Source: a virus | Reading direction: 5' to 3' (one strand) | Length of the DNA: 64,000 nt | Virus record (IMG/VR): IMGVR_UViG_3300020125_000051 | Coordinates: 17,008-81,007 of that record | Part shown: piece after piece, positions 1 through 64,000 of the stretch | Layout of the letters: each line of letters opens with the position of its first letter | Numbering within the stretch: position 1 is the stretch's first letter | Position numbers and translations under genes: made by a program | The notes under the pieces: generated by a model | Databases searched by the model: none | Told to the model about the DNA's origin: nothing | What the model saw: the letters and a program-made list of their open reading frames with translations, nothing else

Positions 1-117
1 GATGAACGCTTGACGACCGAAGATAAGCGTTGGGTTAAAGAGCACTTAGAGTTGGCTGGTAAAGCTGCACCACCCGTTGATATTTCTTGGATTACACTTA
101 CCTGTGGGGGGTGAAAT

Positions 118-621
118 ATGTCAGCACGACGTGGACTTAGGGGCGATAACGTAATTTACCGCCGTTCTAATGGTGAAAGCATGGCTGTTATTCTGACTGG
201 TGGTCAGGGTGACCCGCCAGCCGCACCAGCAGGTGTGCAGTCTGGATCTGGTGGAACATTAGCTGCTGCTACATATGTGTACAAGAACACATATGTTAAA
301 GATGGTGTTGAGAGCCAGCTTAGCGCAGCTAGTAATAACAACGTGACATCTGGCTCGACTTCATCTGTGGCGGTTACGGTAGCAACCGTTGCTGGTGCGA
401 CATCTTACAAGATTTATGGTCGTACTGGTGGTACCTTCCTGTTACTGAATACTATTACTGCCCCAACTGTTCTGTATACAGACACAGGTGCGGACACTCC
501 GTCTGGCGCGGCGCCAACGGCTGATTTTAATGCAAGTTTTAGAACACCGTACGCCGGACATGCGTTAACTACTGGTGTTTTGCCAGGCATTGGTGGTAAC
601 CAGTACCAGAAGACAAACTAG
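118..621 (+). CDS. Putative virion decoration protein with Ig/FN3-like beta domain
   Basis: T/A/G-rich; segment GGTLAAATYVYK...VAGATSYKIYGRT resembles the N-terminal insert of the tail tube protein at 10498. Confidence 0.55.
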   Translation: MSARRGLRGDNVIYRRSNGESMAVILTGGQGDPPAAPAGVQSGSGGTLAAATYVYKNTYVKDGVESQLSAASNNNVTSGSTSSVAVTVATVAGATSYKIYGRTGGTFLLLNTITAPTVLYTDTGADTPSGAAPTADFNASFRTPYAGHALTTGVLPGIGGNQYQKTN

Positions 622-629
622 GAGACAAG

Positions 630-770
630 ATGGCACCTAAGAAGAAGGCAGTACCAGCCAAAAAGGCGATGCCTATGAAGGCTGGTAAAGGTAAAGGTGA
701 TGGCACTGACATGGCCGACAGAATGGCAGCACTGCGCGCGAAGCGTGGTAATGGAAAGGCTGGTAAGTAA
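630..770 (+). CDS. Small Lys/Ala-rich basic protein, 46 aa (MAPKKKAVPAKKAMPMKAGK...)
   Basis: Translated by hand; SD AGGAG upstream; TAATG coupling to next ORF. Confidence 0.75.
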   Translation: MAPKKKAVPAKKAMPMKAGKGKGDGTDMADRMAALRAKRGNGKAGK

Positions 771-910
771 TGACTATGCCTAAGAAGAAGGCTGTGAAAG
801 CAACAGCCAAGAAGGTAGTAAAGAAGTCTGCCGGTGCAGCAGTAAAGCGTACTGCGGCTAAGGCAGTTCCACCAGCAGCGAAAGGTTCTGCTAACCCAGG
901 CGGTTATTAA
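770..910 (+). CDS. Small histone-H1-like basic protein, 46 aa (MTMPKKKAVKATAKKVVKKSAG...)
   Basis: Translated by hand; translationally coupled to the previous ORF. Confidence 0.75.
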   Translation: MTMPKKKAVKATAKKVVKKSAGAAVKRTAAKAVPPAAKGSANPGGY

Positions 911-911
911 A

Positions 912-1049
912 ATGGGTGCCTATGTAGGCGGCGGTTCTGGTAGTGGTGATACTCATATTTCGCAGGTAATAAGCAAAGGTAAGAAAGCTGTTAAGAAGAT
1001 TCCCGCGAAAGTGGTGAAGAAAGCAGTTCCTAAGAAGGGAGGTAAGTAA
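912..1049 (+). CDS. Small basic protein, 45 aa (...KGKKAVKKIPAKVVKKAVPKKGGK)
   Basis: Translated by hand; stop overlaps ATG of ORF 1049. Confidence 0.7.
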   Translation: MGAYVGGGSGSGDTHISQVISKGKKAVKKIPAKVVKKAVPKKGGK

Positions 1050-1369
1050 TGCCGATTTGGGCAGTCGTTCGTGATCGACCTCGGGTTTTATTCGAGGACC
1101 ACAGTAATGTTACTACCTCCACTCCAGTAGTTGGAACTTACCAGAAGTTGAACAAAGTTAGCTTTATTCTAACTAAAACCCATACTACTGGAACTTATAC
1201 GGCTACTTTTGACTGGTCACTTGATGGCAGCACCTCAATTTTCCAGACCACGTCGAGCCCAGCCAATAATACTCCAACTACTATTTCCGCAGAAGCACCA
1301 TGGGTGCGGGTGACGATATCTGCCTCCGTGTCTAATTTCACCGCACATGAGACAGTTGTGATGATATGA
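1049..1369 (+). CDS. Hypothetical beta-rich protein
   Basis: SD GGGAGG, coupled start. Confidence 0.6.
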   Translation: MPIWAVVRDRPRVLFEDHSNVTTSTPVVGTYQKLNKVSFILTKTHTTGTYTATFDWSLDGSTSIFQTTSSPANNTPTTISAEAPWVRVTISASVSNFTAHETVVMI

Positions 1370-1419
1370 AATTTCGTTATTGTAATGAGGCTCGTAATTG
1401 TAGCGATGGATGTTGACAC

Positions 1420-1713
1420 ATGAAAGCTGTTGAGACTTTACAAGATGAAATGCGAAATAAGGGATTAGTAACCGTAGGCGACCTCATTGAGTTGTTGGAG
1501 CAGCACCGGCCGGTAAAGGTGCCAGATAGATTTGCTATTAGTGGTGCGCAGTGGTTAGTTCACTGTAAACCATGTGATGGTGATAATTGGCATACTTGGC
1601 GTGACGGAGATATGCCAAGAGAGTGTTACTACTGGAAAAACTTGCGGCCCGCAGTATTGAAACAATTCAATTTAGTGGAAGTAGATGGAATCTACGATGT
1701 AGTTAGGAGCTAA
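1420..1713 (+). CDS. Hypothetical protein with CxxC motif
   Basis: ORF track; fits operon direction. Confidence 0.5.
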   Translation: MKAVETLQDEMRNKGLVTVGDLIELLEQHRPVKVPDRFAISGAQWLVHCKPCDGDNWHTWRDGDMPRECYYWKNLRPAVLKQFNLVEVDGIYDVVRS

Positions 1714-1718
1714 CTACG

Positions 1719-1880
1719 ATGACCATTACTATTGATTGGGTTTTGTTTTTACTTGCAGCCATTTGCTTCTTGTTGGGTGCTATCAGCGTAGGTGTCGCCT
1801 TTGGGGCCAATAACAGTAAAAGCATTAACTGGATGCTGCTAGGGTTTTTCTTTATTACGGTTACGTTTTTAACACCTTAG
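1719..1880 (+). CDS. Small two-helix membrane protein, 53 aa
   Basis: Translated by hand (MTITIDWVLFLLAAICFLLG...WMLLGFFFITVTFLTP); SD AGGAG. Confidence 0.6.
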   Translation: MTITIDWVLFLLAAICFLLGAISVGVAFGANNSKSINWMLLGFFFITVTFLTP

Positions 1881-1896
1881 GAAAGTAGCGACTAAG

Positions 1897-3324
1897 ATGA
1901 CTTCTCCGGATGTAGCACCAACTCTTACTAGGGTTGTCTCTAAGGAGAAGTACTTTGAAAAAATTGGTTACCAGCCGCACCCACGGCAAAAATTGTTCCA
2001 TGATTCAAAAGCACGATTTAAGATTCCTGTCTGTGGGCGGCGGTTCGGTAAAACCGTGATGGGTGCTCGTGAAGCCGAACCTACTCTCATGATACCCAAC
2101 AAAAGAGTATGGATTGTCGGACCAACTTATGACCTTGGTGAGAAGGAATTCCGGGTTATTTGGAACGACATGATTATTAAGCTAGGGCTCGGGCGCGAGA
2201 AAGAAGTTAAAAAAGCGTTTAATAAGCGTTCTGGCGATATGTATATTGAGTTTCCCTGGGGAACTAGAATAGAAGTACGCTCTGCGGATCGCCCAGAAAC
2301 ACTTGTTGGTGATGCTTTAGACTATGTCATCATGGCAGAAGCTGCAAAACATACAAAGGAAACTTGGGATCGGTTTATTCGTCCAGCCTTAGCCGACCGC
2401 AGAGGGTCAGCCACGTTTAGTACAACGCCTGAAGGTCAGAACTGGATTCATGATCTGTGGCAAATGGGGCGCAACCCACTATTTGAAGAATATGAGTCTT
2501 GGCGCTTCCCAGCTTGGGAAAACACATATGTCTATCCAGGTGGCCGGAATGATCCTGAGATAATATCTCAGGAATTAACAATGCCATCTGAGTGGTTCAT
2601 GCAAGAAATTGCGGCTGATTTCACTTCATTCATGGGTAAAATCTACTCAGAATGGGATGAACAAGTACATGTGCAGCCACATAAATATAATCCAGCTTGG
2701 AAAAACTACATTGCGTTTGACTGGGGTTTTGTTAATCCAATGGCCGCAGTAGAATTCCAAGTTGACCCGATGGACCGAGTGCATGTGTGGCGACTTCATT
2801 ACAAATCTCATATTCGGTTAGAGACCTTCCTGTGGGAAATGAAAGAGCGAGCGCAGCCCGATGGTTATAAAATTGATCTTTGCTTCGGCGACGCTGCTGA
2901 TCCTGAGGCTGTTGCCACAGTGTGTGAAAAGTTTGCTCCTTGCATAGCTGATCCTAAGTCTAAGGATAACTGGCGAGAAGGCATAGATTTAGTAAAAGGT
3001 TTTTTGAAGACCCAGACCGTAGGTGAGGCCGATGAATTCGGGACGCCTGTGGATGAGCCATGGCTCACCGTAGACAACACCTGCGGCGACCTGATTAGAG
3101 AATTCAACAACTATCGGGCTGCTGCACCTACAACTGGCAAACCGAGGAATCCTAGAGAAGATGCACAGAAGTATGATGATCACGCTTTAGATGCTTTGCG
3201 TTACGCTTTGATGCACATTTTCAAGCTAGGTTGGACCCAAAGTCTACATGACTTCATTGATGTAAGCGAAATGCACCAAGTTCCATCCACAGGTTACTTC
3301 ACATCTAAGATGAGTTTTTCATGA
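1897..3324 (+). CDS. terL: Terminase large subunit
   Basis: Walker A CGRRFGKT, Walker B-like YVIMAEAA, STTPEG coupling motif, nuclease DWG and DDHALDALRY. Confidence 0.95.
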   Translation: MTSPDVAPTLTRVVSKEKYFEKIGYQPHPRQKLFHDSKARFKIPVCGRRFGKTVMGAREAEPTLMIPNKRVWIVGPTYDLGEKEFRVIWNDMIIKLGLGREKEVKKAFNKRSGDMYIEFPWGTRIEVRSADRPETLVGDALDYVIMAEAAKHTKETWDRFIRPALADRRGSATFSTTPEGQNWIHDLWQMGRNPLFEEYESWRFPAWENTYVYPGGRNDPEIISQELTMPSEWFMQEIAADFTSFMGKIYSEWDEQVHVQPHKYNPAWKNYIAFDWGFVNPMAAVEFQVDPMDRVHVWRLHYKSHIRLETFLWEMKERAQPDGYKIDLCFGDAADPEAVATVCEKFAPCIADPKSKDNWREGIDLVKGFLKTQTVGEADEFGTPVDEPWLTVDNTCGDLIREFNNYRAAAPTTGKPRNPREDAQKYDDHALDALRYALMHIFKLGWTQSLHDFIDVSEMHQVPSTGYFTSKMSFS

Positions 3325-3534
3325 AACAGACTATTTGGCAACGTTTATCTTATTGGCCGATGTTTGGTTGGAACCACTATGTTATTCGCAGATGCACATG
3401 TCACAAACACTTCTGGCAAAGTTGGAGTGTTTAATGATAAATGCGATTTATGGATTCATGTGTGGTGGTACTTGCGTTGCGCTTATTGTAGCCGCAATCG
3501 TCTATTACTATGCGTATAAGATGTGGAATAACTC

Positions 3535-3891
3535 ATGACTACTTGTCCAAGAAGAATGCAAGAGTGGGGACCATGGGAGAAGGCTGAGAACCTAGACCAT
3601 TGGCGTAAAGATAAGACTTGTTCCTTCTGTGGGAGTCTAAATCCAGATATATTTTTGGATTTACTTGCTAAAGGAAGAGTAGCAGTTACACCTACTGATA
3701 AAAATTATAAAGCTTACGTAGAAGGTCTAGGTGTATTCAGAAAATTTTATTTTCAACATTTCGATTTTGAGCAGCAAGATAAATTTCTCGAGATTTATAA
3801 TACTGATCCTAGACCATTTAGAATGTCTGATCCTGGATATTTTTATGTATTACCGTTTTTTGCTCATAGAAGGGAGGTAGGTCATGAGTGA
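3535..3891 (+). CDS. Hypothetical protein (CSFCGS motif)
   Basis: ORF overlapping portal start. Confidence 0.55.
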   Translation: MTTCPRRMQEWGPWEKAENLDHWRKDKTCSFCGSLNPDIFLDLLAKGRVAVTPTDKNYKAYVEGLGVFRKFYFQHFDFEQQDKFLEIYNTDPRPFRMSDPGYFYVLPFFAHRREVGHE

Positions 3892-5458
3892 TAATTCGGA
3901 ATATCTATCCATAATTGCTGAGTTAGAACAGAATGCTGAGACTCGAGAAATTGCAAATACTGCACAATTAACCAAACAAATTACTCTTAACGAAGCGTTG
4001 AATAGTTATGATTTAGTTAAGGCCGTGCATGATCCAGTTAATGGATCTTATGTAGTGATGGCCGAGCGTAACCCTAAATTAGACATAAATACGGCATTCA
4101 AGGAAATGGGTTACGTATCTCCATCTCCATTTACTTCTTGGACTCGTGACGAGCGTGTTCCGGAACTTAGAGATCAAACAGGTATTCGTACTTACTATAA
4201 CATGAAGCGAGCCGACGGCATTATTCGTGGCGCGTTAAGATTACTTAAGACTCCTGTTATGGCAGCTAGATGGTTCATTGAACCAGCTAGTGATAGTACC
4301 TTAGACAAAAGCATTGCGGATTTCGTAGAACGAAACCTGTTTGAAGAGTTAAATGCACCTTGGTATCGTGTTCTTGAAGATGCGCTATTAATGTGTGAAT
4401 ATGGTTACATGCCGTTAGAAAAGGTATATGGACTAAACTCTGATGGTAAAATTGTACTAAAGAAACTAGCTCCACGACACCCACTTGATATTATGCAATG
4501 GGAATATGACACAACAGGTGGGCCAAATGGTATCGTTATGGAACCTACCCAGGCGAACAACTTTGAGTCTATTTTTGTTCCTATTGAGAAGCTAGTTGTC
4601 TTTGTATTAGAGCAAGAAGCTGGTGACATGCGTGGAATTTCAATTCTACGATCTGCCTACAAGCATTACTACTACAAAGATACACTCTACAAAATTGATG
4701 CTATCCAAAAGGAAAGACACGGAATTGGTGTTCCAATCATCAAAATCCCGCTTGGTGCCTCTGATAAGGACCGAGCACTTGCTGATGATTTGGGAAGAAA
4801 CTTGCGTACCAATGAGCGTGCCCACATATCTTTGCCAATGAACTGGGAAGTGATGTTTGCTAAGTTAGAAGGTCAGCCAGTCGACTGCTTACCTTCAATA
4901 GCACATCACAATGATCAGATTATGCAAAATATTTTAGCAAACTTCTACAAAGATCCAAGTGCTAAAGAAGATTCAATGAACATGTTCTACAAGGGAACTC
5001 GTTACATTGCATCTACTCTAGCTGAAACTTTTAATCGTCATGTCATCAAACAACTTGTAGATTTCAATTACAATCGAGGAAAATACCCAATTCTTCGTGT
5101 TCGTAGAATTGGTGAGAACGAAGACCTACGTACATGGTCGTTTGCATTCCGTAACCTAGTTGGCGCTAACGCAATCTTCCCTGATGATCCACTAGAGGAC
5201 TTCTTAAGAACAGAACTCGACCTACCACCAGCCGACAAGAAAACAGCACGTACGCCATTTGATCCTAGACAGCAACGTGCACAAGAACCTGGTCCTCCTG
5301 GTACTGTTGGTAGTCTTCCAACTCAAACATCACCTGGAAATACAACGAATCCAGCAAATAACACTGGATTACCTCATGTTGGTTTGCCTAGACAAAAGGC
5401 ACAACCACCAGTTAAACCTCCACAGAAAAACGCTGGATCTGATAGATCAGGAGGATAG
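3884..5458 (+). CDS. Portal protein (DUF935/Mu gp29-like)
   Basis: Position after terL; G.SILR..Y..Y..K and ERHGIGVP motifs; proline-rich tail. Confidence 0.9.
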   Translation: MSDNSEYLSIIAELEQNAETREIANTAQLTKQITLNEALNSYDLVKAVHDPVNGSYVVMAERNPKLDINTAFKEMGYVSPSPFTSWTRDERVPELRDQTGIRTYYNMKRADGIIRGALRLLKTPVMAARWFIEPASDSTLDKSIADFVERNLFEELNAPWYRVLEDALLMCEYGYMPLEKVYGLNSDGKIVLKKLAPRHPLDIMQWEYDTTGGPNGIVMEPTQANNFESIFVPIEKLVVFVLEQEAGDMRGISILRSAYKHYYYKDTLYKIDAIQKERHGIGVPIIKIPLGASDKDRALADDLGRNLRTNERAHISLPMNWEVMFAKLEGQPVDCLPSIAHHNDQIMQNILANFYKDPSAKEDSMNMFYKGTRYIASTLAETFNRHVIKQLVDFNYNRGKYPILRVRRIGENEDLRTWSFAFRNLVGANAIFPDDPLEDFLRTELDLPPADKKTARTPFDPRQQRAQEPGPPGTVGSLPTQTSPGNTTNPANNTGLPHVGLPRQKAQPPVKPPQKNAGSDRSGG

Positions 5459-5461
5459 CTA

Positions 5462-5731
5462 ATGCGTGCAGATCCACCTACTTCAGTTAGACAACGCAGA
5501 TTATCTGAATCTAGGCCAGATATTGCGACACATCGTCAGCGGACTGTCATAGAGCTGTCTGACCGAATGGTGAAAGGTTTTAAAAAGAACGCGCAAAGGA
5601 TTGCGGCTAAGCAAGGAATGCCTTACGATCGGGCTGCGGCCATACTAGCTGCCGGTGCCCGGCGTGCGTCATCGGCCGCAAAACGTAAAAATCCTGCTCT
5701 TAAGAAGGTTAAGGGCAAAGCTAAATCATAG
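5462..5731 (+). CDS. Basic hypothetical protein
   Basis: K/R-rich C-terminus (AAKRKNPALKKVKGKAKS); located between portal and protease. Confidence 0.6.
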   Translation: MRADPPTSVRQRRLSESRPDIATHRQRTVIELSDRMVKGFKKNAQRIAAKQGMPYDRAAAILAAGARRASSAAKRKNPALKKVKGKAKS

Positions 5732-5733
5732 GT

Positions 5734-6882
5734 TTGTCGGAAGGAGGGAAAATGGGAACTAGTTCTAGCTTTCTTGTTGATGCTTTTACATTGACTTTTG
5801 AAGAGTCTGATGGTAAGCAAAGTTCGTGGGTACACGCACTTGGGCTTGGTTCATTCAGGCACCCAACGTACGGAACCATCGATCTAACTACTGATCGTAT
5901 TAAGAACTTTGCAGATAGCGTCAAAAACAAGATTCGTGGAACAGTTGAGCCTAGCATCAACTACGTGCATGACAACAACAATGTCGCCGCTGGTTGGGTT
6001 AAGGACGCCGAGAGTCGTTCCGACGGCCTGTGGGTTTTTGTTGAGTGGGTCAGCGATGCTGCTAAAGCCATTTTAGAAAAGAAATGGCGTTACTTCTCAT
6101 CTGAGTTTACTGATGAGTGGGAAGACCCACAGGGTACTAAGCACAAGGATGTATTCATTGGTGGCGCGCTAACTAACCGTCCATTCATGAAGAACCTTGT
6201 TCCGGTCAACTTGTCGGAAGACACTGTTGATATGGCTCTTGATTTAGTATCACTAATTAGCGGTGTGGACAAGGATTCTTTGAAGGGGGGTAACGGTATG
6301 GAACTTAGCGATGCTGATGTTCAGAAGATAGTTGAAGGATTAGCCACAAAACTAGCTCCGACAACTACTCCACCAGTTCCGCCAGTACCGCAGGTTAGCC
6401 TTATGGATATTCCTGAGCTAAAGGCATTAGCAGAAGAAAACCCAATGGTTAAGCTTTTACTTGACCAGGTTGAGAAGCAGAATGCTGATCTTGCAAAGGG
6501 TGCAACTTCGCTTAAGGAAGCTGAAATTGCCCGCAAACTTACTGAGTTTGACCGGAGCAAGATTGTTCTAACGCCTGTTGCCAAGGAACTTACTGAAAAA
6601 CTGGCAATGGCTATTCCAGAGGCACTTTCAGATGACTTCTGGAAGCTTCTTACTGAAATGAAGCGTGGATCTTCATTCCTAGTAGAGCTTGGCGAGCGCA
6701 CTGGCGCAACCGTAAACTACGGAACGCCAAAGTCTTATGTTAAGCAGTTCGACGAGCTAGCTGCGTCTCTAAAGTCAGAACACAAGCTATCTGATGCAGA
6801 TTCGTACGAGCGTGCAGCCTCACAGAACCCGGCGCTATACGCTAAGTACCGTGCCGAGCTAACGAACAGTGAGGTGAAATAA
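5734..6882 (+). CDS. Capsid maturation protease / scaffold (Mu I-like)
   Basis: INYVH, AAGWV, RYFSSEF and GGALTNRPF motifs; helical scaffold-like C-terminal half. Confidence 0.9.
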   Translation: MSEGGKMGTSSSFLVDAFTLTFEESDGKQSSWVHALGLGSFRHPTYGTIDLTTDRIKNFADSVKNKIRGTVEPSINYVHDNNNVAAGWVKDAESRSDGLWVFVEWVSDAAKAILEKKWRYFSSEFTDEWEDPQGTKHKDVFIGGALTNRPFMKNLVPVNLSEDTVDMALDLVSLISGVDKDSLKGGNGMELSDADVQKIVEGLATKLAPTTTPPVPPVPQVSLMDIPELKALAEENPMVKLLLDQVEKQNADLAKGATSLKEAEIARKLTEFDRSKIVLTPVAKELTEKLAMAIPEALSDDFWKLLTEMKRGSSFLVELGERTGATVNYGTPKSYVKQFDELAASLKSEHKLSDADSYERAASQNPALYAKYRAELTNSEVK

Positions 6883-7313
6883 TGGCTGGCTCTGGCGCTA
6901 ATTTCGTTCTTGACAAGGCATTTAACTTACTATCTACTTACAACTCATCTGCTGCCGCAGGTGCACTTGCTAAGAGATTAGTTAAGTTTGCTGCTGGTGG
7001 TACAGTTGACCTTAACGTTGCTTCTAACACTCGTTCCATTGGTATCCTTATGGAGAACGTGGATGCGGTTAAGATTGCAACTGGTAAGGTTATGGCCGAT
7101 GTGCGTATGATTGGTATTGGTACCGTCAACTGCACAACTGCTGCTTCTGTGGTGCTTGGAAGCGTTCTTATGTCATCCACTGTTGGTGGTGTACTACTTG
7201 CAGCTACCTCTGCCAACATCCCAATGGGATTAGCAGTTGGTATCACTGGTACTCTTGCCGATGGTAACGACATTCAGGTGCTATTCCTCGCTGGTCTACC
7301 GGCACTACCGTAA
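6882..7313 (+). CDS. Capsid decoration/cement protein
   Basis: 143 aa G/A/V-rich beta protein between scaffold and capsid. Confidence 0.7.
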   Translation: MAGSGANFVLDKAFNLLSTYNSSAAAGALAKRLVKFAAGGTVDLNVASNTRSIGILMENVDAVKIATGKVMADVRMIGIGTVNCTTAASVVLGSVLMSSTVGGVLLAATSANIPMGLAVGITGTLADGNDIQVLFLAGLPALP

Positions 7314-7334
7314 TCTGAAGGGAGGGAAATTTAA

Positions 7335-8315
7335 ATGGCAGTTTACAATCCAACTGGATCTGGCAACGTTCACGTTGATAAGATTCTTACCCAGATCAGT
7401 GTGGCTTGGCCAAACACAGGTTTAGTTGGCGAACGCCTAATGCCAAGTGTTGGAGTACTTAAGCAGTCTGATAAGTACTACATCTTTGGACGTGAAGGTT
7501 GGCTTCCAGAAGATGACAACCGTGCACCTGGCACAGTAGCCAATGAGATCGCCGGTCTTGCCGTGTCTACGGACACATACTACGCCCGTGAACACTCTCT
7601 TCAGATCCCGGTAACTGACGAAGAGCGTGATAACGTTGACTCACCACTAGCACCAGATCGTGACGCGACCGAACTAGTTACGTCTAAGATTATGCTAGGC
7701 CGTGAAGTTGCTATTAAGACGCTAGTTACCACTACTTCTAACTATGCATCAGGTTTGAGCACAACTCTTTCTGGTGCTGCACAGTGGAACTCTGCTAACT
7801 ATGCAACTTCCGACCCTATCTCGGACCTTCGCACTGGCAAGGTTGCGGTTAACGCCCGTATCTTCCAGGACCCGAATGTTCTAGTGGTTCCTTATCAGGT
7901 TATGGCTGCGCTGGAAGACCACCCAGACTTCCTAGAGCGTATTAAGTACTCTGAGCGGGCTATCTTCTCGCCTGAGCTTCTTGCAGCAGTTCTTGGTTTC
8001 GAGACTGTTGTTGTGCCTGGTGTTGGTATCAACAATGCTAACCCTGGTGCTTCCGCCTCACTTGGTTACCTGTGGGGTAAGGATGTTGTTATGGCGTGGG
8101 TGCCTCCGCGCGCAGGTCTTAAGATTCCTGCCTTTGGTTATGAATTCACTTGGGGAACACAGTACGTAGATCGTTGGCGTGAGGAACCACGGAAGTCTGA
8201 TCTAATCCGTGCATCTCGTCGCTATGACCTTAAACTGGTTGCTCAGGGTGACCCAGGTTCTTCGGACGCTGGTAAAGCAATTGCCGGATATGTCATCAAG
8301 GCCGCGATTGCCTAG
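7335..8315 (+). CDS. Major capsid protein
   Basis: Synteny, strong SD GGGAGGG, VDKILTQISV.W N-terminus and W.....SDPI.D motif. Confidence 0.9.
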   Translation: MAVYNPTGSGNVHVDKILTQISVAWPNTGLVGERLMPSVGVLKQSDKYYIFGREGWLPEDDNRAPGTVANEIAGLAVSTDTYYAREHSLQIPVTDEERDNVDSPLAPDRDATELVTSKIMLGREVAIKTLVTTTSNYASGLSTTLSGAAQWNSANYATSDPISDLRTGKVAVNARIFQDPNVLVVPYQVMAALEDHPDFLERIKYSERAIFSPELLAAVLGFETVVVPGVGINNANPGASASLGYLWGKDVVMAWVPPRAGLKIPAFGYEFTWGTQYVDRWREEPRKSDLIRASRRYDLKLVAQGDPGSSDAGKAIAGYVIKAAIA

Positions 8316-8323
8316 GAGCGATT

Positions 8324-8623
8324 ATGCCTAAGAAAATCTTCGCTGTTACTAATGTACGAGTTGGCCCAGCAGACGACCAATACTTTGCAGCTAATAGTGT
8401 GATTGATCCAGCTAAATTTACTAAAGAGCAATTACTACAGCTGCATGAGTCTGGTGCTATTGAAATTCGTGTTGTGGATGAAGAAGTTGCTCCTGACGGT
8501 ACTGCGGTAACCGACGTAGTTCCTGAATCTACAGAAACAACAGATGCATCCACTTCTACAGAGTCTACAGAGTCAACAGACACAACCGCTTCTATGGATT
8601 CTACGGACGATACAGATAGCTAA
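8324..8623 (+). CDS. Small head-associated protein with acidic S/T tail
   Basis: Follows the capsid gene; SD AGGAG. Confidence 0.6.
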   Translation: MPKKIFAVTNVRVGPADDQYFAANSVIDPAKFTKEQLLQLHESGAIEIRVVDEEVAPDGTAVTDVVPESTETTDASTSTESTESTDTTASMDSTDDTDS

Positions 8624-9069
8624 TGGCTAGAATACAGAAAGAAGATGCGCAAGGGTGGGTAGAGTCAACTAAGTTGCCTCTATCCTCCCTTGACATTGCC
8701 TTATTAACTCAAATCGAAGGCGAAGTATTAGCAAGATTAGCCACAGCTTATGATACATCAACTTGGCTTGATCAAACTTCTACTCCGCTGGTTGTTCGAG
8801 TCATTATTGCAAAAACATATGTGGCTTGGATTTACGATAGACAGTATAGTGAGAACCAAACTGGTGGAAATGATTACGCAGCTATGTTGCGTACAAATGC
8901 TGAAATGTTAATAGTTGGCTTAGTTAATGGTACAATTGATATTCCAGGTGTTAATCCAACAGGTTCTATTCCAAGCTTCTATCCAAATGATGCATCTTCT
9001 GCACAAGATCCGACACCAGATGATACATCATTAGGACCTGCTGCATTCTCTATGGGAAAAGTATTCTGA
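8623..9069 (+). CDS. Head-tail adaptor
   Basis: Size, helical pattern and synteny. Confidence 0.7.
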   Translation: MARIQKEDAQGWVESTKLPLSSLDIALLTQIEGEVLARLATAYDTSTWLDQTSTPLVVRVIIAKTYVAWIYDRQYSENQTGGNDYAAMLRTNAEMLIVGLVNGTIDIPGVNPTGSIPSFYPNDASSAQDPTPDDTSLGPAAFSMGKVF

Positions 9070-9070
9070 T

Positions 9071-9823
9071 ATGGCGAGTAATTTCCCTAGACCCACGCCA
9101 TTCATGATTTCTGAAGCCGTAGTTCGCGGCTTAGCAATTCCTGCAATTGAAATTGATCCACGATTTAACTTTGTTCGTGGAGCTTATATATTTGCTAGTG
9201 ATATCCAATTACTAGATTTAAAGCTTAGAACATTCAAGGATCCTCTTGAAAAATCTCGAGATTTAGTGATTATTCCTGCAATTAAGCAAAATTTTGTAGA
9301 ACAGGGTCGACCACAATGGAAGCAATTATCTAAGAGAACTCTTTACAATAGACTTATTGAAGGCTATCCGCGTGGTCCAATACTTGATAAAACTGGACGA
9401 TTGAAGCGAGCTGCAACTAAGAAGAATATCTGGGCTATAACTAGTGCAATTGGCCGTCAAGGCTATGATATGTTACAGCTAAGAACAATTTATTTTGATC
9501 AATTAGTTCCATATGGTCAATTTCATCAACTTGGAGCCAGAATTCCATCTGCTAGAAATATTGGTGGTTTGTCTGGACGTTTTGGTTCTACTGGAAATCC
9601 ACTTATACCAACTAATATTAAATTCTCTAAGAGTGTAACTCCAGGTGGATTTGTAGAGCATGGACGTGTTGAATTATTCCCAACTAGTGGTGGTAAGCTT
9701 CCTGCACGCCCATTCATAGCTATAACATTACAAGATGAAGTTGAAATCTACAACCTATTTACTACACACTTAACTACTCAGGTCAATAAATTCTGGGGCA
9801 TGAAGGGTGACAAGGGACTATGA
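9071..9823 (+). CDS. Virion morphogenesis / tail completion protein (Mu gpG-like)
   Basis: W..LS..T, IL..TGRL, Y..FHQ.G and LPARPF motifs. Confidence 0.8.
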   Translation: MASNFPRPTPFMISEAVVRGLAIPAIEIDPRFNFVRGAYIFASDIQLLDLKLRTFKDPLEKSRDLVIIPAIKQNFVEQGRPQWKQLSKRTLYNRLIEGYPRGPILDKTGRLKRAATKKNIWAITSAIGRQGYDMLQLRTIYFDQLVPYGQFHQLGARIPSARNIGGLSGRFGSTGNPLIPTNIKFSKSVTPGGFVEHGRVELFPTSGGKLPARPFIAITLQDEVEIYNLFTTHLTTQVNKFWGMKGDKGL

Positions 9824-10290
9824 CCGCACCTGGACCACACACTGACACAGACGAAACTGTTGCTGAAGCTATTTTTAATCTTGTTTTTGATGATAAAGAA
9901 GATTTGGAATTAGAAGACGTATTATATGGAAATCATATAATAATTCCTCGTAATAGTGCCGCTGTTATCCAAGCTATGGGTAAAAACAGAGCTTTAGCTG
10001 GTGTCGCTGCACCAGGTGGTAGAACATTAAATACCTTAATGGTTATGATTGATCTTCACTGGTCAAAAGTTGGCGATGAATCTACGCAACGTAGATTATG
10101 CGATGCCAGAGGCACTGCGTTAGAACGTAAAATTCATGAAGATACTACCCTTGGCGGAATTGTAATTCATGGTTTCGTTAATCAGGTTGATCGTGGCGAA
10201 ACTTTATTCAATGGTAGTATGTTCAGAACAGTAAGAATGTCTTACGCTGCTACTACTAAGACATACTTATCTCCTCCTGCTGCACCGTAA
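9820..10290 (+). CDS. Tail terminator
   Basis: Synteny; D.TLGG.V motif. Confidence 0.7.
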   Translation: MTAPGPHTDTDETVAEAIFNLVFDDKEDLELEDVLYGNHIIIPRNSAAVIQAMGKNRALAGVAAPGGRTLNTLMVMIDLHWSKVGDESTQRRLCDARGTALERKIHEDTTLGGIVIHGFVNQVDRGETLFNGSMFRTVRMSYAATTKTYLSPPAAP

Positions 10291-10300
10291 AGGGGGCGCC

Positions 10301-10498
10301 ATGCACTTCGAAATAGAATCAGACAGAGAAATTTCTGTCCTTGGTGTTGGTATTTTAACACCTGGCGAGCCTCATCGGTTGACAGATGAGGAGCGCCAGA
10401 TGTTCAAAATTTACTATGGCCAAGATGTAATTGGTGCAAACTTTGCACCATATGTGAAAGTAACCGCAGTTGTTGAAAGTGCCGAGGGAGGTGAATAA
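10301..10498 (+). CDS. Small hypothetical tail-region protein
   Basis: Coupled ORF with SD. Confidence 0.6.
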   Translation: MHFEIESDREISVLGVGILTPGEPHRLTDEERQMFKIYYGQDVIGANFAPYVKVTAVVESAEGGE

Positions 10499-11766
10499 TG
10501 GCTAACGTTGGAATTGGTGCTGCTGGTATTGCCGGCGTAGCCGTAGAACAACTGACACCTGTAGTTGCACTTGCTGCTACTCCTGTCGCAGGTGGCGCAC
10601 TTACTGCTGGTACTTACAAATACTACATTACTGCAATTAATGCCAATGGTGAGACCACTAAGTCTAATGAGCTTACTGGTACTACTGCGGCTGGTAACTT
10701 AACGCTAACTCTAACCTGGACAGCAGTAACAGGTGCTACTGGGTATAAGATTTATCGTACTGCGGCCGCTGGTGCCACTGACTCTGAACTCTTGCTTACT
10801 ACTGTTGGAGCAGTTACCACATTCAATGATACTGCCGTTGGTGCACCTGCTGGTGCTTTCCCGACAACTAATACAGCAGTAGCACCAGGTACGTATGTTG
10901 CGCCGACTAAGTTCTTCTCATTCAACAGCGAATCAATTGCTGTAGTGGAAGAAACTGTTTTCCGCCGGCCAATCCGGTTGAGCGCGGACGTTATTAGCGC
11001 TGTTCCTGGTAACTTCCACCCTGAGGGTGAACTCAACCTTGAATCCATGGAAGATGTTATCATCTGGTTCCTGTGGGCTTCGAGAACAGCAATTGTAAAG
11101 ACTGGATCCTCACCTAACTTTACATATACTATTACTCCAACTCCAGCAGCTGTGCCAAATAAAACGCTATCTCTAACGATTGTTAGAAATGGTGTTGTGT
11201 TCGGTTACACTGGAGTTTGTTTAAATAACTTCAAGTTTGGTGTTGACAACGGACTTATGACGTTCAGTACCTCTGTTATTGGACGTGATGAAGCTGTTCA
11301 GTCTCTTCCTGTGCCAACATTCTCAACAGTTCTACCATTCGGTGCAGGTACATATTCTATCGAAATTCCAACAGCTTCGCCAGTGCTTGACACTGACACA
11401 TTCGAATTCTCGGTAGAAGATAACGCTGAAGCTCAATTCAGACTTAAGAACACTGGCCGTGGTGCACAGTTTATTAAGTATGGCGAGCGCAGTTCAACCA
11501 CCACAGTTGAACGTGACTTCGTTGATCGCACTGATTACGATGCGTTCAAAGCTATTACAGCGCAGTCTGTTACAATTACAGCCTCTAAGGGTTCTAACAA
11601 CTCAATTAGCATTCTTGCGCCTGTCTCCATTAAAGATACCTACACTGTGGGCTTGAGTGGTGAAGGTGATTTAGTTCGTGCTTCTATTGCTTACCAGAAC
11701 ATCATTGATGGTACTGGAAAGTCTTGGCAAATTGTAGTTAAGACACAAGAGGACATCATTCCATAG
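10498..11766 (+). CDS. Major tail tube protein with N-proximal Ig/FN3-like insertion
   Basis: Synteny before chaperone and tape measure; beta-rich tube pattern. Confidence 0.85.
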   Translation: MANVGIGAAGIAGVAVEQLTPVVALAATPVAGGALTAGTYKYYITAINANGETTKSNELTGTTAAGNLTLTLTWTAVTGATGYKIYRTAAAGATDSELLLTTVGAVTTFNDTAVGAPAGAFPTTNTAVAPGTYVAPTKFFSFNSESIAVVEETVFRRPIRLSADVISAVPGNFHPEGELNLESMEDVIIWFLWASRTAIVKTGSSPNFTYTITPTPAAVPNKTLSLTIVRNGVVFGYTGVCLNNFKFGVDNGLMTFSTSVIGRDEAVQSLPVPTFSTVLPFGAGTYSIEIPTASPVLDTDTFEFSVEDNAEAQFRLKNTGRGAQFIKYGERSSTTTVERDFVDRTDYDAFKAITAQSVTITASKGSNNSISILAPVSIKDTYTVGLSGEGDLVRASIAYQNIIDGTGKSWQIVVKTQEDIIP

Positions 11767-11775
11767 TGAGTAGAC

Positions 11776-12309
11776 ATGAATCCAATTTTATTTTGGATTT
11801 TATTTTCAATTGCATATTGGGCTCTAGCATTTTTACTAATCAAAAAGAAGATTAAATTCAACTTGGTATTTCCAAGTGCTAAGGAAATGTTTCAGTTATC
11901 TAAGGAGATTAAGGCAATGCCTGTTGGTGTAGTGCTTATTAGTACAAATAAGGTTGAGTTAACTCTATTGCCGGGTGGATACGTAACTGTTCGTCGAATG
12001 AATTACGGTGAAGAGTTAGATCGTACTGGCTTGGCAACAAAGTTTAAGATGGGGTCTACTAAAACCGAAAATGCCAAAGATTCGTTTGCTGGCGAACTAG
12101 ATATTAACACCAAGGAAATTGCTCTATGGGATTTCGCTAATTTAATTGTTGACCACAATATTACAGACGAAAACGAAAGACTATTGAATTTCAAAAACCC
12201 TGCGGACGTAGCTAGACTTCATCCTTTAGTAGGTAAAGAAATTGGTGAAGCAATTGATGCTTGGCAGTCTCAGGCATTAGAAACGAGTGATGAAGTAAAA
12301 AACTCTTAA
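11776..12309 (+). CDS. Tail assembly chaperone (probable main start ATG 11917)
   Basis: Between tail tube and tape measure; SD AAGGAG before 11917; ends at a slippery site. Confidence 0.8.
   Translation: MNPILFWILFSIAYWALAFLLIKKKIKFNLVFPSAKEMFQLSKEIKAMPVGVVLISTNKVELTLLPGGYVTVRRMNYGEELDRTGLATKFKMGSTKTENAKDSFAGELDINTKEIALWDFANLIVDHNITDENERLLNFKNPADVARLHPLVGKEIGEAIDAWQSQALETSDEVKNS
12297..12303 (+). promoter_or_regulatory. -1 programmed ribosomal frameshift heptamer A AAA AAC
   Basis: X XXY YYZ in frame just before the chaperone stop; the -1 frame is open into ORF 12327-12539. Confidence 0.8.
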
Positions 12310-12326
12310 TTGAGCTACGAAAAGCG

Positions 12327-12539
12327 GTGATGGTACCAAACGCGAAGGTAGCTCAAGAAACACAAGCAATACTTAATACCATTAGAATTTGTGAAAAATT
12401 TAATACATTGCCTAGAGACGGAGGCTATTTTTCACAAGATAGCCTATTCGTTCATATACTACAAAATGTACTAGCTTGGGATGCGCAACGAGCAGAGCTA
12501 GATAGGAGAAAGCAACAATCAAAATTGCCTACCCAATAA
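12327..12539 (+). CDS. Frameshifted (GT) extension of tail assembly chaperone
   Basis: -1 frame relative to the chaperone; ends just before the tape measure gene. Confidence 0.75.
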   Translation: MMVPNAKVAQETQAILNTIRICEKFNTLPRDGGYFSQDSLFVHILQNVLAWDAQRAELDRRKQQSKLPTQ

Positions 12540-12560
12540 TTACGAATTGAGTGGGTCAGC

Positions 12561-15500
12561 GTGCCATTTAGTGCAACAAGAGATTTATGGCTCGTCCTTA
12601 AGGCTCGTGATGAAGCATCACGAGCCATGGGTGCTTTCTCACGTGATATTCGCATGGTTGGCGACAGTGTTAAGCTAGCTAACCTACAAGCAGCTAGATC
12701 AGCATTAGTTAATCATCAAGCAATTCAACGTATGACTGGTGCATCCCAACAGGATATTCTAGTAACGCAGAGAAGAATTCAGCAACTTGATCAGCAAATT
12801 GGCCAAATGCGTGTTGCTAAAGCTGCAATGGAAGAACAACGAGTATCATCACAAAGACTCGCTTCGGCCTTGCAAGGTACTGCTGGTGTTGCAACTGCTC
12901 TAGGTACCGGATTAGTTGCTGCTGGCGCTTTTGGTCTAATGGGTCTTAAGAAGCTAGTTGATGCTTCTGTGGACTATCAGAAGCAATCCGCCTTAACTGT
13001 TACTCAGGTTGATAAGTTTGCCATCTCTCTACAAGATATTGAGAAGATTGGTCTTAGAGTAGCTAATGCTGTTGGTGTACCATTCCAGGAAATTCAGCCA
13101 GCGCTATTCGATATCTTCTCATCTATGGAAGTTGGCGCATCTGACGCTGAGAAACTTCTAACTGTATTCTCCAAAGCGGCTGTTGCTGGTCAAACAGATA
13201 TTCAAAGTGCTTCTAAAGCTACCATTGGTATTCTAAACGCTTTCCAATTACCATTAACTAGTATTAACCACTTAATGGATGTTCAGTTCCAACTGGTTAA
13301 GGAAGGTATTGGTAGCTATTCAGACTGGACAGCAAAAATTGGCCAGGTAACACCATCAGCAGTTCGGTTTGGACAGTCAGTTGATATTATGGCAGCCGCG
13401 CTGGCGGCTTCTACCCGTACTGGTCAGTTAGCATCACAGTCGGCTGCTGCTGTTGCTCGTGCAATGGATGCAATGTCCAATCCTACCGCAATAGAAGCAA
13501 TGAAGCAATTTGGAGTTAATGCTGTTGATGCTCAAGGCAACTTCCGTTCCATGATTGATATTCTGTTTGACTTTAGAAAACAACTAGATAAAATTCCAGG
13601 TGAAGCTGCAAAGACAAAAGCAATTGTTGACATCTTCAAAGGTGCTGGTGGTACCATTCAGGCTCGAAGATTCTTGCAAAACATGCTTATGACTCCAGGA
13701 AACCTAGAATTGTTCCAAAACATCTTTAAAACAATGAGTACTGAATCTGGTTCATTTGAACAAGCATATGAAACAATGGCAGGTACAGTTGCAACCCAAT
13801 CTCAACTAGTTGCTAACAAATGGGAAACACTAAAAATCGCAGCCGGAACAGCGTTGACGCCTTCATTCATGAAAGTTTTAGATATAGTTGGTAAAGTATT
13901 AGATAAATTCAACCAACTATCTCCCGCAACTCAAAAAACCATCATGACGATAATTGGATTATCTGTAGTTGGATCAATTGTAATTGGTATGTTGTTACTA
14001 TTTCTTGGGTTATTGGCTGGACTTATTGCGGCTATTACTGTCGCTGGAAGCGCAATATTAGTTGTTACTGGTGTGATGGCTGGGTTAATAGCTGGTATTG
14101 TAGCACTTACAGTGGCTTTAATTTTAGCTTGGAAGAGAAGCCAAGAGTTCCGAGATTTAATAATGAGTGTTGCTGATGTAATTGAACATTTATGGAAAGA
14201 TATAATTGTACCATTTGCACAGGATTTAGCTGCTGGATTTGAAAAGAATATTCTTCCAGCACTAATTAAGTTCCGTGACATTATTAAAAATGATGTTATG
14301 CCACTAGTAACGCATTTTGTTAAAGTTTTTGGTAGCGAATTTCTTGCTAGAGCTAAAGAAGCAGCCAACTTAATAAAAGACAAACTTGTATTTGCATTTG
14401 ACCAAATTGGGCAAGTTTTAAATAAAATTGTTATACCTGCATTCCAGTGGTTAACTAAATTTTATAAGGAACACAAAGAGACTGTTGACCAACTCATTAA
14501 AATCTTCATGCAACTTGCTAAATGGTTGTTCATCATTGGAGCAATCATTACTGGTGTGCTACTTGTAGTTTTTGGTGGTCCAATTGTTGGCATTATAGTT
14601 ACCTTTGCGCTTCTTATAGCTGGTATTGGTATTGCCATAATTTGGGTTGTCGAACGTGTTAAAGACATAATTGATTGGTTCAAGCATTTCGGCGAGCACA
14701 TGAGTTGGCTCGGTGATAGGATCTCTGATGCTTGGAAGTTCATAAAAGATCAGTTTAATCGTGGAATTGATGCCATTCGAGCTGTTTGGGAAGAGTTTTG
14801 GAACAGTAGAATTGGTAGGTTCTTAGCATCAATACTAAATGTTATTAGTTCACTTATAGAATTAGCTGTCACTATTTGGGTTGCGGTATTCAATTTCTTC
14901 CTTGATACTGTAACAACAGCATGGAATACTACTTGGAATGCTCTTTCTAGTGTTGTTCAAGCAGTTTGGGGATTCATTGGTCCATATCTACAAAGTGCTT
15001 GGGAAACCATTAGTGGCTTAGCTGTTAAGATCTGGACTCCAGTTAAGAACTTCTTTGTAGGATTATGGAATGATATTTCTAAATTTGTTACTGATAAAGC
15101 TAGAGAATTAAGAGATAATTTATCTGGCGCTTGGGAAGACATTAAGACTAGAGTTGTAAATGCTTGGAATGATGTTCGGAAATTCTTTGATGATACTGGA
15201 ACTTGGTTAAGAGATGCTGGTAGAAATCTTATTCAAGGTTTCATTGATGGTATGACAGATAAGTTTAATGCCCTTGCGGATAAGATTCGAGAGTTTGCAC
15301 AGTTCATTAAGGATCACTTCCCACACTCTCCAGCCAAGCGTGGACCTTTAGCTGGTAAGGGTGGAATGTTCTACGCAGGTCAAAACATAGTTACTCAACT
15401 AAATGATGGTATTAACAGTAGATTATCAATGGTTGGTTATGGAACTTCGCTATTAGCTAATGCGGCAGGTAACAATGCAATAGCCAGCCAAGCGAATAGT

Positions 15501-15605
15501 GGTGGTGGAAATACCATTAATCAAACCGTTAATGTTAACACTCAAGAATTGAATCCAAGAAGACAAGCAGCAGAATTAGGCTGGTTACTCGCTGGGAGCA
15601 TGTAA
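12561..15605 (+). CDS. Tape measure protein
   Basis: 1014 aa helical protein with hydrophobic segments, W-periodic repeats and PHSPAKRGPL motif. Confidence 0.95.
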   Translation: MPFSATRDLWLVLKARDEASRAMGAFSRDIRMVGDSVKLANLQAARSALVNHQAIQRMTGASQQDILVTQRRIQQLDQQIGQMRVAKAAMEEQRVSSQRLASALQGTAGVATALGTGLVAAGAFGLMGLKKLVDASVDYQKQSALTVTQVDKFAISLQDIEKIGLRVANAVGVPFQEIQPALFDIFSSMEVGASDAEKLLTVFSKAAVAGQTDIQSASKATIGILNAFQLPLTSINHLMDVQFQLVKEGIGSYSDWTAKIGQVTPSAVRFGQSVDIMAAALAASTRTGQLASQSAAAVARAMDAMSNPTAIEAMKQFGVNAVDAQGNFRSMIDILFDFRKQLDKIPGEAAKTKAIVDIFKGAGGTIQARRFLQNMLMTPGNLELFQNIFKTMSTESGSFEQAYETMAGTVATQSQLVANKWETLKIAAGTALTPSFMKVLDIVGKVLDKFNQLSPATQKTIMTIIGLSVVGSIVIGMLLLFLGLLAGLIAAITVAGSAILVVTGVMAGLIAGIVALTVALILAWKRSQEFRDLIMSVADVIEHLWKDIIVPFAQDLAAGFEKNILPALIKFRDIIKNDVMPLVTHFVKVFGSEFLARAKEAANLIKDKLVFAFDQIGQVLNKIVIPAFQWLTKFYKEHKETVDQLIKIFMQLAKWLFIIGAIITGVLLVVFGGPIVGIIVTFALLIAGIGIAIIWVVERVKDIIDWFKHFGEHMSWLGDRISDAWKFIKDQFNRGIDAIRAVWEEFWNSRIGRFLASILNVISSLIELAVTIWVAVFNFFLDTVTTAWNTTWNALSSVVQAVWGFIGPYLQSAWETISGLAVKIWTPVKNFFVGLWNDISKFVTDKARELRDNLSGAWEDIKTRVVNAWNDVRKFFDDTGTWLRDAGRNLIQGFIDGMTDKFNALADKIREFAQFIKDHFPHSPAKRGPLAGKGGMFYAGQNIVTQLNDGINSRLSMVGYGTSLLANAAGNNAIASQANSGGGNTINQTVNVNTQELNPRRQAAELGWLLAGSM

Positions 15606-17110
15606 TGTCGATTGGACTTAGCGATTACGAGTTTCAACTCGGTGATACTGGTGTGCGTCTTAATTCTGGATCGACTGTGCCTTTTGTGGACATAAGTAAA
15701 GTATCCGGTTTAGACAATGCTCCGTATCGAGAAACCATTAGAGATCATGAAGGCGCAGATGGTGGTTTCATTGATGCAGAATTTGAAAAAGGTAGAGATA
15801 TAATTCTTGAAGGTATGGTTTATGGAGACCTTACAAATGTAGAAAGTATTTTAGATTCTCTAAAATTAAATTTTGCTCCAGTTACTTCGCCAATTCCTTT
15901 TTATATCAAGCCAGGTACAGTTAACGAACGTTTAGTATTTGTTAAGTCTCGTGGGGCTCGATATGATTGGGATACTGCCAGAAGAATTGGTTGTACTGAA
16001 ATTCAATTCTTACTATTTGCTGAGGATCCACGTATATATGATGCAAACCTTTCCTCAGTAATAATTGGCTTTGGTGGTATTGCTGGTAATGGATTAGCTT
16101 TTACAACTTATTTGGATACGTTTACTCGTGTTACATCGAGTGGTTTTGGAACTTCAAACTCTGGAAATACATATACACTTACCGGAACAGCCGCAGACTT
16201 CTCCACAGATGGTACTAAAGCTAAGATTACTCTAAATGCGTCCACTACGACGGTGTACACAGCACAGCCTAACGTAACAGCAGTAGTAAACCAGTACGCA
16301 TATATTCAAGGTGCATTTTTATCTGCTACACCTACAGGTGGTAGTATCTCTGCACTGTTTGACCTACGTGCAGTAGACGCGAGCAATTATTATCGAGCCG
16401 AACTTATTTGGACAACCTCGAATACTATTCAGATAGCTCTGAGCAAGACGGTAGCAAGCGTCAATTCTTCTCTCGTCGCTGCGACTACTGTTGGTGGATT
16501 AACCTCAGCTTCGCTCATTAACGTAAGAGTTGAGGTTACACAAGGCCAGAGCGTATCAACAACTAGTGCTTTTCGTGCAAAGGTTTGGGCACAAGGTACG
16601 GCTGAACCTACAGCTTTCAACGTTGAAGCATTTGATGGTGCTGTTACAGCTGCTGGTGGATTTAAGATTAATGCTGTTCGTAACGCAGGCAATACTAACT
16701 CAGCACCCATTATATCTTTTGATCAAACTGAATTAGACGAAGGAATAGGATTTAATCTAGACTTTGGTGGTGGCGCTGCTCCCAGTGGTACTAACGTAAC
16801 TAATATTGGGAATCGTGCTACACCAATCAATTTCATTTTGCAAGGACCAATTGATAATCCAGTTATTTTTAATAACACTAGTAGTCATAATTTACAATTT
16901 GCAATTTCATTGAGTGCTAGCGATACTCTCACTATTAATACTCGGGATCGTACAGTTTATCTAAACGGAAATATAAATAGACGTAGTACTCTTGTAAATC
17001 CAGATTGGTTCTTTTTAGATCCAGGCACTAGCAATATTACATTTGGAGGATCTAGTGGTACTCCAGGTACAACTCAATTAACCATGCAATTTAGATCAGC
17101 TTGGCGGTAG
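15605..17110 (+). CDS. Distal tail protein with inserted beta domain
   Basis: Follows tape measure; F.AEDPRIY, N.GN..TP and WFFL.PG motifs flank a ~220 aa insert. Confidence 0.8.
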   Translation: MSIGLSDYEFQLGDTGVRLNSGSTVPFVDISKVSGLDNAPYRETIRDHEGADGGFIDAEFEKGRDIILEGMVYGDLTNVESILDSLKLNFAPVTSPIPFYIKPGTVNERLVFVKSRGARYDWDTARRIGCTEIQFLLFAEDPRIYDANLSSVIIGFGGIAGNGLAFTTYLDTFTRVTSSGFGTSNSGNTYTLTGTAADFSTDGTKAKITLNASTTTVYTAQPNVTAVVNQYAYIQGAFLSATPTGGSISALFDLRAVDASNYYRAELIWTTSNTIQIALSKTVASVNSSLVAATTVGGLTSASLINVRVEVTQGQSVSTTSAFRAKVWAQGTAEPTAFNVEAFDGAVTAAGGFKINAVRNAGNTNSAPIISFDQTELDEGIGFNLDFGGGAAPSGTNVTNIGNRATPINFILQGPIDNPVIFNNTSSHNLQFAISLSASDTLTINTRDRTVYLNGNINRRSTLVNPDWFFLDPGTSNITFGGSSGTPGTTQLTMQFRSAWR

Positions 17111-18232
17111 ATGATGGCAGTTATTAATCCTTGTGGATTCTTACAAAATGCTGGTGCGACTCACACAGCGGAACAGGTGCGCAACTGGCATGGACTGCTG
17201 ACTGCTGGCCGAGCTAGTTCAACAAGTCTTGTTTCTCGTGGTGGTGTTAATCCTGCTTTAGGTAATCAATTACTTGTTACCCAAACTGGATCACCTTCAA
17301 TGGCAGTTATCGTAAAATCTGGACAAGCAACTATTGGTGGTTCTGAAGGTTCTAAGCAAGGCGTATACAGTGTACTAAATGATGCTGATGTTACGTTGAG
17401 CATTAGCGCAGCCCATGCAACCTTAAATAGAATTGACCTTGTTTGTTTTAAGGTTGAAGATCAAGCTTATTCAGGTTCGGTAAATTCTAGTTCATTAGTA
17501 GTTGTTACAGGTACACCAGCTAGTTCACCTTCTCCACCGACAGCCCCAAATAACTCAATAACATTGGCGCAGGTATCGATTGTTGCCAATGATACTTCTA
17601 TTACTAATAACGAGATAACGGATAAGCGCCCGTTTATGGCTGCAACGGGTGGTGTTATTGTTTGTGCAAGTACCACGCGACCTACTGCTGGTACAGTTAG
17701 TGCTGGTCAGCTTATCTATGAGACCGACACAACTAGCATTTTGCAAACAGACAATGACGGTACATCCTGGAAGAAAATTGGACCAAAGGGTGTAATCGCG
17801 CGCGTACAGCGTACCACTACGTATAGCTCGACAGGCGCTGAGATCGGCGTCCTTAGATTAGATAATGTTCCTGTAATTTCAGGAAATATCTACTTATTGC
17901 AAGTACATGGTATGAACTTTACAGGTGGAGCAGCCAACCTGAGCGTTGCAGGACGTCTTCGGGTTAACTCGGCAGGTACGGCGACTACTGGTTCTACGCA
18001 GATTGCTGATACCGGTGATGAAGTCTCAACCTCATTTGCACCATATCAAGGTACACCACTAGCCGGTATCTACGTGCCCGGAGCTAACCAATCTCTGTCC
18101 GCATTGTTCTCAGTTGCGATTACAGGTGGTACAGGTACGGCGAGCTTTACAGGGTCTGCAACTAACCCTGTGAATTTCTTAATTACTGATCTAGGTACTG
18201 ATCCTGGTACTAGCCTAGGAACGATTCTGTAG
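17111..18232 (+). CDS. Minor tail protein
   Basis: NRIDLV, GTPASSP..P, LAQV.I and ITDKR motifs; G.LIYETDT. Confidence 0.75.
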   Translation: MMAVINPCGFLQNAGATHTAEQVRNWHGLLTAGRASSTSLVSRGGVNPALGNQLLVTQTGSPSMAVIVKSGQATIGGSEGSKQGVYSVLNDADVTLSISAAHATLNRIDLVCFKVEDQAYSGSVNSSSLVVVTGTPASSPSPPTAPNNSITLAQVSIVANDTSITNNEITDKRPFMAATGGVIVCASTTRPTAGTVSAGQLIYETDTTSILQTDNDGTSWKKIGPKGVIARVQRTTTYSSTGAEIGVLRLDNVPVISGNIYLLQVHGMNFTGGAANLSVAGRLRVNSAGTATTGSTQIADTGDEVSTSFAPYQGTPLAGIYVPGANQSLSALFSVAITGGTGTASFTGSATNPVNFLITDLGTDPGTSLGTIL

Positions 18233-18240
18233 GTGATAAG

Positions 18241-18417
18241 ATGTATCATTTAGTTAAAGAAGGCCAAACAGAAGCATTATGTGGACAATATGATGAAGAA
18301 AAGGATCAATTAGTTCCAGAAGCAGAAGCTAGAGATCCTAACGGTAGACACTTCAACTGTCCAAACTGTGACTATGTTCTACATGATGGTAAACGACATG
18401 TGGAGTCACCACAATGA
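18241..18417 (+). CDS. Small putative Zn-binding protein, 58 aa
   Basis: Translated by hand (MYHLVK...LCG...FNCPNCDYVLH); SD AGGTGA; ATGA overlap with the endolysin. Confidence 0.65.
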   Translation: MYHLVKEGQTEALCGQYDEEKDQLVPEAEARDPNGRHFNCPNCDYVLHDGKRHVESPQ

Positions 18418-19370
18418 CTACTGTCTATGGTTGGGATACCTCATCCCATGACGATACACCTACTAGTTTAGATGGATTGTCATTCTTTACCTGTAAGATT
18501 ACCGATGGCGACCATTGGTATGAAAACTCAACTGCAACCGCTAAGCTTACGGCGATGCGTGATTTTGGTTGTCCCATTCTTGGCACTTACCACGTCCTGT
18601 GGGGTAATGCGTCAATAGCCAACCAAGCTGCTTGGTATATTCAAACAATGGATAAAAGAATACCATGGTGGCGTGATTTTCCATATTGGATTTGTCAATC
18701 AGATAATGAACCATTTGGTTATAATGTAAAACCAACAATATCACAAATTAATGAATTTCATGATAGAGTTATAGACTTATCCAATGGAAAATTACCATTC
18801 GAACGACACATGGGTTATACTCCACAGTGGGTATATGGTGCTGGTGTAGCACAACAAAAGGTAGCTTGGTGGCAGTCTAACTATGGTACAAATCCCACAG
18901 GATGGTATCAAACTGTCTACAATAACACAGTTGGAAATAGTTCTTCAAAGTGGAATGGTCCTAAAGAAATAATGTTTTTGCAGTATGGATCAAACACCAC
19001 TATCGCTGGTCAAACGACAAGCGATGCTAACGCTTTTCGTGGTAGCCTAGAAGATTTGAAGAAAGTATTAGGAGGAGGAGAAGACGATATGACTCCCGAA
19101 CAGAACACGATGCTATACAATACTGCCCAGCTAACCTATGAGGCTTTAATTTTGGGTAACGATACCATGGGTGCCTCATTATTCCTTGGTAATCCACCAG
19201 TACAAACTGATGCAATACCGATTAAATTAGTACGCAAGGTAAACGATTTAATGACGAAAGTGACGGAACTCGAAGCCAAGATTGACGCTTTGCAAGCTGG
19301 CAGTGGTCTTACTTATGAGCAAACCGTACAGGCGGCTTTTGAGGGTGCACAAAAGGCTGAAACTGAGTAG
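18414..19370 (+). CDS. Endolysin, GH25-like muramidase
   Basis: YGWDTS, K.TDG, GTYH, D.E, WW.SNY, QY.S and D.NAF.G motifs of glycoside hydrolase family 25. Confidence 0.8.
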   Translation: MTTVYGWDTSSHDDTPTSLDGLSFFTCKITDGDHWYENSTATAKLTAMRDFGCPILGTYHVLWGNASIANQAAWYIQTMDKRIPWWRDFPYWICQSDNEPFGYNVKPTISQINEFHDRVIDLSNGKLPFERHMGYTPQWVYGAGVAQQKVAWWQSNYGTNPTGWYQTVYNNTVGNSSSKWNGPKEIMFLQYGSNTTIAGQTTSDANAFRGSLEDLKKVLGGGEDDMTPEQNTMLYNTAQLTYEALILGNDTMGASLFLGNPPVQTDAIPIKLVRKVNDLMTKVTELEAKIDALQAGSGLTYEQTVQAAFEGAQKAETE

Positions 19371-19372
19371 GA

Positions 19373-20461
19373 ATGACTACATACCGTTACATTTTTGGAA
19401 CGTTAGGCACCGAGCAGGTTATCGAAGAGATACCCTGCTATGGTGTCACTATGGATATGCAAATGAACCACGGAGGCCAATGGCAGGGTACTTTTCAATT
19501 AGACCAAACAGGTAAACAAAATGTAGACTTATTAGCTGCAACTGTTCCTGGACGTTGTTGGGTAGCAGCAGAACGTAATGGTATTCCAGTTTGGCTTGGA
19601 TATATTTGGAGTAGAGTTTACTCTGCACAGTCAAAGTCAGTTCAAATGTTTGCACTAAGTTTTGAACATTATCCAGAAAAAAGATTGGTGAGACAAGATA
19701 TTACATTTGCAGCTACCGAACAACGTAACATTTATAGGTCATTGTGGACTCAGATGCAATCTGATTTTGGAAGTAACTTAAATATCAATGTACCCGGCTC
19801 ATTTACAACTGTAATTACTAAGGATCTTACTGTACTTGCTACAGACTTCAAGTACTATGACAATGTCATGTCAGGTATTGCAGACGCAGTAGATGGATTT
19901 GACTGGTACATTGCAATTTCAAAGGATGGTACTAACTACCGAAAAGATTTGCTAATTGGTTATCCAACTCTCGGTAGTGGTGTAAGTGCTTCTATGAATG
20001 TATTCGAGTACCCTGGTAATATAACACAATACTATTTGACTGAGTACATGTCTGATGCTGCAACTAACTTATTTGTGTTAGGTGCAGGTGAAGGATCAGA
20101 TATGTTAGTTTCAGAATATGTAAATAGTCCATTGTTAATATCTGGATTTCCACGGTGGGATATTACAGTTAGTCGCAAAGATCTGAACGATCAAACAACC
20201 GTAGATGCTATAGCCAATCAACTTGGACAAATTAATGCACCACCCATTAATGTTATAAAAATAACTGTAAAGGGAAATTTAACTCCTGAGTTTGGAAGCT
20301 ACACTCTTGGTGATGTATGTAAGATAGTAATTAAAGATCCAAGATGGCCTAACAATGGATTTAAAGGAAATAAGAGATTATTAAAATGGACTCTAACTCC
20401 TCAATCTTCAGATAATACTGAAGAAGCCGAACTAGTATTCCAAGGTGATCCAGATGTCTGA
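19373..20461 (+). CDS. Minor tail / baseplate hub protein
   Basis: VW.G.IW.R, FEYPGNI, GAGEG and Y.LGD motifs. Confidence 0.75.
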   Translation: MTTYRYIFGTLGTEQVIEEIPCYGVTMDMQMNHGGQWQGTFQLDQTGKQNVDLLAATVPGRCWVAAERNGIPVWLGYIWSRVYSAQSKSVQMFALSFEHYPEKRLVRQDITFAATEQRNIYRSLWTQMQSDFGSNLNINVPGSFTTVITKDLTVLATDFKYYDNVMSGIADAVDGFDWYIAISKDGTNYRKDLLIGYPTLGSGVSASMNVFEYPGNITQYYLTEYMSDAATNLFVLGAGEGSDMLVSEYVNSPLLISGFPRWDITVSRKDLNDQTTVDAIANQLGQINAPPINVIKITVKGNLTPEFGSYTLGDVCKIVIKDPRWPNNGFKGNKRLLKWTLTPQSSDNTEEAELVFQGDPDV

Positions 20462-21149
20462 TAAATATAATACTGGACCAGACGATATTGTTAAGCGAAT
20501 TTCAGACCTAGAAGCGAGAATATCTACGCTTGAACGTGTGCCTAGTTTAAGCAGTGCTTCTATTGATGCCGGTGGTCTTACTGTAAAGGGTGGCAACATT
20601 CGGGTAACTGACCCTAGTGGAGTTGTACAAGTAATACTTGGGTTACAATCCGATGGTTCATATGGATTAGGTGTATTAGAATCTGGTGCAGGATTTCACC
20701 AAGTACCCTATGTATATAGTGATTTTATTCAAACAGGTGAAACTGCAACTAGCACTTCCTATCAAGATTTAGCTACTGTTGGTCCTCAAGTTACCGTTCC
20801 AGTTAGATCAAGTGGCCGAATAGTTGTATTTGCTACTGCACAGATGCAATATTTGAGTTCTACTGGTGCCAATATAACTCAAGGTGGCGTATTTAACGTA
20901 GCTATGTCAGGTGCTAATACTAGAAGTCCTGTTGATGCAAGTGACCCATTAGTGGGTGTATGGACGCAGAACATGATTGTTAGTGCTGGTACTGATACCT
21001 TTACAAATATTATTGATATTACAGCACAGGCTACTTTTATAGGATTAACTCCTGGACTAACTACTGTTACTTTGAAATATCGTAGATCAGCCACAGCAGC
21101 ATCAAATACAGATTTTTTCCGTCGTGGGTTAACTGTAATAGCCATTTAG
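20445..21149 (+). CDS. Minor tail protein
   Basis: N-terminal coiled coil (DIVKRISDLEARISTLER) followed by a beta domain. Confidence 0.7.
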   Translation: MIQMSDKYNTGPDDIVKRISDLEARISTLERVPSLSSASIDAGGLTVKGGNIRVTDPSGVVQVILGLQSDGSYGLGVLESGAGFHQVPYVYSDFIQTGETATSTSYQDLATVGPQVTVPVRSSGRIVVFATAQMQYLSSTGANITQGGVFNVAMSGANTRSPVDASDPLVGVWTQNMIVSAGTDTFTNIIDITAQATFIGLTPGLTTVTLKYRRSATAASNTDFFRRGLTVIAI

Positions 21150-21162
21150 GAGGTGATAAGAG

Positions 21163-21513
21163 ATGCCAACTACGAGACATGATATAACTGTCAATCAAGG
21201 AGCTGAGTTTACACTTAATGTACAAGCATTGAATGCTGATAGAACAGTTATGGACCTAACTGGATACACCGCAAAAATGCAAGTAAGAGATTCAAAAGGT
21301 GGCTCAACAATATACATGACCGCAAGTACTGCTGCGGGTACAATAACTATAAATGCTCCTGGTGGCATAGTTATGGTCAACGTAGGGGCGGATCTTACCA
21401 CACCTATGACATGGAATAGCGGTTGGTACGATTTAATAGTTACTGCAAGTTCAACTAATGTAAAAAGACTCGTTGAAGGTTTCGCCTCACTGAGTAAGGA
21501 AGTGACAGTCTAA
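21163..21513 (+). CDS. Baseplate/fibre attachment protein (BppU-like)
   Basis: I.QGA.F, DLTGYTA.MQVR, YDL and RLVEG motifs. Confidence 0.65.
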   Translation: MPTTRHDITVNQGAEFTLNVQALNADRTVMDLTGYTAKMQVRDSKGGSTIYMTASTAAGTITINAPGGIVMVNVGADLTTPMTWNSGWYDLIVTASSTNVKRLVEGFASLSKEVTV

Positions 21514-22391
21514 TGGCTAATGCGTTGTTCGAACAAGCTCGTCAGAAGTTTTTGGGTGCCACCATTGACTGGGATGGCCAAACCTTCTCCGCAGTTCTAA
21601 TGGATTTGACACCATCAACTTCTGATGCTGGTATTCGACAGATTACTTCATCTACTAACGCAACTCCTATCGTTGTTACTACTGCTGTGGCGCATGGCTT
21701 CAGCAATGGTGATCTCGTTTATGTAGATGGAATTGCCACAGGAACAAGTGGCAATGGATTATGGACAATTACCGCAGCTTCTGGATCTGTGTTTAGTTTA
21801 ACAGATCCAGTTTCGGGCGCTAACGCTGTAGGTAATGGCGTCGGCGCAGGTGGTTACTGTGTCAATTACGGTCAAACCGCATCCACAGTAAGTGATTTTT
21901 GGGATGACTTTGACGCATCACTTGTTGGTGGTGCATCTGGTAAGGTTAACCTTACAGGTGCTACTATTGCTGCTGGTGTGGCAGATGCTAACGATGTTAC
22001 CTTTACTGCAATTTCTGGTAACACAGTAGAAGCTATCGGTATCATTCGTGATACTGGTACAGCGTCTACTTCTGAAATGGTAGCAATCATTACCGGCAAG
22101 CAGATTGTTACCTGTAATACTACACTATCTGCTGGTACTGCGTTACTTGTAGAACCGATTAAATACGGTATCCCGAACGGCACTGTGCTGGCCTTCTCAG
22201 GTGGGCAGAATGCTACACTGACCGCCTTGGCTAACGCTGGTGATCGAGTTTTGACCGTATCGTCAACTACAGTTAACATTGGTACACGAGCACTTGCCCC
22301 GGCTACTGGCTCAGGTCTTCCTGTTACTCCTAATGGTGGCAACATTGTAGTAACATGGGACAATGGTGTCAACAAGATCTTTAAGCTATAG
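21513..22391 (+). CDS. Minor tail protein with FCCH-like beta insert
   Basis: MANALF...RQKFL, TNATPIVVTT..AHGFSNGD.V and GLPVTPNGGNI.VTW. Confidence 0.65.
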   Translation: MANALFEQARQKFLGATIDWDGQTFSAVLMDLTPSTSDAGIRQITSSTNATPIVVTTAVAHGFSNGDLVYVDGIATGTSGNGLWTITAASGSVFSLTDPVSGANAVGNGVGAGGYCVNYGQTASTVSDFWDDFDASLVGGASGKVNLTGATIAAGVADANDVTFTAISGNTVEAIGIIRDTGTASTSEMVAIITGKQIVTCNTTLSAGTALLVEPIKYGIPNGTVLAFSGGQNATLTALANAGDRVLTVSSTTVNIGTRALAPATGSGLPVTPNGGNIVVTWDNGVNKIFKL

Positions 22392-22399
22392 GAGTATAA

Positions 22400-22990
22400 A
22401 TGAGTCTTCAGACTTGGGAAGAAACGCTTGTTTCCCAACGTGTCGATAGTCCACTACAAACTACTTTCACTACAGCCAAATCAATTTTTGGTGTTGATGG
22501 TACTGACCAGTCTGCGCACTGTAAGTATACAGTACCACCAAACTTTTTTGTGCCAGGAAAAGCACTTAACATTCAGCTTCGTGGTGATATTTCCAATATT
22601 GTTACTACTCCTGGAACGATTACGTTTCAGGTAATGCTTGGTGCAGTGATTGCCTTCACGTCTGGTGCAATCAACCTCTCGACTACTGCTCACACCACGT
22701 TACCATTCTGGCTTGATTTTGATTTAACATGTCAAGTTGATGGTGGTGGTACCCAAGCTAAACTTATGGGTCAGGGCATGATGATTTCAAATACAATTGC
22801 CAACACTTCCGTTGCAGACTCAGTTGCTAACACACTACCAACATTGCTGCTACCAAATACTACACCTGCACAGGGCACTGGCTTTGATTCAACTACATCA
22901 CAAAAAATAGACATCTTCGTTGGATTCTCAGTTTCTAATGCTGGTAATGGTGTTCGGGCTCGGCAGTATCGCCTTCGCGCAATGAATTAA
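22400..22990 (+). CDS. Minor tail/structural protein
   Basis: Beta-rich; SD AGGAG; in the tail operon. Confidence 0.6.
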   Translation: MSLQTWEETLVSQRVDSPLQTTFTTAKSIFGVDGTDQSAHCKYTVPPNFFVPGKALNIQLRGDISNIVTTPGTITFQVMLGAVIAFTSGAINLSTTAHTTLPFWLDFDLTCQVDGGGTQAKLMGQGMMISNTIANTSVADSVANTLPTLLLPNTTPAQGTGFDSTTSQKIDIFVGFSVSNAGNGVRARQYRLRAMN

Positions 22991-23032
22991 GATGTTATCT
23001 TATTTGGCGGTGATAGGATAGGAGGTTAAGCA

Positions 23033-25030
23033 GTGACCTCAATCTCTAGTATTACCACCGCCACCAATAATGGTACATCAGCTACCATTTCGGTAACTAC
23101 TAGTGAATCACCAGTTACCACTAAAGTCGGCGACTTAGTTATCGTCATACACAGCAATGACTTCTATACATTATCAGCCATGCCAACACCGACGGCAACT
23201 GGATCTCCCACATTAACTAATATTGTCGACGCTGATGGTGGAACTAATCAGGCACATATTCGATCATGGCGTTATGTAGCTAATACTGCTGGTGCGCAAA
23301 CAGTTTCTGTAACGGAAACTGGTGCGCATGATGAAGAAAAATTCATGGCTGTGTACGTGCTTTCGGGTGCAAATACCAGCAACCCGATTGATGGCACACC
23401 AGCTAGCAACTTCTCAACGACTCAACAAACCAATCAAGTCTGTAATGGTATTACAGTTACTAATTCTGATTCATTTTGTATACAATCATTGGCTGCTGGT
23501 ACTGGTGTCGCTGCACCTAGCTATACTCCACCAGGTGGTACGACTAAACAATATGATCAAAATGTTGGTGGTGGTTCTCACGGTGGTGGAACCATTCAAC
23601 TGTCTGCTTCTGGTGCTACTGGTAACTTTACGTGGACTATTCCGCCATCTGGTACACCATATGCTTCAGTTACGTTTGCAATTGCTAATGGCACAACACC
23701 AGCTGTATTGGGAATGCAATCTACTAATAGACACCCAGGACGTGGAACTGGTGTAGCAAGATTCATTCAAACCAGAGCATCATTCGAAACTGTTCAAACC
23801 GCAGTTGATCAAACTGTAACTGCTAATGGTATATCCGGTTCGGAAATACTAGGTAACACCTTAACAGCGCCCGCAATTCCAGCAAACGCAATACCAGGGT
23901 CTGAAAGATTTGGCGCTGCGCTTACTGCGCCCAGCATTACCACAGGTATAACTACATCTGAAGGTCTTGGTTCACCAACTATAACACTTACCGTTACATC
24001 CAACTCAATTACTTCTAATGAAACTTTCGGTGCTGCTACTGTAGCTCAGGGTGTTTCTGACAATAGCATTACTAGCAATGAGGTTTTTGGGGCTGCCTCT
24101 GTTTCATTGACAGTTCCGGCAAATAGTATAACAAGCAGCGAACGTGTCGGTTCACCTGTGGTGTCTCTGACAGTAACCCCACAGGCAATAACAACGAATG
24201 AGCAATTTGGTAGCGCCAGTGTCTCAATTGGAGTAAATCCACAAGGTATTACATCTAATGAGCGACTTGGTTCTCCAACAATAACACTTACGGTTACTGC
24301 TAATAGTATTTCAAGTTCTGAGATAGCTGGCAATCCGAATATCGCGGCCGCTAGCTCCGTTACGCCACAGGCAATTAACAGCGCTGAGCAGGTCGGTCAG
24401 CCGGCCGTAACGGCTACCTACACGATAAATGCTCATGGTATTCCGTCTAGTGAGTCAATTGGTAATTCAACTGTTACATTAACAGTCGCAGCTAATAACA
24501 TATCAAGCAACGAACGTGTTGGTAATCCTGGTATCCAAGTTATCGTAGCAGCTAACGCAGGTAGTATTTCGTCTAGTGAAACGTTTGGTAATGCTACTGT
24601 ATCTAGTACATATACTGTAACTGCAAATGGTATTACTAGCGAAAACAAAATTGGAAATGCGAGTGTAGCTGCGGCAGCCGTTATAACTGCTGGTTCAATT
24701 ACTTCAAGTGAAACTTTCGGAAAACCTGCTGTAACAACTGGTGCTGTCACAGTACAAGTACAAAGTATTTCATCAAGTGAACAATTCGGTAGATCCATTG
24801 TTTCACTAGGTTTACTTGCTTCAACCATTCAGGCACAAAGTATAACTAGTGAGAATAGATTTGGAACTCCATTTGTTGGACCAGAGGTAGATGACGCTAT
24901 TATCTGGCGTGCTGATAGAAACGTTGTTTATGTAGAAGATGCAGATGTAGATTCTACTGTGGCAATCGATGTTGTTGTTTATGAACGAGATGACTTAATA
25001 GATGCAATTACTGGACCTGATGTAATTTAG
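23033..25030 (+). CDS. Tail fibre-like repeat protein
   Basis: Many ~20-aa repeats of A.SI.S.E..G...V; last gene of the structural operon. Confidence 0.7.
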   Translation: MTSISSITTATNNGTSATISVTTSESPVTTKVGDLVIVIHSNDFYTLSAMPTPTATGSPTLTNIVDADGGTNQAHIRSWRYVANTAGAQTVSVTETGAHDEEKFMAVYVLSGANTSNPIDGTPASNFSTTQQTNQVCNGITVTNSDSFCIQSLAAGTGVAAPSYTPPGGTTKQYDQNVGGGSHGGGTIQLSASGATGNFTWTIPPSGTPYASVTFAIANGTTPAVLGMQSTNRHPGRGTGVARFIQTRASFETVQTAVDQTVTANGISGSEILGNTLTAPAIPANAIPGSERFGAALTAPSITTGITTSEGLGSPTITLTVTSNSITSNETFGAATVAQGVSDNSITSNEVFGAASVSLTVPANSITSSERVGSPVVSLTVTPQAITTNEQFGSASVSIGVNPQGITSNERLGSPTITLTVTANSISSSEIAGNPNIAAASSVTPQAINSAEQVGQPAVTATYTINAHGIPSSESIGNSTVTLTVAANNISSNERVGNPGIQVIVAANAGSISSSETFGNATVSSTYTVTANGITSENKIGNASVAAAAVITAGSITSSETFGKPAVTTGAVTVQVQSISSSEQFGRSIVSLGLLASTIQAQSITSENRFGTPFVGPEVDDAIIWRADRNVVYVEDADVDSTVAIDVVVYERDDLIDAITGPDVI

Positions 25031-25040
25031 CACAAACACG

Positions 25041-25077
25041 AAAAGGGCGGTCTTCCTCTAATGGAAGCCGCCCTTTT
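25041..25077. terminator. Bidirectional intrinsic terminator
   Basis: AAAAGGGCGG-TCTTCC...GGAAG-CCGCCCTTTT between convergent operons. Confidence 0.85.
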
Positions 25078-25079
25078 CT

Positions 25080-25520
25080 TTACAAAGATTTTAGTTTTTC
25101 TGTTGCTTCTTCCATCCATATCTTGTTCTTCATTCGATGTCGGAATAAAAGTCTCATCGCATCGTTTCCATGTGGATGACCAATATTATATACACCCATT
25201 ACCTTGAGTTTTTTATCATCCCAGAAGCCTTTGCCATCACTTGGTGTTATCTTAATCACTTCTAAACAATTTAGTTGTGCATAAAGTTCAATCACACCAA
25301 TATACTCAACGCCGGTGAACACAACACCTTTCATGTTCTGGCGGAAGTGAAAAGCTTCGTAGATTATGGTTTTAGGTTGAAGTGCTGATAATACATCATA
25401 TAAAGTTTCATGCGGATGTGGATAAAGGTCTGCTCTTACTTCAAATGATCTATATTCATCACTTGTCTTGGTAGCGAATCCTGTGGTGGTTCCTGGGTCT
25501 AGCGCGCAAATGTCAGCCAT
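25080..25520 (-). CDS. RuvC-like Holliday junction resolvase
   Basis: ALDPGTTTGFA, IIYE.F and H..DA motifs. Confidence 0.8.
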   Translation of the reverse strand: MADICALDPGTTTGFATKTSDEYRSFEVRADLYPHPHETLYDVLSALQPKTIIYEAFHFRQNMKGVVFTGVEYIGVIELYAQLNCLEVIKITPSDGKGFWDDKKLKVMGVYNIGHPHGNDAMRLLFRHRMKNKIWMEEATEKLKSL

Positions 25521-25745
25521 TTAGGTTTAATCCACCTCGCATTTTCTTTTTAGCTAAACTAAGTTTTACACGCTCTAAAAAGTCATCAGCCTTAGCTTTG
25601 CAGTTGCCACATCCACATAAATCTTCTATTGGTATGTTGATATGACAGGTATGACAATGAGCTGAATCGGCTAAACAGCACTTACAATTTGTACATAAGG
25701 CTGTTAGAACTTCATTGTTAAGCTTAGTTAGTGATGCTGCCATAA

Positions 25746-26090
25746 TTATTCCTTGGGATTGGTGGTTGCTGCACTAACTATATCCTTATCTGGTGCAGTC
25801 GTGATGGCTTCACCAGCAGCTACTATTTGAGGGTTATTAATTGGGTCAGGTACGTAGACTGCTACCCTCGCGTTTGGAGTAACAGCCGGTCGTGTCCAAA
25901 CGGCTTGAATTACTGCAAGTATCGCGGCAATAAATCCAATTAACGAGTTTGGCACCTCAGGCGATAAAACTATGCCAATTGAAGATAGTAATAGTACTAA
26001 CGCCATTATGGCACCACGCAATAATGCTGGGTCAAGATGAACTAACTTCCACCAAAAATTATCCTTAGGATTTTCCTGTGGATTCGTCAT
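25746..26090 (-). CDS. Holin-like membrane protein
   Basis: DPALLRG, two hydrophobic helices, then R..VTP. Confidence 0.6.
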   Translation of the reverse strand: MTNPQENPKDNFWWKLVHLDPALLRGAIMALVLLLSSIGIVLSPEVPNSLIGFIAAILAVIQAVWTRPAVTPNARVAVYVPDPINNPQIVAAGEAITTAPDKDIVSAATTNPKE

Positions 26091-26092
26091 TA

Positions 26093-28108
26093 TTACTCCT
26101 GTCCACGGTATATGGTTGGTAAATCTCTTCTCTTAATCTGTGATGGTGGATCTAATTCATTTGCAATAGACCGTAGAGTGTCAGCAACTACTTTTGCACT
26201 TTCAGAAGTAAAGTCATAAATAGTTTGCATATAAGAGGTAGCTCTTGGTTCATCTGGCGTTTCATCTGGAGTAAGTCGTTGAACTATTACTTTATACATC
26301 ATGCCAAACCATCTATTCTTGTTTCATAGTAGATTACTGGCTTACCAAAATTACTTGGAAATGCAACTTTGGCATGTGGAAACATTGCTCTTGGTTCAAT
26401 GGTAACTTCAAACTCTACTTCATGGGAAAGTCTTTTGAATCTTACTTTCTTAAATGGCATCCACCATCTACTAATATAAGTATATTTAAAGTGATCCCAC
26501 CAAGTACAATAATGTGTTGACGTTACAGTTTTAGTTCTTCTTATTGTTTGAGGTTCACCAGTTGCCGCAGTTAGCACATATGCTTTTAATGTTATAACGA
26601 GTTGATCTAAAGATTGATCAAGCACAATCTTTGGATCTACACATACTTCTAGTTCTCTTCTGCTGACTAGTTTAGTAAACCCGACATTTTTCCATTGAGC
26701 TAATTGTTCATGTGGCATTGTTGCTTCAGTTGGAGATTTATCCATTGTCATTGCCATCAAGCATCAATCTATCTGCCAACTTGCGATGAATTTCGATAAT
26801 ACCAATTATCTTGTACCAAGGCAAATCACCGTCTGTGAATAACACAGGATGGTTAGTCAGTACTACTCCGTCATCAGTTATACGCTGAGACACTGACAAT
26901 ATTACATACTCTTGCAGCATTTCACCTGGATCTACAACTCCATATGCTTCAAGAGCATTTTGAATTGCAGCAGTAAGTGCTTCATCGGCTTTAACTTGCG
27001 CATCAGTTCTGTTCATTAACATTTTTCCTAGTTCCATCCTCATTGAATAGTGAGCAATCACCTGGACAACACTGGTGATAGTCAGGCATACACTCTGTGC
27101 ATGACCATTGATTTTTTGCTTTATGTTTTGTATAGTGTAATTTCATTTGTACATTACAAAGTCGCCAGAAATGACCTTGCGTATTATTGCCAGTGTGATG
27201 ACCACATCTAGCACATATTAGACAACGACAGGTATATCCACCATGACCGTCACTATAAACAGGTGGACGTTCTGCGTCACATCCTTCTACTCTTGGTACA
27301 CCATGTTTATCTTTGATCAAATTGTTTGAACTCATCTAACAATTCCTTCGCAAAATCTTCTTCACCAAAGAATGCACGTTCAAGTGTATCAAGTGGCATT
27401 ACACATTCATTTAATTCAAAATCCCATAGAGATCCTTCCTTAGTACAGAAGAGTCCAAATGGATGATACATCTTGATTAGTTCTGGTGATATAGAATTTT
27501 CATGTTGTTGACAGGCGAGTACACCTGGGTAAAAACCTTGACCATCTAATGTATTCAACATAAAATGTCTTGTTACTGGAGATTTGTTACATTCGTATTC
27601 TGATTCAAAATTTGGACTTGAATTATAACCACAACTATTTCCATTCCAACCTCGCATAGGACCTACTCGGTCATCCATGGTTCATCCCAATCAAGTACTG
27701 GAATATCTTTGTGAAATCCTTGCAGCGAATTAACTACCCAATCAAGTTTGTCTGTCGGACATGTAGCTATTAATTCCGGCTCACGCATATAATTTTCGGT
27801 GTATATCTCGTTGCCTTTAACTCTGAAGCATTTCAATGGTGTCATAGCTACCATGGCAGTCCTCGCAAATCTGATTCATGTGCCCAATCTTGGGTATAGT
27901 TACATTTTTCAGTTGGACAAATCCAACCATCAACCGTAGCTTCTAGTACGTGGCTGCTATCATATCCACAGGTGTATGGATGCCTACGATAATCCCGTTG
28001 GGATTCGTTTAAATTGTAGACTTGTTGCTCAGTCCACGGTGCTCGTGTCATCACCAAGGCCACTTTCCTATTATATAAAATCTTGCATAGTGTTTGGAGC
28101 CACAGCAA
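26093..28108 (-). other. Run of tightly packed small hypothetical ORFs (26093, 26299, 26738, 27003, 27307, 27663, 27848)
   Basis: Abutting or overlapping ORFs on the - strand, several Cys/His-rich. Confidence 0.55.
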
Positions 28109-28775
28109 TTAGTTGTTTTAGTATTTGTTTCGCCAATTCTTGAATTTCACCATCAGCAGCAGGATGATTTCGTTTTTGAATCACTTCGCGCCAAGCTCGC
28201 ATGTTTCCAGTGACAATTAATTTAGTTTCTGTAGCATTTGGTAATACCGATCTAGCAACTTGACGTGCGTATTTGCGTGAGACACCTTGTTGACTTAACA
28301 ATTCGACAATAGACGAATATTTGCGTTTAGCATCTTCCATTGTATTTCTTAGTACTGTATCAAGAATATCATAGGTAGTTGATGAATTTAAATTTGGAGG
28401 AATAATATATTTTGCTGCTGATTCATCTACATAACGCTGAGATAATTGCGAATAAGAAAGATGTCTGTGTCTAATTAATTCATGAGTTAGTGATCTTGAT
28501 ATTTCAGCAATATAGAATGAAGCTGAAGCGTGCTCTAGCACCGATGCATGGTTACTACTAATAATGTTGGCTAAATAATTTTTATTGAGTTTTGTCTTTT
28601 CATTAGGTCTATCCCATGATTGATAACATAGTCTGCCTGCAAATTCGGCCAATAAATCTGCATCAGTAATATCACTATCAATTGGAAATTCCTGCGGAAT
28701 CCAACCAGCAATTGGAAGTACTGGTAAATTTACCATTGTATAGGCTACTAATGTTACAATCATTACCAAGGCCAC
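28071..28775 (-). CDS. thyX: FAD-dependent thymidylate synthase
   Basis: H.SVLEH, RSLTHELIRHRHLSYSQLSQRYV, AR.VLP and N.R.W motifs. Confidence 0.95.
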   Translation of the reverse strand: MALVMIVTLVAYTMVNLPVLPIAGWIPQEFPIDSDITDADLLAEFAGRLCYQSWDRPNEKTKLNKNYLANIISSNHASVLEHASASFYIAEISRSLTHELIRHRHLSYSQLSQRYVDESAAKYIIPPNLNSSTTYDILDTVLRNTMEDAKRKYSSIVELLSQQGVSRKYARQVARSVLPNATETKLIVTGNMRAWREVIQKRNHPAADGEIQELAKQILKQLIAVAPNTMQDFI

Positions 28776-29089
28776 TTTCCTATTAACCAGCTAGGACGTT
28801 GTTCTTCATTGCTTGCTGCTCTAGGGTTATCTGGATTTAAACCCCATTCGTAACTCCAGTTGCAATCTTCATTTTCACAATATAGGTCACCAGCAGAACC
28901 ACAGTTCATGCAAGATACCCAATGTCCATCGCCTCGCTGATAAGTGTGACAAGAGTTACCAACCCAAATTGGTGAAGTTCCACATTTTGGACATGGTGCA
29001 TCTATATATGGATCATATTTTCCTTCAACAAAAATCATTTGTGTTCGTTCTGGTTCTTGTTTTGTAGTCCTCTTTAAAAAATTCAACAT
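28763..29089 (-). CDS. Zn-ribbon hypothetical protein
   Basis: CPKC, CMNC and C....C motifs. Confidence 0.55.
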   Translation of the reverse strand: MLNFLKRTTKQEPERTQMIFVEGKYDPYIDAPCPKCGTSPIWVGNSCHTYQRGDGHWVSCMNCGSAGDLYCENEDCNWSYEWGLNPDNPRAASNEEQRPSWLIGKWPW

Positions 29090-31419
29090 TACAGATCACT
29101 CCATCGCTTTCCAATCGAAACATCTACTGCGAATGGTACGTAATCAGTAAATGTAGTAGCTGCTTTAACCATTGATTCACGAGCGATCTCAATTACTTCA
29201 TCTGCATTTTCTTCTTTACATTCAAAGATCATCGCGTCGTGAATAGTTAATCTAGTAATTGCTCGACCACGAAGCTTTGGCTGTAAATCAATGAGTGAAG
29301 TCAGGCAGATATCACTTGCAATTGATTGTGGTAGAAAGCTCAATCCTTCATTGAGAACGTCATGTCTGTTTTGATCAGTGATCAGCCAGAACGAACGTTT
29401 ACGTCCAAATGGCGTGAGAAGATCATCACCATTAAGAATTTGGTTTTTAACGGCTGTTTGCCACTGGATAACCTTAGAAATTAGCGTGTTAAACTCACGC
29501 ATTAGAATCTTGGTTTCCGTGAGAGAAATGCTAGAGCCTTGTTGTTGTAGCTCCTGGCAAATAGCTTCTACACCGCGACCATAAGCATTGCCATAGAAGA
29601 TGGACTTCATGCTTACGCGATTTTCTTTACTCCATTTACCTACACCGTAGATATCATTGCAAAGTTCATTGAAGATATCACGATCTGGGTCGCGGAAGAT
29701 ATTAGCTAAATACTCGTCTTGCGCCAAAGTCGTAATAACACGACCTTCTGCTTGTTTGTAGTCAAGCTGAATAAGCACATTCGCTTCATCTTCCACGGTG
29801 AATTGATGCTTGATCCGCTTATCCCTGACAATATTTTGCATGTTCGGGTTCTTAGAAGCAAGACGGCCTGACGTCGTACCATGGAGTGTGTACGTGGTGA
29901 ATACCTTATCACCGTATATTCTTTTTTGGAAGCCTTTGACATACGTACCATTAAGCTTCGTTCTACGGCGATGTAAGAGAAGTTGACTAATGAATGTTCT
30001 AACGGTTCCTGAGATTGCATCTTTTTGAAGTAGTCTTTCTAGGAGATCCTTATTTGTAGAAGGTAGAATCATACCTTGTTCGGCAAACCATCTAGTGATT
30101 TGCAACGGTGAACGCGGGTTTAGTGCCCTACCTGTGGTGTTTGCTATCTCACCTTCGAATTCAAATAGTTCTTTTTCTAAGATTGCTTGCAGTTCTATAC
30201 TGTATTTTTCATCAAATGACATTCCAGCACGTTCTAAGAACATCAACGCATTGGATGCCTTGATTAAGAAATCGTGTTCGAAACGTTCTCTTTCGGTGAA
30301 CCGCTCACTAAACAAACGCCACAGATCGTAGGTGACCGTGACATCATAAGCGTTATATTTGTATAGAACACTCCTCGGGATGTCAGCATAGTTTCCACCT
30401 CTTGGAATATATTTGTGAATCTCCGACTCCCAGTCCGGAGTGCCCAACAACTCAATCCCAAGCTTTTTAAGTCCATGCTGTCCGGGTCGTTCGTCAAGAC
30501 AATAAGACATGAGCATTGTGTCGGCATAGGCTTCTAACTCACCGAAGTGGGGGTACAATCCTGCCAGGTCAAATTTAGCATTGTGCGCAATAATAGGACG
30601 GGATCGTAAATATCTTGCGAACAAAGGCGAAACTTTTGCATCCGTAAGTCCACGTCCAGAGAATACGACTGCTTTTCCGGGTCTATAGCAGATACCCACG
30701 CATAGCAAACCATATTGATCTGGGTGGACGTAAGTGTTGTCTTTTTCAATGCCACACTCAATATCGATAACGATAGGTCCCTCAACTGTTTCCAGTCTTT
30801 GGATTGCTTCTCTAGTCGCATCTGGAGAGTCAAACGAAACGAATTGAGGCTCACTCCAATTTGCATATGTTGTTCCTCGTAATTTGGCCGTATCTGATAC
30901 AAATGATGGGAATGCGTCTGGCGCACGCAAGCAATATGCTGGATGCCAAGTTGCAACTACAGACACACGTTCGTCTTCTATATATGGTTTTGGCGCACCG
31001 ATACGCAAAGATGATATTTTCTTCTTTGGATTAATTAAAGCGCTGGCTGCGGTACCTCCGACCGCTAAAATCTTTTCTACGCCGCTGTGAGCTAGCTCGG
31101 CATCGAGCCTAGGCTTGCACGCGGCGACCGCAGCTTTCGGTGGATCATCGTTATTCTCTGGTCTACACAAACAAATGTTGGTAACCATGACATCTTGTCG
31201 ATGATACCCATTGTGTTGAAGTACTTGATCTAGTAATTTACCAGATGGACCAGTAAATGGAATACCTCGAACAGCCTCATATGCGCCCGGCGCTTCTCCT
31301 ATGATGGCGAGCTTAGCTCTTGGCTGTGGGTTTTGGGTAGGCACGAATGGTGCGGTTTGAAAAGGACATTCCCAACATTTAGCATATGGCGCCTTGGAAT
31401 GGCGCATCTCATCAGGCAT
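29089..31419 (-). CDS. polA: DNA polymerase I family A with N-terminal uracil-DNA glycosylase domain
   Basis: UDG family 4 motifs (C..C, GEAPG, GIPF.GPSG, HPAY.LR); 3'-5' exonuclease DIE/HNAKFD/YNAYD; polymerase motifs DYKQAE, R...K...YG..YG and HD. Confidence 0.95.
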   Translation of the reverse strand: MPDEMRHSKAPYAKCWECPFQTAPFVPTQNPQPRAKLAIIGEAPGAYEAVRGIPFTGPSGKLLDQVLQHNGYHRQDVMVTNICLCRPENNDDPPKAAVAACKPRLDAELAHSGVEKILAVGGTAASALINPKKKISSLRIGAPKPYIEDERVSVVATWHPAYCLRAPDAFPSFVSDTAKLRGTTYANWSEPQFVSFDSPDATREAIQRLETVEGPIVIDIECGIEKDNTYVHPDQYGLLCVGICYRPGKAVVFSGRGLTDAKVSPLFARYLRSRPIIAHNAKFDLAGLYPHFGELEAYADTMLMSYCLDERPGQHGLKKLGIELLGTPDWESEIHKYIPRGGNYADIPRSVLYKYNAYDVTVTYDLWRLFSERFTERERFEHDFLIKASNALMFLERAGMSFDEKYSIELQAILEKELFEFEGEIANTTGRALNPRSPLQITRWFAEQGMILPSTNKDLLERLLQKDAISGTVRTFISQLLLHRRRTKLNGTYVKGFQKRIYGDKVFTTYTLHGTTSGRLASKNPNMQNIVRDKRIKHQFTVEDEANVLIQLDYKQAEGRVITTLAQDEYLANIFRDPDRDIFNELCNDIYGVGKWSKENRVSMKSIFYGNAYGRGVEAICQELQQQGSSISLTETKILMREFNTLISKVIQWQTAVKNQILNGDDLLTPFGRKRSFWLITDQNRHDVLNEGLSFLPQSIASDICLTSLIDLQPKLRGRAITRLTIHDAMIFECKEENADEVIEIARESMVKAATTFTDYVPFAVDVSIGKRWSDL

Positions 31420-31426
31420 TAACTAC

Positions 31427-31723
31427 CTACTGTTCTACTAAAATTTTCTCCGCTGTAGAACCAAAAATCAAATCATTAGATCCTAGTAACTCAACATCAA
31501 CCCATAATAATTCATGGCCATCGCAGTAGACATAGTTTAATTCATTAGAAAGATCTTTAACAACTTGAGGTAGATTTGCACCCTCTCTTACGTTATCTTT
31601 CAACCATGCATTAACCTTTTCTTTCAAGGTTACTGTGTTGAATGGAATAGTGTCTAATGGTCCATGAAATTTAACAGTTATTCGATGTGTTCCGTGGGTA
31701 ACTCTTATTCCTATATAAGGCAT
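31427..31723 (-). CDS. Hypothetical protein
   Basis: Coupled between primase and polymerase. Confidence 0.55.
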   Translation of the reverse strand: MPYIGIRVTHGTHRITVKFHGPLDTIPFNTVTLKEKVNAWLKDNVREGANLPQVVKDLSNELNYVYCDGHELLWVDVELLGSNDLIFGSTAEKILVEQ

Positions 31724-33954
31724 TATACATTTCCAATGTATCTCGGTTGTCCACCCATGTTGACAGCATAGGCAAGCCGACGCTGGACAATGGTAGTCAT
31801 TAAAGACTCCATTCTCTTAGCATCCAACTTGAAGATTCTCATTATTTCAGATCTGGAAATTCCATTAGATCCAGCCTTGTTGATTATCTCCAGAATTGAA
31901 TCAACCATACGTTCGTCTTGACTCTTGCCAACTCCATTAACGATCTCACTAGCGTATGTATACCAGTGACGACCATAGTAAATTGCATGTAGTATGTCAT
32001 CTAATTCAACTACTATATCTCCAGTCTCACCCTGACGCGACGCAGCTATTAACAATGCTGCTTTTAGTATTGATTTAGCTAGTCGGTCATACATTGGTGT
32101 TAAATGACTTAATCCTGTTTCCATAGCAGCATTTGTAAGCGTTGTTTCTAATTCGTTGTATCTATCCCATGCCTGTGGGGTTAGCGTTGCATTAAATTCA
32201 GGTTTGATATTAGCAGATCTATTACCATCAGGCATTGCAACTAATCTAGGTGAATTAAAGTTCACATCTAATGTGAATAATTCTTCCTTGATCTTTTCTT
32301 TTTCTTCCATGTTGATTGCTACCGGCGGACCCACAGGACGTACTCTAGTGGGATCAGCCTTAGCGGTAATGAAGATAAATCTTGGTACGAAACCGCTATT
32401 AATGTGTTCGTCATTAAGAATGGATACCATTTTGGTTTTGGTTGCACCAGCATAAATTATGAAGATTGGATTCTTAATGATGATCTCTTCTTTACGAAGA
32501 AGACGCTTTAGATTATCTCCATCATATAGCTTAGTTAGATGTTCTGCCATGCCAGCCATATAATCTTTGTGAGCCATGGCATCTAGCAAACCATTGAATT
32601 CATCACGGTGATAAATCGATGGCTTACCAGTACGATCCTTCATTGCTGAAAGAATACCTTCTGGTGAACCATCGGTACCCATGATGGCATCCGGATTAAT
32701 TTCATAAAGTAGGTTTAAAGCCAACTTCATTGAAGTGGTTTTTCTGGTGAGCGTTGTGTCTGCAACGATCATGAACCACATGTTTGGGATTACAGTTCCG
32801 AATGACGTAGGTAGGCGAACTGAGCCAGAAATGATAGCGCTCAATATGATGAACGCACCAGCTTGGTGATATTGTGGTGCTGAGTCTGTTAAGCTTGATG
32901 CCCAATCTATATATCTTTCGATGAAAGTTTTGCGAGCTTGTACTTTGCGTGTTTCTTCATCACTTATTAAGTCAGGTATTACTGCTGTGGGAGTTGGTAC
33001 TAAATTGTGAAATTCAGCTTCTTTTACAAAGATTTTTTGAACTTCACTCCACATGTTACTTTGTGGTCGACCATCGCGCTTGTATTTATTACACTTGGCA
33101 TCCCACATGATAACGAATGTCTCTTCTTGAGACATTCCAGCTTCAGCACAAAGATTTCCTAGCTTCCATTGTGCTGCACTCCAGTCCTCATCGGTTTCTG
33201 GAACTAAGTCGAATAAGCCAAAGGCTTGTGGATTAAGGGTTCGACGATAGCGCTGGAGAATATCAATTGCTGACTCTTGTGGCAAGTCCTTAGGACTCGG
33301 CATAGAAGCTGTAGTGTGAGCAAGCGCTTTGTACATGGGATAAACGTCAAAATCTTTTGGTCTATATAGTGCAGTATTTGTTGCCTGCACAATGACCATT
33401 GGAGCATTTTGAATATCACCATATTTGTAGTTTGGTGTATATGGGACTCTTAGTAGTTGTGTTAAATCCCAACCGCTACGGTCTGCTCCTTTATTTGCAT
33501 GGAAATAAGCAATTCTCATGCAAATTGATTCGGCTTCATGTGGGTCCATTGGTGACGCTAAACGCCACAGAGCCTGCCATCTTCCAGCACTTGTTTGCAT
33601 TACAATGGAGGCCGGAACTTGCAAGAGATCAGGGCTACATTCGTCTAGGTCCGCCCATAACGATGTGCATTCAGAGACATCGTCCTTCTTGCGTCTTTGT
33701 ACTTTTAGTAGTTGAGGACAAAAGTAGACGTGAGTTAGAGTATTAGCTTTTTCATTGATATCCTCACACATTTCGTGTAGTTGCTCAGGATAATGAAAAA
33801 ACTTCTCTTCGAAACTCCTATCTAAATGGCTTTTATACGCAATACAAACATAGCCAGATTCATCTCCAAATACTAATCTAAAGAAATCGCGCCGACGCTC
33901 TCGTGTAATTTCAACTGCGTCTCGGAAGGTGGAGTATGCTTGCATTTTTTGCAC
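31723..33954 (-). CDS. Primase (RepB-like N-terminus) fused to a helicase-like DUF3987-type domain
   Basis: LWADLD, TS.GRWQALW and LLRVP motifs; C-terminal TRKTT, SPEG, RDEF and GF.PRF. Confidence 0.85.
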   Translation of the reverse strand: MQKMQAYSTFRDAVEITRERRRDFFRLVFGDESGYVCIAYKSHLDRSFEEKFFHYPEQLHEMCEDINEKANTLTHVYFCPQLLKVQRRKKDDVSECTSLWADLDECSPDLLQVPASIVMQTSAGRWQALWRLASPMDPHEAESICMRIAYFHANKGADRSGWDLTQLLRVPYTPNYKYGDIQNAPMVIVQATNTALYRPKDFDVYPMYKALAHTTASMPSPKDLPQESAIDILQRYRRTLNPQAFGLFDLVPETDEDWSAAQWKLGNLCAEAGMSQEETFVIMWDAKCNKYKRDGRPQSNMWSEVQKIFVKEAEFHNLVPTPTAVIPDLISDEETRKVQARKTFIERYIDWASSLTDSAPQYHQAGAFIILSAIISGSVRLPTSFGTVIPNMWFMIVADTTLTRKTTSMKLALNLLYEINPDAIMGTDGSPEGILSAMKDRTGKPSIYHRDEFNGLLDAMAHKDYMAGMAEHLTKLYDGDNLKRLLRKEEIIIKNPIFIIYAGATKTKMVSILNDEHINSGFVPRFIFITAKADPTRVRPVGPPVAINMEEKEKIKEELFTLDVNFNSPRLVAMPDGNRSANIKPEFNATLTPQAWDRYNELETTLTNAAMETGLSHLTPMYDRLAKSILKAALLIAASRQGETGDIVVELDDILHAIYYGRHWYTYASEIVNGVGKSQDERMVDSILEIINKAGSNGISRSEIMRIFKLDAKRMESLMTTIVQRRLAYAVNMGGQPRYIGNV

Positions 33955-34029
33955 GCCTACCCCTTAGTATAAAACACAGCCACCAATAGCTCTAGGTTAG
34001 AGCTATTGATGACTGCGTTGAACTAATTA

Positions 34030-34497
34030 TTATTTAGGAAGAAGAGTATTTCCGCTAGACTTACTCTTCACGTCGGCTGCCTTTTTGAAACCCTTAACCT
34101 CAAAACGCTCTGATAGTTCTGTACCATCATCCAATGTTCTTGCTGGCTGCTTGAATCCCTTAACTACAACTGATTCCCCTAGCAGCTTCTCAAGTGGTGG
34201 AACAGTAAAATCACCAGCGTTAGGATCATATCCAAGTGCCCGCATTAGCTGAGCAAGTGTGTAGAGAGAACCATCAAAAAGCATGATTGAGGAAAGAAGA
34301 CTAGTACCAGCGTAGGCGCCTTCTTGAATGACTAGGGTTAGCTGCCAAAATGGCTTGCCAACATTGGGCTTACCCGGCTTAACGTACTTAATCTTACCAT
34401 CCGTGATATTAACTAAATACTCACCAGATGGAGGAACTTCGCGTACCTTGGAAGTTGCTTCTTCATTAGTAAAATTAACTTTCAATGGCTGTGTCAT
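34030..34497 (-). CDS. DUF669-like ssDNA-binding protein
   Basis: P.GEY.V.I motif; OB-fold size; next to the AAA ATPase. Confidence 0.7.
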   Translation of the reverse strand: MTQPLKVNFTNEEATSKVREVPPSGEYLVNITDGKIKYVKPGKPNVGKPFWQLTLVIQEGAYAGTSLLSSIMLFDGSLYTLAQLMRALGYDPNAGDFTVPPLEKLLGESVVVKGFKQPARTLDDGTELSERFEVKGFKKAADVKSKSSGNTLLPK

Positions 34498-35236
34498 TAA
34501 CCTTTAGTCCTTTGACTGCGTTCCAGATGGCTGACATTGTTGGTTTTTGTATGACCTGAGCTAGTTTGTTAGTTCTATCTTTAGCTACAGTGTCTTGAGT
34601 GGCCCCACACAGTAACGCTCGTATATTATCTCCTTCATGTTCTATGTTGTAGAGATAAGCCACGATGTCTAGGAATCCAGCAACCTCATCGGCCACCTTG
34701 CCTGATAAATATGGCTTTCTTCTTATAGCACCTGTCATTTGATTTCTGTCTGTTTTGCCAAGTGCCGTAAAAATGGTGTTTACTGGTAAATCACGGAAAG
34801 CTCTTACAAATTTGCGGGTTTGCTCAATGTTGATATTCCATTCTCGAATACCAGGAACATCGGCGTCACGCTCTTGATGTTCTTCTACCAGTCTCTTCAT
34901 GATTTTGTCCATTGACATCTTCTGTACCTCAGTAAGACTGTCAATGACAATTGTGTTGAATCCATGATTACCCGCATATAGCTCGTCATACACTAGTTGC
35001 ATGTCTGACCAGGATTTAATTCTTATGGATTCAACATCTGGGTAGAAGTCTTTCAACGATAACATTCCGCCTTCAATGTCAAGGAATAATACCCTGCGCA
35101 TTTCAGGCACATCATCTGATGATCCGGCCAGTGTAGTCTTACCAACACCACTATCACCATATACTAACATATTAAAGTGTGGTGGTTGATCAGATACTTT
35201 TGTAACTGGCAAACCTGCGATTTTAGTCAAAGACAT
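34475..35236 (-). CDS. AAA_24 / Sak4-like ATPase
   Basis: YGDSGVGKTT, LDIEGG, VIDSLTE and AKDRT motifs. Confidence 0.85.
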   Translation of the reverse strand: MSLTKIAGLPVTKVSDQPPHFNMLVYGDSGVGKTTLAGSSDDVPEMRRVLFLDIEGGMLSLKDFYPDVESIRIKSWSDMQLVYDELYAGNHGFNTIVIDSLTEVQKMSMDKIMKRLVEEHQERDADVPGIREWNINIEQTRKFVRAFRDLPVNTIFTALGKTDRNQMTGAIRRKPYLSGKVADEVAGFLDIVAYLYNIEHEGDNIRALLCGATQDTVAKDRTNKLAQVIQKPTMSAIWNAVKGLKVNDTAIES

Positions 35237-35363
35237 CCAATATCCTTAATGTACCATTTGTCCGAATTGGTTGCTTTGTCTGTAATTTTCGTTGAATAGC
35301 TTAGTGTATCACCGCAGGTCAGCCAGCACAAGCCGTCTAGAGATCAGACTTCGTCAATTTTCA

Positions 35364-35516
35364 CTATTCGTTATCGTCGTATTCTTCTTCGTTTTCATCA
35401 TCGTCATCGTCCTCATCTTCTTCGTTATCGAAGTCATAAGGACCGTCAGTATCCTCTTCTAGGTCGAAGTTGTCACTATCGACCATGGTCTTTACGTTCT
35501 CTTCTGGTTCATTCAT
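35364..35516 (-). CDS. Highly acidic 50-aa protein
   Basis: Translated by hand; 28 of 50 residues are D/E and one is K. Confidence 0.7.
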   Translation of the reverse strand: MNEPEENVKTMVDSDNFDLEEDTDGPYDFDNEEDEDDDDDENEEEYDDNE

Positions 35517-36152
35517 TTGGTTTCTTCTTTCTCTTTGTATATTTCTCTTACTGGACGGTGGCCGCAGTCACACCAAGTGCCACCCTTACAACGTACAGGT
35601 TGATAATCATGATCATAATTGCGGCAATGCTCACATACAAAATTCATATCATGATCCCACCATTACTCATTAGTGAGTATTACCTTGACGTAATAAAGTG
35701 TTACATCACTTAGAACGTCTGCATACACATGCTCAACATTAGTAACTCTAAAGGTGCGTCGTGTGTGTCTAATTTGATCTAAGGTTACTAATTCATCAAC
35801 TCTTGGAATTGGTCGATAAATAGAATCCGCACTGATTGGTGTTTTAGCTATTTCATTAAGTTTGGAATTTTCTTTGTCTAATGTGTAAAAGATTATTTGC
35901 ATTAATCAGTTTCCTCAGGTTTTGTTTCCCATGATTCCGGTAGGGTAGTGTCGGGTGAGCCATGTGTTAATGCGCGCCGCTTCAAGATGATCGTAATAGA
36001 GACCACGACAAACGAGATGACTCCAGCAATAAGTCCCGTCCTTAGCATACGAAGCTTTAAGGGCACGGAACTTCCAGTAGGCTTTAAACTTGCATCTTCC
36101 CGATTTTCCATCACACTGCCTCGGCACTTTCAGTTGAGTTACCCATGGCATT

Positions 36153-36620
36153 TCAGAAGCTACTCGCTTCCTCACTACTAAGGTTGAATTCATCTTTTAT
36201 AGATCCATCTGGGTAAAAGATTCTGAGTTTACGTTTTGTTTGTCGAGCATAGTTGATGGTATACCAAGTACCAGAGTGAAGTTTTGGGCTCATACTGTCT
36301 GGAAATGCAAGTAGTCTTTCACAATCATCAACTATAGCTCTATTTCTGGCTAGATATCCACGAGCAGTCATTAAATCATTCGAAAGATCAACGGCTATTG
36401 TTGATAAATAAGTTTTGTTAAGTGGTGGATATCCTATTATCCAAGTATAACCAACACCATTTAATAAAATTGTTAATTCTTCATCTACACCAACACAACA
36501 GCCTTGGCGAAATGTTATTGGTTGTGAATGAATACTTAACACTCCACAATAATTCTCAGCTCCTGAGCGCTGTAGTTGGTTCATACCATGACGAGAACCA
36601 GTAACGCCTAGGTTAATCAT
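36153..36620 (-). CDS. SLOG-superfamily (DprA/YspA-like) nucleotide-binding protein
   Basis: GVTGSR, G...GVD, RN..IV...LLAF and SGTW.TI.YA motifs. Confidence 0.75.
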   Translation of the reverse strand: MINLGVTGSRHGMNQLQRSGAENYCGVLSIHSQPITFRQGCCVGVDEELTILLNGVGYTWIIGYPPLNKTYLSTIAVDLSNDLMTARGYLARNRAIVDDCERLLAFPDSMSPKLHSGTWYTINYARQTKRKLRIFYPDGSIKDEFNLSSEEASSF

Positions 36621-36687
36621 TTTGTTATCCTAAGCACCTTAATGATAAAGTCAAGAATCTTGTTAACGATATAAAGTAACCAAAGCT

Positions 36688-37035
36688 TCATTCCGCACTG
36701 TCCGCGTAATCCTGTGAGATTCCATGTCCAATCGGATTAGCTTTGAAATCACGTTTCTTGACTTCTGTCCAGCGTGATTGAATTACTGTACTAAGATCAA
36801 TGTCTGCTTCATTGGCAACATCACAAATCTTAATAAACACGTCGCCAAGTTCTTTCTTGATTTCTTCTTGCCATTCAGTGTATGAGCCACGAACTTGTTG
36901 GTATTGTTTGAGAATGGCTCGACATAGCTCACCAACTTCTTCCGCTAGTCCTACTACGGCTGACATTGGTGTACCCTTGCCAAAGTTATGTTCTACCCAT
37001 TTTTCTACTTCGAATTGGTAATCTTCAATGTTCAT
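36688..37035 (-). CDS. MazG-like nucleotide pyrophosphohydrolase
   Basis: LAEEVGEL and ELGDV motifs. Confidence 0.85.
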   Translation of the reverse strand: MNIEDYQFEVEKWVEHNFGKGTPMSAVVGLAEEVGELCRAILKQYQQVRGSYTEWQEEIKKELGDVFIKICDVANEADIDLSTVIQSRWTEVKKRDFKANPIGHGISQDYADSAE

Positions 37036-37621
37036 CTTTATCCTTAGGAGCTAACAATGGACGAAGCCTAGCTATTTGATGGTCTGTCAAAGGTGGCGCG
37101 TTATCAACCAACTTCTTGATATACTCATCAATGTCTATTACAGGCTTAGGCTTTGGCTTTGTCACGATCATCCCAACGCTTATTTGTCAGACGCTGAATC
37201 ACGCTTACCACCTGGATCCTTTATATCTTGATCCGTTCTACGTGGATTATCTTTCTTACCATCAGTTCTGGTGTGGTCTGGCTTCGGGTCTTTACTCATC
37301 ATTTCACCTCACAACAAATAAGAGCATTCCAACATACACCACTAGTCCTCCACATCCCACAGTTAAGATGAGAGCAAGTATGAAGGATGCTACGTATTTC
37401 ACTGAGATAGGGATTTTTCTGTCAATGCGCTTAATAACACTTTAACCATAGTAGCTAATGTAGATTCAATGGTTGGGCCAATTGCTTCCCAACCGTTATC
37501 ATTAGTACGGGCATAAGCATACCAATAACCATGCGGATATTGGTTAGATGATGCTGGATCAAAATCTAATTTAAAAGAATTAAATTCTGTCATGTCTTTT
37601 ATGTCATCCTTAACTATAAAC

Positions 37622-38887
37622 TCACTCAGTACTCGCTTCTTTTTCCTCGTAATAATGTAGTTCTTTCTTCTCAAACATTGTACTAAGTGTATACAGGTAA
37701 TCTTCACCCATATTTTGACCTAGACAAGGTTGTCTAAAAGAACACCAAGTACAAGAGAATCGTCCTGGCTGTGGATAAACCCGAGGTTCATCAATCATAT
37801 CTAACGCTTCAAGTGCAATGACCTTACCGGCATTCTCAACTTCAGCTTCATTCTTATGAATTTGATGGCGCTGCGTAAATCCTGGACCTTCACTAGATAA
37901 CCAATGTAGGTATTCATCGTATAGACCCATTTGCCAACCGTTAATATCATGTTTTTGTATTGTCTTAAGCGCTAGTTCTGGCGTGGTCATCGTCAGCTTG
38001 TTGGTCGAGACTAGCCGACCTTTGTAGGCTCGTTTAAGCACCTCAGGTGCTTGTGGGAACGTCTTTTTTATCTCGACGTAGACGAATCCGGCCACGGAAA
38101 TTCCAAGCGTAGATAATGCCCAAATGTAAGAGACTATCTGGTCATCTAGCTGTAGGAAAGAAGCTTCTTGGTCTTCATCTAATAAACGTGCGGTTGTTTT
38201 CCAGTCGACAATCCAGTATCGTCCTAGTTCATCTTGGAATAATGCGTCGAGTCGACCGCCATACGTTACTGGCAAACCTTTCCAATATTTAGAATTTTTA
38301 CCAAGATCCAATAATGTTACAGTTTTACCATTATGATCAATATATTGTATATCCAAATCTTCCTTAGAAGATTCATGTTTAATGAATTTGGTCCAGCACT
38401 GACTACACTTACACCACAATTGTTCATTGGTGTCAGGATGCTTAATAGGAACTTCAAATCCTACTTCAACTCTGATTGGTGTCCAGCGCTTGTCATAGTG
38501 AGGTGACATGTTGTTACAGTAATACCGAATCATGTTCAAGCCTAGATCAACTCTAGTCTTATATGATTCGAGAATTGTCACATCTGGATCTGAATTCATT
38601 TTTTGATAAGCTTTTAGCTGCTTGCTGCATCTCGTGCGAAATGCAACAAGCGCTAAATCAGTCCGAATTTCTAATGGAGACATCCAAGTTCGAGGTTCAT
38701 AGAAAATCTCCATAGCTTCATGGAATGCGACTCCAAACTCCAGTGGTTCCGCTGTTACCTGTGGGTAGTACATGTCACGGTACACCCAATGCCAACGACG
38801 TCGACACGCACGAAAAGCTCGTCGCTCGGATGTATGTATCTGGTGAGTAAGCTTGTTATCAATATACCACTGGATGTCTTGAGTCAC
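37622..38887 (-). CDS. Cas4/RecB-like PD-(D/E)XK exonuclease
   Basis: S...F..CRR, G.AFH, GRLD, VDWKT, Q...Y and C-terminal CTWC.F...C. Confidence 0.85.
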   Translation of the reverse strand: MTQDIQWYIDNKLTHQIHTSERRAFRACRRRWHWVYRDMYYPQVTAEPLEFGVAFHEAMEIFYEPRTWMSPLEIRTDLALVAFRTRCSKQLKAYQKMNSDPDVTILESYKTRVDLGLNMIRYYCNNMSPHYDKRWTPIRVEVGFEVPIKHPDTNEQLWCKCSQCWTKFIKHESSKEDLDIQYIDHNGKTVTLLDLGKNSKYWKGLPVTYGGRLDALFQDELGRYWIVDWKTTARLLDEDQEASFLQLDDQIVSYIWALSTLGISVAGFVYVEIKKTFPQAPEVLKRAYKGRLVSTNKLTMTTPELALKTIQKHDINGWQMGLYDEYLHWLSSEGPGFTQRHQIHKNEAEVENAGKVIALEALDMIDEPRVYPQPGRFSCTWCSFRQPCLGQNMGEDYLYTLSTMFEKKELHYYEEKEASTE

Positions 38888-40239
38888 TAATCTGGCCTTC
38901 CATAATTACCATCAACACGCGGATACAAGTGAACGTAATCTTCCCAAACTCTACCATAATTATTGGTTGACCATAGACAATATTCATCAGGTCTAAGTTC
39001 ATATAGATCAATGAGTTTGACAGCACTTACAAAGTGCTCATCACCATCGTTTCGTGATATAACAAATCCACCATGTAATGCGTACTTAGGCATGTTGCTC
39101 CTAGTTATATTTATGTCATTGCTCACCGAAATGAGCAATCACAAAATTATAACCCTCTTGCTTCTATCCTAATTCTTGCTTGTCCTTCACTACCAAAATC
39201 ATAGTTAATGTTTTCAACAATAAATACAATTTCTGGATAATGCACAAAAGTAAGCCTTTGAAAGATGCCGTGTAGCATGATAATAGGCATTTGATTTGGT
39301 GTTAGTTTCTTTTTCTTAAATGGCCACATCAGTATAACTCACTGTGATCGTCAAACGATCTTGGAGTTTCAATCGGCTCTGAAATTGGCACTACCTTAAT
39401 AAATTCTTGTGGAATGATTTCGAAATTGTCTACGTATTGCAGAGCCTTAACGAAGTCTTCCCATTCGTTTTCGCGAAAAGTAAGTGTACCATTGCGGCCA
39501 TGAGTTGTTAGTTCATCAGTACCAGACCATACATTAACATGTACGTGTCCACCCAATTTTTGCCATCTAAGTCGAAAGTGTGTCATTATTAAGCTTCCTT
39601 ACCTCTATTAAACCAAGCTGTCCTACGTTTAGTTGCTGTTTCAAAAGCGGCTAAACAAGACATTAAATACTTAGCTAAGATTATGTCTGGTGTATCTGAA
39701 AAGCTTTCTCTACTGTGTTTATTAAGTAAGTCTCTAAGCTCTTCTTCAAGAGGCATCTTCAACATCATCCAATTCTTCTATAGTTTCACCAATGCAATCA
39801 TCTTTAGAGTTAGCAGTTTGTGATCTACCGCAAATACTACAAACCCAATTATGTTCGAGTGGAGGCTTATAAGTTTTACGTAGTGCTATTAATATAATAT
39901 CTGTTAGTGGCAACATTTCGTCCTCTGCCACATTTTTATAAAATGATAGTTCTCTTTCGTCAATTCTAAATGAATATACTTTTTTAGTCATCGTCGCTAG
40001 GTTCTCCTGGACACTTAGATCCAATGCTTGAGTACCACATCTGGTCACAATGAAAACACATTGGACCTTCTATTGTAAGAAGATTTTCAGTATCAAAGTT
40101 TTGTTGTGATCTTGCTGGTTCTTCTACTTTGAATACAGCAACAAAAATCCAAAGATGGCGACCCGCGTATTCAGGCATGGTAGCATGAATTTTACGCGGG
40201 TCGCCTCTCTGAATAATTCCTGAATTTGTAATAAAAGCT

Positions 40240-41631
40240 TTATTCATCGTCATCCTCATCTAACTCTTCAAACGTTGGATCGATTTTGGTGTCACCAATT
40301 AGTCGCTTGATCCAAGACCACTTCTGCTGAATTACCTTAATTCGCTTAGCATCAATGGTATCATTAGCGAGAATGTCAATTACTTGGACGGCACTTCGTT
40401 GTCCGATTCGGTGGAGTCGGTCTTCGGCCTGGAGGTTAAGAGCATTTGACCATGACCGATCAATGAATACAACGGTACTTGCCGCAGTAAGCGTAATTCC
40501 AACCCCACCGGCAGATATAGTTCCAGCAAATACTTGAATTTTGCCCTCTTGAAAATTGGTAATAATTCTTGCCCTCTCATCGTTAGGGGTTTCACCAATG
40601 AACTTCCCACAGGTAATACCTTTCTTTTCGAGTCGAGTGGCTAGAAGCTTAATAACTTGGGCAAACTGACTGAAAACTACAATCTGCTCATTAGTTGATT
40701 GAATTATCTCAACTAATGCGTCAATTTTGGCTGAAGGTTCGGACAAAAACATTTTGCCCTTATCTTCATCAAACTCAGCAAATGCGCAAGCAAATTGCTG
40801 CAATCTGGTGAGTTGGGCAATCACCACAGGAGCAACTACAGCTTCATGTTCGTGCTCACCAATCCAAGCAAGCATGTTCTCTTTCATGGAATTGTAGGCA
40901 CGACGTTGCTGTGGATGAAGATCAACTCTTACTTCTGTGTAATACTTTTCGGGAAGGTCGAACAGAACTTCTTCTTTGCGACGACGTACGTAAAAACCTT
41001 CCATTTGCCGCTGTAGTTCTTCGGCGTTGTTCACACCAATAATAGTCTTGTAACCGTTGAAGTTATCAAAGATGATATGGTTGTTGTAGTACTTCCAATA
41101 GCTACTCCAGAAATTCGGATATAGCCAATTCAAAATACTCCAAAGATCATCCGGTTTATCAAATGCAGGCGTTCCGGTTAGTGCTGTCTTGTAGCCTGTG
41201 GGAATTGCCTTCAAATGAACAGATTGCTTCGATTTTCTATTTTGTAATGCATGTGCTTCATCTGCAATAATATGGAACCACTTTACGTCTTCAAGTTCTG
41301 GAATTAAACGTAATGCTGGCCAATGCATAATGAATACATCATAAACATCATCTTCAAGCTCACTAGTGAAGTGAGTACGATCTTTGTTGTTTATAGGTAA
41401 AATTCTAAGATCAGGTGCCCACTGGAACCATGCTTTCGTCCAGGTGGACACCATGGCCAGTGGGCACACGATCAAAGTCTTTAGTTTGTAATTAGGAAAC
41501 TCTGCCCGGCGACGTAAATCAAGTGCAATAGCTTCGTGAGTCTTACCAAGACCCATATCATCACCGATGAGCACAGATTGTACGCGCTGTAGTTTGTTTA
41601 CTGCTTCTTCTTGAAATGGAAAAAGTTTCAT
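40240..41631 (-). CDS. SNF2-family helicase
   Basis: DDMGLGKT, DEAH, LTGTP, GG.GITLT and QAEDR.HRIGQ motifs. Confidence 0.92.
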   Translation of the reverse strand: MKLFPFQEEAVNKLQRVQSVLIGDDMGLGKTHEAIALDLRRRAEFPNYKLKTLIVCPLAMVSTWTKAWFQWAPDLRILPINNKDRTHFTSELEDDVYDVFIMHWPALRLIPELEDVKWFHIIADEAHALQNRKSKQSVHLKAIPTGYKTALTGTPAFDKPDDLWSILNWLYPNFWSSYWKYYNNHIIFDNFNGYKTIIGVNNAEELQRQMEGFYVRRRKEEVLFDLPEKYYTEVRVDLHPQQRRAYNSMKENMLAWIGEHEHEAVVAPVVIAQLTRLQQFACAFAEFDEDKGKMFLSEPSAKIDALVEIIQSTNEQIVVFSQFAQVIKLLATRLEKKGITCGKFIGETPNDERARIITNFQEGKIQVFAGTISAGGVGITLTAASTVVFIDRSWSNALNLQAEDRLHRIGQRSAVQVIDILANDTIDAKRIKVIQQKWSWIKRLIGDTKIDPTFEELDEDDDE

Positions 41632-41650
41632 GGTTGTCTCACCTCCTAAT

Positions 41651-41983
41651 TTATCTTGTTTCCCCTCCGGTTAGTTGCTGTGATAATAGTGCTTGGTTTG
41701 CACGTTCTACAGCCTCATCGGAACGAGGTGGTAGTTTTGGAAAACTTTTAGCTCTATTGGTAGATGGTGGTGGCACTGTACCATCACGATTTACCGTGAT
41801 TACATAGGTTGTGTCGTACCATCTACATCTATTGTTCATGCACCTAAAAGTGTGCAATGTATTGCCGCGTGATCCTGGTTTTACACTCTCAGCTACGCCG
41901 GGAGTTTCACAAATAGGACAACGTCTGGCTTCATCGTATGTCGTGTCCACTATGAGAATGTCCATCCAATTCCGCTGAAACAA
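41651..41983 (-). CDS. Zn-ribbon protein
   Basis: CPIC...C.N.RC. Confidence 0.55.
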   Translation of the reverse strand: MFQRNWMDILIVDTTYDEARRCPICETPGVAESVKPGSRGNTLHTFRCMNNRCRWYDTTYVITVNRDGTVPPPSTNRAKSFPKLPPRSDEAVERANQALLSQQLTGGETR

Positions 41984-42428
41984 TTTTAATCGCAGCTTCC
42001 AAATTAGATACTCTAATTCGAAGATCAGCTAATTCTTGTAACGTTTGTTGCCATTTATTTGGCGCAATCCTCGAATTTGTGGAACCTTGACCTTCTCTAA
42101 AAGCGTTAAACTGTTCTACTGTTGGCTTATAGTGTAGCAGATAAACACTTTTGGAACTAGGTCCACCTCTTTTCAAAGAGGTGAAACAGCGCATTGTATT
42201 TAGTAGAACTGAGGCATCGTTAACAGCCGAACTTGATAATCCAATTTCTTTTGATATACCATTACCTCTAACGTTTCCAATAAAAAGCTGGATCAATTCA
42301 TTTGGATTTTCTACTGGAAATCCATATTCAAGTAGATATTCGGCTTTAACTTCTCTACTGTTAGCAAACATATAGTTTATAATGTCTAATGCATTTCTAA
42401 ATGCAACAGTGGTGCCATCTGGGCTCAT
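41931..42428 (-). CDS. Hypothetical protein with C-terminal coiled coil
   Basis: ORF track; abuts neighbouring genes. Confidence 0.55.
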   Translation of the reverse strand: MSPDGTTVAFRNALDIINYMFANSREVKAEYLLEYGFPVENPNELIQLFIGNVRGNGISKEIGLSSSAVNDASVLLNTMRCFTSLKRGGPSSKSVYLLHYKPTVEQFNAFREGQGSTNSRIAPNKWQQTLQELADLRIRVSNLEAAIKIVSAELDGHSHSGHDIR

Positions 42429-43298
42429 TTACTTTTCCTTTGTAAAGGGAACCGGGAATGGCTCACCACTACGCCATGAAATGGCACTACGACGTGTTCC
42501 ATTGACAAAATCATTCCAGGTTTTGATATAGTAAGCAAGATGCAAAACGGCATCTCTTCTAACACCAGTAGTACCCTTTGACCTAATTAGGTAATTTCTA
42601 AGTACTAGAATTGGACTATCCTTGGTTAGATTCTCGCCTGTTCTAAGCGATTCCAAGAAATCTTCATGCTGTCCTTCTGGATAAGCACGCTCACACACGT
42701 AATATCCTACAGTAGCGGCAGATGCAATCATGCCAACACCTACTAGTGGTGTACAATATGGAAGATATTCATCAATTCGAGACATCTGAACAGTTTTGAG
42801 AATCTGCTCGTTTGGTACCTTAACTCGCTTCCAGAACTTAAACTCATGCTCATCAAACAAGTAAAGCAAACGAGCACAAGCGGCTAGATGGAGTTGATTT
42901 GCATATCCAGCGATTGCAAGAATTTGCTGTGCAGACCGCGCAAGACCCATATCTAGATATTTGAAGATATCTTCATCTAGACCCCAAGTTACTTGGAATT
43001 GAATCTTAATCTTCGGTTGTGGTGGATATACGGTATCACCTTCGGTTGCACCTTCTTCGGCTGCCTGCACTAATGCAAGTAGTCGATGCTGTCCATCCGC
43101 CAAATGAGCTTTCTTGTTAAAGCCAATGCCTTGATGAGTTAGGCGCCAATTTCCCTTAAGCATTTCAAGTGCATAATTGTTTACTATTCTTATACTAACT
43201 GGTCGGTTTGTGCCATCTACTCCACGCTCGTAGGGTAGATTAGCTGCAAGAAATTCTTTAGCCTTATTAACGTCTATTACTGTAGTTTCTGTTTTCAC
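42429..43298 (-). CDS. ParB/Srx-like N-terminal domain protein
   Basis: NR.....V..YA..M..G.W and LADGQHRL.A motifs. Confidence 0.75.
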   Translation of the reverse strand: MKTETTVIDVNKAKEFLAANLPYERGVDGTNRPVSIRIVNNYALEMLKGNWRLTHQGIGFNKKAHLADGQHRLLALVQAAEEGATEGDTVYPPQPKIKIQFQVTWGLDEDIFKYLDMGLARSAQQILAIAGYANQLHLAACARLLYLFDEHEFKFWKRVKVPNEQILKTVQMSRIDEYLPYCTPLVGVGMIASAATVGYYVCERAYPEGQHEDFLESLRTGENLTKDSPILVLRNYLIRSKGTTGVRRDAVLHLAYYIKTWNDFVNGTRRSAISWRSGEPFPVPFTKEK

Positions 43299-43506
43299 TA
43301 TTTGTACTCCATGTACGCATTAACCAATAAATTGTAGTTCTGCCTATTCCAGTCATCATAGCTAAACCTGTTACTGGTTGAGTTTTTGCGGCTAGAACGA
43401 ATAAATTTGCAACTTGTTCTCTGGCTTCTATAACTTCAGTTTCTGCTGTCTTTAATCGATTTACCGCCTCCATAAGAGCCTGATTAACACTCATATTAGG
43501 CTCCAA
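43267..43506 (-). CDS. Small HTH protein
   Basis: VTGLAMMTGIGRTTIY helix-turn-helix pattern. Confidence 0.65.
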   Translation of the reverse strand: MEPNMSVNQALMEAVNRLKTAETEVIEAREQVANLFVLAAKTQPVTGLAMMTGIGRTTIYWLMRTWSTNSENRNYSNRR

Positions 43507-44221
43507 AATTCTTGATTATATTAGTTGAATTGACGTTTAGCCAGGAATACTGAAACCAAGCACGAGTAGCTGTGGTACTAATACCACCAGATAGTGGATT
43601 ACCAAAATTCAGATAAGCATTGTTTGCTGAAATTGGATTAGCCATGCCCTCTATGTATATCTGAACATTTTGTTCGTGCCGCTTTTTTGCTGCTTCTTCT
43701 TCTTGCTTTTCTTTTGCCCAAGCCAGAAGTTCCTCATCTGGTGGGAAGTTTTTGCATAATGTAGCAAAATTATTATAAAATGGTATATTATATACGTGCG
43801 CAACATCTAACAATGTTGTAAATGCCGGATCTGAATGCATTGGAAATCGAGCTATTGCTAGTATTTCTGCTTTTTCGGCTCGGAAACCTCTAGTACCTCT
43901 AGCAATTGTGCCAGTACCTTCAACCACACCAATTACCAAATGATCAGTGCTTAAACTTATACTACCGTAGGCTAAATCAGCTAAATCATCTGGTGAGTAT
44001 CTAGCATAAAAACCACAGGTACATTTTGGCTCGAATTTGTGATTTGCAATTTCACCACATACAGTGGTGACTTTATTACACATTGCGTGATTCAGTCCTG
44101 GCTGCCAAGTATACCCAGCATTAATGGCATGTAAACCTGTCGCATTGACATGCCAAAACCGGTAGCCACGTAAGCTACCGGCAACTAGTGGTTTATCATC
44201 ACTATACTCGTTCGAGGACAA
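43496..44221 (-). CDS. Hypothetical protein (G.R.W...CTCGFYA...GTRGFRA)
   Basis: Long ORF with SD AGGAGG. Confidence 0.65.
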   Translation of the reverse strand: MSSNEYSDDKPLVAGSLRGYRFWHVNATGLHAINAGYTWQPGLNHAMCNKVTTVCGEIANHKFEPKCTCGFYARYSPDDLADLAYGSISLSTDHLVIGVVEGTGTIARGTRGFRAEKAEILAIARFPMHSDPAFTTLLDVAHVYNIPFYNNFATLCKNFPPDEELLAWAKEKQEEEAAKKRHEQNVQIYIEGMANPISANNAYLNFGNPLSGGISTTATRAWFQYSWLNVNSTNIIKNFGA

Positions 44222-44353
44222 TGGGTTCCTCCTGAGGTACTTTTTCTAACCGCTCAGGTTCTACAGGTGCAGGAGTAGCATCTAGCTTTTCATAAACTGC
44301 AACTTGAACTACTTCTCCAATGTCACACATTTCATTCCTTTCTAAATATTATG

Positions 44354-44425
44354 TGGACCAGGCAGGAATCGAACCTACGACACGAAGATTAAGAGTCATC
44401 TGCTCTACCATTGAGCTACTGGTCC
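44354..44425 (-). tRNA. tRNA-Lys(CTT)
   Basis: Cloverleaf; anticodon loop CTCTTAA. Confidence 0.92.
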
Positions 44426-44486
44426 AATGTTAGCCTACTGCCATGATCATGTCAATAGCCTAACATACATTGATTAATTTAAATAC

Positions 44487-44975
44487 TTAAAACCATGTGT
44501 AGTAGTCCCAGCGCTTTTCATACATAATAAGCGATGGTACGTAATTAGCTTCAATTTGATGCTTCCACATTAGCATTCGGCCAGTTCGACCGTTACCATC
44601 AACAAATGGATGTATATGCTCAAACCTTACATGTTCATGAATTGGATCTAAGGTGAACCAATTCAACATGTGTGTCAGCCAATCATCCATTCTTTCTTGA
44701 ATTTCACGCCAATGTGGACACATTCTGCCACCAACAGTAACATTGTTGACACGGTATGATCCTGCGCCACCAGTTCTAGCCGGTAGTAGATTCTTCATGA
44801 TAAGACCATGAAGATGGAGAATCATTTCTCCGGTAAATGGCATTGATTGCTTAATAAGCCATTGCCATGCGACTAAGCTTTGTTCTATTTCTCTTGGATC
44901 TGTAACACTCTCGATTAAATTCGATTGCGTGATATGTTCACGCATATCGAACTCACTCATCATCGTCGTCGTCAT
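44487..44975 (-). CDS. Fic-domain protein
   Basis: Intact HPFVDGNGRTGR motif. Confidence 0.9.
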   Translation of the reverse strand: MTTTMMSEFDMREHITQSNLIESVTDPREIEQSLVAWQWLIKQSMPFTGEMILHLHGLIMKNLLPARTGGAGSYRVNNVTVGGRMCPHWREIQERMDDWLTHMLNWFTLDPIHEHVRFEHIHPFVDGNGRTGRMLMWKHQIEANYVPSLIMYEKRWDYYTWF

Positions 44976-45319
44976 CTGGATCCCAACCTAGTTCATCTTC
45001 GATTTCTTGTTTAGCTTCATAAAACTGTTCTTTGGCATAGATATCATCCATTTTAGATTGAACACGTATGGGTTCAATACCAAGTACTAGTCTTTCGTAG
45101 TTCATCTTAGATGGCTTACGACATCTACTACAAACCCACAGACCTGATGAAACGTCTAGCGTAAAACCATCTTGTTTCTGCCATACACCTCTGATGATAC
45201 AGTTACACCACGGGTGGATGTTCATTTCCAGTCTGTACACCATCAATAATGTCCAATTCTATTTTTGCCCAATAAGTTTTTGTAGTTCTAGTGTAATGAT
45301 CAAATCTACTTTCAACATG

Positions 45320-45392
45320 CACCCGTAACTGGATTCGAACCAGCAACCTCATCCTTAGAAGGGATTTGCTCTATCCATTGAGCTATACGGGC
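45320..45392 (-). tRNA. tRNA-Arg(TCT)
   Basis: Cloverleaf; loop CTTCTAA. Confidence 0.92.
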
Positions 45393-45539
45393 TTTTTATT
45401 TAGCATTGCAATTTGTTCTTTACGCAGTTTATTGTCTGGCTTATGACCTTTTGCATAACCATCACATTTGTTGCTACCAAGTTCATCTTTCCATTTAGTG
45501 CCATCCCACCAAATATCAATGGTACATTGCACACATTCT

Positions 45540-45848
45540 CTAGGTTTCTGTGTGCGTGACATTTTCAGGCAAACCTACTAATCTTCTCAATCGTCTAACT
45601 TCTTCAATCGAAAGTACATTTGGTATTACGTAACGACTATTTCTACACAATTCTTTACATTCAGCGCAACGACAACCGTGAGTTTTGTAACAAGTTAAAC
45701 TTGGATGGATGTGTTGTAACACCTTTGGCTCAGATTTTCCGAATTTTCGCTTTTCTCTTTTTGTCGAGGCTAATTTTTTACATTCTATACAACGACAACC
45801 ATGACTCTCATAACAAGTCACGCTTGGGTGTCTATGTGGAAGTCCCAT
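45540..45848 (-). CDS. Protein with two H....CY..HGCRC..C Zn motifs
   Basis: Internal duplication of the motif. Confidence 0.7.
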   Translation of the reverse strand: MGLPHRHPSVTCYESHGCRCIECKKLASTKREKRKFGKSEPKVLQHIHPSLTCYKTHGCRCAECKELCRNSRYVIPNVLSIEEVRRLRRLVGLPENVTHTET

Positions 45849-45996
45849 TTTTTGGTTCCCGTGCTCTCGGACGTGTCAAAATAATTCCGGCCCGCTCGCG
45901 CTTCCTAGCAGCCGTGTTGAGCGCGCGGCACGCGACACATCGGCAGCCATGTTTCTTATAGCATGTTTCACTAGGATGTTTGTGTTTTCTTGGCAC
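45832..45996 (-). CDS. Small CRC-motif Zn protein (GTG start just after tRNA-Leu)
   Basis: HPSETCYKKHGCRCVAC; the upstream part of the track ORF overlaps the tRNA. Confidence 0.65.
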   Translation of the reverse strand: MPRKHKHPSETCYKKHGCRCVACRALNTAARKRERAGIILTRPRAREPKNGTST

Positions 45997-45997
45997 G

Positions 45998-46070
45998 TAT
46001 GGATGATGGGAGTCGAACCCATAACTAACAGTTTTTGAAACTGTTTCCTCTTCCATTGGGATACATCCAT
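45998..46070 (-). tRNA. tRNA-Leu(CAA)
   Basis: Cloverleaf; loop TTCAAAA; short variable arm. Confidence 0.9.
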
Positions 46071-46345
46071 ATAACCAACAGACAGCTAGAATACGTAACG
46101 CATCCAACCCGGTGGCTGCCTGTTGGAGTATTCAATTTGTTTTACATCCAGACGAAGTCATTTGGGTCGAACATTTTTCCTCATCCTTTCTACTAATTTT
46201 TTGGTGGTGGGGACAGAGCCGACCTGATCACCTTCATTGTAGCTCAGACAGATACTCTCAACTAATAGCGCTATTTATTGAAAATAGAGCTGAACAGCCT
46301 ATGACACTACAATGTTATCCCCTTATTACATCGGCTAGGGCACCG

Positions 46346-46416
46346 CTCCATGACCTAGGTTCGAACTAAGACTACCGCATCCAGAGCGCAGCGTGCTACC
46401 ATTACACCATCATGGA
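46346..46416 (-). tRNA. tRNA-Gln(CTG)
   Basis: Cloverleaf; loop CTCTGGA. Confidence 0.9.
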
Positions 46417-46994
46417 ATATTTAGTTATTCTGGTTCATAGAAATCACATTCAGGATCGCCTGGATCACATTCGTGTCCACAATAATCACAAGCTACATCA
46501 TCTGCTTGGATGTGTCCATAGCCAGGTTCACGCTCCTGTGGTGCTTTGGGATTGACTGGCAATGGTGGACTCTGATTTAAAGTATTGTGCTTACAGATAC
46601 AACACTCTCGACACAAAGGCATACCCATGAGCATGTACTCTTCGTCTCTACAGATGTAGCAACTTACATAATAAACTTTGGGTTGTGAATAAATATTAGG
46701 TGATTCTAGCATCCAATATGCTGGATCGCTAGATTGCATTTTCATAGTACATCCAAATCTGTAATATCTGGAATATGTTTATTTGGCACAATGCCCTGTT
46801 CATGATGAATTATAGCAACTTCAACTAACTGTTTTAGAATTTGTACTTCATCCCATGGTAACTGCAACATCTTGGCATAACCCTTTTTGTCACTCCATAA
46901 TAAAGCATATACATTTGGGTTTCCAGCACGTTCAATTAAGTCTACACTTTTATTGCGAACTCTATCACTGAAGAGATTTGTTTGCTTATCCACG

Positions 46995-47067
46995 AGCCGA
47001 CAGGAGGAATCGAACCCCCGACATTCTCATTACAAGTGAGACACTCTTCCAACTGAGTTATGCCGGC
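46995..47067 (-). tRNA. tRNA-Thr(TGT)
   Basis: Cloverleaf; loop CTTGTAA. Confidence 0.92.
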
Positions 47068-47078
47068 ATATTAAGTTA

Positions 47079-47624
47079 TTATTCCATTGCTACAAGATAA
47101 TCCTTCGGCAAATTCCAACCTAGAAGTGCAAGCCGGCGAATGCCATTTTTAACCATACCACTTCCTTGACCATTCATTGGTACGTTAGCTTTGGCATCAA
47201 CTAAAATTGCACTAAACTTATTTTGTCCCTCGGACGTCATATATTGTACAGTATTGTGTAATACCACAACAATAGATGCACCTGAGATGGTCCAACGCTT
47301 AGTTGGCATTAACTCTTTACGATTATCTTCGTAATCATTAACATGAACATGTGGAGTTGGACAATGAATGTCACAACTGCGGCGATCAAATTTAGTAAGT
47401 GGTCTTTGCGATTTTGGCTCTACTTTTTGTCCTGTTAGAGTACAAAGACGATTTACTATTTCAAGTTGTCTAGTATCTACATATAAACTTACCTGTGGTG
47501 TTTTGCGTGCTGCGTGTGTCTTCTTGGTAATACCAGCCTTTACTTCTATTACGGCTGCAAACCAAGCAAGTTCACCAATTGTCAAGTTAGGATTTTCTAT
47601 TACTGTATTTTTTCTTATTGCCAT
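47079..47624 (-). CDS. LAGLIDADG-like protein, degenerate motif
   Basis: ELAWFAAVIEVKAGI resembles the LAGLIDADG helix and is followed by the typical beta/alpha pattern. Confidence 0.5.
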   Translation of the reverse strand: MAIRKNTVIENPNLTIGELAWFAAVIEVKAGITKKTHAARKTPQVSLYVDTRQLEIVNRLCTLTGQKVEPKSQRPLTKFDRRSCDIHCPTPHVHVNDYEDNRKELMPTKRWTISGASIVVVLHNTVQYMTSEGQNKFSAILVDAKANVPMNGQGSGMVKNGIRRLALLGWNLPKDYLVAME

Positions 47625-47625
47625 G

Positions 47626-47699
47626 TACCAGCGATGGGACTCGAACCCATAACCACCAATTTATAAGATTGGCTGCTCTAACCATTAGCATACGCTGGC
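47626..47699 (-). tRNA. tRNA-Ile(TAT)
   Basis: Cloverleaf; stem CCAAT/ATTGG, loop CTTATAA. Confidence 0.88.
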
Positions 47700-47721
47700 T
47701 CAGCCCTTGCGGGCCTTTGTG

Positions 47722-47796
47722 TTATTTAGTTGGTTTCGGTGGTGGTGGCGGCGGTGGTTTCGGTGGACGTGGCAATGGGTTGTCAATCGGTGTCAT
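47722..47796 (-). CDS. Proline-rich micropeptide, 24 aa (MTPIDNPLPRPPKPPPPPPPKPTK)
   Basis: Translated by hand; SD AGGA. Confidence 0.6.
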   Translation of the reverse strand: MTPIDNPLPRPPKPPPPPPPKPTK

Positions 47797-47801
47797 AATT
47801 C

Positions 47802-47894
47802 CTACTTAGTTGGTTTCGGTGAATTTGGTGCCGGTCTTGGATCTATTGGTTTAACTGGATCTCTCGGTGGATATGGTGGATTTGGATTTGTCAT
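47802..47894 (-). CDS. Proline-rich micropeptide, 30 aa (MTNPNPPYPPRDPVKPIDPRPAPNSPKPTK)
   Basis: Translated by hand; same PKPTK end as its neighbour. Confidence 0.6.
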   Translation of the reverse strand: MTNPNPPYPPRDPVKPIDPRPAPNSPKPTK

Positions 47895-47895
47895 G

Positions 47896-47966
47896 CTGAA
47901 CCACTAGGATTCGAACCTAGATTCATGGAACCAAAATCCATTGGCCTGCCGTTAGCCGATGGTTCA
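47896..47966 (-). tRNA. tRNA-Gln(TTG)
   Basis: Cloverleaf; loop TTTTGGT. Confidence 0.9.
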
Positions 47967-47977
47967 ATGCTATTGCG

Positions 47978-48050
47978 TGATCCATCTCGGGCTCGAACCG
48001 AGGACATGCGGATTAAAAGTCCGCCACTCTACCAACTGAGTTAATGGATC
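47978..48050 (-). tRNA. tRNA-Lys(TTT)
   Basis: Cloverleaf; loop CTTTTAA. Confidence 0.92.
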
Positions 48051-48058
48051 TCTCATTT

Positions 48059-49563
48059 TCATTTGTATTTCTTAGGAAGATAGGAAGTCATATTTACTTC
48101 CGATGCTATACGTACCCATTTATTATGGATAGCACGTAATTCACTTTCAGTAGCACGCGGTTCGTTGATATGTGCATCTAGAAAAAACTGCCAAATTTCA
48201 GGATAGTTTTTCCCAATGCACGCACCAGATTGCATGTTTGGCATTATGAACCTACTTTACTTCCATCATCTTGCCAATAAAATTCACCATTAACACCCAC
48301 TGGTCGATGAACACCACAGTGTACACAATAAGTGGCGCCATAGAAACCAGGATTACGCGCGTAAGTTTCCGCAATCGGTTGACTCATTCTTGTTTCAGTA
48401 CCACAGTACTCGTGGATATAAGTACGTCGTACTGGACGAACGAATCCTTTAGCTCTTTCTTCCTCAGAAAGAACCAAATAAATTTCTGCTTGTGGAATAG
48501 CTGGACCATCTAATGATTCAGCACCATGTGTGAGGCGCGGGTCATTAGGGTCTGAAGTTACATTACCCATCAGAATGCATCCCAAAGTGCAGAGTGACGA
48601 TGAGGGAAATTCTGGAAATCATAATCTTCTAATTCCTCAATAGGCATTTTTAGCATTTCACTTGCTGCTAAACGCCACCGAGTGCGATCTTTACCATTTG
48701 CTTTAGCGCGATATACTTGCTCACTCTTTGGACGACCATAGATACCACTAGTGTAGTAATGTTCTCTGGTGAAGTTAAATTCACACCAGTACTGTACACC
48801 ATCAAAATCACAAACACCCTTACGGTGATCGTGGTCTTCCACTCTCATCTGTGGGTTTTGCCGAAGCCTAACTTCCCACGGAGTAGTCTTATCGGTTTTA
48901 GACATGTTAGTTTGCACCAATCTGCAAACTGGACCATCCAGTTTACTATAACATGTCTTCTCCTCTCCTCATAAGCATCACCTGATACATGATACTCACA
49001 ATCATCTTTCCAACAAAGATTGTCGGATCCATATAGTTTAGAGCTAGCTTCACAACTATTTGCTATTGGTACTGAATAAACTTCTGGCTCAAACTTAAGC
49101 ATAACACGACTGGTCCGATTTGACAAGCCGTATATAACGTTACCAAGCCACTCAAATCGGGATAATTGGGACATAACGCCACAGCACGGACAAAAGCGAT
49201 GCCAAATAAACTCATATATTGGCATCCACCACGGTACTCTAACAATCGCTAGTTTGTCACCATCTTTATGTGACAAGACATGAACTTGTAACATATGTCC
49301 TCCTCGGACCTAGATACTGTTCATGTCTGTTTCCTTTCTGCTTGATTCGGAGTTAACTTCATACACCATAAACAAAAATCATGTTCTGGACGACCACATT
49401 GATCTGCTTCTGGACTATGACCGAAGAAGAAACAAATAGTACTTTGAATTCGATCATAGATCCAACCCAAAGAGTCGACTGTTCTAGTAGATTTTTCAAA
49501 TTGATCATATCTATGTTCAAACCAGAACATGATTTTTTGTTGAAATCTTTCTTTCTTATTCAC
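48059..49563 (-). other. Run of small hypothetical ORFs (48059, 48244, 48570, 48845, 49321)
   Basis: Abutting - strand ORFs, several Cys/His-rich. Confidence 0.55.
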
Positions 49564-49564
49564 G

Positions 49565-49635
49565 CTCCACCACCAGGATTCGAACCTAGATCAACCGATT
49601 AACAGTCGGTCGCACTGCCCTTGTGCTATGGTGGA
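49565..49635 (-). tRNA. tRNA-Asn(GTT)
   Basis: Cloverleaf; loop CTGTTAA. Confidence 0.92.
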
Positions 49636-49642
49636 ATGATCT

Positions 49643-49978
49643 TTATATTTTGAAGAAACTTTTTATCTTTACGATAATGTCATATAATATTTCTTGGTTT
49701 TGAACTTGAAATTTAATTAGTTTTATTACGCGCCACCAAATTACAAAAGCAATGGCGCCAATTACTATTGTCCAACCTTTAATAGCATCCATTCGTTCGA
49801 GGTGTGGAGCTACAAGTGAATAAATGAATGCTACCGCAAGCGCTAACATGAAGAAGAGTACATGCTTACCCATAGAATCACGCCATGGTTTTAACAGCGC
49901 GTACAATATGCAAAACGTTACGAATCCAGCAACAACAATCCAAACCAGAATCATCAACACAATCTCAGGGAGAGCCAT
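49643..49978 (-). CDS. Putative holin-like protein with three TM helices
   Basis: Three hydrophobic helices; Y.....PW....G..V pattern. Confidence 0.6.
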   Translation of the reverse strand: MALPEIVLMILVWIVVAGFVTFCILYALLKPWRDSMGKHVLFFMLALAVAFIYSLVAPHLERMDAIKGWTIVIGAIAFVIWWRVIKLIKFQVQNQEILYDIIVKIKSFFKI

Positions 49979-50210
49979 GGTTATTCCTTCTAAGCATGCT
50001 GTCGTTCATGGCTGCTGTAAAACTATCTACGCGGTACTTCACACGTCGAGCGCTCGCTACAGCTTTTGCTAGTTCTGGTAATTGTTGCTTTGTCTCAGCC
50101 AATTTTGTTTGGGCATTTTGCAATTTCTCATCTACTGAATCCTCATCAGTAAATGATGCTGCGGATCTCTCGGCTATCTTACGTTTTGTTAACCAATTCC
50201 ATAGCTTCAT
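49965..50210 (-). CDS. Small coiled-coil protein of lysis-cassette type
   Basis: Coupled between two membrane-protein genes. Confidence 0.55.
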   Translation of the reverse strand: MKLWNWLTKRKIAERSAASFTDEDSVDEKLQNAQTKLAETKQQLPELAKAVASARRVKYRVDSFTAAMNDSMLRRNNHGSP

Positions 50211-50521
50211 TATAAAACCTTCTCAACCGTTTGTGGCGGTAAGGCAGCTATCATTCCTTGCGCCCGGGAGACCTCTAGAATCTGTTCTATTTTTGAAGCT
50301 AGTAAATCATTTCGTTCATCTTGCAGTTTGTTAATTGTTTCAAGCTTATCGATGTATTTGTCTTTGTCTTGCAAAGACCTTTCATATAAAGCAACTATCT
50401 TATCTACTGCTGATTTTGTATATATTGCACCACTTCGAAGACCCAGGAATAAAAGAGCCAGAAATGCACCAGCCATGCCAAATTGAAGCCATGGCACAAT
50501 GTCGATGCCATTCGGTCCCAT
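50210..50521 (-). CDS. Single-TM coiled-coil membrane protein
   Basis: N-terminal TM helix, G.IYT, then coiled coil. Confidence 0.6.
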   Translation of the reverse strand: MGPNGIDIVPWLQFGMAGAFLALLFLGLRSGAIYTKSAVDKIVALYERSLQDKDKYIDKLETINKLQDERNDLLASKIEQILEVSRAQGMIAALPPQTVEKVL

Positions 50522-50591
50522 TTTTGCCTCATCTTGAATTGGTGCTCAACCGACCCCTCAGAGATTACGTCATAAAGGGCCGGCGAGACAA

Positions 50592-50849
50592 CTAATCAGC
50601 ACCATTTAATACCTCATAGCACTTCTGACAATCAAAATACACATCGTTGTCAGGATTTTGTGCATCTTCTAATGTGATGGCACGATCGCCCATGACCGCA
50701 TCACCACAGAAGCTGTTCATTGTTTCTAAGTTAATAACATGTGTAGTTGGTTCATTAATTTCTGTCATGTTATTCCTTAATTGAGGTTCTAATTGTCCAG
50801 GAGTTTCCCATGGTAATGCATATCTCCATGCTGGGTTCCTAGTAATCAC
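50592..50849 (-). CDS. Hypothetical Zn-binding protein
   Basis: H...CG...FDCQKC pattern, similar to 18241-18417. Confidence 0.55.
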   Translation of the reverse strand: MITRNPAWRYALPWETPGQLEPQLRNNMTEINEPTTHVINLETMNSFCGDAVMGDRAITLEDAQNPDNDVYFDCQKCYEVLNGAD

Positions 50850-50850
50850 G

Positions 50851-50922
50851 GTTCCACAGTAGGATTCGAACCTACACTATCACCGTTACCGGGCTGCCTC
50901 TACCAATTGGGCTATATGGAAC
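50851..50922 (-). ncRNA. tRNA-like RNA lacking an anticodon loop (CCG-GTAA-CGG tetraloop hairpin)
   Basis: Intact acceptor, D and T arms; truncated anticodon arm. Confidence 0.75.
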
Positions 50923-51060
50923 TTTATAGGATATGGTTACTGTTCGTTTCGAGTTGCTTTCAGTGTATACCCTAGCTGACCCTGACGAACCTGACCCATT
51001 TACTCATCTACCATCGTGGGATTTAAATCGTCGACTCCCACTCCCTCACCATATCTTACG

Positions 51061-51133
51061 CGATACCGACGGGATTCGAACCCGCATAATCCACCGTGAC
51101 AGGGTGGTGCACTGACCATTATGCTACGGTACC
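51061..51133 (-). tRNA. tRNA-Asp(GTC)
   Basis: Cloverleaf; loop CTGTCAC. Confidence 0.92.
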
Positions 51134-51477
51134 TTATTTAGTTATTTGCGAATATCTATCTTATGAGAACGCAATCTGGCAACTACTGAGTTTCTAGTCC
51201 AAACTATGCCAGTTGAATTAAAATCATCTATTATTTCATTAATGACTGCGTTACGCACATTAGCTTCAATACGTGTATGATAAGCAGCTAGTACAGGTTC
51301 CATGGCTTCGATCATTTGTCCACCGACACCTGCAAAGAAATCCGCCATAGCAGATGCTTCTTCGGGAGTAAGTGTGCCATTCATGTATACACTTGCTAGG
51401 AACTTATTACGAATTGCATCGTGCGATACAACAGTCATCTTAGTTCTTCCTGTGGTGTTTATTATTGATGGTACATG

Positions 51478-51550
51478 TGGAGAATATCGGATTCGAACCG
51501 ATCACCTCTGCCTTGCAAAAGCAGCGCTCTACCAAATGAGCTAATCCCCC
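51478..51550 (-). tRNA. tRNA-Ala(TGC)
   Basis: Cloverleaf; loop TTTGCAA; G3-U70 pair. Confidence 0.92.
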
Positions 51551-51644
51551 AATGACATATTGGGTGTGGTCCCATACCAGAATTCTAAACCCCTATCCAC
51601 AAAAGGGGTACTCTTGGCAGCGGTGCATATGTCAGACACCTCAG

Positions 51645-51725
51645 TGGGCATGGTTGGTATCGAACCAACTTTGCGTTATACGCATCGGTTTTACAGACCG
51701 ATCCCTGGACCTCCAGGACACACCC
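51645..51725 (-). tRNA. tRNA-Tyr(GTA), atypical short D loop
   Basis: Loop CTGTAAA; long variable arm; D arm CCTGG-AGGT-CCAGG. Confidence 0.8.
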
Positions 51726-52186
51726 ATATTCAATTATTATTCTCTTGATTTATTATTTGGATGTTCTGGACATTTATATTGATGTTCGAATCCGCGACAA
51801 CCTAAGCAATCATTGAACCAAGCTTCAATGTATCCATACCATCCACCTTTAGATCTAGATATGGTAGCATCTATCCTTTTAGCATTAGTGAATTCATCTG
51901 ATCTGATAACAACAGATACAATCGAAGACATTTGTAAGAATGTTTCGGTTGGTTCATCGCTGTACCATTCGCCCCATGTTCCATCTTTTATTATTCTTGT
52001 AGCCATGTCGGGATATGCCTCAGTTCCCATCTAGCATTGGCTGATGCTCTCTTACAATCATCACATCTACAACCATATCTATACTTAGTTGTAGTTCCAT
52101 GTGCAGGATCTCCATATTCTTTTTGTTCTAGCTTAGTTCTCATTGGCATTGTAATAATCTCCAATGCTATACATATATACAATTTT

Positions 52187-52264
52187 TGGTCGGGATAGTA
52201 GGATTTGAACCTACGGCCCCTGCGTCCCAAACGCAGTGCTCGTACCAAACTGAGCTATATCCCG
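52187..52264 (-). tRNA. tRNA-Pro(TGG), CCA encoded
   Basis: Cloverleaf; loop TTTGGGA. Confidence 0.93.
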
Positions 52265-52462
52265 TTGACTGGTGCAATGTTAGATAACGGAGGCGTAGGC
52301 ACATTAGGTGACTAGACTAATGCACGGCGTTTCTATTTGCATCTAAACATTGCGGTGATTGTAGTTGGTAATGGCTTCTGCTGTCGAGCATTATTAACAG
52401 TACCTACTACAACACTTTTACCAGTTGTTGGCTACAAACCCATGCATTGATTTATAGCTACG

Positions 52463-52534
52463 TAGTCTCGGAGGGAGTCGAGCCCTCTTCACAGCGGTGA
52501 AAGCGCTGTATCCTAACCCATAGACGACGAGACC
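52463..52534 (-). tRNA. tRNA-Glu(TTC)
   Basis: Cloverleaf; loop CTTTCAC. Confidence 0.88.
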
Positions 52535-52687
52535 TTATTTAATTGGTGATAGGTTGGTAGTTTCCTTAACACTACCGGTGCCACATTTTGAGCACATATC
52601 CGCAACTCAATATGTAGTCCACCACTGCCCTTTGTGTACTGTATTTATGCGGCCCATACAGCCTTACTGGATAGGCTACCCCTATCG

Positions 52688-52761
52688 TTGGACACCACAG
52701 GATCGAACTGTGCACCTCTACGTTATCGGCGTAGCGCTCTAACCAAATGAGCTAGTGTCCA
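52688..52761 (-). tRNA. tRNA-Ile(GAT)
   Basis: Cloverleaf; loop CCGATAA. Confidence 0.9.
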
Positions 52762-52864
52762 ATAACCCTCACCCTAGACAACTGGCATTGCTAGAGACTC
52801 TTGGGCTACGCACCTGCCAGGGCACTTGCATCGCAACGAGATTAACGAGTCCCGCCCAATACCG

Positions 52865-52935
52865 TACAGACAGAGAGGATCGAACTCTCGCTAGTAGATT
52901 GAGAATCTACCGGTCTGCCATTAACCTATGCCTGC
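52865..52935 (-). tRNA. tRNA-Glu(CTC)
   Basis: Cloverleaf; loop TTCTCAA. Confidence 0.88.
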
Positions 52936-53103
52936 TCACTACCAACTAACTTAATTGATAATACTTCATTTTCTTGGGCCATGAAAATACAAACTCCACC
53001 AGCGATGAACCTAAACCAACCACCTAATTGCTTATATTCATCAGCAATTACTATAGTAGGGATAGATGGTGTCTTAACATATCTTACATCATATTTATTC
53101 ATG

Positions 53104-53176
53104 TGCTTCCGGTGAGATTCGAACTCACACTTAAAGGATTTTAAGTCCTTCGCCTCTGCCATTGGGCTACGAAAGC
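53104..53176 (-). tRNA. tRNA-Leu(TAA)
   Basis: Cloverleaf; loop CTTAAAA. Confidence 0.92.
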
Positions 53177-53230
53177 TAGGTGACTATCCTTTACGGCGAT
53201 AGTCGTTCCGCTTCCTGTCGGGAAGTTATA

Positions 53231-54820
53231 TTAGATTCTACCTGCGCTAAACGCAGAAACCAATTTAGGCAAGTTTGAATCTGCGCCCGCTACGTCTAGC
53301 ATACCACTATCTGTGGGATTTGCAATAGAAAATCGCGTTGGAGTACATGCAACAACAATCAACTTTGCGTCATGACCTATAAACCTGCGATAATCCTTCA
53401 ATGCAACATGAGGATGTACATTACCAGCCCATGTTTCACTATCAGTCATTACCACAAAGGTATCAACGTCGATGCCACGTTCCTTGGCATATACCATTGG
53501 CAGTGAACAATCTGTACTACCAAAATTGCGATCCTTAGTTCTTTGCATTACTTCAGCTAGTGACATATTAGGTGCTATTCCCAAATCAACAAAATTCTGG
53601 GAGAATCCCATGATTTGGTAGAATGGCTCAGTTCTGGCAATCGTCATTGACATAGCTGCGCAAACTTCGGCAGCAGTTAAGTCAATGCCAGCCATCGACT
53701 GAGACATAGAACCAGAAACATCAAGAGCTATCATGGTACGCTTGTTAGCTGGTTCTACGTACTTAAAGGCACGATAGAAACCATCATCAAGTGCATTTAC
53801 GATAACAGGATTAGTTGCCCAATTCTTTTCATAGGTGTGACTCCATGCGTACTTACGATCACGCTGACCACGCTGATGCACAGTAGATGCTAGCAAATAC
53901 TGGAAAGGATGCAAGCGCGTACGCTGAATCATTTCCTCATCTACAAGCTTATCTGCATATGCACGAGCAAAGTGCATGTCCTCGAAAGCACCAATACGAG
54001 CAAGTCTAGTGATATTACGTACTAGAGCCTGACCGTTAAGCTGTCCATTACCGAAAAGCATCTTCCATACATCAGGAACCTTTAGGAATTGAGTAGGAAT
54101 GGCTTCCCAGGGAAGATTTGGATAACGCTCTAGTGCTGAAAGCACATGTCCTATCATGGTAGATGCTTGCATCCGCTTGAATCCAGCAATTATCAGCGGA
54201 TCTACATTAACTTCATTATCAAAGCCATGCACGAAATCGCCAATTGCCTTATTCAATCCCACAGGATGTGAAAGCATGAGCAAACCCTTGTGGGTCCAGC
54301 CGTTCCGTTGACGGTACTTTACCACCTGATACGCAAGGCTGTCAACATCCTTGCTAATGTACCAATCGGCAATCGCGCGCCGCTTTGCTCGTCCCCAACC
54401 ACCTAGAAGTTTGATATATTCAGCAAACTCGAATAGATGAGTTGACGTGCGACACACCTTAGCTAAGTCCTGCGAAGATTTTGCCTTGCCAAAGGTAAAC
54501 AGCGCGGCCAAACAAAAAATTGCAGGACTATTGCGGAAAGCACGGCCAGACTGTGAGATTTCAACTACAGTATCACGAACTAACTGCTCATCACGCTCAA
54601 TTAGTTCGCGTAGAAAGTTGATGTTATCCTTAGTAAGCTTCTGCTCGTCAACATAGTATGTTCCACCTTCGGTACCCAAAATAAGAAAACGCTCTAGGCG
54701 AGTCTTATCTGTTACCTCAAACGTAAAACCACCAGCATTGTTAGCAACCTGCCGAGGATCTTCTTGCTCTGACTGTGGTATTGGTGTTCCTAGTGTTCTT
54801 GAAAATACGTTGTTTGCCAT
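53231..54820 (-). CDS. rsr: Ro60/Rsr RNA-binding protein (TROVE + vWA)
   Basis: QV.NNAGGF.F, RL.RFLILG.EGGTYY, GGWGR..RRAI..WY, KYRQR.GW.H..L...SHP, AL.RN, DVSGSM MIDAS, TDCSLPM and TDSETW.G..HP motifs. Confidence 0.96.
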   Translation of the reverse strand: MANNVFSRTLGTPIPQSEQEDPRQVANNAGGFTFEVTDKTRLERFLILGTEGGTYYVDEQKLTKDNINFLRELIERDEQLVRDTVVEISQSGRAFRNSPAIFCLAALFTFGKAKSSQDLAKVCRTSTHLFEFAEYIKLLGGWGRAKRRAIADWYISKDVDSLAYQVVKYRQRNGWTHKGLLMLSHPVGLNKAIGDFVHGFDNEVNVDPLIIAGFKRMQASTMIGHVLSALERYPNLPWEAIPTQFLKVPDVWKMLFGNGQLNGQALVRNITRLARIGAFEDMHFARAYADKLVDEEMIQRTRLHPFQYLLASTVHQRGQRDRKYAWSHTYEKNWATNPVIVNALDDGFYRAFKYVEPANKRTMIALDVSGSMSQSMAGIDLTAAEVCAAMSMTIARTEPFYQIMGFSQNFVDLGIAPNMSLAEVMQRTKDRNFGSTDCSLPMVYAKERGIDVDTFVVMTDSETWAGNVHPHVALKDYRRFIGHDAKLIVVACTPTRFSIANPTDSGMLDVAGADSNLPKLVSAFSAGRI

Positions 54821-54824
54821 TTTT

Positions 54825-54850
54825 GAACGACCCCTTTCAAGGGATATATT
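54825..54850 (-). promoter_or_regulatory. Permuted Ro-type helix covering the rsr ribosome-binding site
   Basis: - strand AATATATCCCT-TGAA-AGGGGTCGTTC-AAAA-ATG contains both conserved Y-stem strands (TATATCC, GGGTCG). Confidence 0.6.
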
Positions 54851-54863
54851 GTGTTACATTACG

Positions 54864-54932
54864 TGGCATGGGTAGGATTCGAACCTACTTCCCTAGGACT
54901 GCGTAGCTTTTCCAATTAAGCCAATCCATGCC
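54864..54932 (-). ncRNA. tRNA-like RNA with defective anticodon arm
   Basis: GGCATGG/CCATGCC acceptor, D arm, perfect T arm; only 17 nt between D and T arms. Confidence 0.7.
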
Positions 54933-54935
54933 AAG

Positions 54936-55024
54936 TGGGGACACATGGAGTCGAACCATGTCAACTCAGACTGATCAATCTGAGGGCTAGTTTTGATCAG
55001 TATATACTAGCGTCCAAAGTCCCC
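54936..55024 (-). ncRNA. tRNA-like RNA with enlarged D arm and complementary D/anticodon loops
   Basis: GGGGAC/GTCCCC acceptor, GCTAGT/ACTAGC, CTCAGA/TCTGAG and CATGG-TTCGACT-CCATG. Confidence 0.7.
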
Positions 55025-55030
55025 TTGAAT

Positions 55031-55161
55031 GTTGGATATAGTTTGATAATCGGGGTTTTTGATAGCTCTTGGGCTCCGAATCGAACGGAGACCTTATACT
55101 TTTCAAGTATATATGCTACCTTTTACACTACCCTAGATAACCGACTATCGATCGACCCAAC
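55031..55161 (-). ncRNA. Y-RNA-like Y1: Ro-type stem carrying a complete tRNA-Phe-like cloverleaf
   Basis: GTTGGGTCGA..GTCGGTTATC...CCGATTATC..TATATCCAAC. Confidence 0.8.
55066..55137 (-). tRNA. tRNA-Phe(GAA)-like cloverleaf embedded in Y1
   Basis: TCTAGGG/CCCAAGA acceptor with one mismatch, TATAC-TTGAAAA-GTATA, CTCCG-TTCGATT-CGGAG. Confidence 0.7.
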
Positions 55162-55170
55162 AAAAATCTA

Positions 55171-56397
55171 TTAACCTTCTGCCATGATCTGATTATCTAT
55201 GTTTGCACCAGATGAATCTAGCACATTTCCAGAAATTGATAATCCGCCGCAGCCATCAGTGTGCTTAGCTGGAAAACCAGTACCAGGGAAAATAGGTCCA
55301 AATCTGTTGTTTAACAACGAACCGCGGTTCTGAGCACAGTAAACTGTGTACGAACCACCAACAAGTAAGTTGTTAGTAATTGTTAAGTTAGACTGAATTC
55401 CATGCCCAAAGTTTGGATCATTTGGGGGTCCAGAAGTAAATGTAGCATTGTCATCAGTCATTAAAACTGTGTTATGAATATACTGAATGTTGCTTTCGGA
55501 AGCAGAGCGCGCTGGCCAAACCTGAATACCATCAGTATGTGGATCTGGCGCTACACTATCACCCTTGAACATTCCATGTATATAAGAATCACGAATCGTG
55601 AAAACTGAGTTTGCGTCGCCACCGTTTTCGCAATTGCTAATATCGGCGCCAGTTACAAACAAAAATTCATCACCAAAAGCAGTACCACCATGCATACTAG
55701 GACCACAGAAAACAGACACATGATCCATAGTAGTTACGCCGCCACTATCGGCTGCACCAGCGGTTTCTACAACATAACCTGGAACATTGCAATTAACTGC
55801 AACATTCCTAAATGTTACATTTTGAGCTGTAATTACAGGACATCCAACAATAGTAACGTCATGAATTACTGCACCAGCAGTACCAAAGGTTAATGAGCCA
55901 CTATATGCTGGTAGACTTCCATGCGCGCCTGCCGTTGTGGCATCAGGGAAACCACAGGAACCAGGATTAGCCGCGCAATTGTTACCAGAAGGTGGTGGAC
56001 TCGTAGTAGTCGGAGGTGGAGTTGTCGTTGGTGGTGGATTAGTGGTAGTAGGTGGTGGAGTAGTAGTAGGTGGAACAGTCACCGTTGGTGATGGTGACGG
56101 AGAACCTGTTACTGTAGAACTAGGTGTTGGTGTTGGTGTTGCGGTTAGTCCTGCAATAACCTTTTGCTTGATTATAATACATTGTTGTGCTCTTGTCCGC
56201 TCAGCGGATGTAGTTGCAAATTGTAGGTCTAACTGACATTGTCTTAATAATCGTTGTGCATCGGTTAAATCTGAACTAGCATCCGCTGACGCTCGTTCAT
56301 TATTTGTAAAGATAACTAATGCACCAGTAATTAATGCCATAACTGCAAACCAAATTGCAATTTTCTGCCTTGTTGAACTTATGTGCGTTTCGAGCAT
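55171..56397 (-). CDS. Secreted protein: signal peptide, P/T linker, parallel beta-helix-like domain
   Basis: Hydrophobic N-terminus ending ASA; PPTTT repeats; PDATTAG, I.DSYIH, HTDGIQ and NN.L.GG.Y motifs. Confidence 0.75.
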   Translation of the reverse strand: MLETHISSTRQKIAIWFAVMALITGALVIFTNNERASADASSDLTDAQRLLRQCQLDLQFATTSAERTRAQQCIIIKQKVIAGLTATPTPTPSSTVTGSPSPSPTVTVPPTTTPPPTTTNPPPTTTPPPTTTSPPPSGNNCAANPGSCGFPDATTAGAHGSLPAYSGSLTFGTAGAVIHDVTIVGCPVITAQNVTFRNVAVNCNVPGYVVETAGAADSGGVTTMDHVSVFCGPSMHGGTAFGDEFLFVTGADISNCENGGDANSVFTIRDSYIHGMFKGDSVAPDPHTDGIQVWPARSASESNIQYIHNTVLMTDDNATFTSGPPNDPNFGHGIQSNLTITNNLLVGGSYTVYCAQNRGSLLNNRFGPIFPGTGFPAKHTDGCGGLSISGNVLDSSGANIDNQIMAEG

Positions 56398-56465
56398 TGT
56401 ACCTCCACTAGAAGAACTAACCGGAGATCAATGTCCAAATTATCACTTCCATTCATTTTAGCACG

Positions 56466-56548
56466 CGGAAGCTAAAGGAGTCGAACCCTTAGGTATTACC
56501 CTAGCCAGATTTTCAAGACCTGTTGCCCACCACTGAGCGCTAGCTTCC
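56466..56548 (-). tRNA. tRNA-Ser(TGA)
   Basis: Loop CTTGAAA; long variable arm. Confidence 0.9.
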
Positions 56549-56553
56549 TTGAG

Positions 56554-56625
56554 ATATCGGATATATTTGCGTTAATTGGATGGTCTGCAGAAACAGTTGA
56601 TAACCAATTAGCTTTGACCCGATAT
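56554..56625 (-). ncRNA. Y-RNA-like Y2 (minimal)
   Basis: ATATCGGGTCAAAG..ATTGGTTATC..CCAATTA..TATATCCGATAT. Confidence 0.75.
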
Positions 56626-56630
56626 TTAAA

Positions 56631-56825
56631 TTAGAGTAGTTCTCCTGCTAACTTTGTCATTGCTGATTTTGCTTCATGCAGTTTAACACATAGCGGAGAA
56701 TATAGAACTTTACCTGAACAATGTTGGGCAGCGTTTGCTTCTGAGTTTCTTTCCTCACGTACTATTGCCCAAATTAGTGCTTCATGTACCTTGTCAATTT
56801 CACGAATGATATCTGCTCTGTCCAA
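56631..56825 (-). CDS. Hypothetical protein
   Basis: Abuts the NlpC/P60 gene. Confidence 0.5.
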   Translation of the reverse strand: MDRADIIREIDKVHEALIWAIVREERNSEANAAQHCSGKVLYSPLCVKLHEAKSAMTKLAGELL

Positions 56826-57590
56826 TTATACAAACCTCTTAGCGGCATAGAATGAATACAAGTTGTTAATGATTACACCTTGCTTGTATCCGGCAGCTTC
56901 GACAATCTTACCATTACCAATATAGACAAACACATGACCAATGAACGGCCAAACTATATCTCCAGGTTGTAGATTGTTGCGAGACACCCGAACACCTTGG
57001 TTAGAATAAAGGATCTGTGCATCTTGATGAGGCACATTAATTCCAACCTGAGCTAGTGACATCATCACAAGACCAGAACAATCAAATGCATATGGTCCAG
57101 CAGCAGCCCAAGAATAACGCTTGCCAACCTGAGCTAATGCGTAGTTGACAATTCTTTGCGCTCTTGAAGTGTTAGCTGATGCTACTGTGGTGGTTGCCTT
57201 AATTACTGGCTTAGTTACTGGTGCCGTGGCAGGTACCGAACTAACCACAGGTGCAGTAGGTACAAAAATTTGCTGACCTACACCAAGCTGATTGCAGTTG
57301 GCAAGTTTATTATACTGACAAATACCTGGCCAATACCCAGGATTCGAATAGACAGCGTTGGAAATACCAAAAAGACTTCCATAAGGAGAAGGATACTTTT
57401 GAGTAGTAATCCAAGTGCCAATTGGCTTCGCTACGGCCACCGATTCAACAGCTTTTGCTGTTTCTGTTGCTGCCACTACCTTCTGGTCGACTATTGTCGT
57501 CGCTCCCGCAGGAGTTGCAATGGCAAAAACGCTAATACTTATGAGTAGGCTGCCTAATGAAGCTTTTATGGCAGACTTGGATCTAGACAT
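56826..57590 (-). CDS. Secreted LysM-like + NlpC/P60 peptidoglycan endopeptidase
   Basis: Signal peptide; LysM-like SLFGIS...W..I...N....L.VGQ.I.VP; Y.W...GP..FDCSGL, LQPGD and HV..Y.G.G motifs. Confidence 0.9.
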   Translation of the reverse strand: MSRSKSAIKASLGSLLISISVFAIATPAGATTIVDQKVVAATETAKAVESVAVAKPIGTWITTQKYPSPYGSLFGISNAVYSNPGYWPGICQYNKLANCNQLGVGQQIFVPTAPVVSSVPATAPVTKPVIKATTTVASANTSRAQRIVNYALAQVGKRYSWAAAGPYAFDCSGLVMMSLAQVGINVPHQDAQILYSNQGVRVSRNNLQPGDIVWPFIGHVFVYIGNGKIVEAAGYKQGVIINNLYSFYAAKRFV

Positions 57591-57764
57591 TTATATCCTA
57601 TCTCTTTGCGAAAACAGACAGGATGAGCTAGTTAGAGTTTAAAGTCTGTTTTCGCCCCTGTTTGAATATTAAATTGTATTTTAGATGCATGTTAGCTTTG
57701 TTTCACCACCCTTTTAGAGGCAAGTATACGGATCTCCCGTATCACCATACGCTAACATGCAACG

Positions 57765-57836
57765 TGCCAAGAGCAGGACTCGAACCTGCGCATCATGTTC
57801 TTCAGACATGCGCTCTGCCAACTGAGCTATCGAGGC
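57765..57836 (-). tRNA. tRNA-Phe(GAA)
   Basis: Loop CTGAAGA; two acceptor-stem mismatches. Confidence 0.82.
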
Positions 57837-57840
57837 AATG

Positions 57841-57900
57841 ATAAGGATATATTTTTGTCATCGTTATTTGCTGTGATAACCGATGAACTTTGACCCTTAT
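57841..57900 (-). ncRNA. Y-RNA-like Y3 (minimal, 60 nt)
   Basis: ATAAGGGTCAAAG..ATCGGTTATC..CGATGA..TATATCCTTAT. Confidence 0.72.
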
Positions 57901-57908
57901 CTCAAAAC

Positions 57909-58313
57909 TTAAATTCCGTCTAGAATGTCTGGTGCGGCTGTTTCTTCTGCTGTTGGTGCTGTCGTCGCTGGTGGCTCTGGCGATGCTGCCTCAACGGCAG
58001 TGTCGAGTGTAGTAAGTTGATTGCTCGCATCAGTTAGTGCAGTCTCGGCATCACTGAGTGCTGAAAGTGCACCAGTAACATCTGGCGAAGCCTGGCTAAG
58101 TAGCCGAGTAACATCCTTAACTAATTCAATCGTGTTTTTGAGCACTGTCTGAGTAGCTGTAGAAACTTCAGCTACCTTAGCAGTTAGTTCGTCGACGCCT
58201 GCCATTACCTGATCCACCTTTGCTGGTAGTTCTGGATCACTTACCACGGTAGTGTGGAAGTGTATGGTAGTAACGGATGATGGGATTCCATCTAGATGGA
58301 AGAAAACATCCAT
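57909..58313 (-). CDS. Acidic coiled-coil protein
   Basis: Heptad-like A/L/V pattern. Confidence 0.6.
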   Translation of the reverse strand: MDVFFHLDGIPSSVTTIHFHTTVVSDPELPAKVDQVMAGVDELTAKVAEVSTATQTVLKNTIELVKDVTRLLSQASPDVTGALSALSDAETALTDASNQLTTLDTAVEAASPEPPATTAPTAEETAAPDILDGI

Positions 58314-58336
58314 TTGACCAACTTTCTTTAGTGCAG

Positions 58337-58409
58337 AGCCACAGGTAGGAATTGAACCTACGAAAACAGGTTTTGCAGACCTGCGCCTTTACCATTCGGC
58401 CACAGTGGC
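58337..58409 (-). tRNA. tRNA-Cys(GCA)
   Basis: Loop CTGCAAA; U73. Confidence 0.9.
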
Positions 58410-58410
58410 G

Positions 58411-58487
58411 TGGGGTGTATGACGGGATTTGAACCCGCGAATGACTAGAGTCACATTCTAGCTCCTGATGCCTCCGGATCATACACC
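58411..58487 (-). tRNA. tRNA-His(GTG), G-1:C73 and CCA encoded
   Basis: Loop ATGTGAC. Confidence 0.85.
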
Positions 58488-58489
58488 AG

Positions 58490-58562
58490 TACCAACGAGG
58501 GGAGTCGAACCCCTAACAACTAGAACCTAAATCTAGCGCCTCTGCCATTGGGCTACGTTGGC
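58490..58562 (-). tRNA. tRNA-Leu(TAG)
   Basis: Loop TTTAGGT. Confidence 0.9.
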
Positions 58563-59015
58563 AAGTTATTAGGATTCCATTCATGGTATGTTACAGTTGA
58601 AATCCTTTTGATTGTACGAGTTAACACAGTTCTATTGCTAAATTGCAACATACATTCATCACAAATATTAATCATTAACTGGTGAATATTAGACATTGGA
58701 TCCCAGACCGTACTACCATATTGTCCACTTGAGTAAAATGTAGTAGCTTCTTGTGGTTGGAAATTCCATCGGTTAGTATCTCTATCCGAGTCAGGTTTAA
58801 AGACAGGTTCCAATTCTTTATCACATTTGAAACAATTAACTGGTAGCTTCATTTTTGTCTCCAGACATAAAAAGATGGTTCCTTTTGTTATCAAGAGTAG
58901 GAACCAAAAAGCTCTCCGTCAACAAGGAATTTTTTCAGCCCGGTTACGTCTGGCTTAAAATTATGTTGACTCAAACGTTTCGACGGTTACCTTTATACCG
59001 AGGTAACAGCGGTTG

Positions 59016-59642
59016 CTAATTAAGTAACGCTGTATCAGTCACAGTGTAAGAACCTCGGGAGATCCATACATAACCTGTGGTGTTGTTAAATTCAACCTGG
59101 AACATTGTTGACTTATTTACGTCAGTGCCAAATCCATTGATTGTGCCAGCGAAAGCCATGATTGGGTTATTCCACTGATCGCAAAGCTGCGCTACTGCCG
59201 CAGTACCAGCAAAGTGGTTCTTGACTGAGCGCCAAGCAAAGTTTACTAATGGAACACCACGATCATTGTTTTCAATTCGAATCTTATAGAATTGCTGCGA
59301 ATTGGCAAACAATGCTGGTTGAGCATTATCAGAAACGTAAACTGTCGTAAATCCTACGGTTCTTATGATACCCTTCCCACAGGAGACTTGAATAACCGAA
59401 GAATCTTCGATTTTCTTGCCATCTGAGTTATATCGATCAAACATATGATCAGTATCAAAGCCTAAACTTTCGCAATGAGCCTGATACACAAGTTGGCCAT
59501 CAGTACCATAGTTATAGATGGTACCTGGTGAATTTCCCAATGCTCGCATAGCTGCCGCAATTGAATTGCTGACACTTGAGCAGCCAGATAAAGTAACTAT
59601 TGCTAGCACTAGACCAGCTAGTACTACAAAACTTTTTTTCAT
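59016..59642 (-). CDS. Lipoprotein
   Basis: MKK, hydrophobic core, LSGC lipobox. Confidence 0.8.
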   Translation of the reverse strand: MKKSFVVLAGLVLAIVTLSGCSSVSNSIAAAMRALGNSPGTIYNYGTDGQLVYQAHCESLGFDTDHMFDRYNSDGKKIEDSSVIQVSCGKGIIRTVGFTTVYVSDNAQPALFANSQQFYKIRIENNDRGVPLVNFAWRSVKNHFAGTAAVAQLCDQWNNPIMAFAGTINGFGTDVNKSTMFQVEFNNTTGYVWISRGSYTVTDTALLN

Positions 59643-59643
59643 T

Positions 59644-60057
59644 TTATCCTTTATTTGTTTTATTTGTCAAATTTTGTGTTGCTCTATACTGACGATCGTA
59701 TAACCGTTTATACTCTTTACATAAATCACATCTACAATGATGATAAGTATACCCAGAACCAGTACCGTGCGGTACTGACCTATTATAGTTTTCATCATTG
59801 TTTTTTAATGCATGACAAGTTTTACATAAAACTTGGCATTTAGCTAATTCATTTATTCGCTTTGGATTTGTTTTGGCTAATGACCATACGCTCGCCACGG
59901 CGAATCCTTTGGAAGATTTATCTTTGTGATCCACTTCCAAATTTTCTTTAGAACCACACCGTTTGCATGGACCGTTTTCGTTGATCCACTCTTCTCTTCT
60001 AGCCTTAATCCAAGCCAATTGGTATTCACGTTTGTCTTCTTTTGAAGCAAAGGGCAT
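59644..60057 (-). CDS. HNH endonuclease with C-terminal CRC Zn motif
   Basis: C..CG...LEVDH, CQVLC..CH..K and HGT.SGY....CRC..C; start taken at MPFAS. Confidence 0.8.
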   Translation of the reverse strand: MPFASKEDKREYQLAWIKARREEWINENGPCKRCGSKENLEVDHKDKSSKGFAVASVWSLAKTNPKRINELAKCQVLCKTCHALKNNDENYNRSVPHGTGSGYTYHHCRCDLCKEYKRLYDRQYRATQNLTNKTNKG

Positions 60058-60080
60058 AATCACCACCCTATTATAATAAG

Positions 60081-60163
60081 CGGAAGATAAAGGATTCGAA
60101 CCTTTGGAGGTTTCCCCCACTGTCTTAGCAGGACAGCCCGATCGTCCACTCTGGCAATCTTCC
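60081..60163 (-). tRNA. tRNA-Ser(GCT)
   Basis: Loop CTGCTAA; long variable arm. Confidence 0.9.
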
Positions 60164-60216
60164 AGATGCTAGCAGAGCCACGCAACTCTGCTAGCATTTC
60201 TCCTCCCCCGGAGAAG

Positions 60217-60288
60217 AACCGATGACCAGAATCGAACTGGCATACTCTGATTGGAAGTCAGATTCCTTAACCATTAGGAGACATCGGC
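60217..60288 (-). tRNA. tRNA-Gly(TCC)
   Basis: Loop CTTCCAA; U73. Confidence 0.9.
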
Positions 60289-60290
60289 AG

Positions 60291-60421
60291 ATGTTGGATA
60301 TAACTTGTGATCGGCGTTTTGTTCTACTTCCCAATTCTGGGTTGGGCGTGCTAAATTACACTAAACTCAACAGTTTCCTGTTTTCTTGGGTTAGATAACC
60401 AATCAACTTTCGACCCAACAT
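60291..60421 (-). ncRNA. Y-RNA-like Y4: tRNA-like domain opened at the T loop
   Basis: Ro-type stem, GAAA-capped acceptor, D arm, and CCCAA-CCCAGAA-TTGGG arm. Confidence 0.75.
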
Positions 60422-60727
60422 GTAAAACATAATCCGCACCAGTGCAACATACGTTGGACGATGCGGAAGATTGATTGCCCTTCCAATCATAGCGTCTAGA
60501 ACGCTTATGGTTCCAAGCCTGTGATCTTCCCCAATATGATTGGAAGGGCATTTGCAGCACACGGGACAATGGTACCATTGTAAGGCGCCCGGTGCAACAG
60601 CAATAAAACCATGGTAGTGATGGGCTGACCTAATTTCACCACACTTATAGTTCGTCACGAAGATTATTGAACTATAAGACTACAGCCAGTACCGACCATC
60701 GATAGCACCACACCATGGAGCTAGTGC

Positions 60728-60837
60728 TATGGATATATTAGCGAATATCGGGTTTAACTAGGCGCCGAGCCATCGATGGAGTCGAACCATCTTTCGTCTG
60801 ATTAACAGTCAGATAACCAATATTCTTTCGACCCATA
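60728..60837 (-). ncRNA. Y-RNA-like Y5: tRNA-Asn-like domain opened at the D loop
   Basis: Ro-type stem, TCTGA-CTGTTAA-TCAGA, and GATGG-TTCGACT-CCATC. Confidence 0.78.
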
Positions 60838-60840
60838 ACG

Positions 60841-60911
60841 CGCGAACTGTAGGATTCGAACCCACAATAACCGCTTTGGAGACGGTTGTGTTACCATTAC
60901 ACTAAGTTCAC
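60841..60911 (-). tRNA. tRNA-Trp(CCA)
   Basis: Loop CTCCAAA. Confidence 0.9.
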
Positions 60912-61020
60912 TAGAGCAGTGGATATCTGTGATGCACTCACCACTGCGTTGTGCAATGACATACGGCCGTATGCCAACCCGCTAACCATACTTGTTGAGC
61001 TTTCGGTTAGTTCGGTCCAG

Positions 61021-61093
61021 TACCCTCAGAAGGAATTGAACCTTCTACTTCTACGTTCGTAGCGTAGCGCTCTGTCCGATGAGCTATGAGGGT
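61021..61093 (-). tRNA. tRNA-Arg(ACG)
   Basis: Loop CTACGAA. Confidence 0.9.
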
Positions 61094-61098
61094 TAAAA

Positions 61099-61232
61099 GT
61101 TTGGATATAAGTTGAAATCGGTGTTTTTATATGCGCTCTGCCACTGAGCTAATATACGGAATTTCACCGTACGATACAGGAGTCGAACCTGTGACCTCAT
61201 ATTCCTGATAACCAATTTCTGTCGACCCAAAC
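61099..61232 (-). ncRNA. yrlA: YrlA-type Y RNA (Y6): tRNA-like domain opened at the anticodon loop
   Basis: Ro-type stem, then T arm ACAGG-TTCGACT-CCTGT, loop-closed acceptor, and D arm TAGCTCAGTGGCAGAGC. Confidence 0.88.
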
Positions 61233-61238
61233 CAAAGA

Positions 61239-61403
61239 CTAATTAACAAATGATTGGAACGCAGATATTACGTCGTTGTCGTCACTTACAGCTTCAACAA
61301 TACGTTTAGCTGCCTTTGCCAATTCTGAATCTGGCGCTGTTTCAATGAGATCCTTTAAATCTATTTGTGAAACATCAACCAGTGGTGTAAAGACTTGATC
61401 CAT
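61239..61403 (-). CDS. FxSxx-COOH (FxsA)-like peptide, 54 aa
   Basis: Translated by hand: MDQVFTPLVDVSQIDLKDLIETAPDSELAKAAKRIVEAVSDDNDVISAFQSFVN; SD GAGG. Confidence 0.72.
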   Translation of the reverse strand: MDQVFTPLVDVSQIDLKDLIETAPDSELAKAAKRIVEAVSDDNDVISAFQSFVN

Positions 61404-61567
61404 TTTTACCTCATTATAGAAATGTGTCTGGCGCTGTCCCCAATATCACAGCCTCTAGCAACCTACCCCACCAGCTACATTATTTTGATTACGTGTCTCG
61501 AACCAACACCACACGCTTGTCAGACCCATACTGGTGCAGGATGTCTGATTTCCACTAAAAAGCTAAT

Positions 61568-61635
61568 GATACAGATATAAAAACGCTATCGGAGTAATCA
61601 TCCAGTAAGATAACCGACAGCAATCGACCCGCATC
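61568..61635 (-). ncRNA. Y-RNA-like Y7 (minimal)
   Basis: GATGCGGGTCGA..GTCGGTTATC..CCGATAGC..TATATCTGTATC. Confidence 0.72.
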
Positions 61636-61644
61636 ATAAAAAGT

Positions 61645-61798
61645 CTCGTGAATATAGTTAAGAATCGACCGTTTATTCTCACACGCTATGGACATAAACC
61701 ACTACGTGCTGCCACTGCCATGTGGCGTGCTACTGGAGTAAATCCAGTAACAGGATTCGAACCTGTAATTAGATAATCGATTCAATTCGACTCACGAG
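61645..61798 (-). ncRNA. Y-RNA-like Y8: T arm, closed acceptor and an extra domain
   Basis: Compensated stem GAGTCGA/TATATTC and ATCGA/TCGAT; ACAGG-TTCGAAT-CCTGT; TACTGGA/TCCAGTA. Confidence 0.75.
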
Positions 61799-62160
61799 TC
61801 AAATCCTTGCCAATCTTTAAAATCTGGAAAAGCTTCTTCAATCGTGTATGTCAACCTTGGTCGAGTGGGATTTATTACCCTAGTTTTCGACTTAGGCTTT
61901 TTGGCACGATCATTATTGCAATTTATATGCGCAAGTACCATATTATCATCTGATCGTGCTTCTTCTTTTGTACAGAATTGAAGTTCTTTAATGTGCTCAC
62001 GGGACGCTTCGTCTCTGCGACATGGATTGAAGCAGATTTGACATATCCCGTTATCACGAACAAAGATTCGATTCAATTGCACAGTTTTATCGTTTGAATC
62101 TTTTCTATTTCTACGGGCTGTAGCATTCATTGTTTCATAATTAGGCTTTTTACGGCTCAC
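61792..62160 (-). CDS. HNH endonuclease
   Basis: RD.GICQIC, S.EHI and N.VLAH..CN motifs. Confidence 0.8.
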   Translation of the reverse strand: MSRKKPNYETMNATARRNRKDSNDKTVQLNRIFVRDNGICQICFNPCRRDEASREHIKELQFCTKEEARSDDNMVLAHINCNNDRAKKPKSKTRVINPTRPRLTYTIEEAFPDFKDWQGFDS

Positions 62161-62272
62161 ATATTATCACCACCTAGCTTTTTTAGTGCAACTCTTCTTC
62201 CATCACCACGGCATGTGAACATGTTGGGCGGCAGATGCTTCATAATGGAACCTTTAGTTGCCATCGTATCAG

Positions 62273-62346
62273 TGGCGGGAATCGGATTCGAACCGATGAC
62301 CTCTCGGCTTATGAGGCCGGAATGCTGACCACTGCACTACCCCGCT
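62273..62346 (-). tRNA. tRNA-Met(CAT), initiator-like 1:72 mismatch
   Basis: Loop CTCATAA; A1-C72 mismatch. Confidence 0.88.
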
Positions 62347-62432
62347 ATGATGGTGGATTGTTGGAAATTGCTTAATAGAGCCAACTTCTCTTCGGATATT
62401 ATACCGGATATTGGACATCCACCATGCCCTAG

Positions 62433-62504
62433 TACACTCAGAAGGAATCGAACCTTCAACCCTCGCGGTGTAAACGCGATGCTCTGCCATTGAGCTACGA
62501 GTGC
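62433..62504 (-). tRNA. tRNA-Val(TAC)
   Basis: Loop TTTACAC. Confidence 0.92.
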
Positions 62505-62805
62505 AAAGTGCAGCAGAATTTCCGGGGAATGGCGGGGGCCATTTTAATTCTGCTGCACGTCTAGCTGTCCAATTAATAAGTATGTGGGTATCCTTTTTCG
62601 CCCCTTAAGCGATACCCGTTCTTAATCTGTGGACTACAATTCGGGAATTGTAATCGGGACTATCCGCGTGGTAGTGGTGAAACTACCACGCTCTAACGCA
62701 GCCGCACAAGGGTAAAATTGGACGAAAACCCCTCGGGCGCATTAGGCTTTTGAAAACTATCAAATTTTCAAAGGTCTATTTGGGTGTCAACCCGCTGTCA
62801 CATCT

Positions 62806-62834
62806 ACGGTACGGGGTCGAGTCACCGCTGTCAA
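62806..62834 (-). promoter_or_regulatory. Housekeeping-sigma promoter facing the tRNA/Y-RNA island
   Basis: TTGACA-17 nt-TACCGT (TAnnnT -10 element). Confidence 0.65.
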
Positions 62835-62951
62835 GACTTTATCTGAAAAATCTATTTACGCAGGTCAGAGCCTTGATCAATTGATCAGGTTCGATGTAGA
62901 CATGTGTACGAACGTGCACATTCAGACAAATGTGCACGAACGTACGCAAAT

Positions 62952-63955
62952 CTAGTTTACTAAAAAGTCCTTACTTTTTTGATCTAACCATAGCCACATA
63001 AACCCACCAGTTTGCGGTGTTACTGCAAACGATGACATTCCATCTACGCGCTTATGATCCATCAATCTGGCTATCAGACCAAAAATTTCCGCATTGGTAT
63101 CAGATATTCGATAAGGAAATTTTGATGAACCAGAAGATATGATATTAGCCATAAAATGCGCCAAGTATCCAAGAAGGATCATCACGATCTGGAATGATTG
63201 CTAGTGCCTTAATTGCTTTGTCTAACAGTTGATTGGCTTGATGCAAAATTATTGGTGGGCTAATAAGCTCTGCGCCCCAATCGTTAGCTTCATAAGTCCG
63301 TGCTGACAAAATGAGACCAGGGTAGTCATATGAACAATATGTTTCAATTGTTACCCCAATTTTTTGCATAGCTTCTCGGCGTCGAGCCCAGTAGCCAACA
63401 CTTACTTCCGGATCTACCCATCTTTCAGTAAATCCAACAATTTCTGCCAATAGCAAGTTTTCAATATCATCAACAGTTTGATGCCTATCTTCAAGAATAT
63501 GCCGTAGCTTACTGGCTGGCTTATACTTGAAATTCCACTTTGAATCTCTATTGCCAAGATTATAGCCATAAGCAAGAATTGATCTAGGACTACTTCCCAT
63601 TATCATCTACCTTATTCACGTAATCCATTAGGTTTTCATGATCTTCATAACACGTTTTATTCTTACATGGAGTTTCGTGCTTATAAACTGTTACTAGTTT
63701 ATAACAATCTGGTCGATTCTTTGCATTTGGATGACATAGCCGTTCGTTATTATATCCACGACTAAAACCACCAGCAAAGTTTGAACACTGTCGACCACAG
63801 TGATCACATTTTGTCACTTTACAAACTGCATCTGAACCAAAAAGGCTTCTCTTTGGTTTTGGTCTATTGTCAACTAACGGCATTATTTTCCTCTCACACT
63901 CTTTTAATTTAAAGCTACTTACGAGGTTTACGAGCGCACCATGGTCGTTTTGCAT
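62952..63955 (-). other. Three hypothetical ORFs (62952, 63145, 63590)
   Basis: Overlapping - strand ORFs. Confidence 0.5.
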
Positions 63956-64000
63956 AACTGAATATTGCGGATACCAATTGAACTTCTATGTCTCCGTTAA

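What the first reader, a model, noticed from the sequence alone, without database searches (positions are those of the whole stretch)
55031..55161. Y1: a complete tRNA-Phe(GAA) cloverleaf nested inside a Ro-type stem
The Ro-type stem extends from the acceptor end of an unpermuted tRNA (55066-55137) with intact D, anticodon and T arms. It has G73 rather than the A73 usual for Phe and one acceptor mismatch, and a separate tRNA-Phe exists at 57765. It could be an end-blocked, unchargeable anticodon decoy, or a Ro-guarded precursor released conditionally.
Basis: partly seen in the sequence, partly recalled or inferred. Interest (0 to 1): 0.78.

Follow-up and report, generated by a model that had tools for sequence, protein, structure and literature searches.

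The report
Whole tRNA inside phage Y RNA
A soil phage that encodes the RNA-binding ring protein Ro60 has, just upstream of that gene, a small RNA in which the conserved stem of Ro60's partner "Y RNAs" clamps both ends of a complete phenylalanine tRNA. I did not find this layout described for Y RNAs, and it may show how they are built from tRNAs.

Summary
A tRNA-Phe(GAA) lies at 55066-55137 on the minus strand (ARAGORN; Rfam tRNA 55.9 bits). Its flanks form a 7-8 bp outer helix, an internal loop carrying GUCGAUCG, and a 9 bp inner helix followed by UUAUC. This is the scaffold of seven more Y-type RNAs in the window. All lie on the strand of an intact Ro60 gene (53231-54820), which starts 210 nt downstream of Y1.

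The scaffold covaries strongly: 97% paired against 28-41% in slid controls. The same nested, unpermuted cloverleaf occurs in three related phages. Across the four copies, six helices are 96% paired and 24 of 38 pairs show compensatory changes. The anticodon loops differ (GAA, AUU, GCG, CCA), and D or T loops are degenerate in two copies.

Best reading: Y1 is a true Y RNA whose cargo module is a whole tRNA shape, selected for shape rather than decoding. This copy keeps every tRNA-Phe feature, so release of a working tRNA is not excluded. No RNA data exist.

It is a new variant of the known tRNA-like Y RNAs (YrlA, Yrn1). Earlier notes of this scan report the same layout on other phage DNA (e1-5970931, e1-3743821, e1-5890030); I did not check those.

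The parts
55155..55162 (-). Outer scaffold helix, 5' strand: (U)GUUGGGU
   Evidence: Pairs with 55030-55037. The equivalent columns covary among the aligned Y RNAs of four phages (helix 1, 98% paired).
55149..55156 (-). GUCGAUCG, the Y-RNA 5'-strand motif. It matches GNCGAAN0-1G of Chen et al. 2014 at 7 of 8 positions. CGAUC (55154-55150) is the 5' side of the internal loop.
   Evidence: Read from the sequence. The motif definition is from PMC4201824. The nested copies in G001 and G002 have the exact GUCGAAG. A CGAA-bearing loop is part of the two RNAs that the Thermus phage phiLo Ro60 was shown to bind (PMC12135203).
55141..55149 (-). Inner scaffold helix, 5' strand: GAUAGUCGG
   Evidence: Pairs with 55045-55053. 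8 of 9 pairs change on both sides in the family alignment (helix 2).
55136..55140 (-). UUAUC, which holds the conserved YUAY of YrlA-type RNAs and is present in seven of the eight Y elements of the window. Its last two bases are nucleotides U1 and C2 of the tRNA.
   Evidence: YUAY is described in PMC4201824.
55066..55137 (-). Complete unpermuted tRNA-Phe cloverleaf running from U1 to G73. The anticodon GAA is at 55104-55102. The acceptor stem is 6/7 paired, with an A4.A69 mismatch.
   Evidence: ARAGORN. Rfam tRNA 55.9 bits. The four arms covary with three orthologous nested elements.
55054..55065 (-). 3' linker CUAUCAAAAACC. It starts with C74, the base that follows the discriminator in all 29 tRNA genes ARAGORN finds in the window, this one included. 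No CCA is encoded.
   Evidence: The linker is 5 nt in the three orthologues.
55045..55053 (-). Inner scaffold helix, 3' strand: CCGAUUAUC
55038..55044 (-). Internal loop, 3' side: AAACUAU. It is part of the conserved 3' motif ...UAUAUCC.
   Evidence: the same AUAUCC ending is seen in nearly all family members.
55030..55037 (-). Outer scaffold helix, 3' strand: AUCCAAC(A). Six nt further on, a tRNA-like element begins at 55024.
53231..54820 (-). Ro60 (Rsr) gene, 529 aa, the presumed protein partner
   Evidence: Pfam vWA_Ro60 E 5e-59 and TROVE E 1.7e-33. It is 57% identical to the 'Ro-like RNA binding protein' of Streptomyces phages and 59-66% identical to metagenomic relatives.

Best explanation
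Y1 is a genuine member of the phage's array of Ro60-partner Y RNAs. The conserved scaffold is the outer helix, the internal loop with the GNCGA motif, the inner helix and UUAUC. This scaffold is the presumed Ro60 docking module. The variable 'cargo' position is filled by a complete tRNA in its native, unpermuted order, joined through its acceptor ends.

The class is conserved in at least four related soil phages. It is selected for the whole tRNA shape, including the anticodon arm, but not for a particular anticodon. I therefore infer that the RNA mainly works as a Ro60-bound, tRNA-shaped handle that brings a tRNA-recognising factor or enzyme to Ro60, or hides Ro60 from it. Its primary role would not be as a decoding tRNA gene.

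Inferred maturation: the RNA is cut out of a polycistronic transcript. Its 3' end would be set by RNase P cleavage of the tRNA-like element that starts 6 nt downstream. RNase P probably also nicks at U1, as it does in M. smegmatis YrlA, leaving the two pieces held together by the 16-17 bp scaffold.

Shown here: the anatomy, the family membership of the scaffold, conservation and covariation, and Ro60 linkage. Inferred: Ro60 binding, the processing steps and the tether function.
For: - **Scaffold family.** The scaffold motif occurs 7 times in the window against 0.04 expected, all on the Ro60 strand. All eight elements fold the same way around different cargo.
- **Ro60 linkage.** The same 5' motif sits on the Ro60 strand near Ro60 genes in dozens of other phage loci.
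- **Scaffold covariation.** 97.1% paired against 28-41% slid.
- **Nested class.** Nested cloverleaf elements occur in G001/L141:4538-4663, G002/L168:4198-4324 and G004/L210:1501-1634. On the four-row alignment, six helices are 96% paired against 36-46% slid, and 24 of 38 pairs change on both sides, including 5 of 5 anticodon-stem pairs.
- **tRNA and YrlA scores.** All four cargo domains pass Rfam's tRNA gathering score (55.9, 44.2, 39.2 and 32.3 bits). None hits YrlA.
- **A discrete class.** A model built from the four scores them 105-123 bits, with the next hit at 46 bits in 840 kb of Ro60 neighbourhoods.
- **No fixed anticodon.** The anticodon loops differ: UUGAAAA, UCAUUGA, CUGCGUG and UUCCAAC. 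The D or T loops are non-canonical in G002 and G004.
- **A separate tRNA-Phe.** A syntenic tRNA-Phe exists in the window (57765-57836), in L141 (2857) and in L168 (2581).
- **Literature.** Y RNAs are modular, and the GNCGAA motif is taken as the Ro60 contact. M. smegmatis YrlA is cleaved by RNase P and receives CCA while bound by Rsr (PMC4201824). A phage Ro60 binds phage Y-like RNAs that have a CGAA loop (PMC12135203).
Against: - No RNA or protein-binding data exist for this uncultured phage. No RNA run holds the sequence.
- This copy is fully tRNA-like. It has a canonical anticodon loop, G18G19 with a UUCGA T loop, an R15-Y48 pair and C74, like every other tRNA of the phage. Host RNase P and 3' processing might therefore simply release a tRNA.
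- The other tRNA-Phe has two adjacent acceptor mismatches, so the nested one could be the working gene.
- The Y1 motif is GUCGAUCG, one base off the published consensus.
- Only four sequences support the cloverleaf covariation, and their alignment was fitted to the model.
Confidence: 0.55

Rival explanations
1. Ro-stem-flanked precursor. The main product is a mature, chargeable tRNA-Phe(GAA, G73), excised by RNase P and a 3' endonuclease. The leader-trailer scaffold either remains as a two-piece Y RNA or, when Ro60 is bound, delays or gates release of the tRNA.
For: - The Rfam tRNA score of 55.9 bits lies inside the 36-69 bit range of the phage's other tRNAs.
- The anticodon loop is canonical with A36-A37-A38, and all elbow nucleotides are present.
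- G73 is followed by C74, as in the other 28 tRNA genes of the window.
- U1-A72 and other non-G1 starts occur in 8 other tRNAs of the phage.
- The unpaired UUA and the 12-nt linker leave the cleavage sites outside the helices.
- tRNA-Phe no. 2 has the U4.U69 and C5.U68 mismatches.
- The nested element of G004 even encodes G73-CCA.
- The syntenic tRNA-Phe of L141 also uses G73.
Against: - In the three orthologues the cargo has lost decoding features. G001 has C33 and an AUU 'anticodon'. G002 has a pyrimidine at 37 and a UUGGAGU T loop. G004 has no G18G19 and a UGAGAUG T loop. The scaffold and all four arms are nevertheless kept by compensatory change.
- Two of the four lack C74.
- Phe codon demand is unremarkable at 41 per 1000.
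Confidence: 0.3
2. Evolutionary accident. A tRNA gene, or its decaying copy, was inserted into or recombined with a Y-RNA gene. The chimera is inert or on its way to loss.
For: - The window's Y scaffolds carry very different cargo, which suggests frequent cargo exchange.
- The cargo has no close tRNA relative, at most about 66% identity among 693 tRNAs.
- Each of three nested copies has one acceptor mismatch.
Against: - The nested layout is kept in four phages whose Ro60 proteins are only 59-61% identical.
- Compensatory changes occur in every helix. This is not expected of a decaying chimera.
Confidence: 0.1
3. An ordinary tRNA gene whose flanks pair by chance, or that form an RNase III-type processing stem unrelated to Ro60.
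For: - Leader-trailer duplex energy alone is not exceptional: it ranks 81st of 687 tRNAs.
- Other tRNAs have strongly pairing flanks without the motif, for example tRNA-Gln in L152/L182.
Against: - The flanks carry the exact family motifs (GGGUCGA..GGUUAUC .. UAUAUCC) shared with seven other elements, against 0.04 expected. The same motifs occur in Y RNAs next to Ro60 in many phages.
- The helices covary.
Confidence: 0.03

Closest known systems
YrlA (Y RNA-like A; Rfam RF02553; Chen et al. 2014, PMC4201824; structure in Wang et al. 2018, bioRxiv 10.1101/312249)
   Same: It is encoded next to and on the strand of Ro60/rsr. Its 5' and 3' ends form the presumed Ro60-binding stem with the GNCGAA motif, followed by YUAY. 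Its second module mimics tRNA, with D and T arms and the tertiary pairs.
   Different: YrlA is like a circularly permuted tRNA. The Ro stem stands where the anticodon arm would be, the acceptor stem is a closed hairpin, and there is no anticodon loop or free end. In Y1 the order is native (acceptor, D, anticodon, variable, T, acceptor). The anticodon loop is present and canonical, and the Ro stem continues from the acceptor ends. Y1 gives no YrlA hit in Rfam.
Deinococcus radiodurans Yrn1 (Chen et al. 2014)
   Same: According to the paper, Yrn1 has the opposite orientation to YrlA. A stem-loop between its T- and D-like parts occupies the anticodon-arm position, so the Ro60 stem is on the acceptor side. 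This is the same topology as Y1.
   Different: Yrn1 has no clear D arm, a 6-nt 'anticodon' loop and no variable region, and no orthologues were found. Y1 is a full tRNA that passes tRNA gene finders.
Mycobacterium smegmatis YrlA processing (Chen et al. 2014)
   Same: It has a 7-bp acceptor stem inside a Y RNA that RNase P recognises. Cleavage, 3' nibbling and CCA addition follow while the RNA stays an Rsr ligand. This is the precedent for a nicked Y1.
   Different: There the cut opens a closed acceptor hairpin of a permuted mimic. In Y1 the cut would separate the 5' scaffold strand from a complete tRNA.
Thermus phage phiLo Ro60 with Yrl1/Yrl2 (NAR 2025, PMC12135203)
   Same: A phage-encoded Ro60 has Y-like RNAs just upstream. 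They have a 5'-3' stem around an internal bulge with CGAA. Binding was shown in vitro, and complexes form with host PNPase.
   Different: As far as I could read (passages from a term search only), the paper does not describe a tRNA cargo in those RNAs. The loop in Y1 reads CGAU.

Membership tests
Y RNA (Ro60/Rsr partner RNA) | Encoded close to a Ro60/TROVE gene on the same strand | tested here: met
   The 3' end of Y1 (55031) lies 210 nt upstream of the Ro60 start (54820) on the same strand. Ro60 was confirmed by Pfam.
Y RNA (Ro60/Rsr partner RNA) | The 5' and 3' ends pair into a long stem interrupted by a conserved bulge or internal loop | tested here: met
   Searches give the structure. Covariation is shown.
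Y RNA (Ro60/Rsr partner RNA) | GNCGAAN0-1G motif on the 5' strand (Chen et al. 2014) | tested here: inconclusive
   Y1 reads GUCGAUCG, with U where the second A of the consensus GAA stands. The nested copies in G001 and G002, and Y4 and Y5 of the window, match exactly. GNCGAU recurs in other Ro60-linked elements.
Y RNA (Ro60/Rsr partner RNA) | Bound by Ro60 in vivo or in vitro | not testable with these tools
   The phage is uncultured and no RNA run holds the sequence.
YrlA (RF02553) | Matches the YrlA covariance model at the gathering score (69 bits) | tested here: not met
   There is no YrlA hit over Y1 at E <= 10. The only weak hit (14.5 bits) lies downstream at 54796-54915.
YrlA (RF02553) | Module order is T arm, closed acceptor hairpin, D arm, with the Ro stem in place of the anticodon arm | tested here: not met
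   The order in Y1 is acceptor-D-anticodon-T-acceptor. Y6 of the same window does have the YrlA order.
YrlA (RF02553) | Conserved YUAY after the Ro-binding stem | tested here: met
   UUAUC lies at 55140-55136.
tRNA (RF00005) | Cloverleaf scoring above the Rfam gathering score and called by a tRNA finder | tested here: met
   55.9 bits against 29. ARAGORN calls tRNA-Phe(gaa).
tRNA (RF00005) | Seven-nt anticodon loop with U33 and a purine at 37, plus elbow nucleotides G18, G19, U54, U55, C56 and A58 | tested here: met
   Alignment to the model.
tRNA (RF00005) | Processed to free 5' and CCA 3' ends and aminoacylated | not testable with these tools
   Only indirect evidence is available. C74 follows the discriminator as in all other tRNAs of the phage, but both ends run into the scaffold helices.

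The most novel reading that the evidence does not exclude
Y1 and its orthologues are Ro60-docked RNAs that display an anticodon. Each phage would present a tRNA look-alike of a chosen specificity (Phe here; Trp-like CCA, GCG and AUU in relatives) with its acceptor end locked in the Ro60 scaffold. Such an RNA could be a decoy or sensor for host enzymes that attack or count tRNAs, such as anticodon nucleases or VapC-type toxins. Alternatively it could be a tRNA reserve that Ro60 releases on demand.
Probability: 0.15. Interest if true: 0.85.

Novelty: new variant of a known kind. Interest (0 to 1): 0.6.

Why it matters
Chen et al. [quoted passage not shown]

Here the same Ro60 scaffold holds a complete tRNA that gene finders accept. 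Beside it are siblings with YrlA-type cargo, partial cargo or no cargo. Orthologues in related phages show the cargo at different degrees of tRNA-likeness. Together these give a concrete series for how Y RNAs acquire and remodel tRNA modules.

It also raises a testable question: can a Ro60 particle carry, mask or release a real tRNA during infection?

There is a practical point too. Such elements are annotated as ordinary tRNA genes, which inflates phage tRNA counts and hides the Y RNAs.

Tried and rejected
- **Close DNA relatives.** blastn of 54700-55300 against 50,697 phage records found no match.
- **Ro60-anchored searches.** IMG/VR and metagenome contigs gave only relatives at 56% identity or less. 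A profile of close Ro60s was needed to reach the four-phage clade.
- **Motif scan of IMG/VR.** A 14-base motif scan returned mostly chance hits. One useful by-product was L050, another Y-RNA array.
- **Leader-trailer duplex energy.** Across 687 tRNAs it did not single out Y1 (rank 81), because G+C content dominates the score.
- **Global identity of the cargo.** Comparison with 693 tRNAs found no close relative and no recent donor. The alignment scoring was crude.
- **RNA evidence.** No RNA holder is listed.
- **Strain variants.** Laying four soil-metagenome runs gave only identical low-depth fragments, so there were no natural variants to test.
- **Promoter and terminator scan.** Nothing beyond chance was found next to Y1.
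- **Codon usage.** Phe is used at 41 per 1000, so it did not discriminate between the readings.
- **Other full-length hits of model R1.** L143:916, L169:3581, L147:3879, L201:3830 and others turned out to be YrlA-type Y RNAs, ordinary tRNAs with weak flanks, or a cloverleaf-like Y RNA without tRNA loops.
- **Reviews.** Two reviews on bacterial Y RNAs (PMC10870794, PMC6047535) are not held. 'Not described' therefore rests on the papers I could read.

Full report
**Setting.** The window is bases 17008-81007 of an 81,007-bp IMG/VR phage record with direct terminal repeats. Only soil metagenomes hold the DNA. Its right third carries 29 tRNA genes, all on the minus strand. It also carries an intact Ro60 gene at 53231-54820, with Pfam vWA_Ro60 at E 5e-59 and TROVE at E 1.7e-33. 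The nearest cultured relatives of that protein are the 'Ro-like RNA binding proteins' of Streptomyces phages, at 50-57% identity. Metagenomic relatives reach 59-66%.

**The observation.** ARAGORN and Rfam both call a tRNA-Phe(GAA) at 55066-55137, at 55.9 bits against a gathering score of 29.
- The cloverleaf is canonical. It has U8, A14, G18G19, an A15-U48 pair, the anticodon loop UUGAAAA, a 4-nt variable region and the T loop UUCGAUU.
- The acceptor stem has one mismatch (A4.A69), a U1-A72 pair and G73.
The outer helix is GUUGGGU with AUCCAAC. The internal loop is CGAUC against AAACUAU. The inner helix is GAUAGUCGG with CCGAUUAUC.
- Three nt (UUA) on the 5' side and 12 nt on the 3' side join the inner helix to the acceptor stem.
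- The complete six-helix structure lies within 1.3 kcal/mol of the MFE.

**The stem is not chance.** The 5' motif GGTCRA-N3-16-GGTTATC occurs seven times in the window. All copies are on the minus strand between 55 and 62 kb, where 0.04 are expected. These seven elements and a divergent eighth fold into the same scaffold: outer helix, internal loop, inner helix, then UUAUC (AUUAUC in the eighth). The helix sequences differ and the interiors differ.
- Three elements have only a short loop as cargo.
- Y6 has the classical YrlA order of T arm, closed acceptor hairpin and D arm.
- Y1 has the whole tRNA.

GUCGAAAG and its variants are the GNCGAAN0-1G motif, and UUAU is the YUAY, that Chen et al. 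2014 describe for YrlA/YrlB. The same motif lies on the Ro60 strand beside Ro60 genes in dozens of other phage loci. On an alignment of 16 rows from four phages (11 of them Y RNAs), the two scaffold helices are 97.1% paired against 28-41% in slid controls. Thirteen of 17 pairs change on both sides. A phage Ro60 has been shown to bind phage Y-like RNAs with a CGAA-bearing internal loop (PMC12135203). Binding of this Ro60 to this scaffold is an inference.

**Relatives.** A profile of close Ro60 proteins fetched 68 IMG/VR loci.
- Two phages syntenic with the window carry the same layout. These are G001 (L141:4538-4663) and G002 (L168:4198-4324).
- A model of Y1 found a fourth copy in G004, at L210:1501-1634.
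- All four have the scaffold, UUAU, a 7-bp acceptor stem, a D arm, an anticodon arm and a T arm in native order.
- On the model-fitted alignment of the four, the six helices are 96% paired against 36-46% slid. Twenty-four of 38 pairs show compensatory change, including all five anticodon-stem pairs. The caveats are that there are only four sequences and that the alignment was fitted to the model.
- All four cargo domains pass Rfam's tRNA threshold (55.9, 44.2, 39.2 and 32.3 bits), and none hits YrlA.
- A model built from the four scores them at 105-123 bits. The next hit in 840 kb around 80 Ro60 genes scores 46 bits. The class is therefore discrete and, in my sample, restricted to this clade.

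**What varies.**

| Copy | Anticodon-position loop | Other departures from a canonical tRNA | 3' of the acceptor stem |
|---|---|---|---|
| Window | UUGAAAA (Phe) | none apart from the A4.A69 mismatch | G73-C74, then UA |
| G001 | UCAUUGA (C33, 'AUU') | variable region of 3-4 nt | U73, U74 |
| G002 | CUGCGUG (pyrimidine at 37) | T loop UUGGAGU | A73, U74 |
| G004 | UUCCAAC (canonical, CCA) | no G18G19; T loop UGAGAUG | G73-CCA encoded |

C74 follows the discriminator in all 29 tRNA genes of the window, and in nearly all tRNAs of the relatives.

Selection therefore keeps the scaffold and a four-armed tRNA shape. It does not keep a given anticodon, and it does not always keep the elbow. RNase P and 3' endonucleases do not need the anticodon arm, so its maintenance argues that the cloverleaf is more than a processing signal.

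**Is the window's copy a working tRNA-Phe?** The evidence points both ways.
- For: it is as tRNA-like as the phage's other tRNAs and keeps C74. G73 also occurs in the ordinary syntenic tRNA-Phe of G001. The window's other tRNA-Phe (57765-57836) is the syntenic one but has two adjacent acceptor mismatches, U4.U69 and C5.U68.
- Against: the orthologues have lost decoding features, and Phe codon use is unremarkable.
- Unresolved: the cargo has no close tRNA relative, so I cannot tell whether this copy kept, regained or newly acquired its tRNA-Phe character.

**Maturation (inferred).** The Y RNAs of the window abut tRNAs.
- Y2 is followed after 5 nt by tRNA-Ser, Y3 after 4 nt by tRNA-Phe no. 2 and Y4 by tRNA-Gly. 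Y6 is followed by tRNA-Arg. Y5 starts 2 nt after tRNA-Trp.
- Y1 is followed after 6 nt by a tRNA-like element with a 6/7 acceptor stem, A73 and C74 (55024-54936). Its G001 orthologue has the same neighbour, and the G004 copy is followed after 3-4 nt by tRNA-Gly.
- RNase P cleavage of the downstream element would thus set the 3' end of the Y RNA.
- RNase P may also cut at U1 of the nested tRNA. M. smegmatis YrlA, which has a 7-bp acceptor stem, is cut by RNase P and receives CCA while bound by Rsr.

**Comparison with known systems.** YrlA is a permuted mimic without an anticodon loop or a free end. Y1 fails its covariance model and its module order. D. radiodurans Yrn1 is described as having the opposite orientation, with an 'anticodon arm' of 5 bp and a 6-nt loop but no clear D arm. 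Y1 has that topology in complete form. I found no description of a Y RNA holding a complete tRNA in the papers I could search. Two reviews were not available. Earlier notes of this scan report the same layout in other phages, with other anticodons. They agree with my reading, but I did not test them.

**Verdict.** Y1 is best read as a Y RNA with a whole-tRNA cargo, a new variant of a known kind (confidence 0.55). The main rival is a Ro-stem-flanked precursor that releases a working tRNA-Phe (0.3). RNA end mapping, Ro60 pull-down and RNase P/Z assays would decide between them.

Noticed in passing
window 54936-55024 (-): A tRNA-like element lies right after Y1. Its acceptor stem is GGGGACU/UGUCCCC with A73-C74, and its T arm is CAUGGUUCGACUCCAUG. 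It has an enlarged D loop containing CUGAUCAA and an 8-nt anticodon-position loop UUGAUCAG, which is the exact complement. ARAGORN does not call it. A look-alike follows the nested Y RNA in L141 (about 4670-4765).
   Followed up: partly
window 54866-54935 (-): A second tRNA-like element has the acceptor stem GGCAUGG/CCAUGCC, a D arm and a T arm, but only 17 nt where the anticodon arm and variable loop should be. It scores 23.7 bits on Rfam tRNA, below the threshold, and ends A73-C74.
   Followed up: no
window 44353-62504 (-); also L141, L168, L142, L143: C follows the discriminator (N73-C74) in all 29 tRNA genes of the window and in nearly all tRNA genes of four related phages. It is often followed at once by ATG or GTG. 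Almost none encode CCA.
   Followed up: partly
window 57765-57836 (-): The syntenic tRNA-Phe(GAA) has two adjacent acceptor-stem mismatches (U4.U69 and C5.U68), although it scores 62.9 bits. The syntenic tRNA-Phe of L141 has C1-G72 and G73.
   Followed up: partly
window 56554-56625, 57841-57900, 60291-60421, 60728-60837, 61099-61231 (-): Y RNAs and tRNA genes are packed end to end, 2-6 nt apart. tRNA processing would therefore define the ends of the Y RNAs.
   Followed up: partly
L143:916-1044 (+) = G004:C1:2394-2522: A Y scaffold encloses a four-way junction in unpermuted order: a short acceptor-like stem, a D-like arm, a 4-bp stem with the 7-nt loop ACGUGCA, and a T-position arm. It has no tRNA loop consensus. 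It scores 44 bits on model R2.
   Followed up: no
L210:1501-1634 (+): The nested element of G004 encodes G73-CCA directly before the 3' scaffold strand. It carries a canonical UUCCAAC (Trp-like) loop, while its D and T loops are non-canonical.
   Followed up: partly
L050:700-1400 (-): An unrelated IMG/VR contig has five tandem Y-type elements (four match GGGUCGA..RRUUAUC, the fifth has a variant), with and without T-arm cargo. They lie directly upstream of an ORF whose start reads like a Ro60 N-terminus.
   Followed up: no
L152:2057-2128 and L182:2059-2130 (+): The 36-nt leader and 46-nt trailer of a tRNA-Gln(ctg) pair strongly (-28.5 kcal/mol) without any Y motif.
   Followed up: no
window 54821-54852 (-): A small hairpin CCCUUGAAAGGGG with GGGGUCG lies just before the Ro60 start codon. 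Similar hairpins precede Ro60 in L141 and L168.
   Followed up: no

What the first reader, a model, noticed from the sequence alone, without database searches (positions are those of the whole stretch)
60291..60421. Y4: tRNA mimic circularly permuted at the T loop
Order inside the stem: TCTA, AACCCAA, an ACAG-GAAA-CTGT cap, TTGAGTT (acceptor closed by a GNRA hairpin), TA-GTGT-AATTTA-GCAC-G (D arm), CCCAA-CCCAGAA-TTGGG (anticodon arm, CAG, with C33), AAG, TAGA. The Ro-type stem replaces the T loop and the anticodon arm is exposed.
Basis: partly seen in the sequence, partly recalled or inferred. Interest (0 to 1): 0.75.

Follow-up and report, generated by a model that had tools for sequence, protein, structure and literature searches.

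The report
Phage Y RNA with T-loop-less tRNA core
This 131-nt element is a real, conserved phage Y RNA next to a phage Ro60 gene, and its inner domain keeps a tRNA's acceptor-like, D and anticodon arms but has the Ro60-binding stem where the T loop should be, an arrangement not described for Y RNAs so far.

Summary
On the minus strand, 60291-60421 has a Y-RNA stem (GNCGAA motif, GGUUAUC). This stem encloses a four-way junction made of a 4-bp closing stem (UCUA/UAGA), a capped acceptor-like hairpin, a 4-bp D-like arm and a 5-bp anticodon-like arm.

It is one of eight Y RNAs in a 29-tRNA array that also carries a phage Ro60 gene (53231-54820). The genome is an 81-kb soil virus.

Three metagenomic homologues (L043, L041, L104) share the architecture:
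- All 13 pairs of the three inner helices pair in every sequence, and 9 of them change on both sides.
- U8, G10-C25, A14, A21 and G26 are invariant.
- A strict descriptor finds only these four elements in 3.3 Mb, against 1 hit in 56,550 shuffles.

Three points limit the reading:
- The "CAG/Leu anticodon" is not conserved: the loops are 6-8 nt and differ in sequence.
- The D loop lacks GG, so no tRNA elbow can form.
- The Rfam tRNA and YrlA models do not hit Y4.

Best reading: a Ro60-bound Y RNA whose effector module is a tRNA core permuted at the T loop. It is a new variant beside YrlA and Yrn1. Ro60 binding, the partner and the function are inferred, not shown.

The parts
60291..60421 (-). 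Whole Y RNA ('Y4'), 131 nt
   Evidence: Sequence. Covariance models R1 and R2 score it at 155 and 113 bits. Three homologues were found.
60415..60421 (-). Outer stem P1, 5' strand (AUGUUGG)
   Evidence: Pairs with 60291-60297. The helix is kept in all homologues (helix 1).
60291..60297 (-). Outer stem P1, 3' strand (CCAACAU). It ends 2 nt before tRNA-Gly(UCC).
60407..60414 (-). GUCGAAAG, which matches the GNCGAAN0-1G motif of bacterial Y RNAs (Ro60-binding strand)
   Evidence: Sequence. The motif is defined in PMC4201824. All eight Y elements of the window share it, some in variant form.
60399..60405 (-). Stem P2, 5' strand (UGAUUGG); overlaps the conserved GGUUAUC at 60394-60400
   Evidence: Pairs with 60308-60314. 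Helix 2 is 93% paired, and 3 of its pairs change on both sides.
60308..60314 (-). Stem P2, 3' strand (CCGAUCA)
60392..60395 (-). Closing stem P3, 5' strand (UCUA), in the position of the 3' strand of a T stem
   Evidence: Pairs with 60323-60326. Helix 3 is 100% paired, and 2 of its 4 pairs change on both sides.
60365..60391 (-). Acceptor-like hairpin H1: ACCCA/UGAGU with a C-A mismatch, a GAAA(A) bulge, then ACAG-GAAA-CUGU
   Evidence: Sequence; the inner hairpin appears in the MFE. All three homologues have a hairpin at the same place, with a different sequence and length.
60362..60364 (-). Connector UUA (U8-A9 equivalent)
   Evidence: The homologues have UA or UG here, and the U is invariant.
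60348..60361 (-). D-like arm GUGU-AAUUUA-GCAC: a 4-bp stem; the loop starts and ends with A and has no GG
   Evidence: Helix 4 is 100% paired, with 2 pairs changed on both sides and G10-C25 invariant.
60330..60346 (-). Anticodon-like arm CCCAA-CCCAGAA-UUGGG
   Evidence: Helix 5 is 100% paired, and all 5 pairs change on both sides. The loop is not conserved.
60323..60329 (-). Variable-loop equivalent AAG plus the P3 3' strand UAGA
   Evidence: AAG-UAGA is identical in L104; L043 and L041 have AGGUC as the variable loop.
60315..60322 (-). A-rich 3' side of the internal loop between P3 and P2 (ACAAAACG), opposite 5' UUA
   Evidence: An AAA core is conserved in all four sequences.
53231..54820 (-). 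Phage Ro60 orthologue (529 aa), the presumed protein partner
   Evidence: Pfam vWA_Ro60 E 5e-59 and TROVE E 1.7e-33. It is 52-57% identical to the 'Ro-like RNA binding protein' of Streptomyces phages.
60216..60288 (-). tRNA-Gly(UCC) immediately 3' of Y4. Its 5' processing would set the Y4 3' end.
   Evidence: ARAGORN; Rfam 61.9 bits.

Best explanation
Y4 is a phage-encoded Y RNA. It is most likely transcribed within the long minus-strand tRNA/Y-RNA array and released by tRNA-processing enzymes. RNase P cleavage at tRNA-Gly, 2 nt downstream, would set its 3' end.

Its outer bulged stem (GNCGAA motif, GGUUAUC) would bind the phage's own Ro60. Its inner module folds as a tRNA-type four-way junction: an acceptor-like hairpin stacked on a short T-stem-like helix that runs on into the Ro60-binding stem, and a D-like arm stacked on an anticodon-like arm. 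Topologically this is a tRNA circularly permuted at the T loop. It probably arose from the junction of two tandem tRNA copies.

By analogy with other Y RNAs, the module would work as the effector or adaptor end. It would present the tRNA core and an exposed C/A-rich loop to a host partner, either a protein that binds the D/anticodon half of tRNA or the KH/S1 domains of an exoribonuclease such as PNPase. That would tether or gate Ro60 during infection.

Shown here: the sequence features, the architecture, its conservation and covariation, the genomic link to Ro60 and the position in the tRNA array. Inferred: Ro60 binding, processing, coaxial stacking, the partner and the function.
For: - Eight elements with the same Y-type stem lie on the same strand as a Ro60 gene.
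- The 5' strand matches the GNCGAAN0-1G motif of bacterial Y RNAs (PMC4201824).
- In the roughly 90 Ro60 loci searched with R1, every full-length Y-stem match is co-oriented with Ro60.
- Model R1 was built from the window and L104 only. It aligns L043 and L041 with every pair of the closing stem, D arm and anticodon-like arm canonical.
- On the four sequences, 94% of cells pair and 14 of 27 pairs change on both sides. None of 500 shuffles reaches these values, and slid controls pair at 34-44%.
- U8, G10-C25, A14, A21 and G26 are invariant, and the connector lengths 0 / 2-3 / 1 / 3-5 match tRNA.
- The MFE folds of L043 (z -4.45) and L041 give the four-way junction unaided.
- L043 gets a partial Rfam tRNA hit, E 0.0039.
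- The strict descriptor gives 4 real elements against 1 hit in 56,550 shuffles.
- Y4 abuts the 5' end of tRNA-Gly(UCC). The L104 homologue starts at the 3' end of a tRNA-Gly(UCC).
- Phage Ro60 binding to phage Y-like RNAs and host PNPase has been shown for Thermus phage phiLo (PMC12135203).
Against: - There is no expression, end-mapping or binding data.
- Y4 itself gets no Rfam tRNA or YrlA hit at E<=10.
- Y4's own closing stem (4 A-U-rich bp) and lower acceptor-like stem (with a mismatch and a bulge) are weak and are not in its MFE.
- The anticodon-like loop varies in length and sequence. Any partner that reads a specific anticodon is therefore not conserved.
- With no T loop and no G18G19, the elbow used by many tRNA-binding proteins is missing.
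- Only four sequences support the covariation, and the alignment was fitted by a model that carries the structure.
- Stem similarity alone can give high model scores: a minimal Y RNA, L105:5750-5824, scores 46 bits.
Confidence: 0.7

Rival explanations
1. Anticodon-nuclease decoy. The exposed anticodon-like arm mimics a specific host or phage tRNA, Leu-CAG in this phage. It would soak up or misdirect a host tRNA-cleaving defence or toxin such as VapC, PrrC or a HEPN nuclease, with Ro60 protecting or recycling the decoy.
For: The D and anticodon arms and the tRNA core nucleotides are kept while the elbow is dispensed with. This would suit enzymes that read the lower half of tRNA. The L043 homologue has a canonical 7-nt loop, CUCAUAC, with U33 and A37. 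The phage carries tRNA-Leu with CAA, UAA and UAG anticodons but none with CAG. Loop diversity among the homologues could reflect different targets. A related Streptomyces phage has RNA ligase and polynucleotide kinase genes in the same tRNA/Ro array, which suggests a tRNA-damage setting.
Against: Y4 has C33 instead of the universal U33. Two homologues have loops of 6 and 8 nt. No nuclease, host or cleavage data exist. Loop variation is explained equally well by lack of constraint. No RNA ligase or kinase was recognised among the window ORFs tested.
Confidence: 0.12
2. Structured relic. The module is a leftover of the tRNA-gene rearrangement that created this Y RNA. It is kept only as a stable, nuclease-resistant filler that closes the Ro60-binding stem. 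It has no tRNA-related partner, and the tRNA resemblance is historical rather than functional.
For: The two minimal Y RNAs in the same array, 57840-57901 and 56554-56625, have only short loops. The Ro stem therefore needs no module. The hairpin loops are not conserved. Y4 has drifted far enough from tRNA to lose Rfam tRNA similarity.
Against: Phages whose Ro60 proteins are only 49-59% identical to the window's keep the same four-helix architecture, with compensatory changes and invariant core nucleotides (U8, A14, A21, G10-C25, G26). This points to selection on the tRNA-core fold itself rather than on any stable hairpin.
Confidence: 0.13
3. Not a Y RNA or tRNA mimic at all: a chance set of hairpins, part of the 100-aa ORF 60356-60658, or an alternative fold in which the first CCCAA pairs with UUGGG.
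For: An ORF overlaps the 5' half of the element. The first CCCAA could pair with UUGGG (sequence). Y4's own z-score is only about -2.6.
Against: The ORF has no PHROG hit, and three homologues conserve the structure rather than a reading frame. The alternative pairing has no counterpart in any homologue. The shuffle control gives 1 hit in 56,550.
Confidence: 0.03

Closest known systems
YrlA (Rfam RF02553), the tRNA-like Y RNA of Salmonella, Mycobacterium and many phages (Chen et al. 2014, PMC4201824; structure preprint 10.1101/312249)
   Same: It is a Ro60-linked small RNA encoded near Ro60 and has the GNCGAA motif strand. A tRNA-derived module is enclosed by the Ro60-binding stem, with an acceptor-like stem closed by a loop and a D-like arm. 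A classical YrlA-order element lies 0.7 kb away in the same array, at 61098-61233 (Rfam YrlA 24.6 bits).
   Different: YrlA has the order (V)-T arm-acceptor hairpin-D arm, so the Ro stem stands where the anticodon stem would be and the T-loop/D-loop elbow is kept. Y4 has acceptor hairpin-D arm-anticodon arm, so the Ro stem stands where the T loop would be. It has no T loop and no GG in the D loop. The Rfam YrlA model gives no hit on Y4 at E<=10.
Deinococcus radiodurans Yrn1
   Same: It is a Y RNA with a tRNA-like module that includes an 'anticodon arm' with a 5-bp stem and a non-canonical 6-nt loop (PMC4201824). One Y4 homologue also has a 6-nt loop. Yrn1 tethers Ro60 (Rsr) to PNPase.
   Different: In Yrn1 the Ro stem takes the place of the acceptor stem and a T arm is present. 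In Y4 an acceptor-like hairpin is present and the T loop is absent.
Canonical tRNA (Rfam RF00005) and circularly permuted tRNA genes
   Same: Shared features are a four-way junction with tRNA connector lengths, U8, G10-C25, A14, A21, G26, a 4-bp D stem and a 5-bp anticodon stem. The homologue L043 scores 24 bits against RF00005.
   Different: Y4 has no T loop, no G18G19, no free acceptor end or CCA site, C33 in the loop, and no RF00005 hit. Nothing suggests it is processed into a functional tRNA.
Thermus phage phiLo Yrl1/Yrl2 with phage Ro60 (PMC12135203)
   Same: These are phage-encoded Y-like RNAs beside a phage Ro60 and carry the CGAA motif. Binding to phage Ro60 and host PNPase has been shown experimentally.
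   Different: Those RNAs are described as stem-bulge-stem Y RNAs; no tRNA-like module is reported in the passages read. The Ro60 proteins were not compared here.

Membership tests
Bacterial/phage Y RNA (Ro60-associated ncRNA) | Encoded near, and co-oriented with, a Ro60/Rsr (TROVE) gene | tested here: met
   Ro60 lies at 53231-54820 on the same strand, 5.5 kb downstream. The homologues lie 1.8-4 kb from Ro60 on the same strand.
Bacterial/phage Y RNA (Ro60-associated ncRNA) | 5' and 3' ends pair into a long bulged stem carrying the GNCGAAN0-1G motif on the 5' strand | tested here: met
   GUCGAAAG lies at 60407-60414. Helices P1 and P2 are conserved with compensatory changes. The motif definition is from PMC4201824.
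Bacterial/phage Y RNA (Ro60-associated ncRNA) | Physically bound by Ro60 | not testable with these tools
   Needs EMSA or co-immunoprecipitation. The complex-prediction tool takes proteins only.
YrlA (Rfam RF02553) | Module order T arm - acceptor-like stem-loop - D arm, with a conserved T loop | tested here: not met
   Y4 has no T-loop motif and its order is acceptor-like hairpin - D - anticodon-like arm. There is no RF02553 hit at E<=10, whereas the neighbouring element hits it.
tRNA / tRNA-like structure | Cloverleaf four-way junction with tRNA connector lengths and the core nucleotides U8, A14, A21 and G10-C25 | tested here: met
tRNA / tRNA-like structure | T loop and D-loop G18G19 forming the elbow (L shape) | tested here: not met
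   The D loops are AAUUUA, AAAUA, AGUAA and ACGUGCA, and there is no T loop.
tRNA / tRNA-like structure | 7-nt anticodon loop with U33 and a purine at 37 | tested here: not met
   Y4 has CCCAGAA, with C33. Only L043 (CUCAUAC) is canonical; the other two loops are 6 and 8 nt.
tRNA / tRNA-like structure | Scores with the Rfam tRNA covariance model | tested here: not met
   No hit on Y4 at E<=10. L043 scores 24 bits, below the gathering score of 29.

The most novel reading that the evidence does not exclude
This clade of soil phages carries a kit of Ro60-bound Y RNAs, each displaying a different cut of the tRNA fold. Y4 would be the member that shows only the core and anticodon half. On this reading, Y4-type RNAs are adaptors or decoys that let phage Ro60, with a host exonuclease, intercept host factors that attack or inspect the anticodon half of tRNAs, such as anticodon nucleases and tRNA-targeting toxins. 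The anticodon-like loop would then diversify in an arms race.
Probability: 0.12. Interest if true: 0.85.

Novelty: new variant of a known kind. Interest (0 to 1): 0.58.

Why it matters
Y RNAs are thought to work as two-part adaptors: one end holds Ro60 and the other end chooses the partner. Two tRNA-like partner ends were known, YrlA with the Ro stem at the anticodon position and Yrn1 with it at the acceptor position.

A third, conserved form keeps the tRNA core and anticodon arm but gives up the elbow. This shows that the tRNA scaffold has been re-cut repeatedly around the Ro60 stem. It also narrows what the unknown partners recognise: something that does not need the T-loop/D-loop elbow.

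The element sits in a phage that carries eight Y RNAs, its own Ro60 and 29 tRNAs. That gives a compact system for asking what Ro60 RNPs do during infection. The four natural variants amount to a ready-made mutational series for probing and binding experiments.

Tried and rejected
- **Exact-pattern scans of IMG/VR.** The anticodon-like arm (17-mer) and the GGTTATC-to-hairpin junction (16-mer) gave 3 and 17 loci. All were unrelated coding sequence, so they are chance matches.
- **Megablast** of 58000-63000 against cultured phages gave no match.
The closest Ro60 relatives (60-65% identity) could therefore not be fetched by that route.
- **MAFFT** misaligned the D arm and closing stem. It was replaced by model-based alignment.
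- **Local alignment of Y4 to the window's tRNAs** gave only weak matches. The best were tRNA-Leu(CAA) and a 9-nt D-arm identity with tRNA-Trp. No donor tRNA can be named.
- **Alternative pairing** of the first CCCAA with UUGGG has no counterpart in the homologues and was rejected.
- **Promoter and terminator scans** of 53-64 kb gave no more sites than shuffles.
- **No further Y4-type elements were found:**
  - 76 IMG/VR Ro60 loci gave only duplicates of L041 and L104.
  - 80 bacterial Ro60 loci gave none.
  - Streptomyces phage Phredrick has three Y RNAs of other types.
  - These searches covered only 6-20 kb around Ro60.
- **Sequencing runs.** No RNA holder is listed. Contigs of three soil runs that cover Y4 are identical to the window, so there is no microdiversity to test pairing.
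- **The genome search** on the records behind L041, L043 and L104 failed because the records are not held.
- **Literature.** Two review papers on bacterial Y RNAs are not held in the library. The novelty judgement therefore rests on PMC4201824, PMC12135203, the listing of papers that mention YrlA and my own knowledge.

Full report
**Setting.** The window is bases 17008-81007 of an 81,007-bp IMG/VR virus record with direct terminal repeats. It is a tailed phage: it has a T4-type large terminase, a Mu-like portal and a family-A DNA polymerase. Positions 44.3-62.5 kb hold 29 tRNA genes, all on the minus strand. Inside this array lies a 529-aa Ro60 orthologue at 53231-54820, minus strand. It matches Pfam vWA_Ro60 at E 5e-59 and TROVE at E 1.7e-33. 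Its nearest named relatives are the 'Ro-like RNA binding proteins' of Streptomyces phages, at 52-57% identity. The nearest metagenomic relatives reach only 60-65%. The same DNA occurs in many soil metagenome runs.

**The observation.**
- An outer 7-bp stem, AUGUUGG/CCAACAU.
- GUCGAAAG, which matches the GNCGAAN0-1G motif that Chen et al. define for bacterial Y RNAs (PMC4201824).
- A second 7-bp stem, UGAUUGG/CCGAUCA, overlapping a conserved GGUUAUC.
- Inside that: UCUA, an acceptor-like hairpin, UUA, GUGU-AAUUUA-GCAC, G, CCCAA-CCCAGAA-UUGGG, AAG and UAGA.

Three details need correcting. Two letters were counted twice. A GAAA(A) bulge in the acceptor-like hairpin was omitted. That hairpin also has a C-A mismatch. 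Seven further elements with the same stem signature lie on the same strand between 55.0 and 61.8 kb. Their inserts differ:
- Two are minimal, with only short loops.
- One has the classical T arm / capped acceptor / D arm order and gets a weak Rfam YrlA hit of 24.6 bits.
- One has an anticodon arm plus a T arm.
- One encloses a whole tRNA-Phe.

**Homologues.** I therefore collected Ro60 loci from metagenomes (80 loci), from IMG/VR (76 further loci) and from bacterial genomes (80 loci).

A covariance model built only from Y4 and one look-alike (L104) found Y-type stems across these loci. Every full-length match was on the Ro60 strand. Three loci carry the Y4 architecture: L104:13347-13461, L043:7107-7229 and L041:2395-2521. 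L137 and L113 are the same contigs as L104 and L041, held in IMG/VR. Their Ro60 proteins are 49-59% identical to the window's, so these phages are well diverged.

**Structure test.** L043 and L041 were not used to build the model. Even so, in the model alignment every pair of their closing stem, D-like arm and anticodon-like arm is canonical. Counting pairs on the four sequences gave these results:
- 94% of cells pair, against 34-44% when the 3' partners are slid by 1-3 columns.
- 14 of 27 pairs change on both sides.
- None of 500 column shuffles reaches the observed values.
- The three inner helices are 100% paired, and 9 of their 13 pairs show double changes. All five pairs of the anticodon-like stem are among them.

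The acceptor-like hairpin differs in sequence and length in each member but always sits directly after the closing stem. The tRNA core nucleotides are invariant: U8, G10-C25, A14 and A21 (the first and last D-loop bases) and G26. Two members have the typical variable loop AGGUC. RNAfold alone returns the four-way junction for L043 (z -4.45) and for L041. For Y4 and L104 it returns only the three hairpins, because the closing stem is weak.

A strict descriptor of this architecture found exactly these elements at 1131 GGTTAT[CT] anchors in 3.34 Mb. It gave one hit in 56,550 shuffled controls. L043 also scores 24 bits (E 0.0039) against the Rfam tRNA model, with the T arm skipped. The arms therefore form, are conserved and are tRNA-derived.

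**What is not supported.**
- The four anticodon-like loops are CCCAGAA, CUCAUAC, UCCGCCAA and CUCCAA. They are 6-8 nt long, and only L043's is canonical. 'CAG, Leu' is therefore a feature of this one phage, and C33 departs from tRNA.
- All four D loops lack GG and there is no T loop, so the tRNA elbow cannot exist.
- Y4 gets no Rfam tRNA or YrlA hit at E<=10.

The module is best called a tRNA core, or lower-half, mimic.

**How it most likely works.** No promoter or terminator signal stands out above shuffles. The element ends 2 nt before tRNA-Gly(UCC). In L104 the homologue begins at the 3' end of a tRNA-Gly(UCC). The simplest reading is co-transcription with the tRNA array and release by tRNA-processing enzymes.

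By analogy with characterised Y RNAs, the stem would bind Ro60 and the module would engage a second factor. The precedents are Yrn1 tethering Rsr to PNPase (PMC4201824) and phage phiLo Ro60 with its Y-like RNAs and host PNPase (PMC12135203). Selection has kept the junction core rather than the loops. I therefore favour a structural adaptor that shows the D/anticodon half and a C/A-rich loop to its partner.

A decoy for anticodon nucleases remains possible but is unsupported. A functionless relic is unlikely given the covariation.

The permuted order is what the junction of two tandem tRNA copies would give: the 3' T-stem and acceptor strands of the first copy, a spacer, then the 5' acceptor strand, D arm, anticodon arm and 5' T-stem strand of the second. 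This origin is inference only.

**Comparison and novelty.** Phage Ro60 genes and phage Y RNAs with tRNA-like domains are known (PMC4201824, PMC12135203). YrlA places the Ro stem at the anticodon position, and Yrn1 places it at the acceptor position. In the papers I could read I found no description of a Y RNA with the Ro stem at the T-loop position. Two reviews were not available.

The type was absent from 80 bacterial Ro60 loci and from Streptomyces phage Phredrick. The 76 further IMG/VR loci held only duplicates of L041 and L104. Only the Ro60 flanks were searched in each case.

I class Y4 as a new variant of a known kind, of moderate to good interest. My scans confirm the eight elements and several of the module types.

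Noticed in passing
window 60422-60727 (- strand): The 306-nt spacer between two Y RNAs folds very strongly: -110.5 kcal/mol, z -4.87, and 0 of 100 shuffles fold as well. It has several long perfect stems. There is no Rfam hit, and the overlapping 100-aa ORF has no PHROG hit. It may be another structured RNA.
   Followed up: partly
window 45997-46070, 50850-50921, 53103-53176, 58489-58562 (- strand): Four tRNA genes with Leu anticodons (CAA, UAA x2, UAG) are only 72-74 nt long. They lack the long variable arm typical of bacterial tRNA-Leu.
   Followed up: no
window 55029-55163 (- strand); also L082 ~8096-8227 and L057:7451-7582: A complete tRNA-like cloverleaf sits inside a Y-type stem that extends from its acceptor end. 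ARAGORN calls it tRNA-Phe GAA and Rfam scores it at 55.9 bits. The same arrangement occurs in two metagenomic relatives.
   Followed up: partly
window 60726-60839 (- strand); L057:1775-1889, L071:5310-5423, L105:6282-6395, L043:8586-8687: The neighbouring Y RNA, with an anticodon arm plus a T arm inside the Y stem (partial Rfam tRNA hit, 21 bits), has clear homologues in at least four related loci. This module type is therefore also conserved.
   Followed up: partly
window 55171-56397 (- strand): A 408-aa ORF lies between two Y RNAs, immediately upstream of Ro60 and the tRNA-in-a-stem element. It has no Pfam or PHROG match.
   Followed up: partly
L110 (Streptomyces phage Phredrick OR553903.1) 17721-17846, 18092-18236, 19142-19275: Three unannotated Y-RNA-type elements lie just upstream of the annotated Ro-like gene, inside its tRNA array. 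The same array carries RNA ligase and polynucleotide kinase genes and a tmRNA.
   Followed up: partly
loci L003-L109: In the roughly 90 Ro60 loci searched, every full-length Y-type stem match lies on the Ro60 coding strand. Many loci carry 3-6 Y RNAs with different inserts.
   Followed up: partly
window 56826-57590 (- strand): An NlpC/P60 peptidase-domain protein (254 aa) is encoded in the middle of the tRNA/Y-RNA array.
   Followed up: no

What the first reader, a model, noticed from the sequence alone, without database searches (positions are those of the whole stretch)
60728..60837. Y5: tRNA-Asn mimic permuted at the D loop
After GGTTA comes a perfect Asn anticodon arm (TCTGA-CTGTTAA-TCAGA), a variable loop, a perfect T arm, a short closed acceptor-like hairpin (GGC-TCGGC-GCC) and TAGTTAAA resembling the start of a D arm. 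The Ro-type stem takes the place of the D arm. The anticodon loop is identical to that of the real tRNA-Asn at 49565.
Basis: partly seen in the sequence, partly recalled or inferred. Interest (0 to 1): 0.75.

Follow-up and report, generated by a model that had tools for sequence, protein, structure and literature searches.

The report
Minimal tRNA-like phage Y RNA
This 110-base stretch is a real, conserved small RNA gene: one of the Y RNAs expected to partner the phage's Ro60 protein, a stripped-down relative of the known tRNA-like YrlA RNAs, and not a dedicated mimic of asparagine tRNA.

Summary
The described sequence features are all present on the minus strand at 60727-60838. They fold as described. 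Relatives keep the stems through compensatory changes (95.6% of cells paired against about 50% in slid controls).

The element is one of at least seven Y-RNA-like genes upstream of a Ro60 gene, in an 81-kb soil phage with 29 tRNA genes.

Its relatives in Streptomyces phages and soil viral contigs are YrlA-type Y RNAs. Their order is Ro-docking stem, anticodon-like hairpin (the 'V' stem-loop of Chen et al. 2014), T arm, closed acceptor stem, D arm.

In the window's copy and about ten relatives, a 16-base segment with a 2-3 bp hairpin replaces the acceptor stem and D arm. Its loop always keeps GG.

A covariance model aligns GUUAAAC to the strand that follows the D arm, not to a D-arm start.

The anticodon-like triplet is not conserved: GUU, GUC, GUG, GUA and AUG in near relatives, many others further out. 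The 7-base anticodon-like loop shape recurs in all relatives found.

Verdict: a new variant of a known kind. No expression data were found. This scan has noted phage Ro60 with tRNA-like Y RNAs before on other DNA.

The parts
60727..60838 (-). Whole Y RNA gene ('Y5'), about 110-112 nt
   Evidence: MFE fold. Model R1 matches relatives end to end, positions 1-112. Covariation.
60831..60837 (-). Lower stem, 5' strand (UAUGGGU); pairs with 60728-60734
   Evidence: 7 pairs, 5 of them with changes on both sides, 94-96% of cells paired.
60825..60832 (-). GUCGAAAG, the GNCGAAN(0-1)G motif that Chen et al. 2014 assign to Ro60/Rsr recognition
   Evidence: Read in the sequence. Motif defined in PMC4201824. 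Present in all seven copies extracted.
60817..60825 (-). Upper stem, 5' strand (GAAUAUUGG); pairs with 60743-60751
   Evidence: 9 pairs, 7 with changes on both sides, on the model-fitted alignment. Not recovered on the MAFFT alignment, where the 3' strand is out of register.
60812..60818 (-). Invariant GGUUAUC at the top of the stem
   Evidence: Seven minus-strand copies between 55 and 62 kb, one per Y-like element. Invariant in alignments A4, A6 and A8.
60797..60813 (-). Anticodon-like hairpin (UCUGA CUGUUAA UCAGA); triplet GUU at 60804-60806; equals the 'V' stem-loop of YrlA
   Evidence: 98-99% of cells paired; the two inner pairs covary. The triplet varies among relatives.
60792..60796 (-). 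5-base linker CGAAA in the place of the tRNA variable loop
   Evidence: CGAAA (CUGAAA, CCGAAA) in six of the eight nearest short forms, shorter in two. Long forms have RGGUC, AGUUC and similar, mostly ending in a pyrimidine.
60775..60791 (-). T arm (GAUGG UUCGACU CCAUC) with a canonical T loop
   Evidence: 96-100% of cells paired, 3 pairs with changes on both sides. Partial Rfam tRNA match at 60775-60826, 21.2 bits.
60761..60771 (-). Small hairpin GGC UCGGC GCC after a 3-base linker (60772-60774); stands in place of acceptor stem plus D arm
   Evidence: In the MFE fold. GG in the loop in all short forms seen. No covariation; not predicted by RNAalifold.
60752..60760 (-). UAGUUAAAC junction strand
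   Evidence: Model R2 aligns GUUAAAC to the post-D-arm consensus guuAAAC.
60743..60751 (-). Upper stem, 3' strand (CCGAUAUUC)
60728..60734 (-). Lower stem, 3' strand (AUCCAUA), inside the conserved UAUAUCC block
60840..60911 (-). tRNA-Trp(CCA) ending 2-3 bases before the Y RNA; its 3' processing probably makes the Y RNA's 5' end (inferred)
   Evidence: ARAGORN and Rfam. StarPlatinum has the same layout, with a tRNA-Asp directly upstream.
53231..54820 (-). Ro60/Rsr ortholog (529 aa), the presumed protein partner, on the same strand 5.9 kb downstream
   Evidence: Pfam vWA_Ro60 5e-59 and TROVE 1.7e-33.

Best explanation
Y5 is a Y RNA of the YrlA lineage.

**Docking (inferred).** The bulged two-part stem carries GUCGAAAG on its 5' strand and UAUAUCC on its 3' strand. 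It docks on the phage's Ro60 ring.

**Head (inferred).** The tRNA-derived head serves as a handle that brings a tRNA-binding factor to Ro60, or controls access to it.

**Architecture (shown by comparison).** The head is a reduced form of the family's design. It keeps the closed anticodon-like hairpin and the T arm. The closed acceptor stem and the D arm are replaced by a 16-base segment whose small hairpin keeps a GG. This GG may stand in for D-loop G18-G19 against the T loop (inferred, about even odds).

**Triplet.** The GUU triplet is one state of a drifting or switching position, not a conserved Asn identity.

**Expression (inferred).** The RNA is probably made as part of the long minus-strand tRNA/Y-RNA transcript. 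It would be released by tRNA end-processing at the adjoining tRNA-Trp.

Binding, processing and function are all inferred, from established knowledge of Ro60-Y RNA particles (Chen et al. 2014; Wang et al. 2018).
For: - A Ro60 gene lies on the same strand.
- Seven paralogous elements share the Ro-recognition motif, GGUUAUC and the 3' UAUAUCC block.
- One paralog (61099-61232) is a canonical T-acceptor-D YrlA: weak Rfam YrlA match of 24.6 bits and 29.8 bits to model R2.
- Full-length relatives occur in Streptomyces phages next to annotated Ro-like genes, and in soil viral contigs.
- All five further contigs with short forms that I tested encode Ro60 at 45-56% identity.
- The lower stem, upper stem, hairpin and T arm covary.
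- The known YrlA of phage ET08 has the same order of parts, including a 7-base-loop hairpin before an AGGUC linker. Chen et al. describe this fourth 'V' stem-loop.
- Acceptor-stem loss with a retained D arm happened independently in L003 (against L002) and in L040.
- In most short forms the linker has lost the terminal pyrimidine that pairs with the D loop in YrlA.
- Short forms sit beside canonical YrlA copies in the same phages, so they are specialised paralogs.
Against: - There are no expression, end-mapping or binding data.
- Single-sequence fold energy is unremarkable.
- Rfam's YrlA model gives no match at E<=10.
- A defining YrlA feature, the D stem-loop, is absent.
- The small hairpin has no covariation.
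- The gene lies 5.9 kb from Ro60, beyond the 4 kb within which Chen et al. found nearly all their best matches.
- Most alignments were fitted to a model built from this sequence, or collected with patterns that fixed parts of the motif.
Confidence: 0.75

Rival explanations
1. Y5 is a purpose-built tRNA-Asn anticodon mimic, a tRNA circularly permuted at the D loop. Its exposed GUU loop is the functional site: a decoy or cleavage target for an anticodon nuclease, or a substrate for t6A37 or other anticodon-loop enzymes. Ro60 rides on the former D arm.
For: - The hairpin has the geometry of an anticodon arm, and its loop is identical to that of the resident tRNA-Asn.
- In this copy the four helices are ordered as D, anticodon, T and acceptor would be.
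- In the relatives found without fixing the loop letters (Streptomyces phage genomes and Ro60-anchored contigs), the loop positions flanking the triplet are kept in all copies that carry this hairpin.
- Several near relatives keep G at the first and U at the second triplet position while the third varies.
Against: - The triplet is not conserved. Only three of the six nearest short forms have GUU, and a search that left the triplet free found 20 different loops.
- Relatives show that the ancestral design also has a D arm.
- GUUAAAC aligns to the post-D strand.
- There is no free acceptor end, so no charging.
- Identity with tRNA-Asn stops at 11 bases.
Confidence: 0.13
2. Y5 is a decaying YrlA paralog. 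A deletion removed the acceptor stem and D arm, and the remnant is no longer functional.
For: - A defining module is missing.
- The phage has a canonical YrlA as well as six other Y-like copies, so redundancy would allow decay.
Against: - The same reduced architecture is kept in about ten distinct sequences from phages whose Ro60 proteins are only 45-56% identical.
- All remaining helices show compensatory changes, and the junction motifs are intact.
Confidence: 0.07
3. The element is not a Ro60 ligand. It is a structured spacer or processing signal of the tRNA operon, for example a guide for maturation of tRNA-Trp.
For: - It abuts a tRNA 3' end here and in StarPlatinum.
- No promoter or terminator of its own was found.
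Against: - It carries the Ro-recognition motif and the stem shared by all Y copies.
- The upstream tRNA differs between phages (Trp here, Asp in StarPlatinum).
- It co-occurs with Ro60 in every contig tested.
Confidence: 0.05

Closest known systems
YrlA (Y RNA-like A; Rfam RF02553; Chen et al. 2014, PMC4201824; structure in Wang et al. 2018, bioRxiv 10.1101/312249)
   Same: - GNCGAAN(0-1)G motif near the 5' end.
- Encoded upstream of Ro60/Rsr on the same strand.
- Canonical T arm.
- A stem-loop before the T arm ('V').
- Conserved UA in GGUUAUC.
- tRNA-derived head on a Ro-docking stem.
- Occurs in actinobacteriophages.
   Different: - No D stem-loop and no clear acceptor-like stem. A 16-base segment with a tiny GG-loop hairpin takes their place.
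- The linker before the T arm has lost the pyrimidine that contacts the D loop.
- No match to the Rfam model.
YrlA of Mycobacterium phage ET08, and the long forms in Streptomyces phages Faust, Jada, Phredrick and Blueeyedbeauty
   Same: Same order of parts up to the T arm, including a closed hairpin with a 7-base loop followed by a 5-base linker. Same stem motifs.
   Different: They go on with a 7-8 bp closed acceptor stem, U8-N9 and a full D arm with a GG loop. Y5 does not.
Deinococcus radiodurans Yrn1
   Same: A Ro60-bound Y RNA with a T arm and, as modelled by Chen et al., a potential 5-bp 'anticodon arm' and no full D arm.
   Different: - Different order of parts relative to the 5' end.
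- 6-base loop.
- Both strands of the Ro-binding helix are conserved.
- No sequence relation was shown here.
tRNA mimics with a reduced D region (tmRNA tRNA-like domain) and D-armless mitochondrial tRNAs (from general knowledge, not tested here)
   Same: A T arm is kept while the D arm is reduced to a short element.
   Different: Those have a free, chargeable acceptor end. Y5 has none and carries a Ro-docking stem.
Circularly permuted tRNA genes of some algae and an archaeon (mentioned in Wang et al. 2018)
   Same: tRNA parts are encoded in rotated order.
   Different: Those are processed into normal, functional tRNAs. Y5 lacks a D arm and an acceptor stem and cannot be.

Membership tests
YrlA-type Y RNA (Chen et al. 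2014) | GNCGAAN(0-1)G motif near the 5' end | tested here: met
   GUCGAAAG at 60825-60832. Definition.
YrlA-type Y RNA (Chen et al. 2014) | Encoded near a Ro60/Rsr ortholog on the same strand (nearly all within 4 kb in the paper) | tested here: inconclusive
   Same strand and upstream, but 5.9 kb away. The interval holds tRNAs, other Y copies and a few ORFs.
YrlA-type Y RNA (Chen et al. 2014) | Conserved T stem-loop with a tRNA-like T loop | tested here: met
   GAUGG UUCGACU CCAUC; covaries.
YrlA-type Y RNA (Chen et al. 2014) | Conserved D stem-loop after the acceptor-like stem | tested here: not met
   Model R2 of the T-acceptor-D module skips 37 model positions against 16 bases here. No 3-4 bp stem with a 7-11-base loop is present.
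YrlA-type Y RNA (Chen et al. 2014) | [quoted passage not shown] | tested here: inconclusive
   Only a 3-bp hairpin without covariation. It may be a D-loop remnant instead.
YrlA-type Y RNA (Chen et al. 2014) | Less-conserved 'V' stem-loop upstream of the T arm (many members) | tested here: met
   60797-60813. Same position as in ET08 YrlA.
YrlA-type Y RNA (Chen et al. 2014) | Score at or above the Rfam RF02553 gathering threshold (69 bits) | tested here: not met
   No match at E<=10. The published ET08 YrlA also scores only 37.4 bits, so this threshold does not decide for phage members.
YrlA-type Y RNA (Chen et al. 2014) | Bound by Ro60/Rsr in vivo | not testable with these tools
   No RNA run was listed for this phage. 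It needs a pull-down.
tRNA (Rfam RF00005 / ARAGORN) | Full cloverleaf with an open acceptor stem, above the gathering score of 29 bits | tested here: not met
   Partial match only: 21.2 bits, model positions 9-63. ARAGORN makes no call here.
   GUU, GUC, GUG, GUA and AUG in near relatives; 20 different loops in the wider family.

The most novel reading that the evidence does not exclude
The closed anticodon stem-loop displayed on a Ro60-bound Y RNA is read by an anticodon-recognising factor, such as a host anticodon nuclease or an anticodon-loop modification enzyme. In this reading, phages carry sets of Y RNAs whose triplets switch (GUU, GUC, GUG, GUA and others) to match the tRNAs under attack. 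Y5 would be a Ro60-tethered decoy or sensor for GUN-type tRNAs, stripped to the anticodon arm and T arm.
Probability: 0.1. Interest if true: 0.8.

Novelty: new variant of a known kind. Interest (0 to 1): 0.45.

Why it matters
The effector-binding head of YrlA RNAs is a tRNA look-alike whose partner is still unknown. Wang et al. 2018 proposed that the partner recognises the T/D 'elbow'.

This phage lineage offers natural deletion variants. They keep the T arm, an anticodon-like hairpin and a GG-bearing mini-hairpin, but drop the acceptor stem and the canonical D arm. They sit beside canonical copies in the same genomes.

That narrows which parts of the tRNA mimic are under selection. It also gives small, testable RNAs in cultivable Streptomyces phages.

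It further suggests that the 'V' stem-loop of many YrlAs is a retained anticodon arm. That fits the dimeric-tRNA origin model and would place the family's break point between the D and anticodon arms.

Practically, such elements cause tRNA mis-annotations in phage genomes.

Tried and rejected
- **Rfam, gathering and E<=10.** No family for this element except a sub-threshold partial tRNA match.
- **Queuosine / colicin-E5 idea.** I considered that a conserved U33-G34-U35 marks mimicry of GUN tRNAs. My first pattern fixed CUGUNAA, so it was circular. A pattern with a free triplet found GCU, GCA, GCG, UGA, UUG, UUA, GGA and others. Rejected as a family rule.
- **Recent derivation from the resident tRNA-Asn.** Only an 11-base shared run.
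- **Expression.** No RNA holder listed.
- **Population variants.** Contigs of four soil DNA runs laid on 60600-60950. One run gave no cover and three gave partial cover with no differences, so no information.
- **Own promoter or terminator.** None convincing. The only 'terminator' hit is the T arm read on the plus strand.
- **Neighbouring genes as candidate effectors.** HNH endonucleases, an NlpC/P60 protein, DUF5052, and a 408-aa protein that looks like a beta-helix protein. No RNA-repair or tRNA enzyme in the interval.
- **Model R2 to decide whether the small hairpin is acceptor or D.** It leaves the 16 bases unaligned.
- **MAFFT plus RNAalifold.** It misses the upper stem because the 3' strand is out of register, and it does not predict the small hairpin.
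- **Burroughs and Aravind 2016.** Not held under the id I tried. The Thermus phage Ro60 paper has nothing on tRNA-like Y RNAs.

Full report
**Observation**

Directly after tRNA-Trp (60840-60911) come, in order:
- a 7-bp lower stem;
- an internal loop whose 5' side reads GUCGAAAG;
- a 9-bp upper stem ending in GGUUAUC;
- a hairpin UCUGA-CUGUUAA-UCAGA;
- a linker CGAAA;
- a T arm GAUGG-UUCGACU-CCAUC;
- three bases, then a small hairpin GGC-UCGGC-GCC;
- UAGUUAAAC, then the returning strands of both stems.

RNAfold's minimum-energy structure is exactly this four-way junction. The energy alone is not unusual (z = -1.1). The 7-base loop is identical to that of the resident tRNA-Asn (49564-49635). 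Identity extends over only 11 bases, and the stem is in fact identical to that of tRNA-Gly. ARAGORN does not call a tRNA here. Rfam gives only a partial tRNA match of 21.2 bits.

**Context**

The window belongs to an 81,007-bp viral record with direct terminal repeats. The record is held by many soil metagenomes.

The ORF at 53231-54820 (minus strand) is a Ro60/Rsr ortholog: vWA_Ro60 5e-59, TROVE 1.7e-33. Its best public relatives are the 'Ro-like RNA binding proteins' of Streptomyces phages at 50-57% identity. In all, 356 phage records carry a relative.

Upstream of it, on the same strand and interleaved with 29 tRNA genes, I found seven elements. They share a 5' GGGUC(G/A)A...GGUUAUC and a 3' CCGAU...UAUAUCC. 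GUCGAAAG fits GNCGAAN(0-1)G, the motif that Chen et al. 2014 tie to Rsr recognition.

One copy (61099-61232) is a canonical YrlA with a T arm, closed acceptor stem and D arm. It gives a weak Rfam YrlA match (24.6 bits) and 29.8 bits to my model R2. The finding is therefore one member of a Y RNA gene set.

**Relatives and structure**

BLAST found the element plus its upstream tRNA in 27 BE-cluster Streptomyces phage records. It lies a few hundred bases from their Ro gene and is unannotated.

A covariance model built from the window sequence alone (R1) then found full-length matches. They lie in Ro-anchored viral contigs, in Streptomyces phages Faust, Jada, Phredrick and Blueeyedbeauty, and in soil contigs collected with sequence patterns.

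On the 18 distinct sequences of alignment A4:
- 95.6% of cells form standard pairs, against 34-51% when partners are slid by 1-3 columns;
- 19 of 29 pairs show changes on both sides;
- no shuffle of 500 reaches the observed values.

That alignment is fitted to the model. As a check, a MAFFT alignment of the 11 short forms gives 93.8% against 31-53% for the lower stem, hairpin and T arm. RNAalifold recovers those three helices unaided. The small hairpin has no covariation and is not predicted.

**What the relatives show about the architecture**

The long relatives (about 130 nt) read as follows:
- stem;
- a hairpin with a 7-base loop;
- a 5-base linker;
- T arm;
- a 7-8 bp stem closed by a short loop;
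- U8-N9;
- a complete D arm (for example GUGU-AAUUGGCA-ACAC);
- a run such as GAAAAAC;
- the returning stem.

The published YrlA of Mycobacterium phage ET08 has the same order. It includes a hairpin with a 7-base loop (AUUGAAA) followed by AGGUC and the T arm. This is the four-stem-loop layout (V, T, AS, D) that Chen et al. describe.

- it has a 5-bp stem and a 7-base loop;
- in the copies found without fixing the loop letters, U sits at loop position 2 and A at positions 6-7;
- it is followed by a variable-loop-like 5-mer (AGGUC, GGGUC) exactly where, in the window's canonical copy, the 3' strand of the anticodon stem (AUAUG) is followed by AGGUC and the T arm.

This also fits the dimeric-tRNA origin model quoted by Wang et al.. 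In this reading the family's break point lies between the D arm and the anticodon arm, not in the D loop.

**The short forms**

The window's copy has about ten distinct relatives of the same reduced build. They are L026, L028, L029, L013, the BE-cluster phage copies, L046 and L041, with L040 and L064 as further variants. All are 108-115 nt and lack the acceptor stem and the canonical D arm.

I built a model of the T-acceptor-D module from 19 long forms (R2). It aligns Y5's T arm, skips 37 model positions against 16 bases, and then aligns GUUAAACCCGAUAU to the consensus that follows the D arm. So 'TAGTTAAA' is better read as the conserved junction strand than as a D-arm start.

What the 16 bases are remains open. 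Four observations favour a D-loop remnant or surrogate over an acceptor remnant:
1. Every short form has GG in that loop: UCGGC, UCGGU, UUGGU, UGGU, UUUGGAU, UUUGGC, UGGAU, AAACAUGGACAA, AAGGCAC, GUGGU. The acceptor-closing loops of long forms are unrelated to one another: CUCU, UUCG, GAAA, ACUCAU and others.
2. MAFFT aligns this GG with the D-loop GG of Jada and Faust.
3. L003 (against its near-twin L002) and L040 are clear cases of acceptor-stem loss with a retained D arm, joined to the T arm by three bases as here.
4. Six of the eight nearest short forms share a CGAAA-type linker that has lost the terminal pyrimidine. In YrlA that pyrimidine contacts the D loop.

These are suggestive, not decisive.

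The short forms are under selection rather than decaying:
- their helices show compensatory changes;
- all five contigs I tested encode Ro60 at 45-56% identity;
- canonical YrlA copies sit beside them in the same phages.

**The anticodon**

That test is met.

| Group | Sequences | Triplet |
|---|---|---|
| Nearest short forms | window, L026, L029 | GUU |
| Nearest short forms | L028, L013 | GUC |
| Nearest short forms | BE-cluster phages | AUG |
| Long forms | Faust, Jada, Phredrick, Blueeyedbeauty | GUG |
| Long forms | L002, L003, L006 | GUC |
| Long forms | L032, L033 | GUA |

The table draws.

I briefly entertained a conserved U-G-U as a queuosine or colicin-E5-type signature, but my first pattern had fixed those letters. 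A pattern that left the triplet free returned 55 distinct sequences with 20 different loops. The loop's shape recurs in every relative found. The triplet is not conserved. Whether its changes are drift or adaptive switching cannot be told here.

**Mechanism**

Shown:
- a conserved, covarying RNA structure;
- it carries the Rsr-recognition motif;
- it co-occurs with Ro60;
- it is paralogous to a canonical YrlA.

Inferred from established work on Ro60-Y RNA particles:
- the stem docks on Ro60;
- the head recruits or excludes another factor;
- the RNA is cut out of the tRNA transcript by tRNA end-processing. It starts 2-3 bases after tRNA-Trp, as its StarPlatinum orthologue starts just after a tRNA-Asp.

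No candidate effector gene lies nearby.

**Comparison and novelty**

Phage-encoded Ro60 with YrlA RNAs is known (Chen et al. 2014 list 22 phages). I found three things not described in the papers I could search:
- the reduced class without the acceptor stem and D arm;
- its conserved GG mini-hairpin;
- the reading of 'V' as a retained anticodon arm.

The exact motif is nearly confined to viral contigs: 44 loci there against 2 metagenome-assembled contigs among 185,579 prokaryote genomes.

Earlier notes of this scan record phage Ro60 with variously wired tRNA-like Y RNAs on other DNA. I class Y5 as a new variant of a known kind, of moderate interest.

Noticed in passing
L012:8907-9048 (Streptomyces phage Blueeyedbeauty, MH536814): The record's 'tRNA-His(gtg)' (locus 8911-8983) lies inside a YrlA-type Y RNA. 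It uses the Y stem's 5' strand, the anticodon-like hairpin and the T arm, so it is probably a mis-annotation.
   Followed up: partly
window 55031-55161 (-): ARAGORN's tRNA-Phe (55065-55137) is nested inside another Y-type stem with the same GGGUCGA...GGUUAUC and UAUAUCC strands. A second tRNA-Phe lies at 57764-57836.
   Followed up: partly
window 60291-60421 (-): This Y copy has a D-arm-like run (GUGUAAUUUAGCAC) in which the usual D-loop GG is UU, and it has no T arm. It is the mirror image of Y5, which keeps the T loop and a GG but has no D arm.
   Followed up: no
L003:9215-9331 versus L002:9262-9395: These are two nearly identical viral contigs. One has lost just the closed acceptor stem of its YrlA, joining the T arm to the D arm. 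It is a natural deletion variant.
   Followed up: partly
L072:2060-2405 (Mycobacterium phage ET08): Three Y-like RNAs lie in a row just upstream of the Ro gene (about 2060-2132, 2158-2300 and 2336-2405). Only the middle one is tRNA-like.
   Followed up: partly
window 60644-60725 (-): Two hairpins follow Y5: a 7-bp AUAGCAC/GUGCUAU stem, and a perfect 10-bp CUUAUAGUUC/GAACUAUAAG stem at 60644-60678. Neither has a U tail. Their function is unknown.
   Followed up: no
window 55171-56397 (-): The 408-aa ORF beside Ro60 has no Pfam or PHROG match. Its Atlas neighbours are right-handed beta-helix proteins of Actinomycetota, which hints at an actinobacterial host and a tail or depolymerase role.
   Followed up: partly
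L011:7532-7687 (Streptomyces phage Faust): A sub-threshold match to the manA RNA family (46.3 bits; gathering score 55.2) lies inside the tRNA/Y-RNA region.
   Followed up: no
Viral contigs versus genome contigs: The pattern GGTTATCT, then a hairpin with a 7-base loop, then a T loop occurs in 44 viral loci. It occurs in only 2 contigs (both from metagenome-assembled genomes) of 185,579 prokaryote genomes.
   Followed up: partly

What the first reader, a model, noticed from the sequence alone, without database searches (positions are those of the whole stretch)
61239..61403. Orphan FxSxx-COOH (FxsA)-like peptide encoded by the phage inside the Y-RNA array
This 54-aa ORF is below the track cutoff and has a good SD. 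Its pattern PLVDVS.IDL.DL.....S.LA.A..RIV.......VISAFQSFVN matches my recollection of actinobacterial FxSxx-COOH precursors (L.DL...L..L leader, helical middle, terminal AFQS), with one extra C-terminal residue. Established: FxsA is a cyclophane RiPP precursor modified by the radical SAM enzyme FxsB, and the loci also encode TIR-like FxsC and TPR/NTPase FxsT, domain types typical of conflict systems. No fxsB is in this window. Inference: a phage decoy or mimic that hijacks or jams a host Fxs system, which would imply that system is antiviral.
Basis: partly seen in the sequence, partly recalled or inferred. Interest (0 to 1): 0.82.

Follow-up and report, generated by a model that had tools for sequence, protein, structure and literature searches.

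The report
Phage-borne orphan FxsA peptide gene
A soil virus carries, among its tRNA genes and with no modifying enzyme of its own, a diverged copy of the small peptide gene that actinobacteria keep beside a ring-forming enzyme in a predicted suicide-type immune locus, so the virus probably feeds a look-alike peptide into that host system.

Summary
The 54-aa ORF (window 61239-61403, minus strand, GAGG five bases before the ATG) is real and is a true, diverged homologue of FxsA/FxSxx-COOH precursors. It scores 19.6 bits on TIGR04268 (cut-off 28). Authentic precursors lying next to FxsB score no better (21.4 bits, 25.8 bits, no hit). Its nearest cellular relatives (36-46% identity) sit in canonical FxsT-FxsA-FxsB-hydroxylase-FxsT loci on 60-72% GC soil contigs. 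The carrier is a complete 81-kb phage with terminal repeats, 42% GC, 29 tRNAs and Ro60. It has no radical SAM gene, no hydroxylase and no FxsT, so the gene is an orphan. Its base composition matches the phage (GC3 27%), not a recent host capture. The closest complete relatives lack it, so it is an accessory gene. Limited scans found orphan copies in two further viral lineages. This scan has already reported the same kind of gene on other DNA (17 notes, at least 14 genomes). The host is probably an actinobacterium, but this is inferred. The decoy or mimic idea is plausible but untested. No experiment yet shows that Fxs loci are antiviral. I found no paper describing phage-borne FxsA.

The parts
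61239..61403 (-). 54-aa FxsA-like (FxSxx-COOH type) precursor ORF. It has an extended N-terminal PLVDVS motif, two predicted helices (residues 16-22 and 27-40) and a flexible C-terminal core ISAFQSFVN containing the F49-x-S51 cyclophane motif.
61409..61412 (-). Shine-Dalgarno GAGG, five bases before the ATG
   Evidence: read directly from the sequence
61413..61440 (-). Promoter-like site GGGACA-16 nt-TATAAT ending 9 bases before the ATG. If used, the mRNA would be nearly leaderless. This is a consensus match only, and the region has no more such sites than its shuffles.
61112..61218 (-). Sub-threshold YrlA-like (Y RNA-like) element 21 bases downstream of the stop codon
   Evidence: 24.6 bits, gathering score 69
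61020..61093 (-). tRNA-Arg(ACG), next gene downstream on the same strand
53231..54820 (-). Ro60 (TROVE + vWA) gene of the same minus-strand accessory block. It is context, not part of the peptide system.

Best explanation
The ORF is a working phage accessory gene that encodes a diverged FxsA-type RiPP precursor. An ancestor phage took it from an actinobacterial Fxs locus long ago, and it was kept without the maturase. Inferred mechanism: in an infected host that has an Fxs locus, the phage peptide is recognised through its conserved leader (PLVDVS, helix with R34). Host FxsB then takes it as a substrate, linking Phe49 to Ser51, or the peptide at least binds FxsB or the FxsT sensor. It would thus act as a look-alike of the host's own peptide and steer or blunt the linked TIR/ParA/STAND suicide module. 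Shown here: homology, orphan status, composition matched to the phage, recurrence in other phages. Inferred: translation, host identity, processing by host FxsB, and any effect on defence.
For: Homology:
- TIGR04268 hit, E 7.8e-4, full length.
- The collection lists PF27839.1 on this protein, and PF27839 is named 'FxSxx-COOH' in Pfam 38.1.
- An exhaustive phmmer search returns only FxsA-like peptides. All 8 of these hit TIGR04268.
- Relatives in L008, L022 and L005 lie in FxsT-peptide-FxsB-hydroxylase-FxsT loci. FxsB scores 465 and 454 bits against a cut-off of 370.
- An HMM of non-phage relatives scores the ORF 73.5 bits.
- Eight columns are invariant, including A48, F49 and S51. MscB, an FxsB-family enzyme, is reported to link Phe C4 to Ser C-beta (PMC11002830, citing Nguyen et al. 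2020).

Orphan status: no FxsB, radical SAM, HExxH hydroxylase or FxsT in the complete 81-kb genome.

Long residence in the phage: ORF GC is 38% and GC3 is 27%, like other phage genes. The high-GC copy examined (L023) has GC3 0.88.

Recurrence:
- G001 (132.7 kb, terminal repeats, portal and tape-measure genes) has an orphan copy.
- G030/G031 also carry one without FxsB.
- A 60%-identical 55-aa relative, P0002, keeps all invariant residues.

Host hints:
- Ro60 is 57% identical to Streptomyces phage proteins.
- Terminase and portal match Arthrobacter and Microbacterium phages best.

Docking model of an FxsB (L008) with the phage peptide gave weak support:
- Score 0.45, best of 3 controls 0.04.
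- The mark was reached by 58 of 80 solved complexes and 2 of 110 mismatched pairs.
- At 0.60 or under it was reached by only 7 of those 80 and by both mismatches.
- The runs agree in at least 28% of contacts, and the partner's pLDDT is at least 51.
- The FxsB is a stand-in, not the host's enzyme.
Against: - The host is unknown, so nobody knows whether it has an Fxs locus.
- The phage has 42% GC against 60-72% for the Fxs contigs.
- One accessory lipoprotein (DUF5052) is commonest in Bacillota.
- The gene is missing from the closest complete relatives G002 and G003, so it is dispensable.
- TIGR04268 is below its cut-off (19.6 against 28 bits). FxsB-adjacent precursors also fail it, so this counts for little.
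- In the papers I could search, no experiment shows that Fxs loci defend against phages.
- The near-invariant DDPNG stretch before the core reads SDDND here, so processing could differ.
Confidence: 0.5

Rival explanations
1. Exploitation rather than inhibition. The phage supplies extra precursor so that host enzymes make more of the mature peptide. The phage then uses it as a signal between infected and neighbouring cells, or to drive a host developmental or dormancy response that favours the phage.
For: - Both leader and core motifs are kept. That fits a substrate that is fully matured better than a mere binder.
- Published models propose the FxsAB peptide as a diffusible alarm signal (bioRxiv 10.64898/2026.10.19.760177; PMC7159879).
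Against: - An alarm signal that warns neighbours would hurt a spreading phage.
- No export or receptor gene was seen next to the ORF.
Confidence: 0.15
2. Defence for the phage's own benefit. The peptide arms or primes the host Fxs system against competing phages (superinfection exclusion or lysogenic conversion).
For: - G001 carries a serine integrase and is probably temperate, with its FxsA-like gene about 5.5 kb from the integrase gene, among small accessory genes.
- The window ORF lies in an accessory block with a lipoprotein, a Fic/DOC gene and HNH genes.
Against: - No integrase was seen among the G000 genes scanned.
- A host with an Fxs locus already has its own precursor.
Confidence: 0.12
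3. Fxs-independent role. The unmodified small helical protein has taken on another job in the phage (for example binding a host or phage protein) and no longer depends on any maturase.
For: - The copy is the most diverged found (at most 44% identity to cellular copies).
- It has been fully recoded to phage composition.
- The predicted leader is a two-helix unit with pLDDT 85-89.
Against: - The exact residues that define the enzyme substrate (A48, F49, S51) and the leader motif remain invariant. This also holds in the 60%-identical relative P0002.
- That pattern is not expected if the maturase no longer mattered.
Confidence: 0.15
4. Not functional: a chance ORF, or a decaying scrap of captured host DNA.
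For: - A 54-codon ORF is not rare by chance (about 5% per start).
- The closest relatives lack it.
- The three soil runs that covered the stretch showed no sequence variants, so selection could not be measured.
Against: - Full-length homology with intact start, stop and SD.
- Composition is matched to the phage while the family's invariant residues are retained. That needs long purifying selection.
Confidence: 0.05

Closest known systems
FxsA / FxSxx-COOH precursors with the FxsB (MscB-type) radical SAM/SPASM cyclophane maturase (NCBIfam TIGR04268, TIGR04269; Pfam PF27839; triceptides)
   Same: - Size.
- N-terminal PL[IV]DVS leader motif.
- Central helix with a conserved Arg.
- C-terminal SAF-x-SF core containing the Phe-x-Ser motif that MscB cross-links.
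   Different: - No maturase, hydroxylase, FxsT or FxsC anywhere in the genome.
- The carrier is a 42% GC phage.
- K replaces R, and the DDPNG stretch is lost.
- Below the TIGR04268 cut-off.
Fxs-linked TIR-ParA / VMAP ternary conflict systems (Kaur et al. 2020, PMC7159879; bioRxiv 10.64898/2026.10.19.760177)
   Same: The cellular relatives of the phage peptide lie in such loci, flanked by FxsT proteins. These papers predict that the peptide is a toxin, an antiviral molecule or an alarm signal.
   Different: Those are host loci with a predicted, untested immune role. The papers, as far as I searched them, do not mention phage-encoded precursors.
HXS antiphage system (rSAM-matured HxsA effector; PMC13128918)
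   Same: A radical SAM/SPASM-type maturase and its small substrate protein act in phage defence. This is a demonstrated precedent for an enzyme-matured peptide or protein in immunity.
   Different: A different family (His-Xaa-Ser repeats, periplasmic effector, E. coli). No phage-borne copy of the substrate is reported there.
Phage-encoded mimics of a host system's own component, such as the pseudo-ToxI RNA of phage PhiTE or the T4 Dmd antitoxin substitute (from my own knowledge, not checked here)
   Same: The logic is the same: the phage carries only the small regulatory or substrate part of a host suicide system and none of its enzymes.
   Different: Those mimic antitoxins. Here the mimicked part is a RiPP precursor that would need a host enzyme, and no effect has been shown.

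Membership tests
FxsA / FxSxx-COOH precursor family (TIGR04268, PF27839) | Score at or above the curated TIGR04268 cut-off (28 bits) | tested here: not met
   The ORF scores 19.6 bits, E 7.8e-4, aligned to HMM positions 1-43 of 44. Precursors directly upstream of FxsB also fail: L008 21.4 bits, L005 25.8 bits, L022 no hit. The cut-off is therefore too strict for this subfamily.
FxsA / FxSxx-COOH precursor family (TIGR04268, PF27839) | Match to the Pfam model PF27839 (FxSxx-COOH) | tested here: met
   The protein collection lists PF27839.1 on this exact protein. The Atlas names PF27839 'FxSxx-COOH'. The score is not shown, and the model is absent from the local Pfam copy.
FxsA / FxSxx-COOH precursor family (TIGR04268, PF27839) | Small peptide ending in Phe-x-Ser-x-x at or near the C-terminus | tested here: met
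   F49-Q50-S51-F52-V53-N54: three residues follow the Ser, not two. The same is true of the FxsB-adjacent L008 peptide. Other relatives have 1 to 8 extra residues.
FxsA / FxSxx-COOH precursor family (TIGR04268, PF27839) | Full-length homology to peptides that lie in Fxs loci | tested here: met
   36-46% identity to peptides in L005, L008, L009 and L022, which are flanked by FxsT, FxsB and the HExxH hydroxylase. The HMM of non-phage relatives scores 73.5 bits.
Fxs system (gene cluster) | Adjacent FxsB-family radical SAM/SPASM maturase | tested here: not met
   No TIGR04269 match and no Radical_SAM match in the complete 81,007-bp genome. The ORF is a family member by sequence but is not part of an Fxs cluster.
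Fxs system (gene cluster) | Linked aKG-HExxH hydroxylase and FxsT (FxsC not searched here) | tested here: not met
   No TIGR04267 match and no NF040586 match in the genome.
Triceptide (three-residue cyclophane RiPP) | Phe C4 to Ser C-beta cross-link installed by the maturase | not testable with these tools
   Chemistry is reported for MscB (PMC11002830). The only evidence here is a weak docking model.
Phage anti-defence protein | Shown inhibition of a defence system | not testable with these tools
Neither the host nor the defence role of Fxs is established.

The most novel reading that the evidence does not exclude
The peptide is a dedicated counter-defence factor: a RiPP-precursor mimic that occupies host FxsB or the FxsT sensor and stops the Fxs-linked TIR/ParA suicide module from firing. 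That would be the first evidence that Fxs loci are antiviral, and the first anti-defence strategy based on a borrowed RiPP precursor. Orphan copies in several unrelated actinophage lineages would then mark a widespread arms race.
Probability: 0.25. Interest if true: 0.85.

Novelty: new variant of a known kind. Interest (0 to 1): 0.6.

Why it matters
Fxs loci are common in filamentous actinobacteria. Two comparative-genomics papers predict that they are suicide-type immune systems, but in the papers I could search nobody has tested this. Genes that phages copy from host systems and keep are among the best pointers to what those systems do. A stand-alone FxsA in phages gives a direct handle:
- Express the phage peptide with a known FxsB and look for the cross-link.
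- Test whether it changes phage sensitivity of fxs+ strains.
It also shows that a RiPP precursor can travel and persist without its enzyme, which matters for genome mining that treats precursor and maturase as one unit.

Tried and rejected
I could not fetch the DNA or context of P0002-P0008, so no dN/dS was possible for the 60%-identical relative.
- INPHARED phages: no match for the 3-kb region, for the peptide, or for a cellular FxsA, P0004. tblastn is weak for 54-aa queries at 40% identity.
- Peptide-pattern scans of viral contigs with the single peptide and with A2 found nothing. A1 was too variable to use.
- The genome-contig scan gave two chance matches, L002 and L003. They lie inside other reading frames and lack the C-terminal motif. 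I therefore had no actinobacterial genome handle and could not survey cellular genomes by taxon.
- PHROGs: no family for the peptide.
- PF27839 is not in the local Pfam copy and appears in no paper.
- No RNA holder was listed for the stretch.
- Read laying: run X10 laid nothing. X12, X14 and X16 gave identical sequence with no variants, so there was no polymorphism test.
- Metagenome loci could not be searched by handle.
- The cultured phages Comrade, Karp and Wollypog have no FxsA-like ORF. The one Wollypog hit is a partial match inside an 834-aa frame.
- The weak partial hit in G022 (12.9 bits, HMM positions 5-22) was taken as chance.
- The upstream 167 nt fold no better than shuffles (z -0.32).
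- No terminator-like site was found near the ORF.

Full report
**The observation**

The window is bases 17008-81007 of an 81,007-bp IMG/VR virus record. The record has direct terminal repeats and is rated 100% complete.

The flagged ORF lies at 61239-61403 on the minus strand and encodes 54 residues. The ATG is the first start codon in its frame, and GAGG lies five bases upstream.

A promoter-like GGGACA-16-TATAAT site ends nine bases before the ATG. The region has no more such sites than its shuffles. All tRNA genes, the Ro60 gene and this ORF share the minus strand.

**Is it FxsA-like?**

The evidence says yes.

- NCBIfam TIGR04268 (FxSxx-COOH) is the best hit, at E 7.8e-4 and 19.6 bits, aligned over HMM positions 1-43 of 44. 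It falls below the 28-bit cut-off.
- An exhaustive phmmer search of 1.84 billion representatives found, apart from one partial (19-residue) match to a 498-aa repeat protein, only small peptides of 55-66 aa with the same ends: xAPL[IV]DVS at the start and SAFQSF at the finish. All eight hit TIGR04268, and one source names one of them 'FXSXX-COOH protein'.
- The protein collection lists PF27839.1 on the phage protein. PF27839 is 'FxSxx-COOH' in Pfam 38.1.
- A metagenome scan gave 18 further homologous loci at 36-46% identity (some duplicating one locus), on contigs of 60-72% GC.
- On the long contigs L008 and L022 the homologue lies in the order FxsT, peptide, FxsB, aKG-HExxH hydroxylase, FxsT. 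FxsB scores 465 and 454 bits against a cut-off of 370. On L005 an FxsT gene precedes the peptide.
- Those authentic precursors score only 21.4 bits, 25.8 bits, or nothing on TIGR04268. The phage ORF's failure of the cut-off therefore says little.
- An HMM built from 21 non-phage homologues scores the ORF 73.5 bits. The next frame in the genome scores 5.5, and the best of 2000 shuffles scores 14. The training set had been chosen by likeness to the query, so this score is inflated.
- Invariant residues are P7, L8, D10, S12, R34, A48, F49 and S51.
- A review reports that MscB, an FxsB-family enzyme, links Phe C4 to Ser C-beta within Phe-x-Ser (PMC11002830).
- The AlphaFold model shows an extended N-terminus, helices at 16-22 and 27-40 (pLDDT 85-89), and a floppy C-terminal core. 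This is the usual leader-plus-core layout.

**Orphan status**

The complete genome has no match to any of these families:

- FxsB
- any Radical_SAM domain
- the HExxH hydroxylase
- FxsT

There is also no second FxsA-like frame.

**History of the gene**

- The ORF has 38% GC and a GC3 of 27%, like other genes of the phage (GC3 25-42%). The high-GC copy I examined (L023) has GC3 0.88. Lysines replace the arginines of cellular copies. This points to long residence in low-GC phages, not a recent capture.
- One 55-aa relative, P0002, is 60% identical and keeps all invariant residues. It lies on a 463-bp contig that I could not fetch.
- The closest complete relatives, G002 and G003, have terminases 81-83% identical but lack the ORF. 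The slot between the tRNA-Arg gene and the next conserved block is about as long in G003 but unrelated in sequence. The gene is therefore an accessory gene.

**Recurrence in other viruses**

My limited pattern scans found two more viral lineages with orphan copies.

- G001 is 132.7 kb with terminal repeats and 69% GC. It has portal, tape-measure, DnaB, RecT and serine integrase genes. It has an FxsA-like ORF but no FxsB and no radical SAM gene. Its peptide is 69-72% identical to the soil copies L012 and L014, and only 33% identical to the window's peptide. This looks like a separate capture.
- G030 and G031 have 60% GC, and G031 is 94% complete. They carry a 63-aa copy and no FxsB.

Earlier notes of this scan report the same kind of gene in at least 14 other genomes, often inside tRNA arrays. 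I treat those notes as leads only.

**Host**

The host is not shown. The hints are as follows.

- Ro60 is 57% identical over its full length to Ro-like proteins of Streptomyces phages of the genus Gilsonvirus. About 350 of the 356 phage records with a match are actinophages.
- Terminase and portal match Arthrobacter, Microbacterium and Gordonia phages best, at 33-37%.
- The NlpC/P60 gene points to a Gram-positive host.
- Against this, the phage has 42% GC, and its DUF5052 lipoprotein is commonest in Bacillota.

I put an actinobacterial host at roughly two in three.

**Mechanism**

Two comparative-genomics papers place FxsAB peptide processing inside predicted suicide-type immune loci, built from a TIR effector, a ParA/STAND switch and TPR sensors. 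They propose that the peptide is a toxin, an antiviral molecule or an alarm signal (PMC7159879; bioRxiv 10.64898/2026.10.19.760177). Neither reports an experiment or a phage-borne copy.

A phage that keeps only the precursor, with the leader and the Phe-x-Ser core intact, most simply depends on the host enzyme. It would then act as a look-alike of the host peptide.

A docking model of the L008 FxsB with the phage peptide gave weak support:

- The score was 0.45, and the best of 3 controls was 0.04.
- The mark was reached by 58 of 80 solved complexes and 2 of 110 mismatched pairs.
- At 0.60 or under it was reached by only 7 of those 80 and by both mismatches.
- The runs agree in at least 28% of contacts, and the partner's pLDDT is at least 51.

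Whether the outcome is inhibition, exploitation or exclusion of rival phages cannot be told from sequence.

**Verdict**

The decoy reading is reasonable but untested. I found no paper describing phage-encoded FxsA.

Noticed in passing
L023:9983-10147 (+), in G001 = IMGVR_UViG_3300048996_000163: A second, unrelated complete phage (132.7 kb, 69% GC, terminal repeats, serine integrase) carries an orphan FxsA-like ORF. It is 69-72% identical to the soil copies L012 and L014. The genome has no radical SAM gene.
   Followed up: yes
L108:332-523 and L109:1367-1558 (G030, G031): A third viral lineage (60% GC; G031 is 58.7 kb and 94% complete) encodes a 63-aa FxsA-like peptide ending ISAFGSYVGT. It has no FxsB.
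   Followed up: partly
L028:7143-8747 (-), in G001: G001 also encodes a TROVE-domain (Ro60-like) protein, so two of the three phage lineages with an orphan FxsA carry a Ro-type gene (G030/G031 were not checked for one). This may only reflect how common Ro is in actinophages.
   Followed up: partly
window 53231-54820 (-): The Ro60 gene (TROVE + Ro60 vWA) is 57% identical to Ro-like proteins of Streptomyces Gilsonvirus phages. This is the best clue to the host group.
   Followed up: partly
window 61112-61218 (-): A YrlA-like RNA lies directly after the ORF. T-arm and D-arm parts align, but the score is 24.6 bits against a gathering score of 69, so the 'Y-RNA array' is not confirmed by Rfam.
   Followed up: partly
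window 44487-44975 (-): A Fic/DOC family gene lies at the start of the tRNA array. It is a possible toxin or host-modifying enzyme in the same accessory block.
   Followed up: no
window 59016-59642 (-): A DUF5052 lipoprotein (signal peptide with an LSGC lipobox) lies inside the tRNA array. The family is commonest in Bacillota and in phages. It may be a superinfection-exclusion protein.
   Followed up: partly
window 56826-57590 (-): An NlpC/P60 peptidase gene sits between tRNA genes. It could be the endolysin or a virion-associated lysin placed oddly in the accessory region.
   Followed up: partly
window 29089-31419 (-): A single 776-aa protein fuses a uracil-DNA glycosylase-superfamily domain, a 3'-5' exonuclease and family A DNA polymerase.
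   Followed up: no
window 59644-60120 (-) against tRNA-Ser 60080-60163: The longest reading of the HNH endonuclease ORF overlaps the tRNA-Ser gene by about 40 bases, so its true start is probably further downstream.
   Followed up: no
L095 (G003:C1:38600-39300): In the close relative G003, the slot between the tRNA-Arg gene and the next conserved block is about as long (about 520 bp) but unrelated in sequence and holds no FxsA-like ORF. The slot appears to swap its content.
   Followed up: partly
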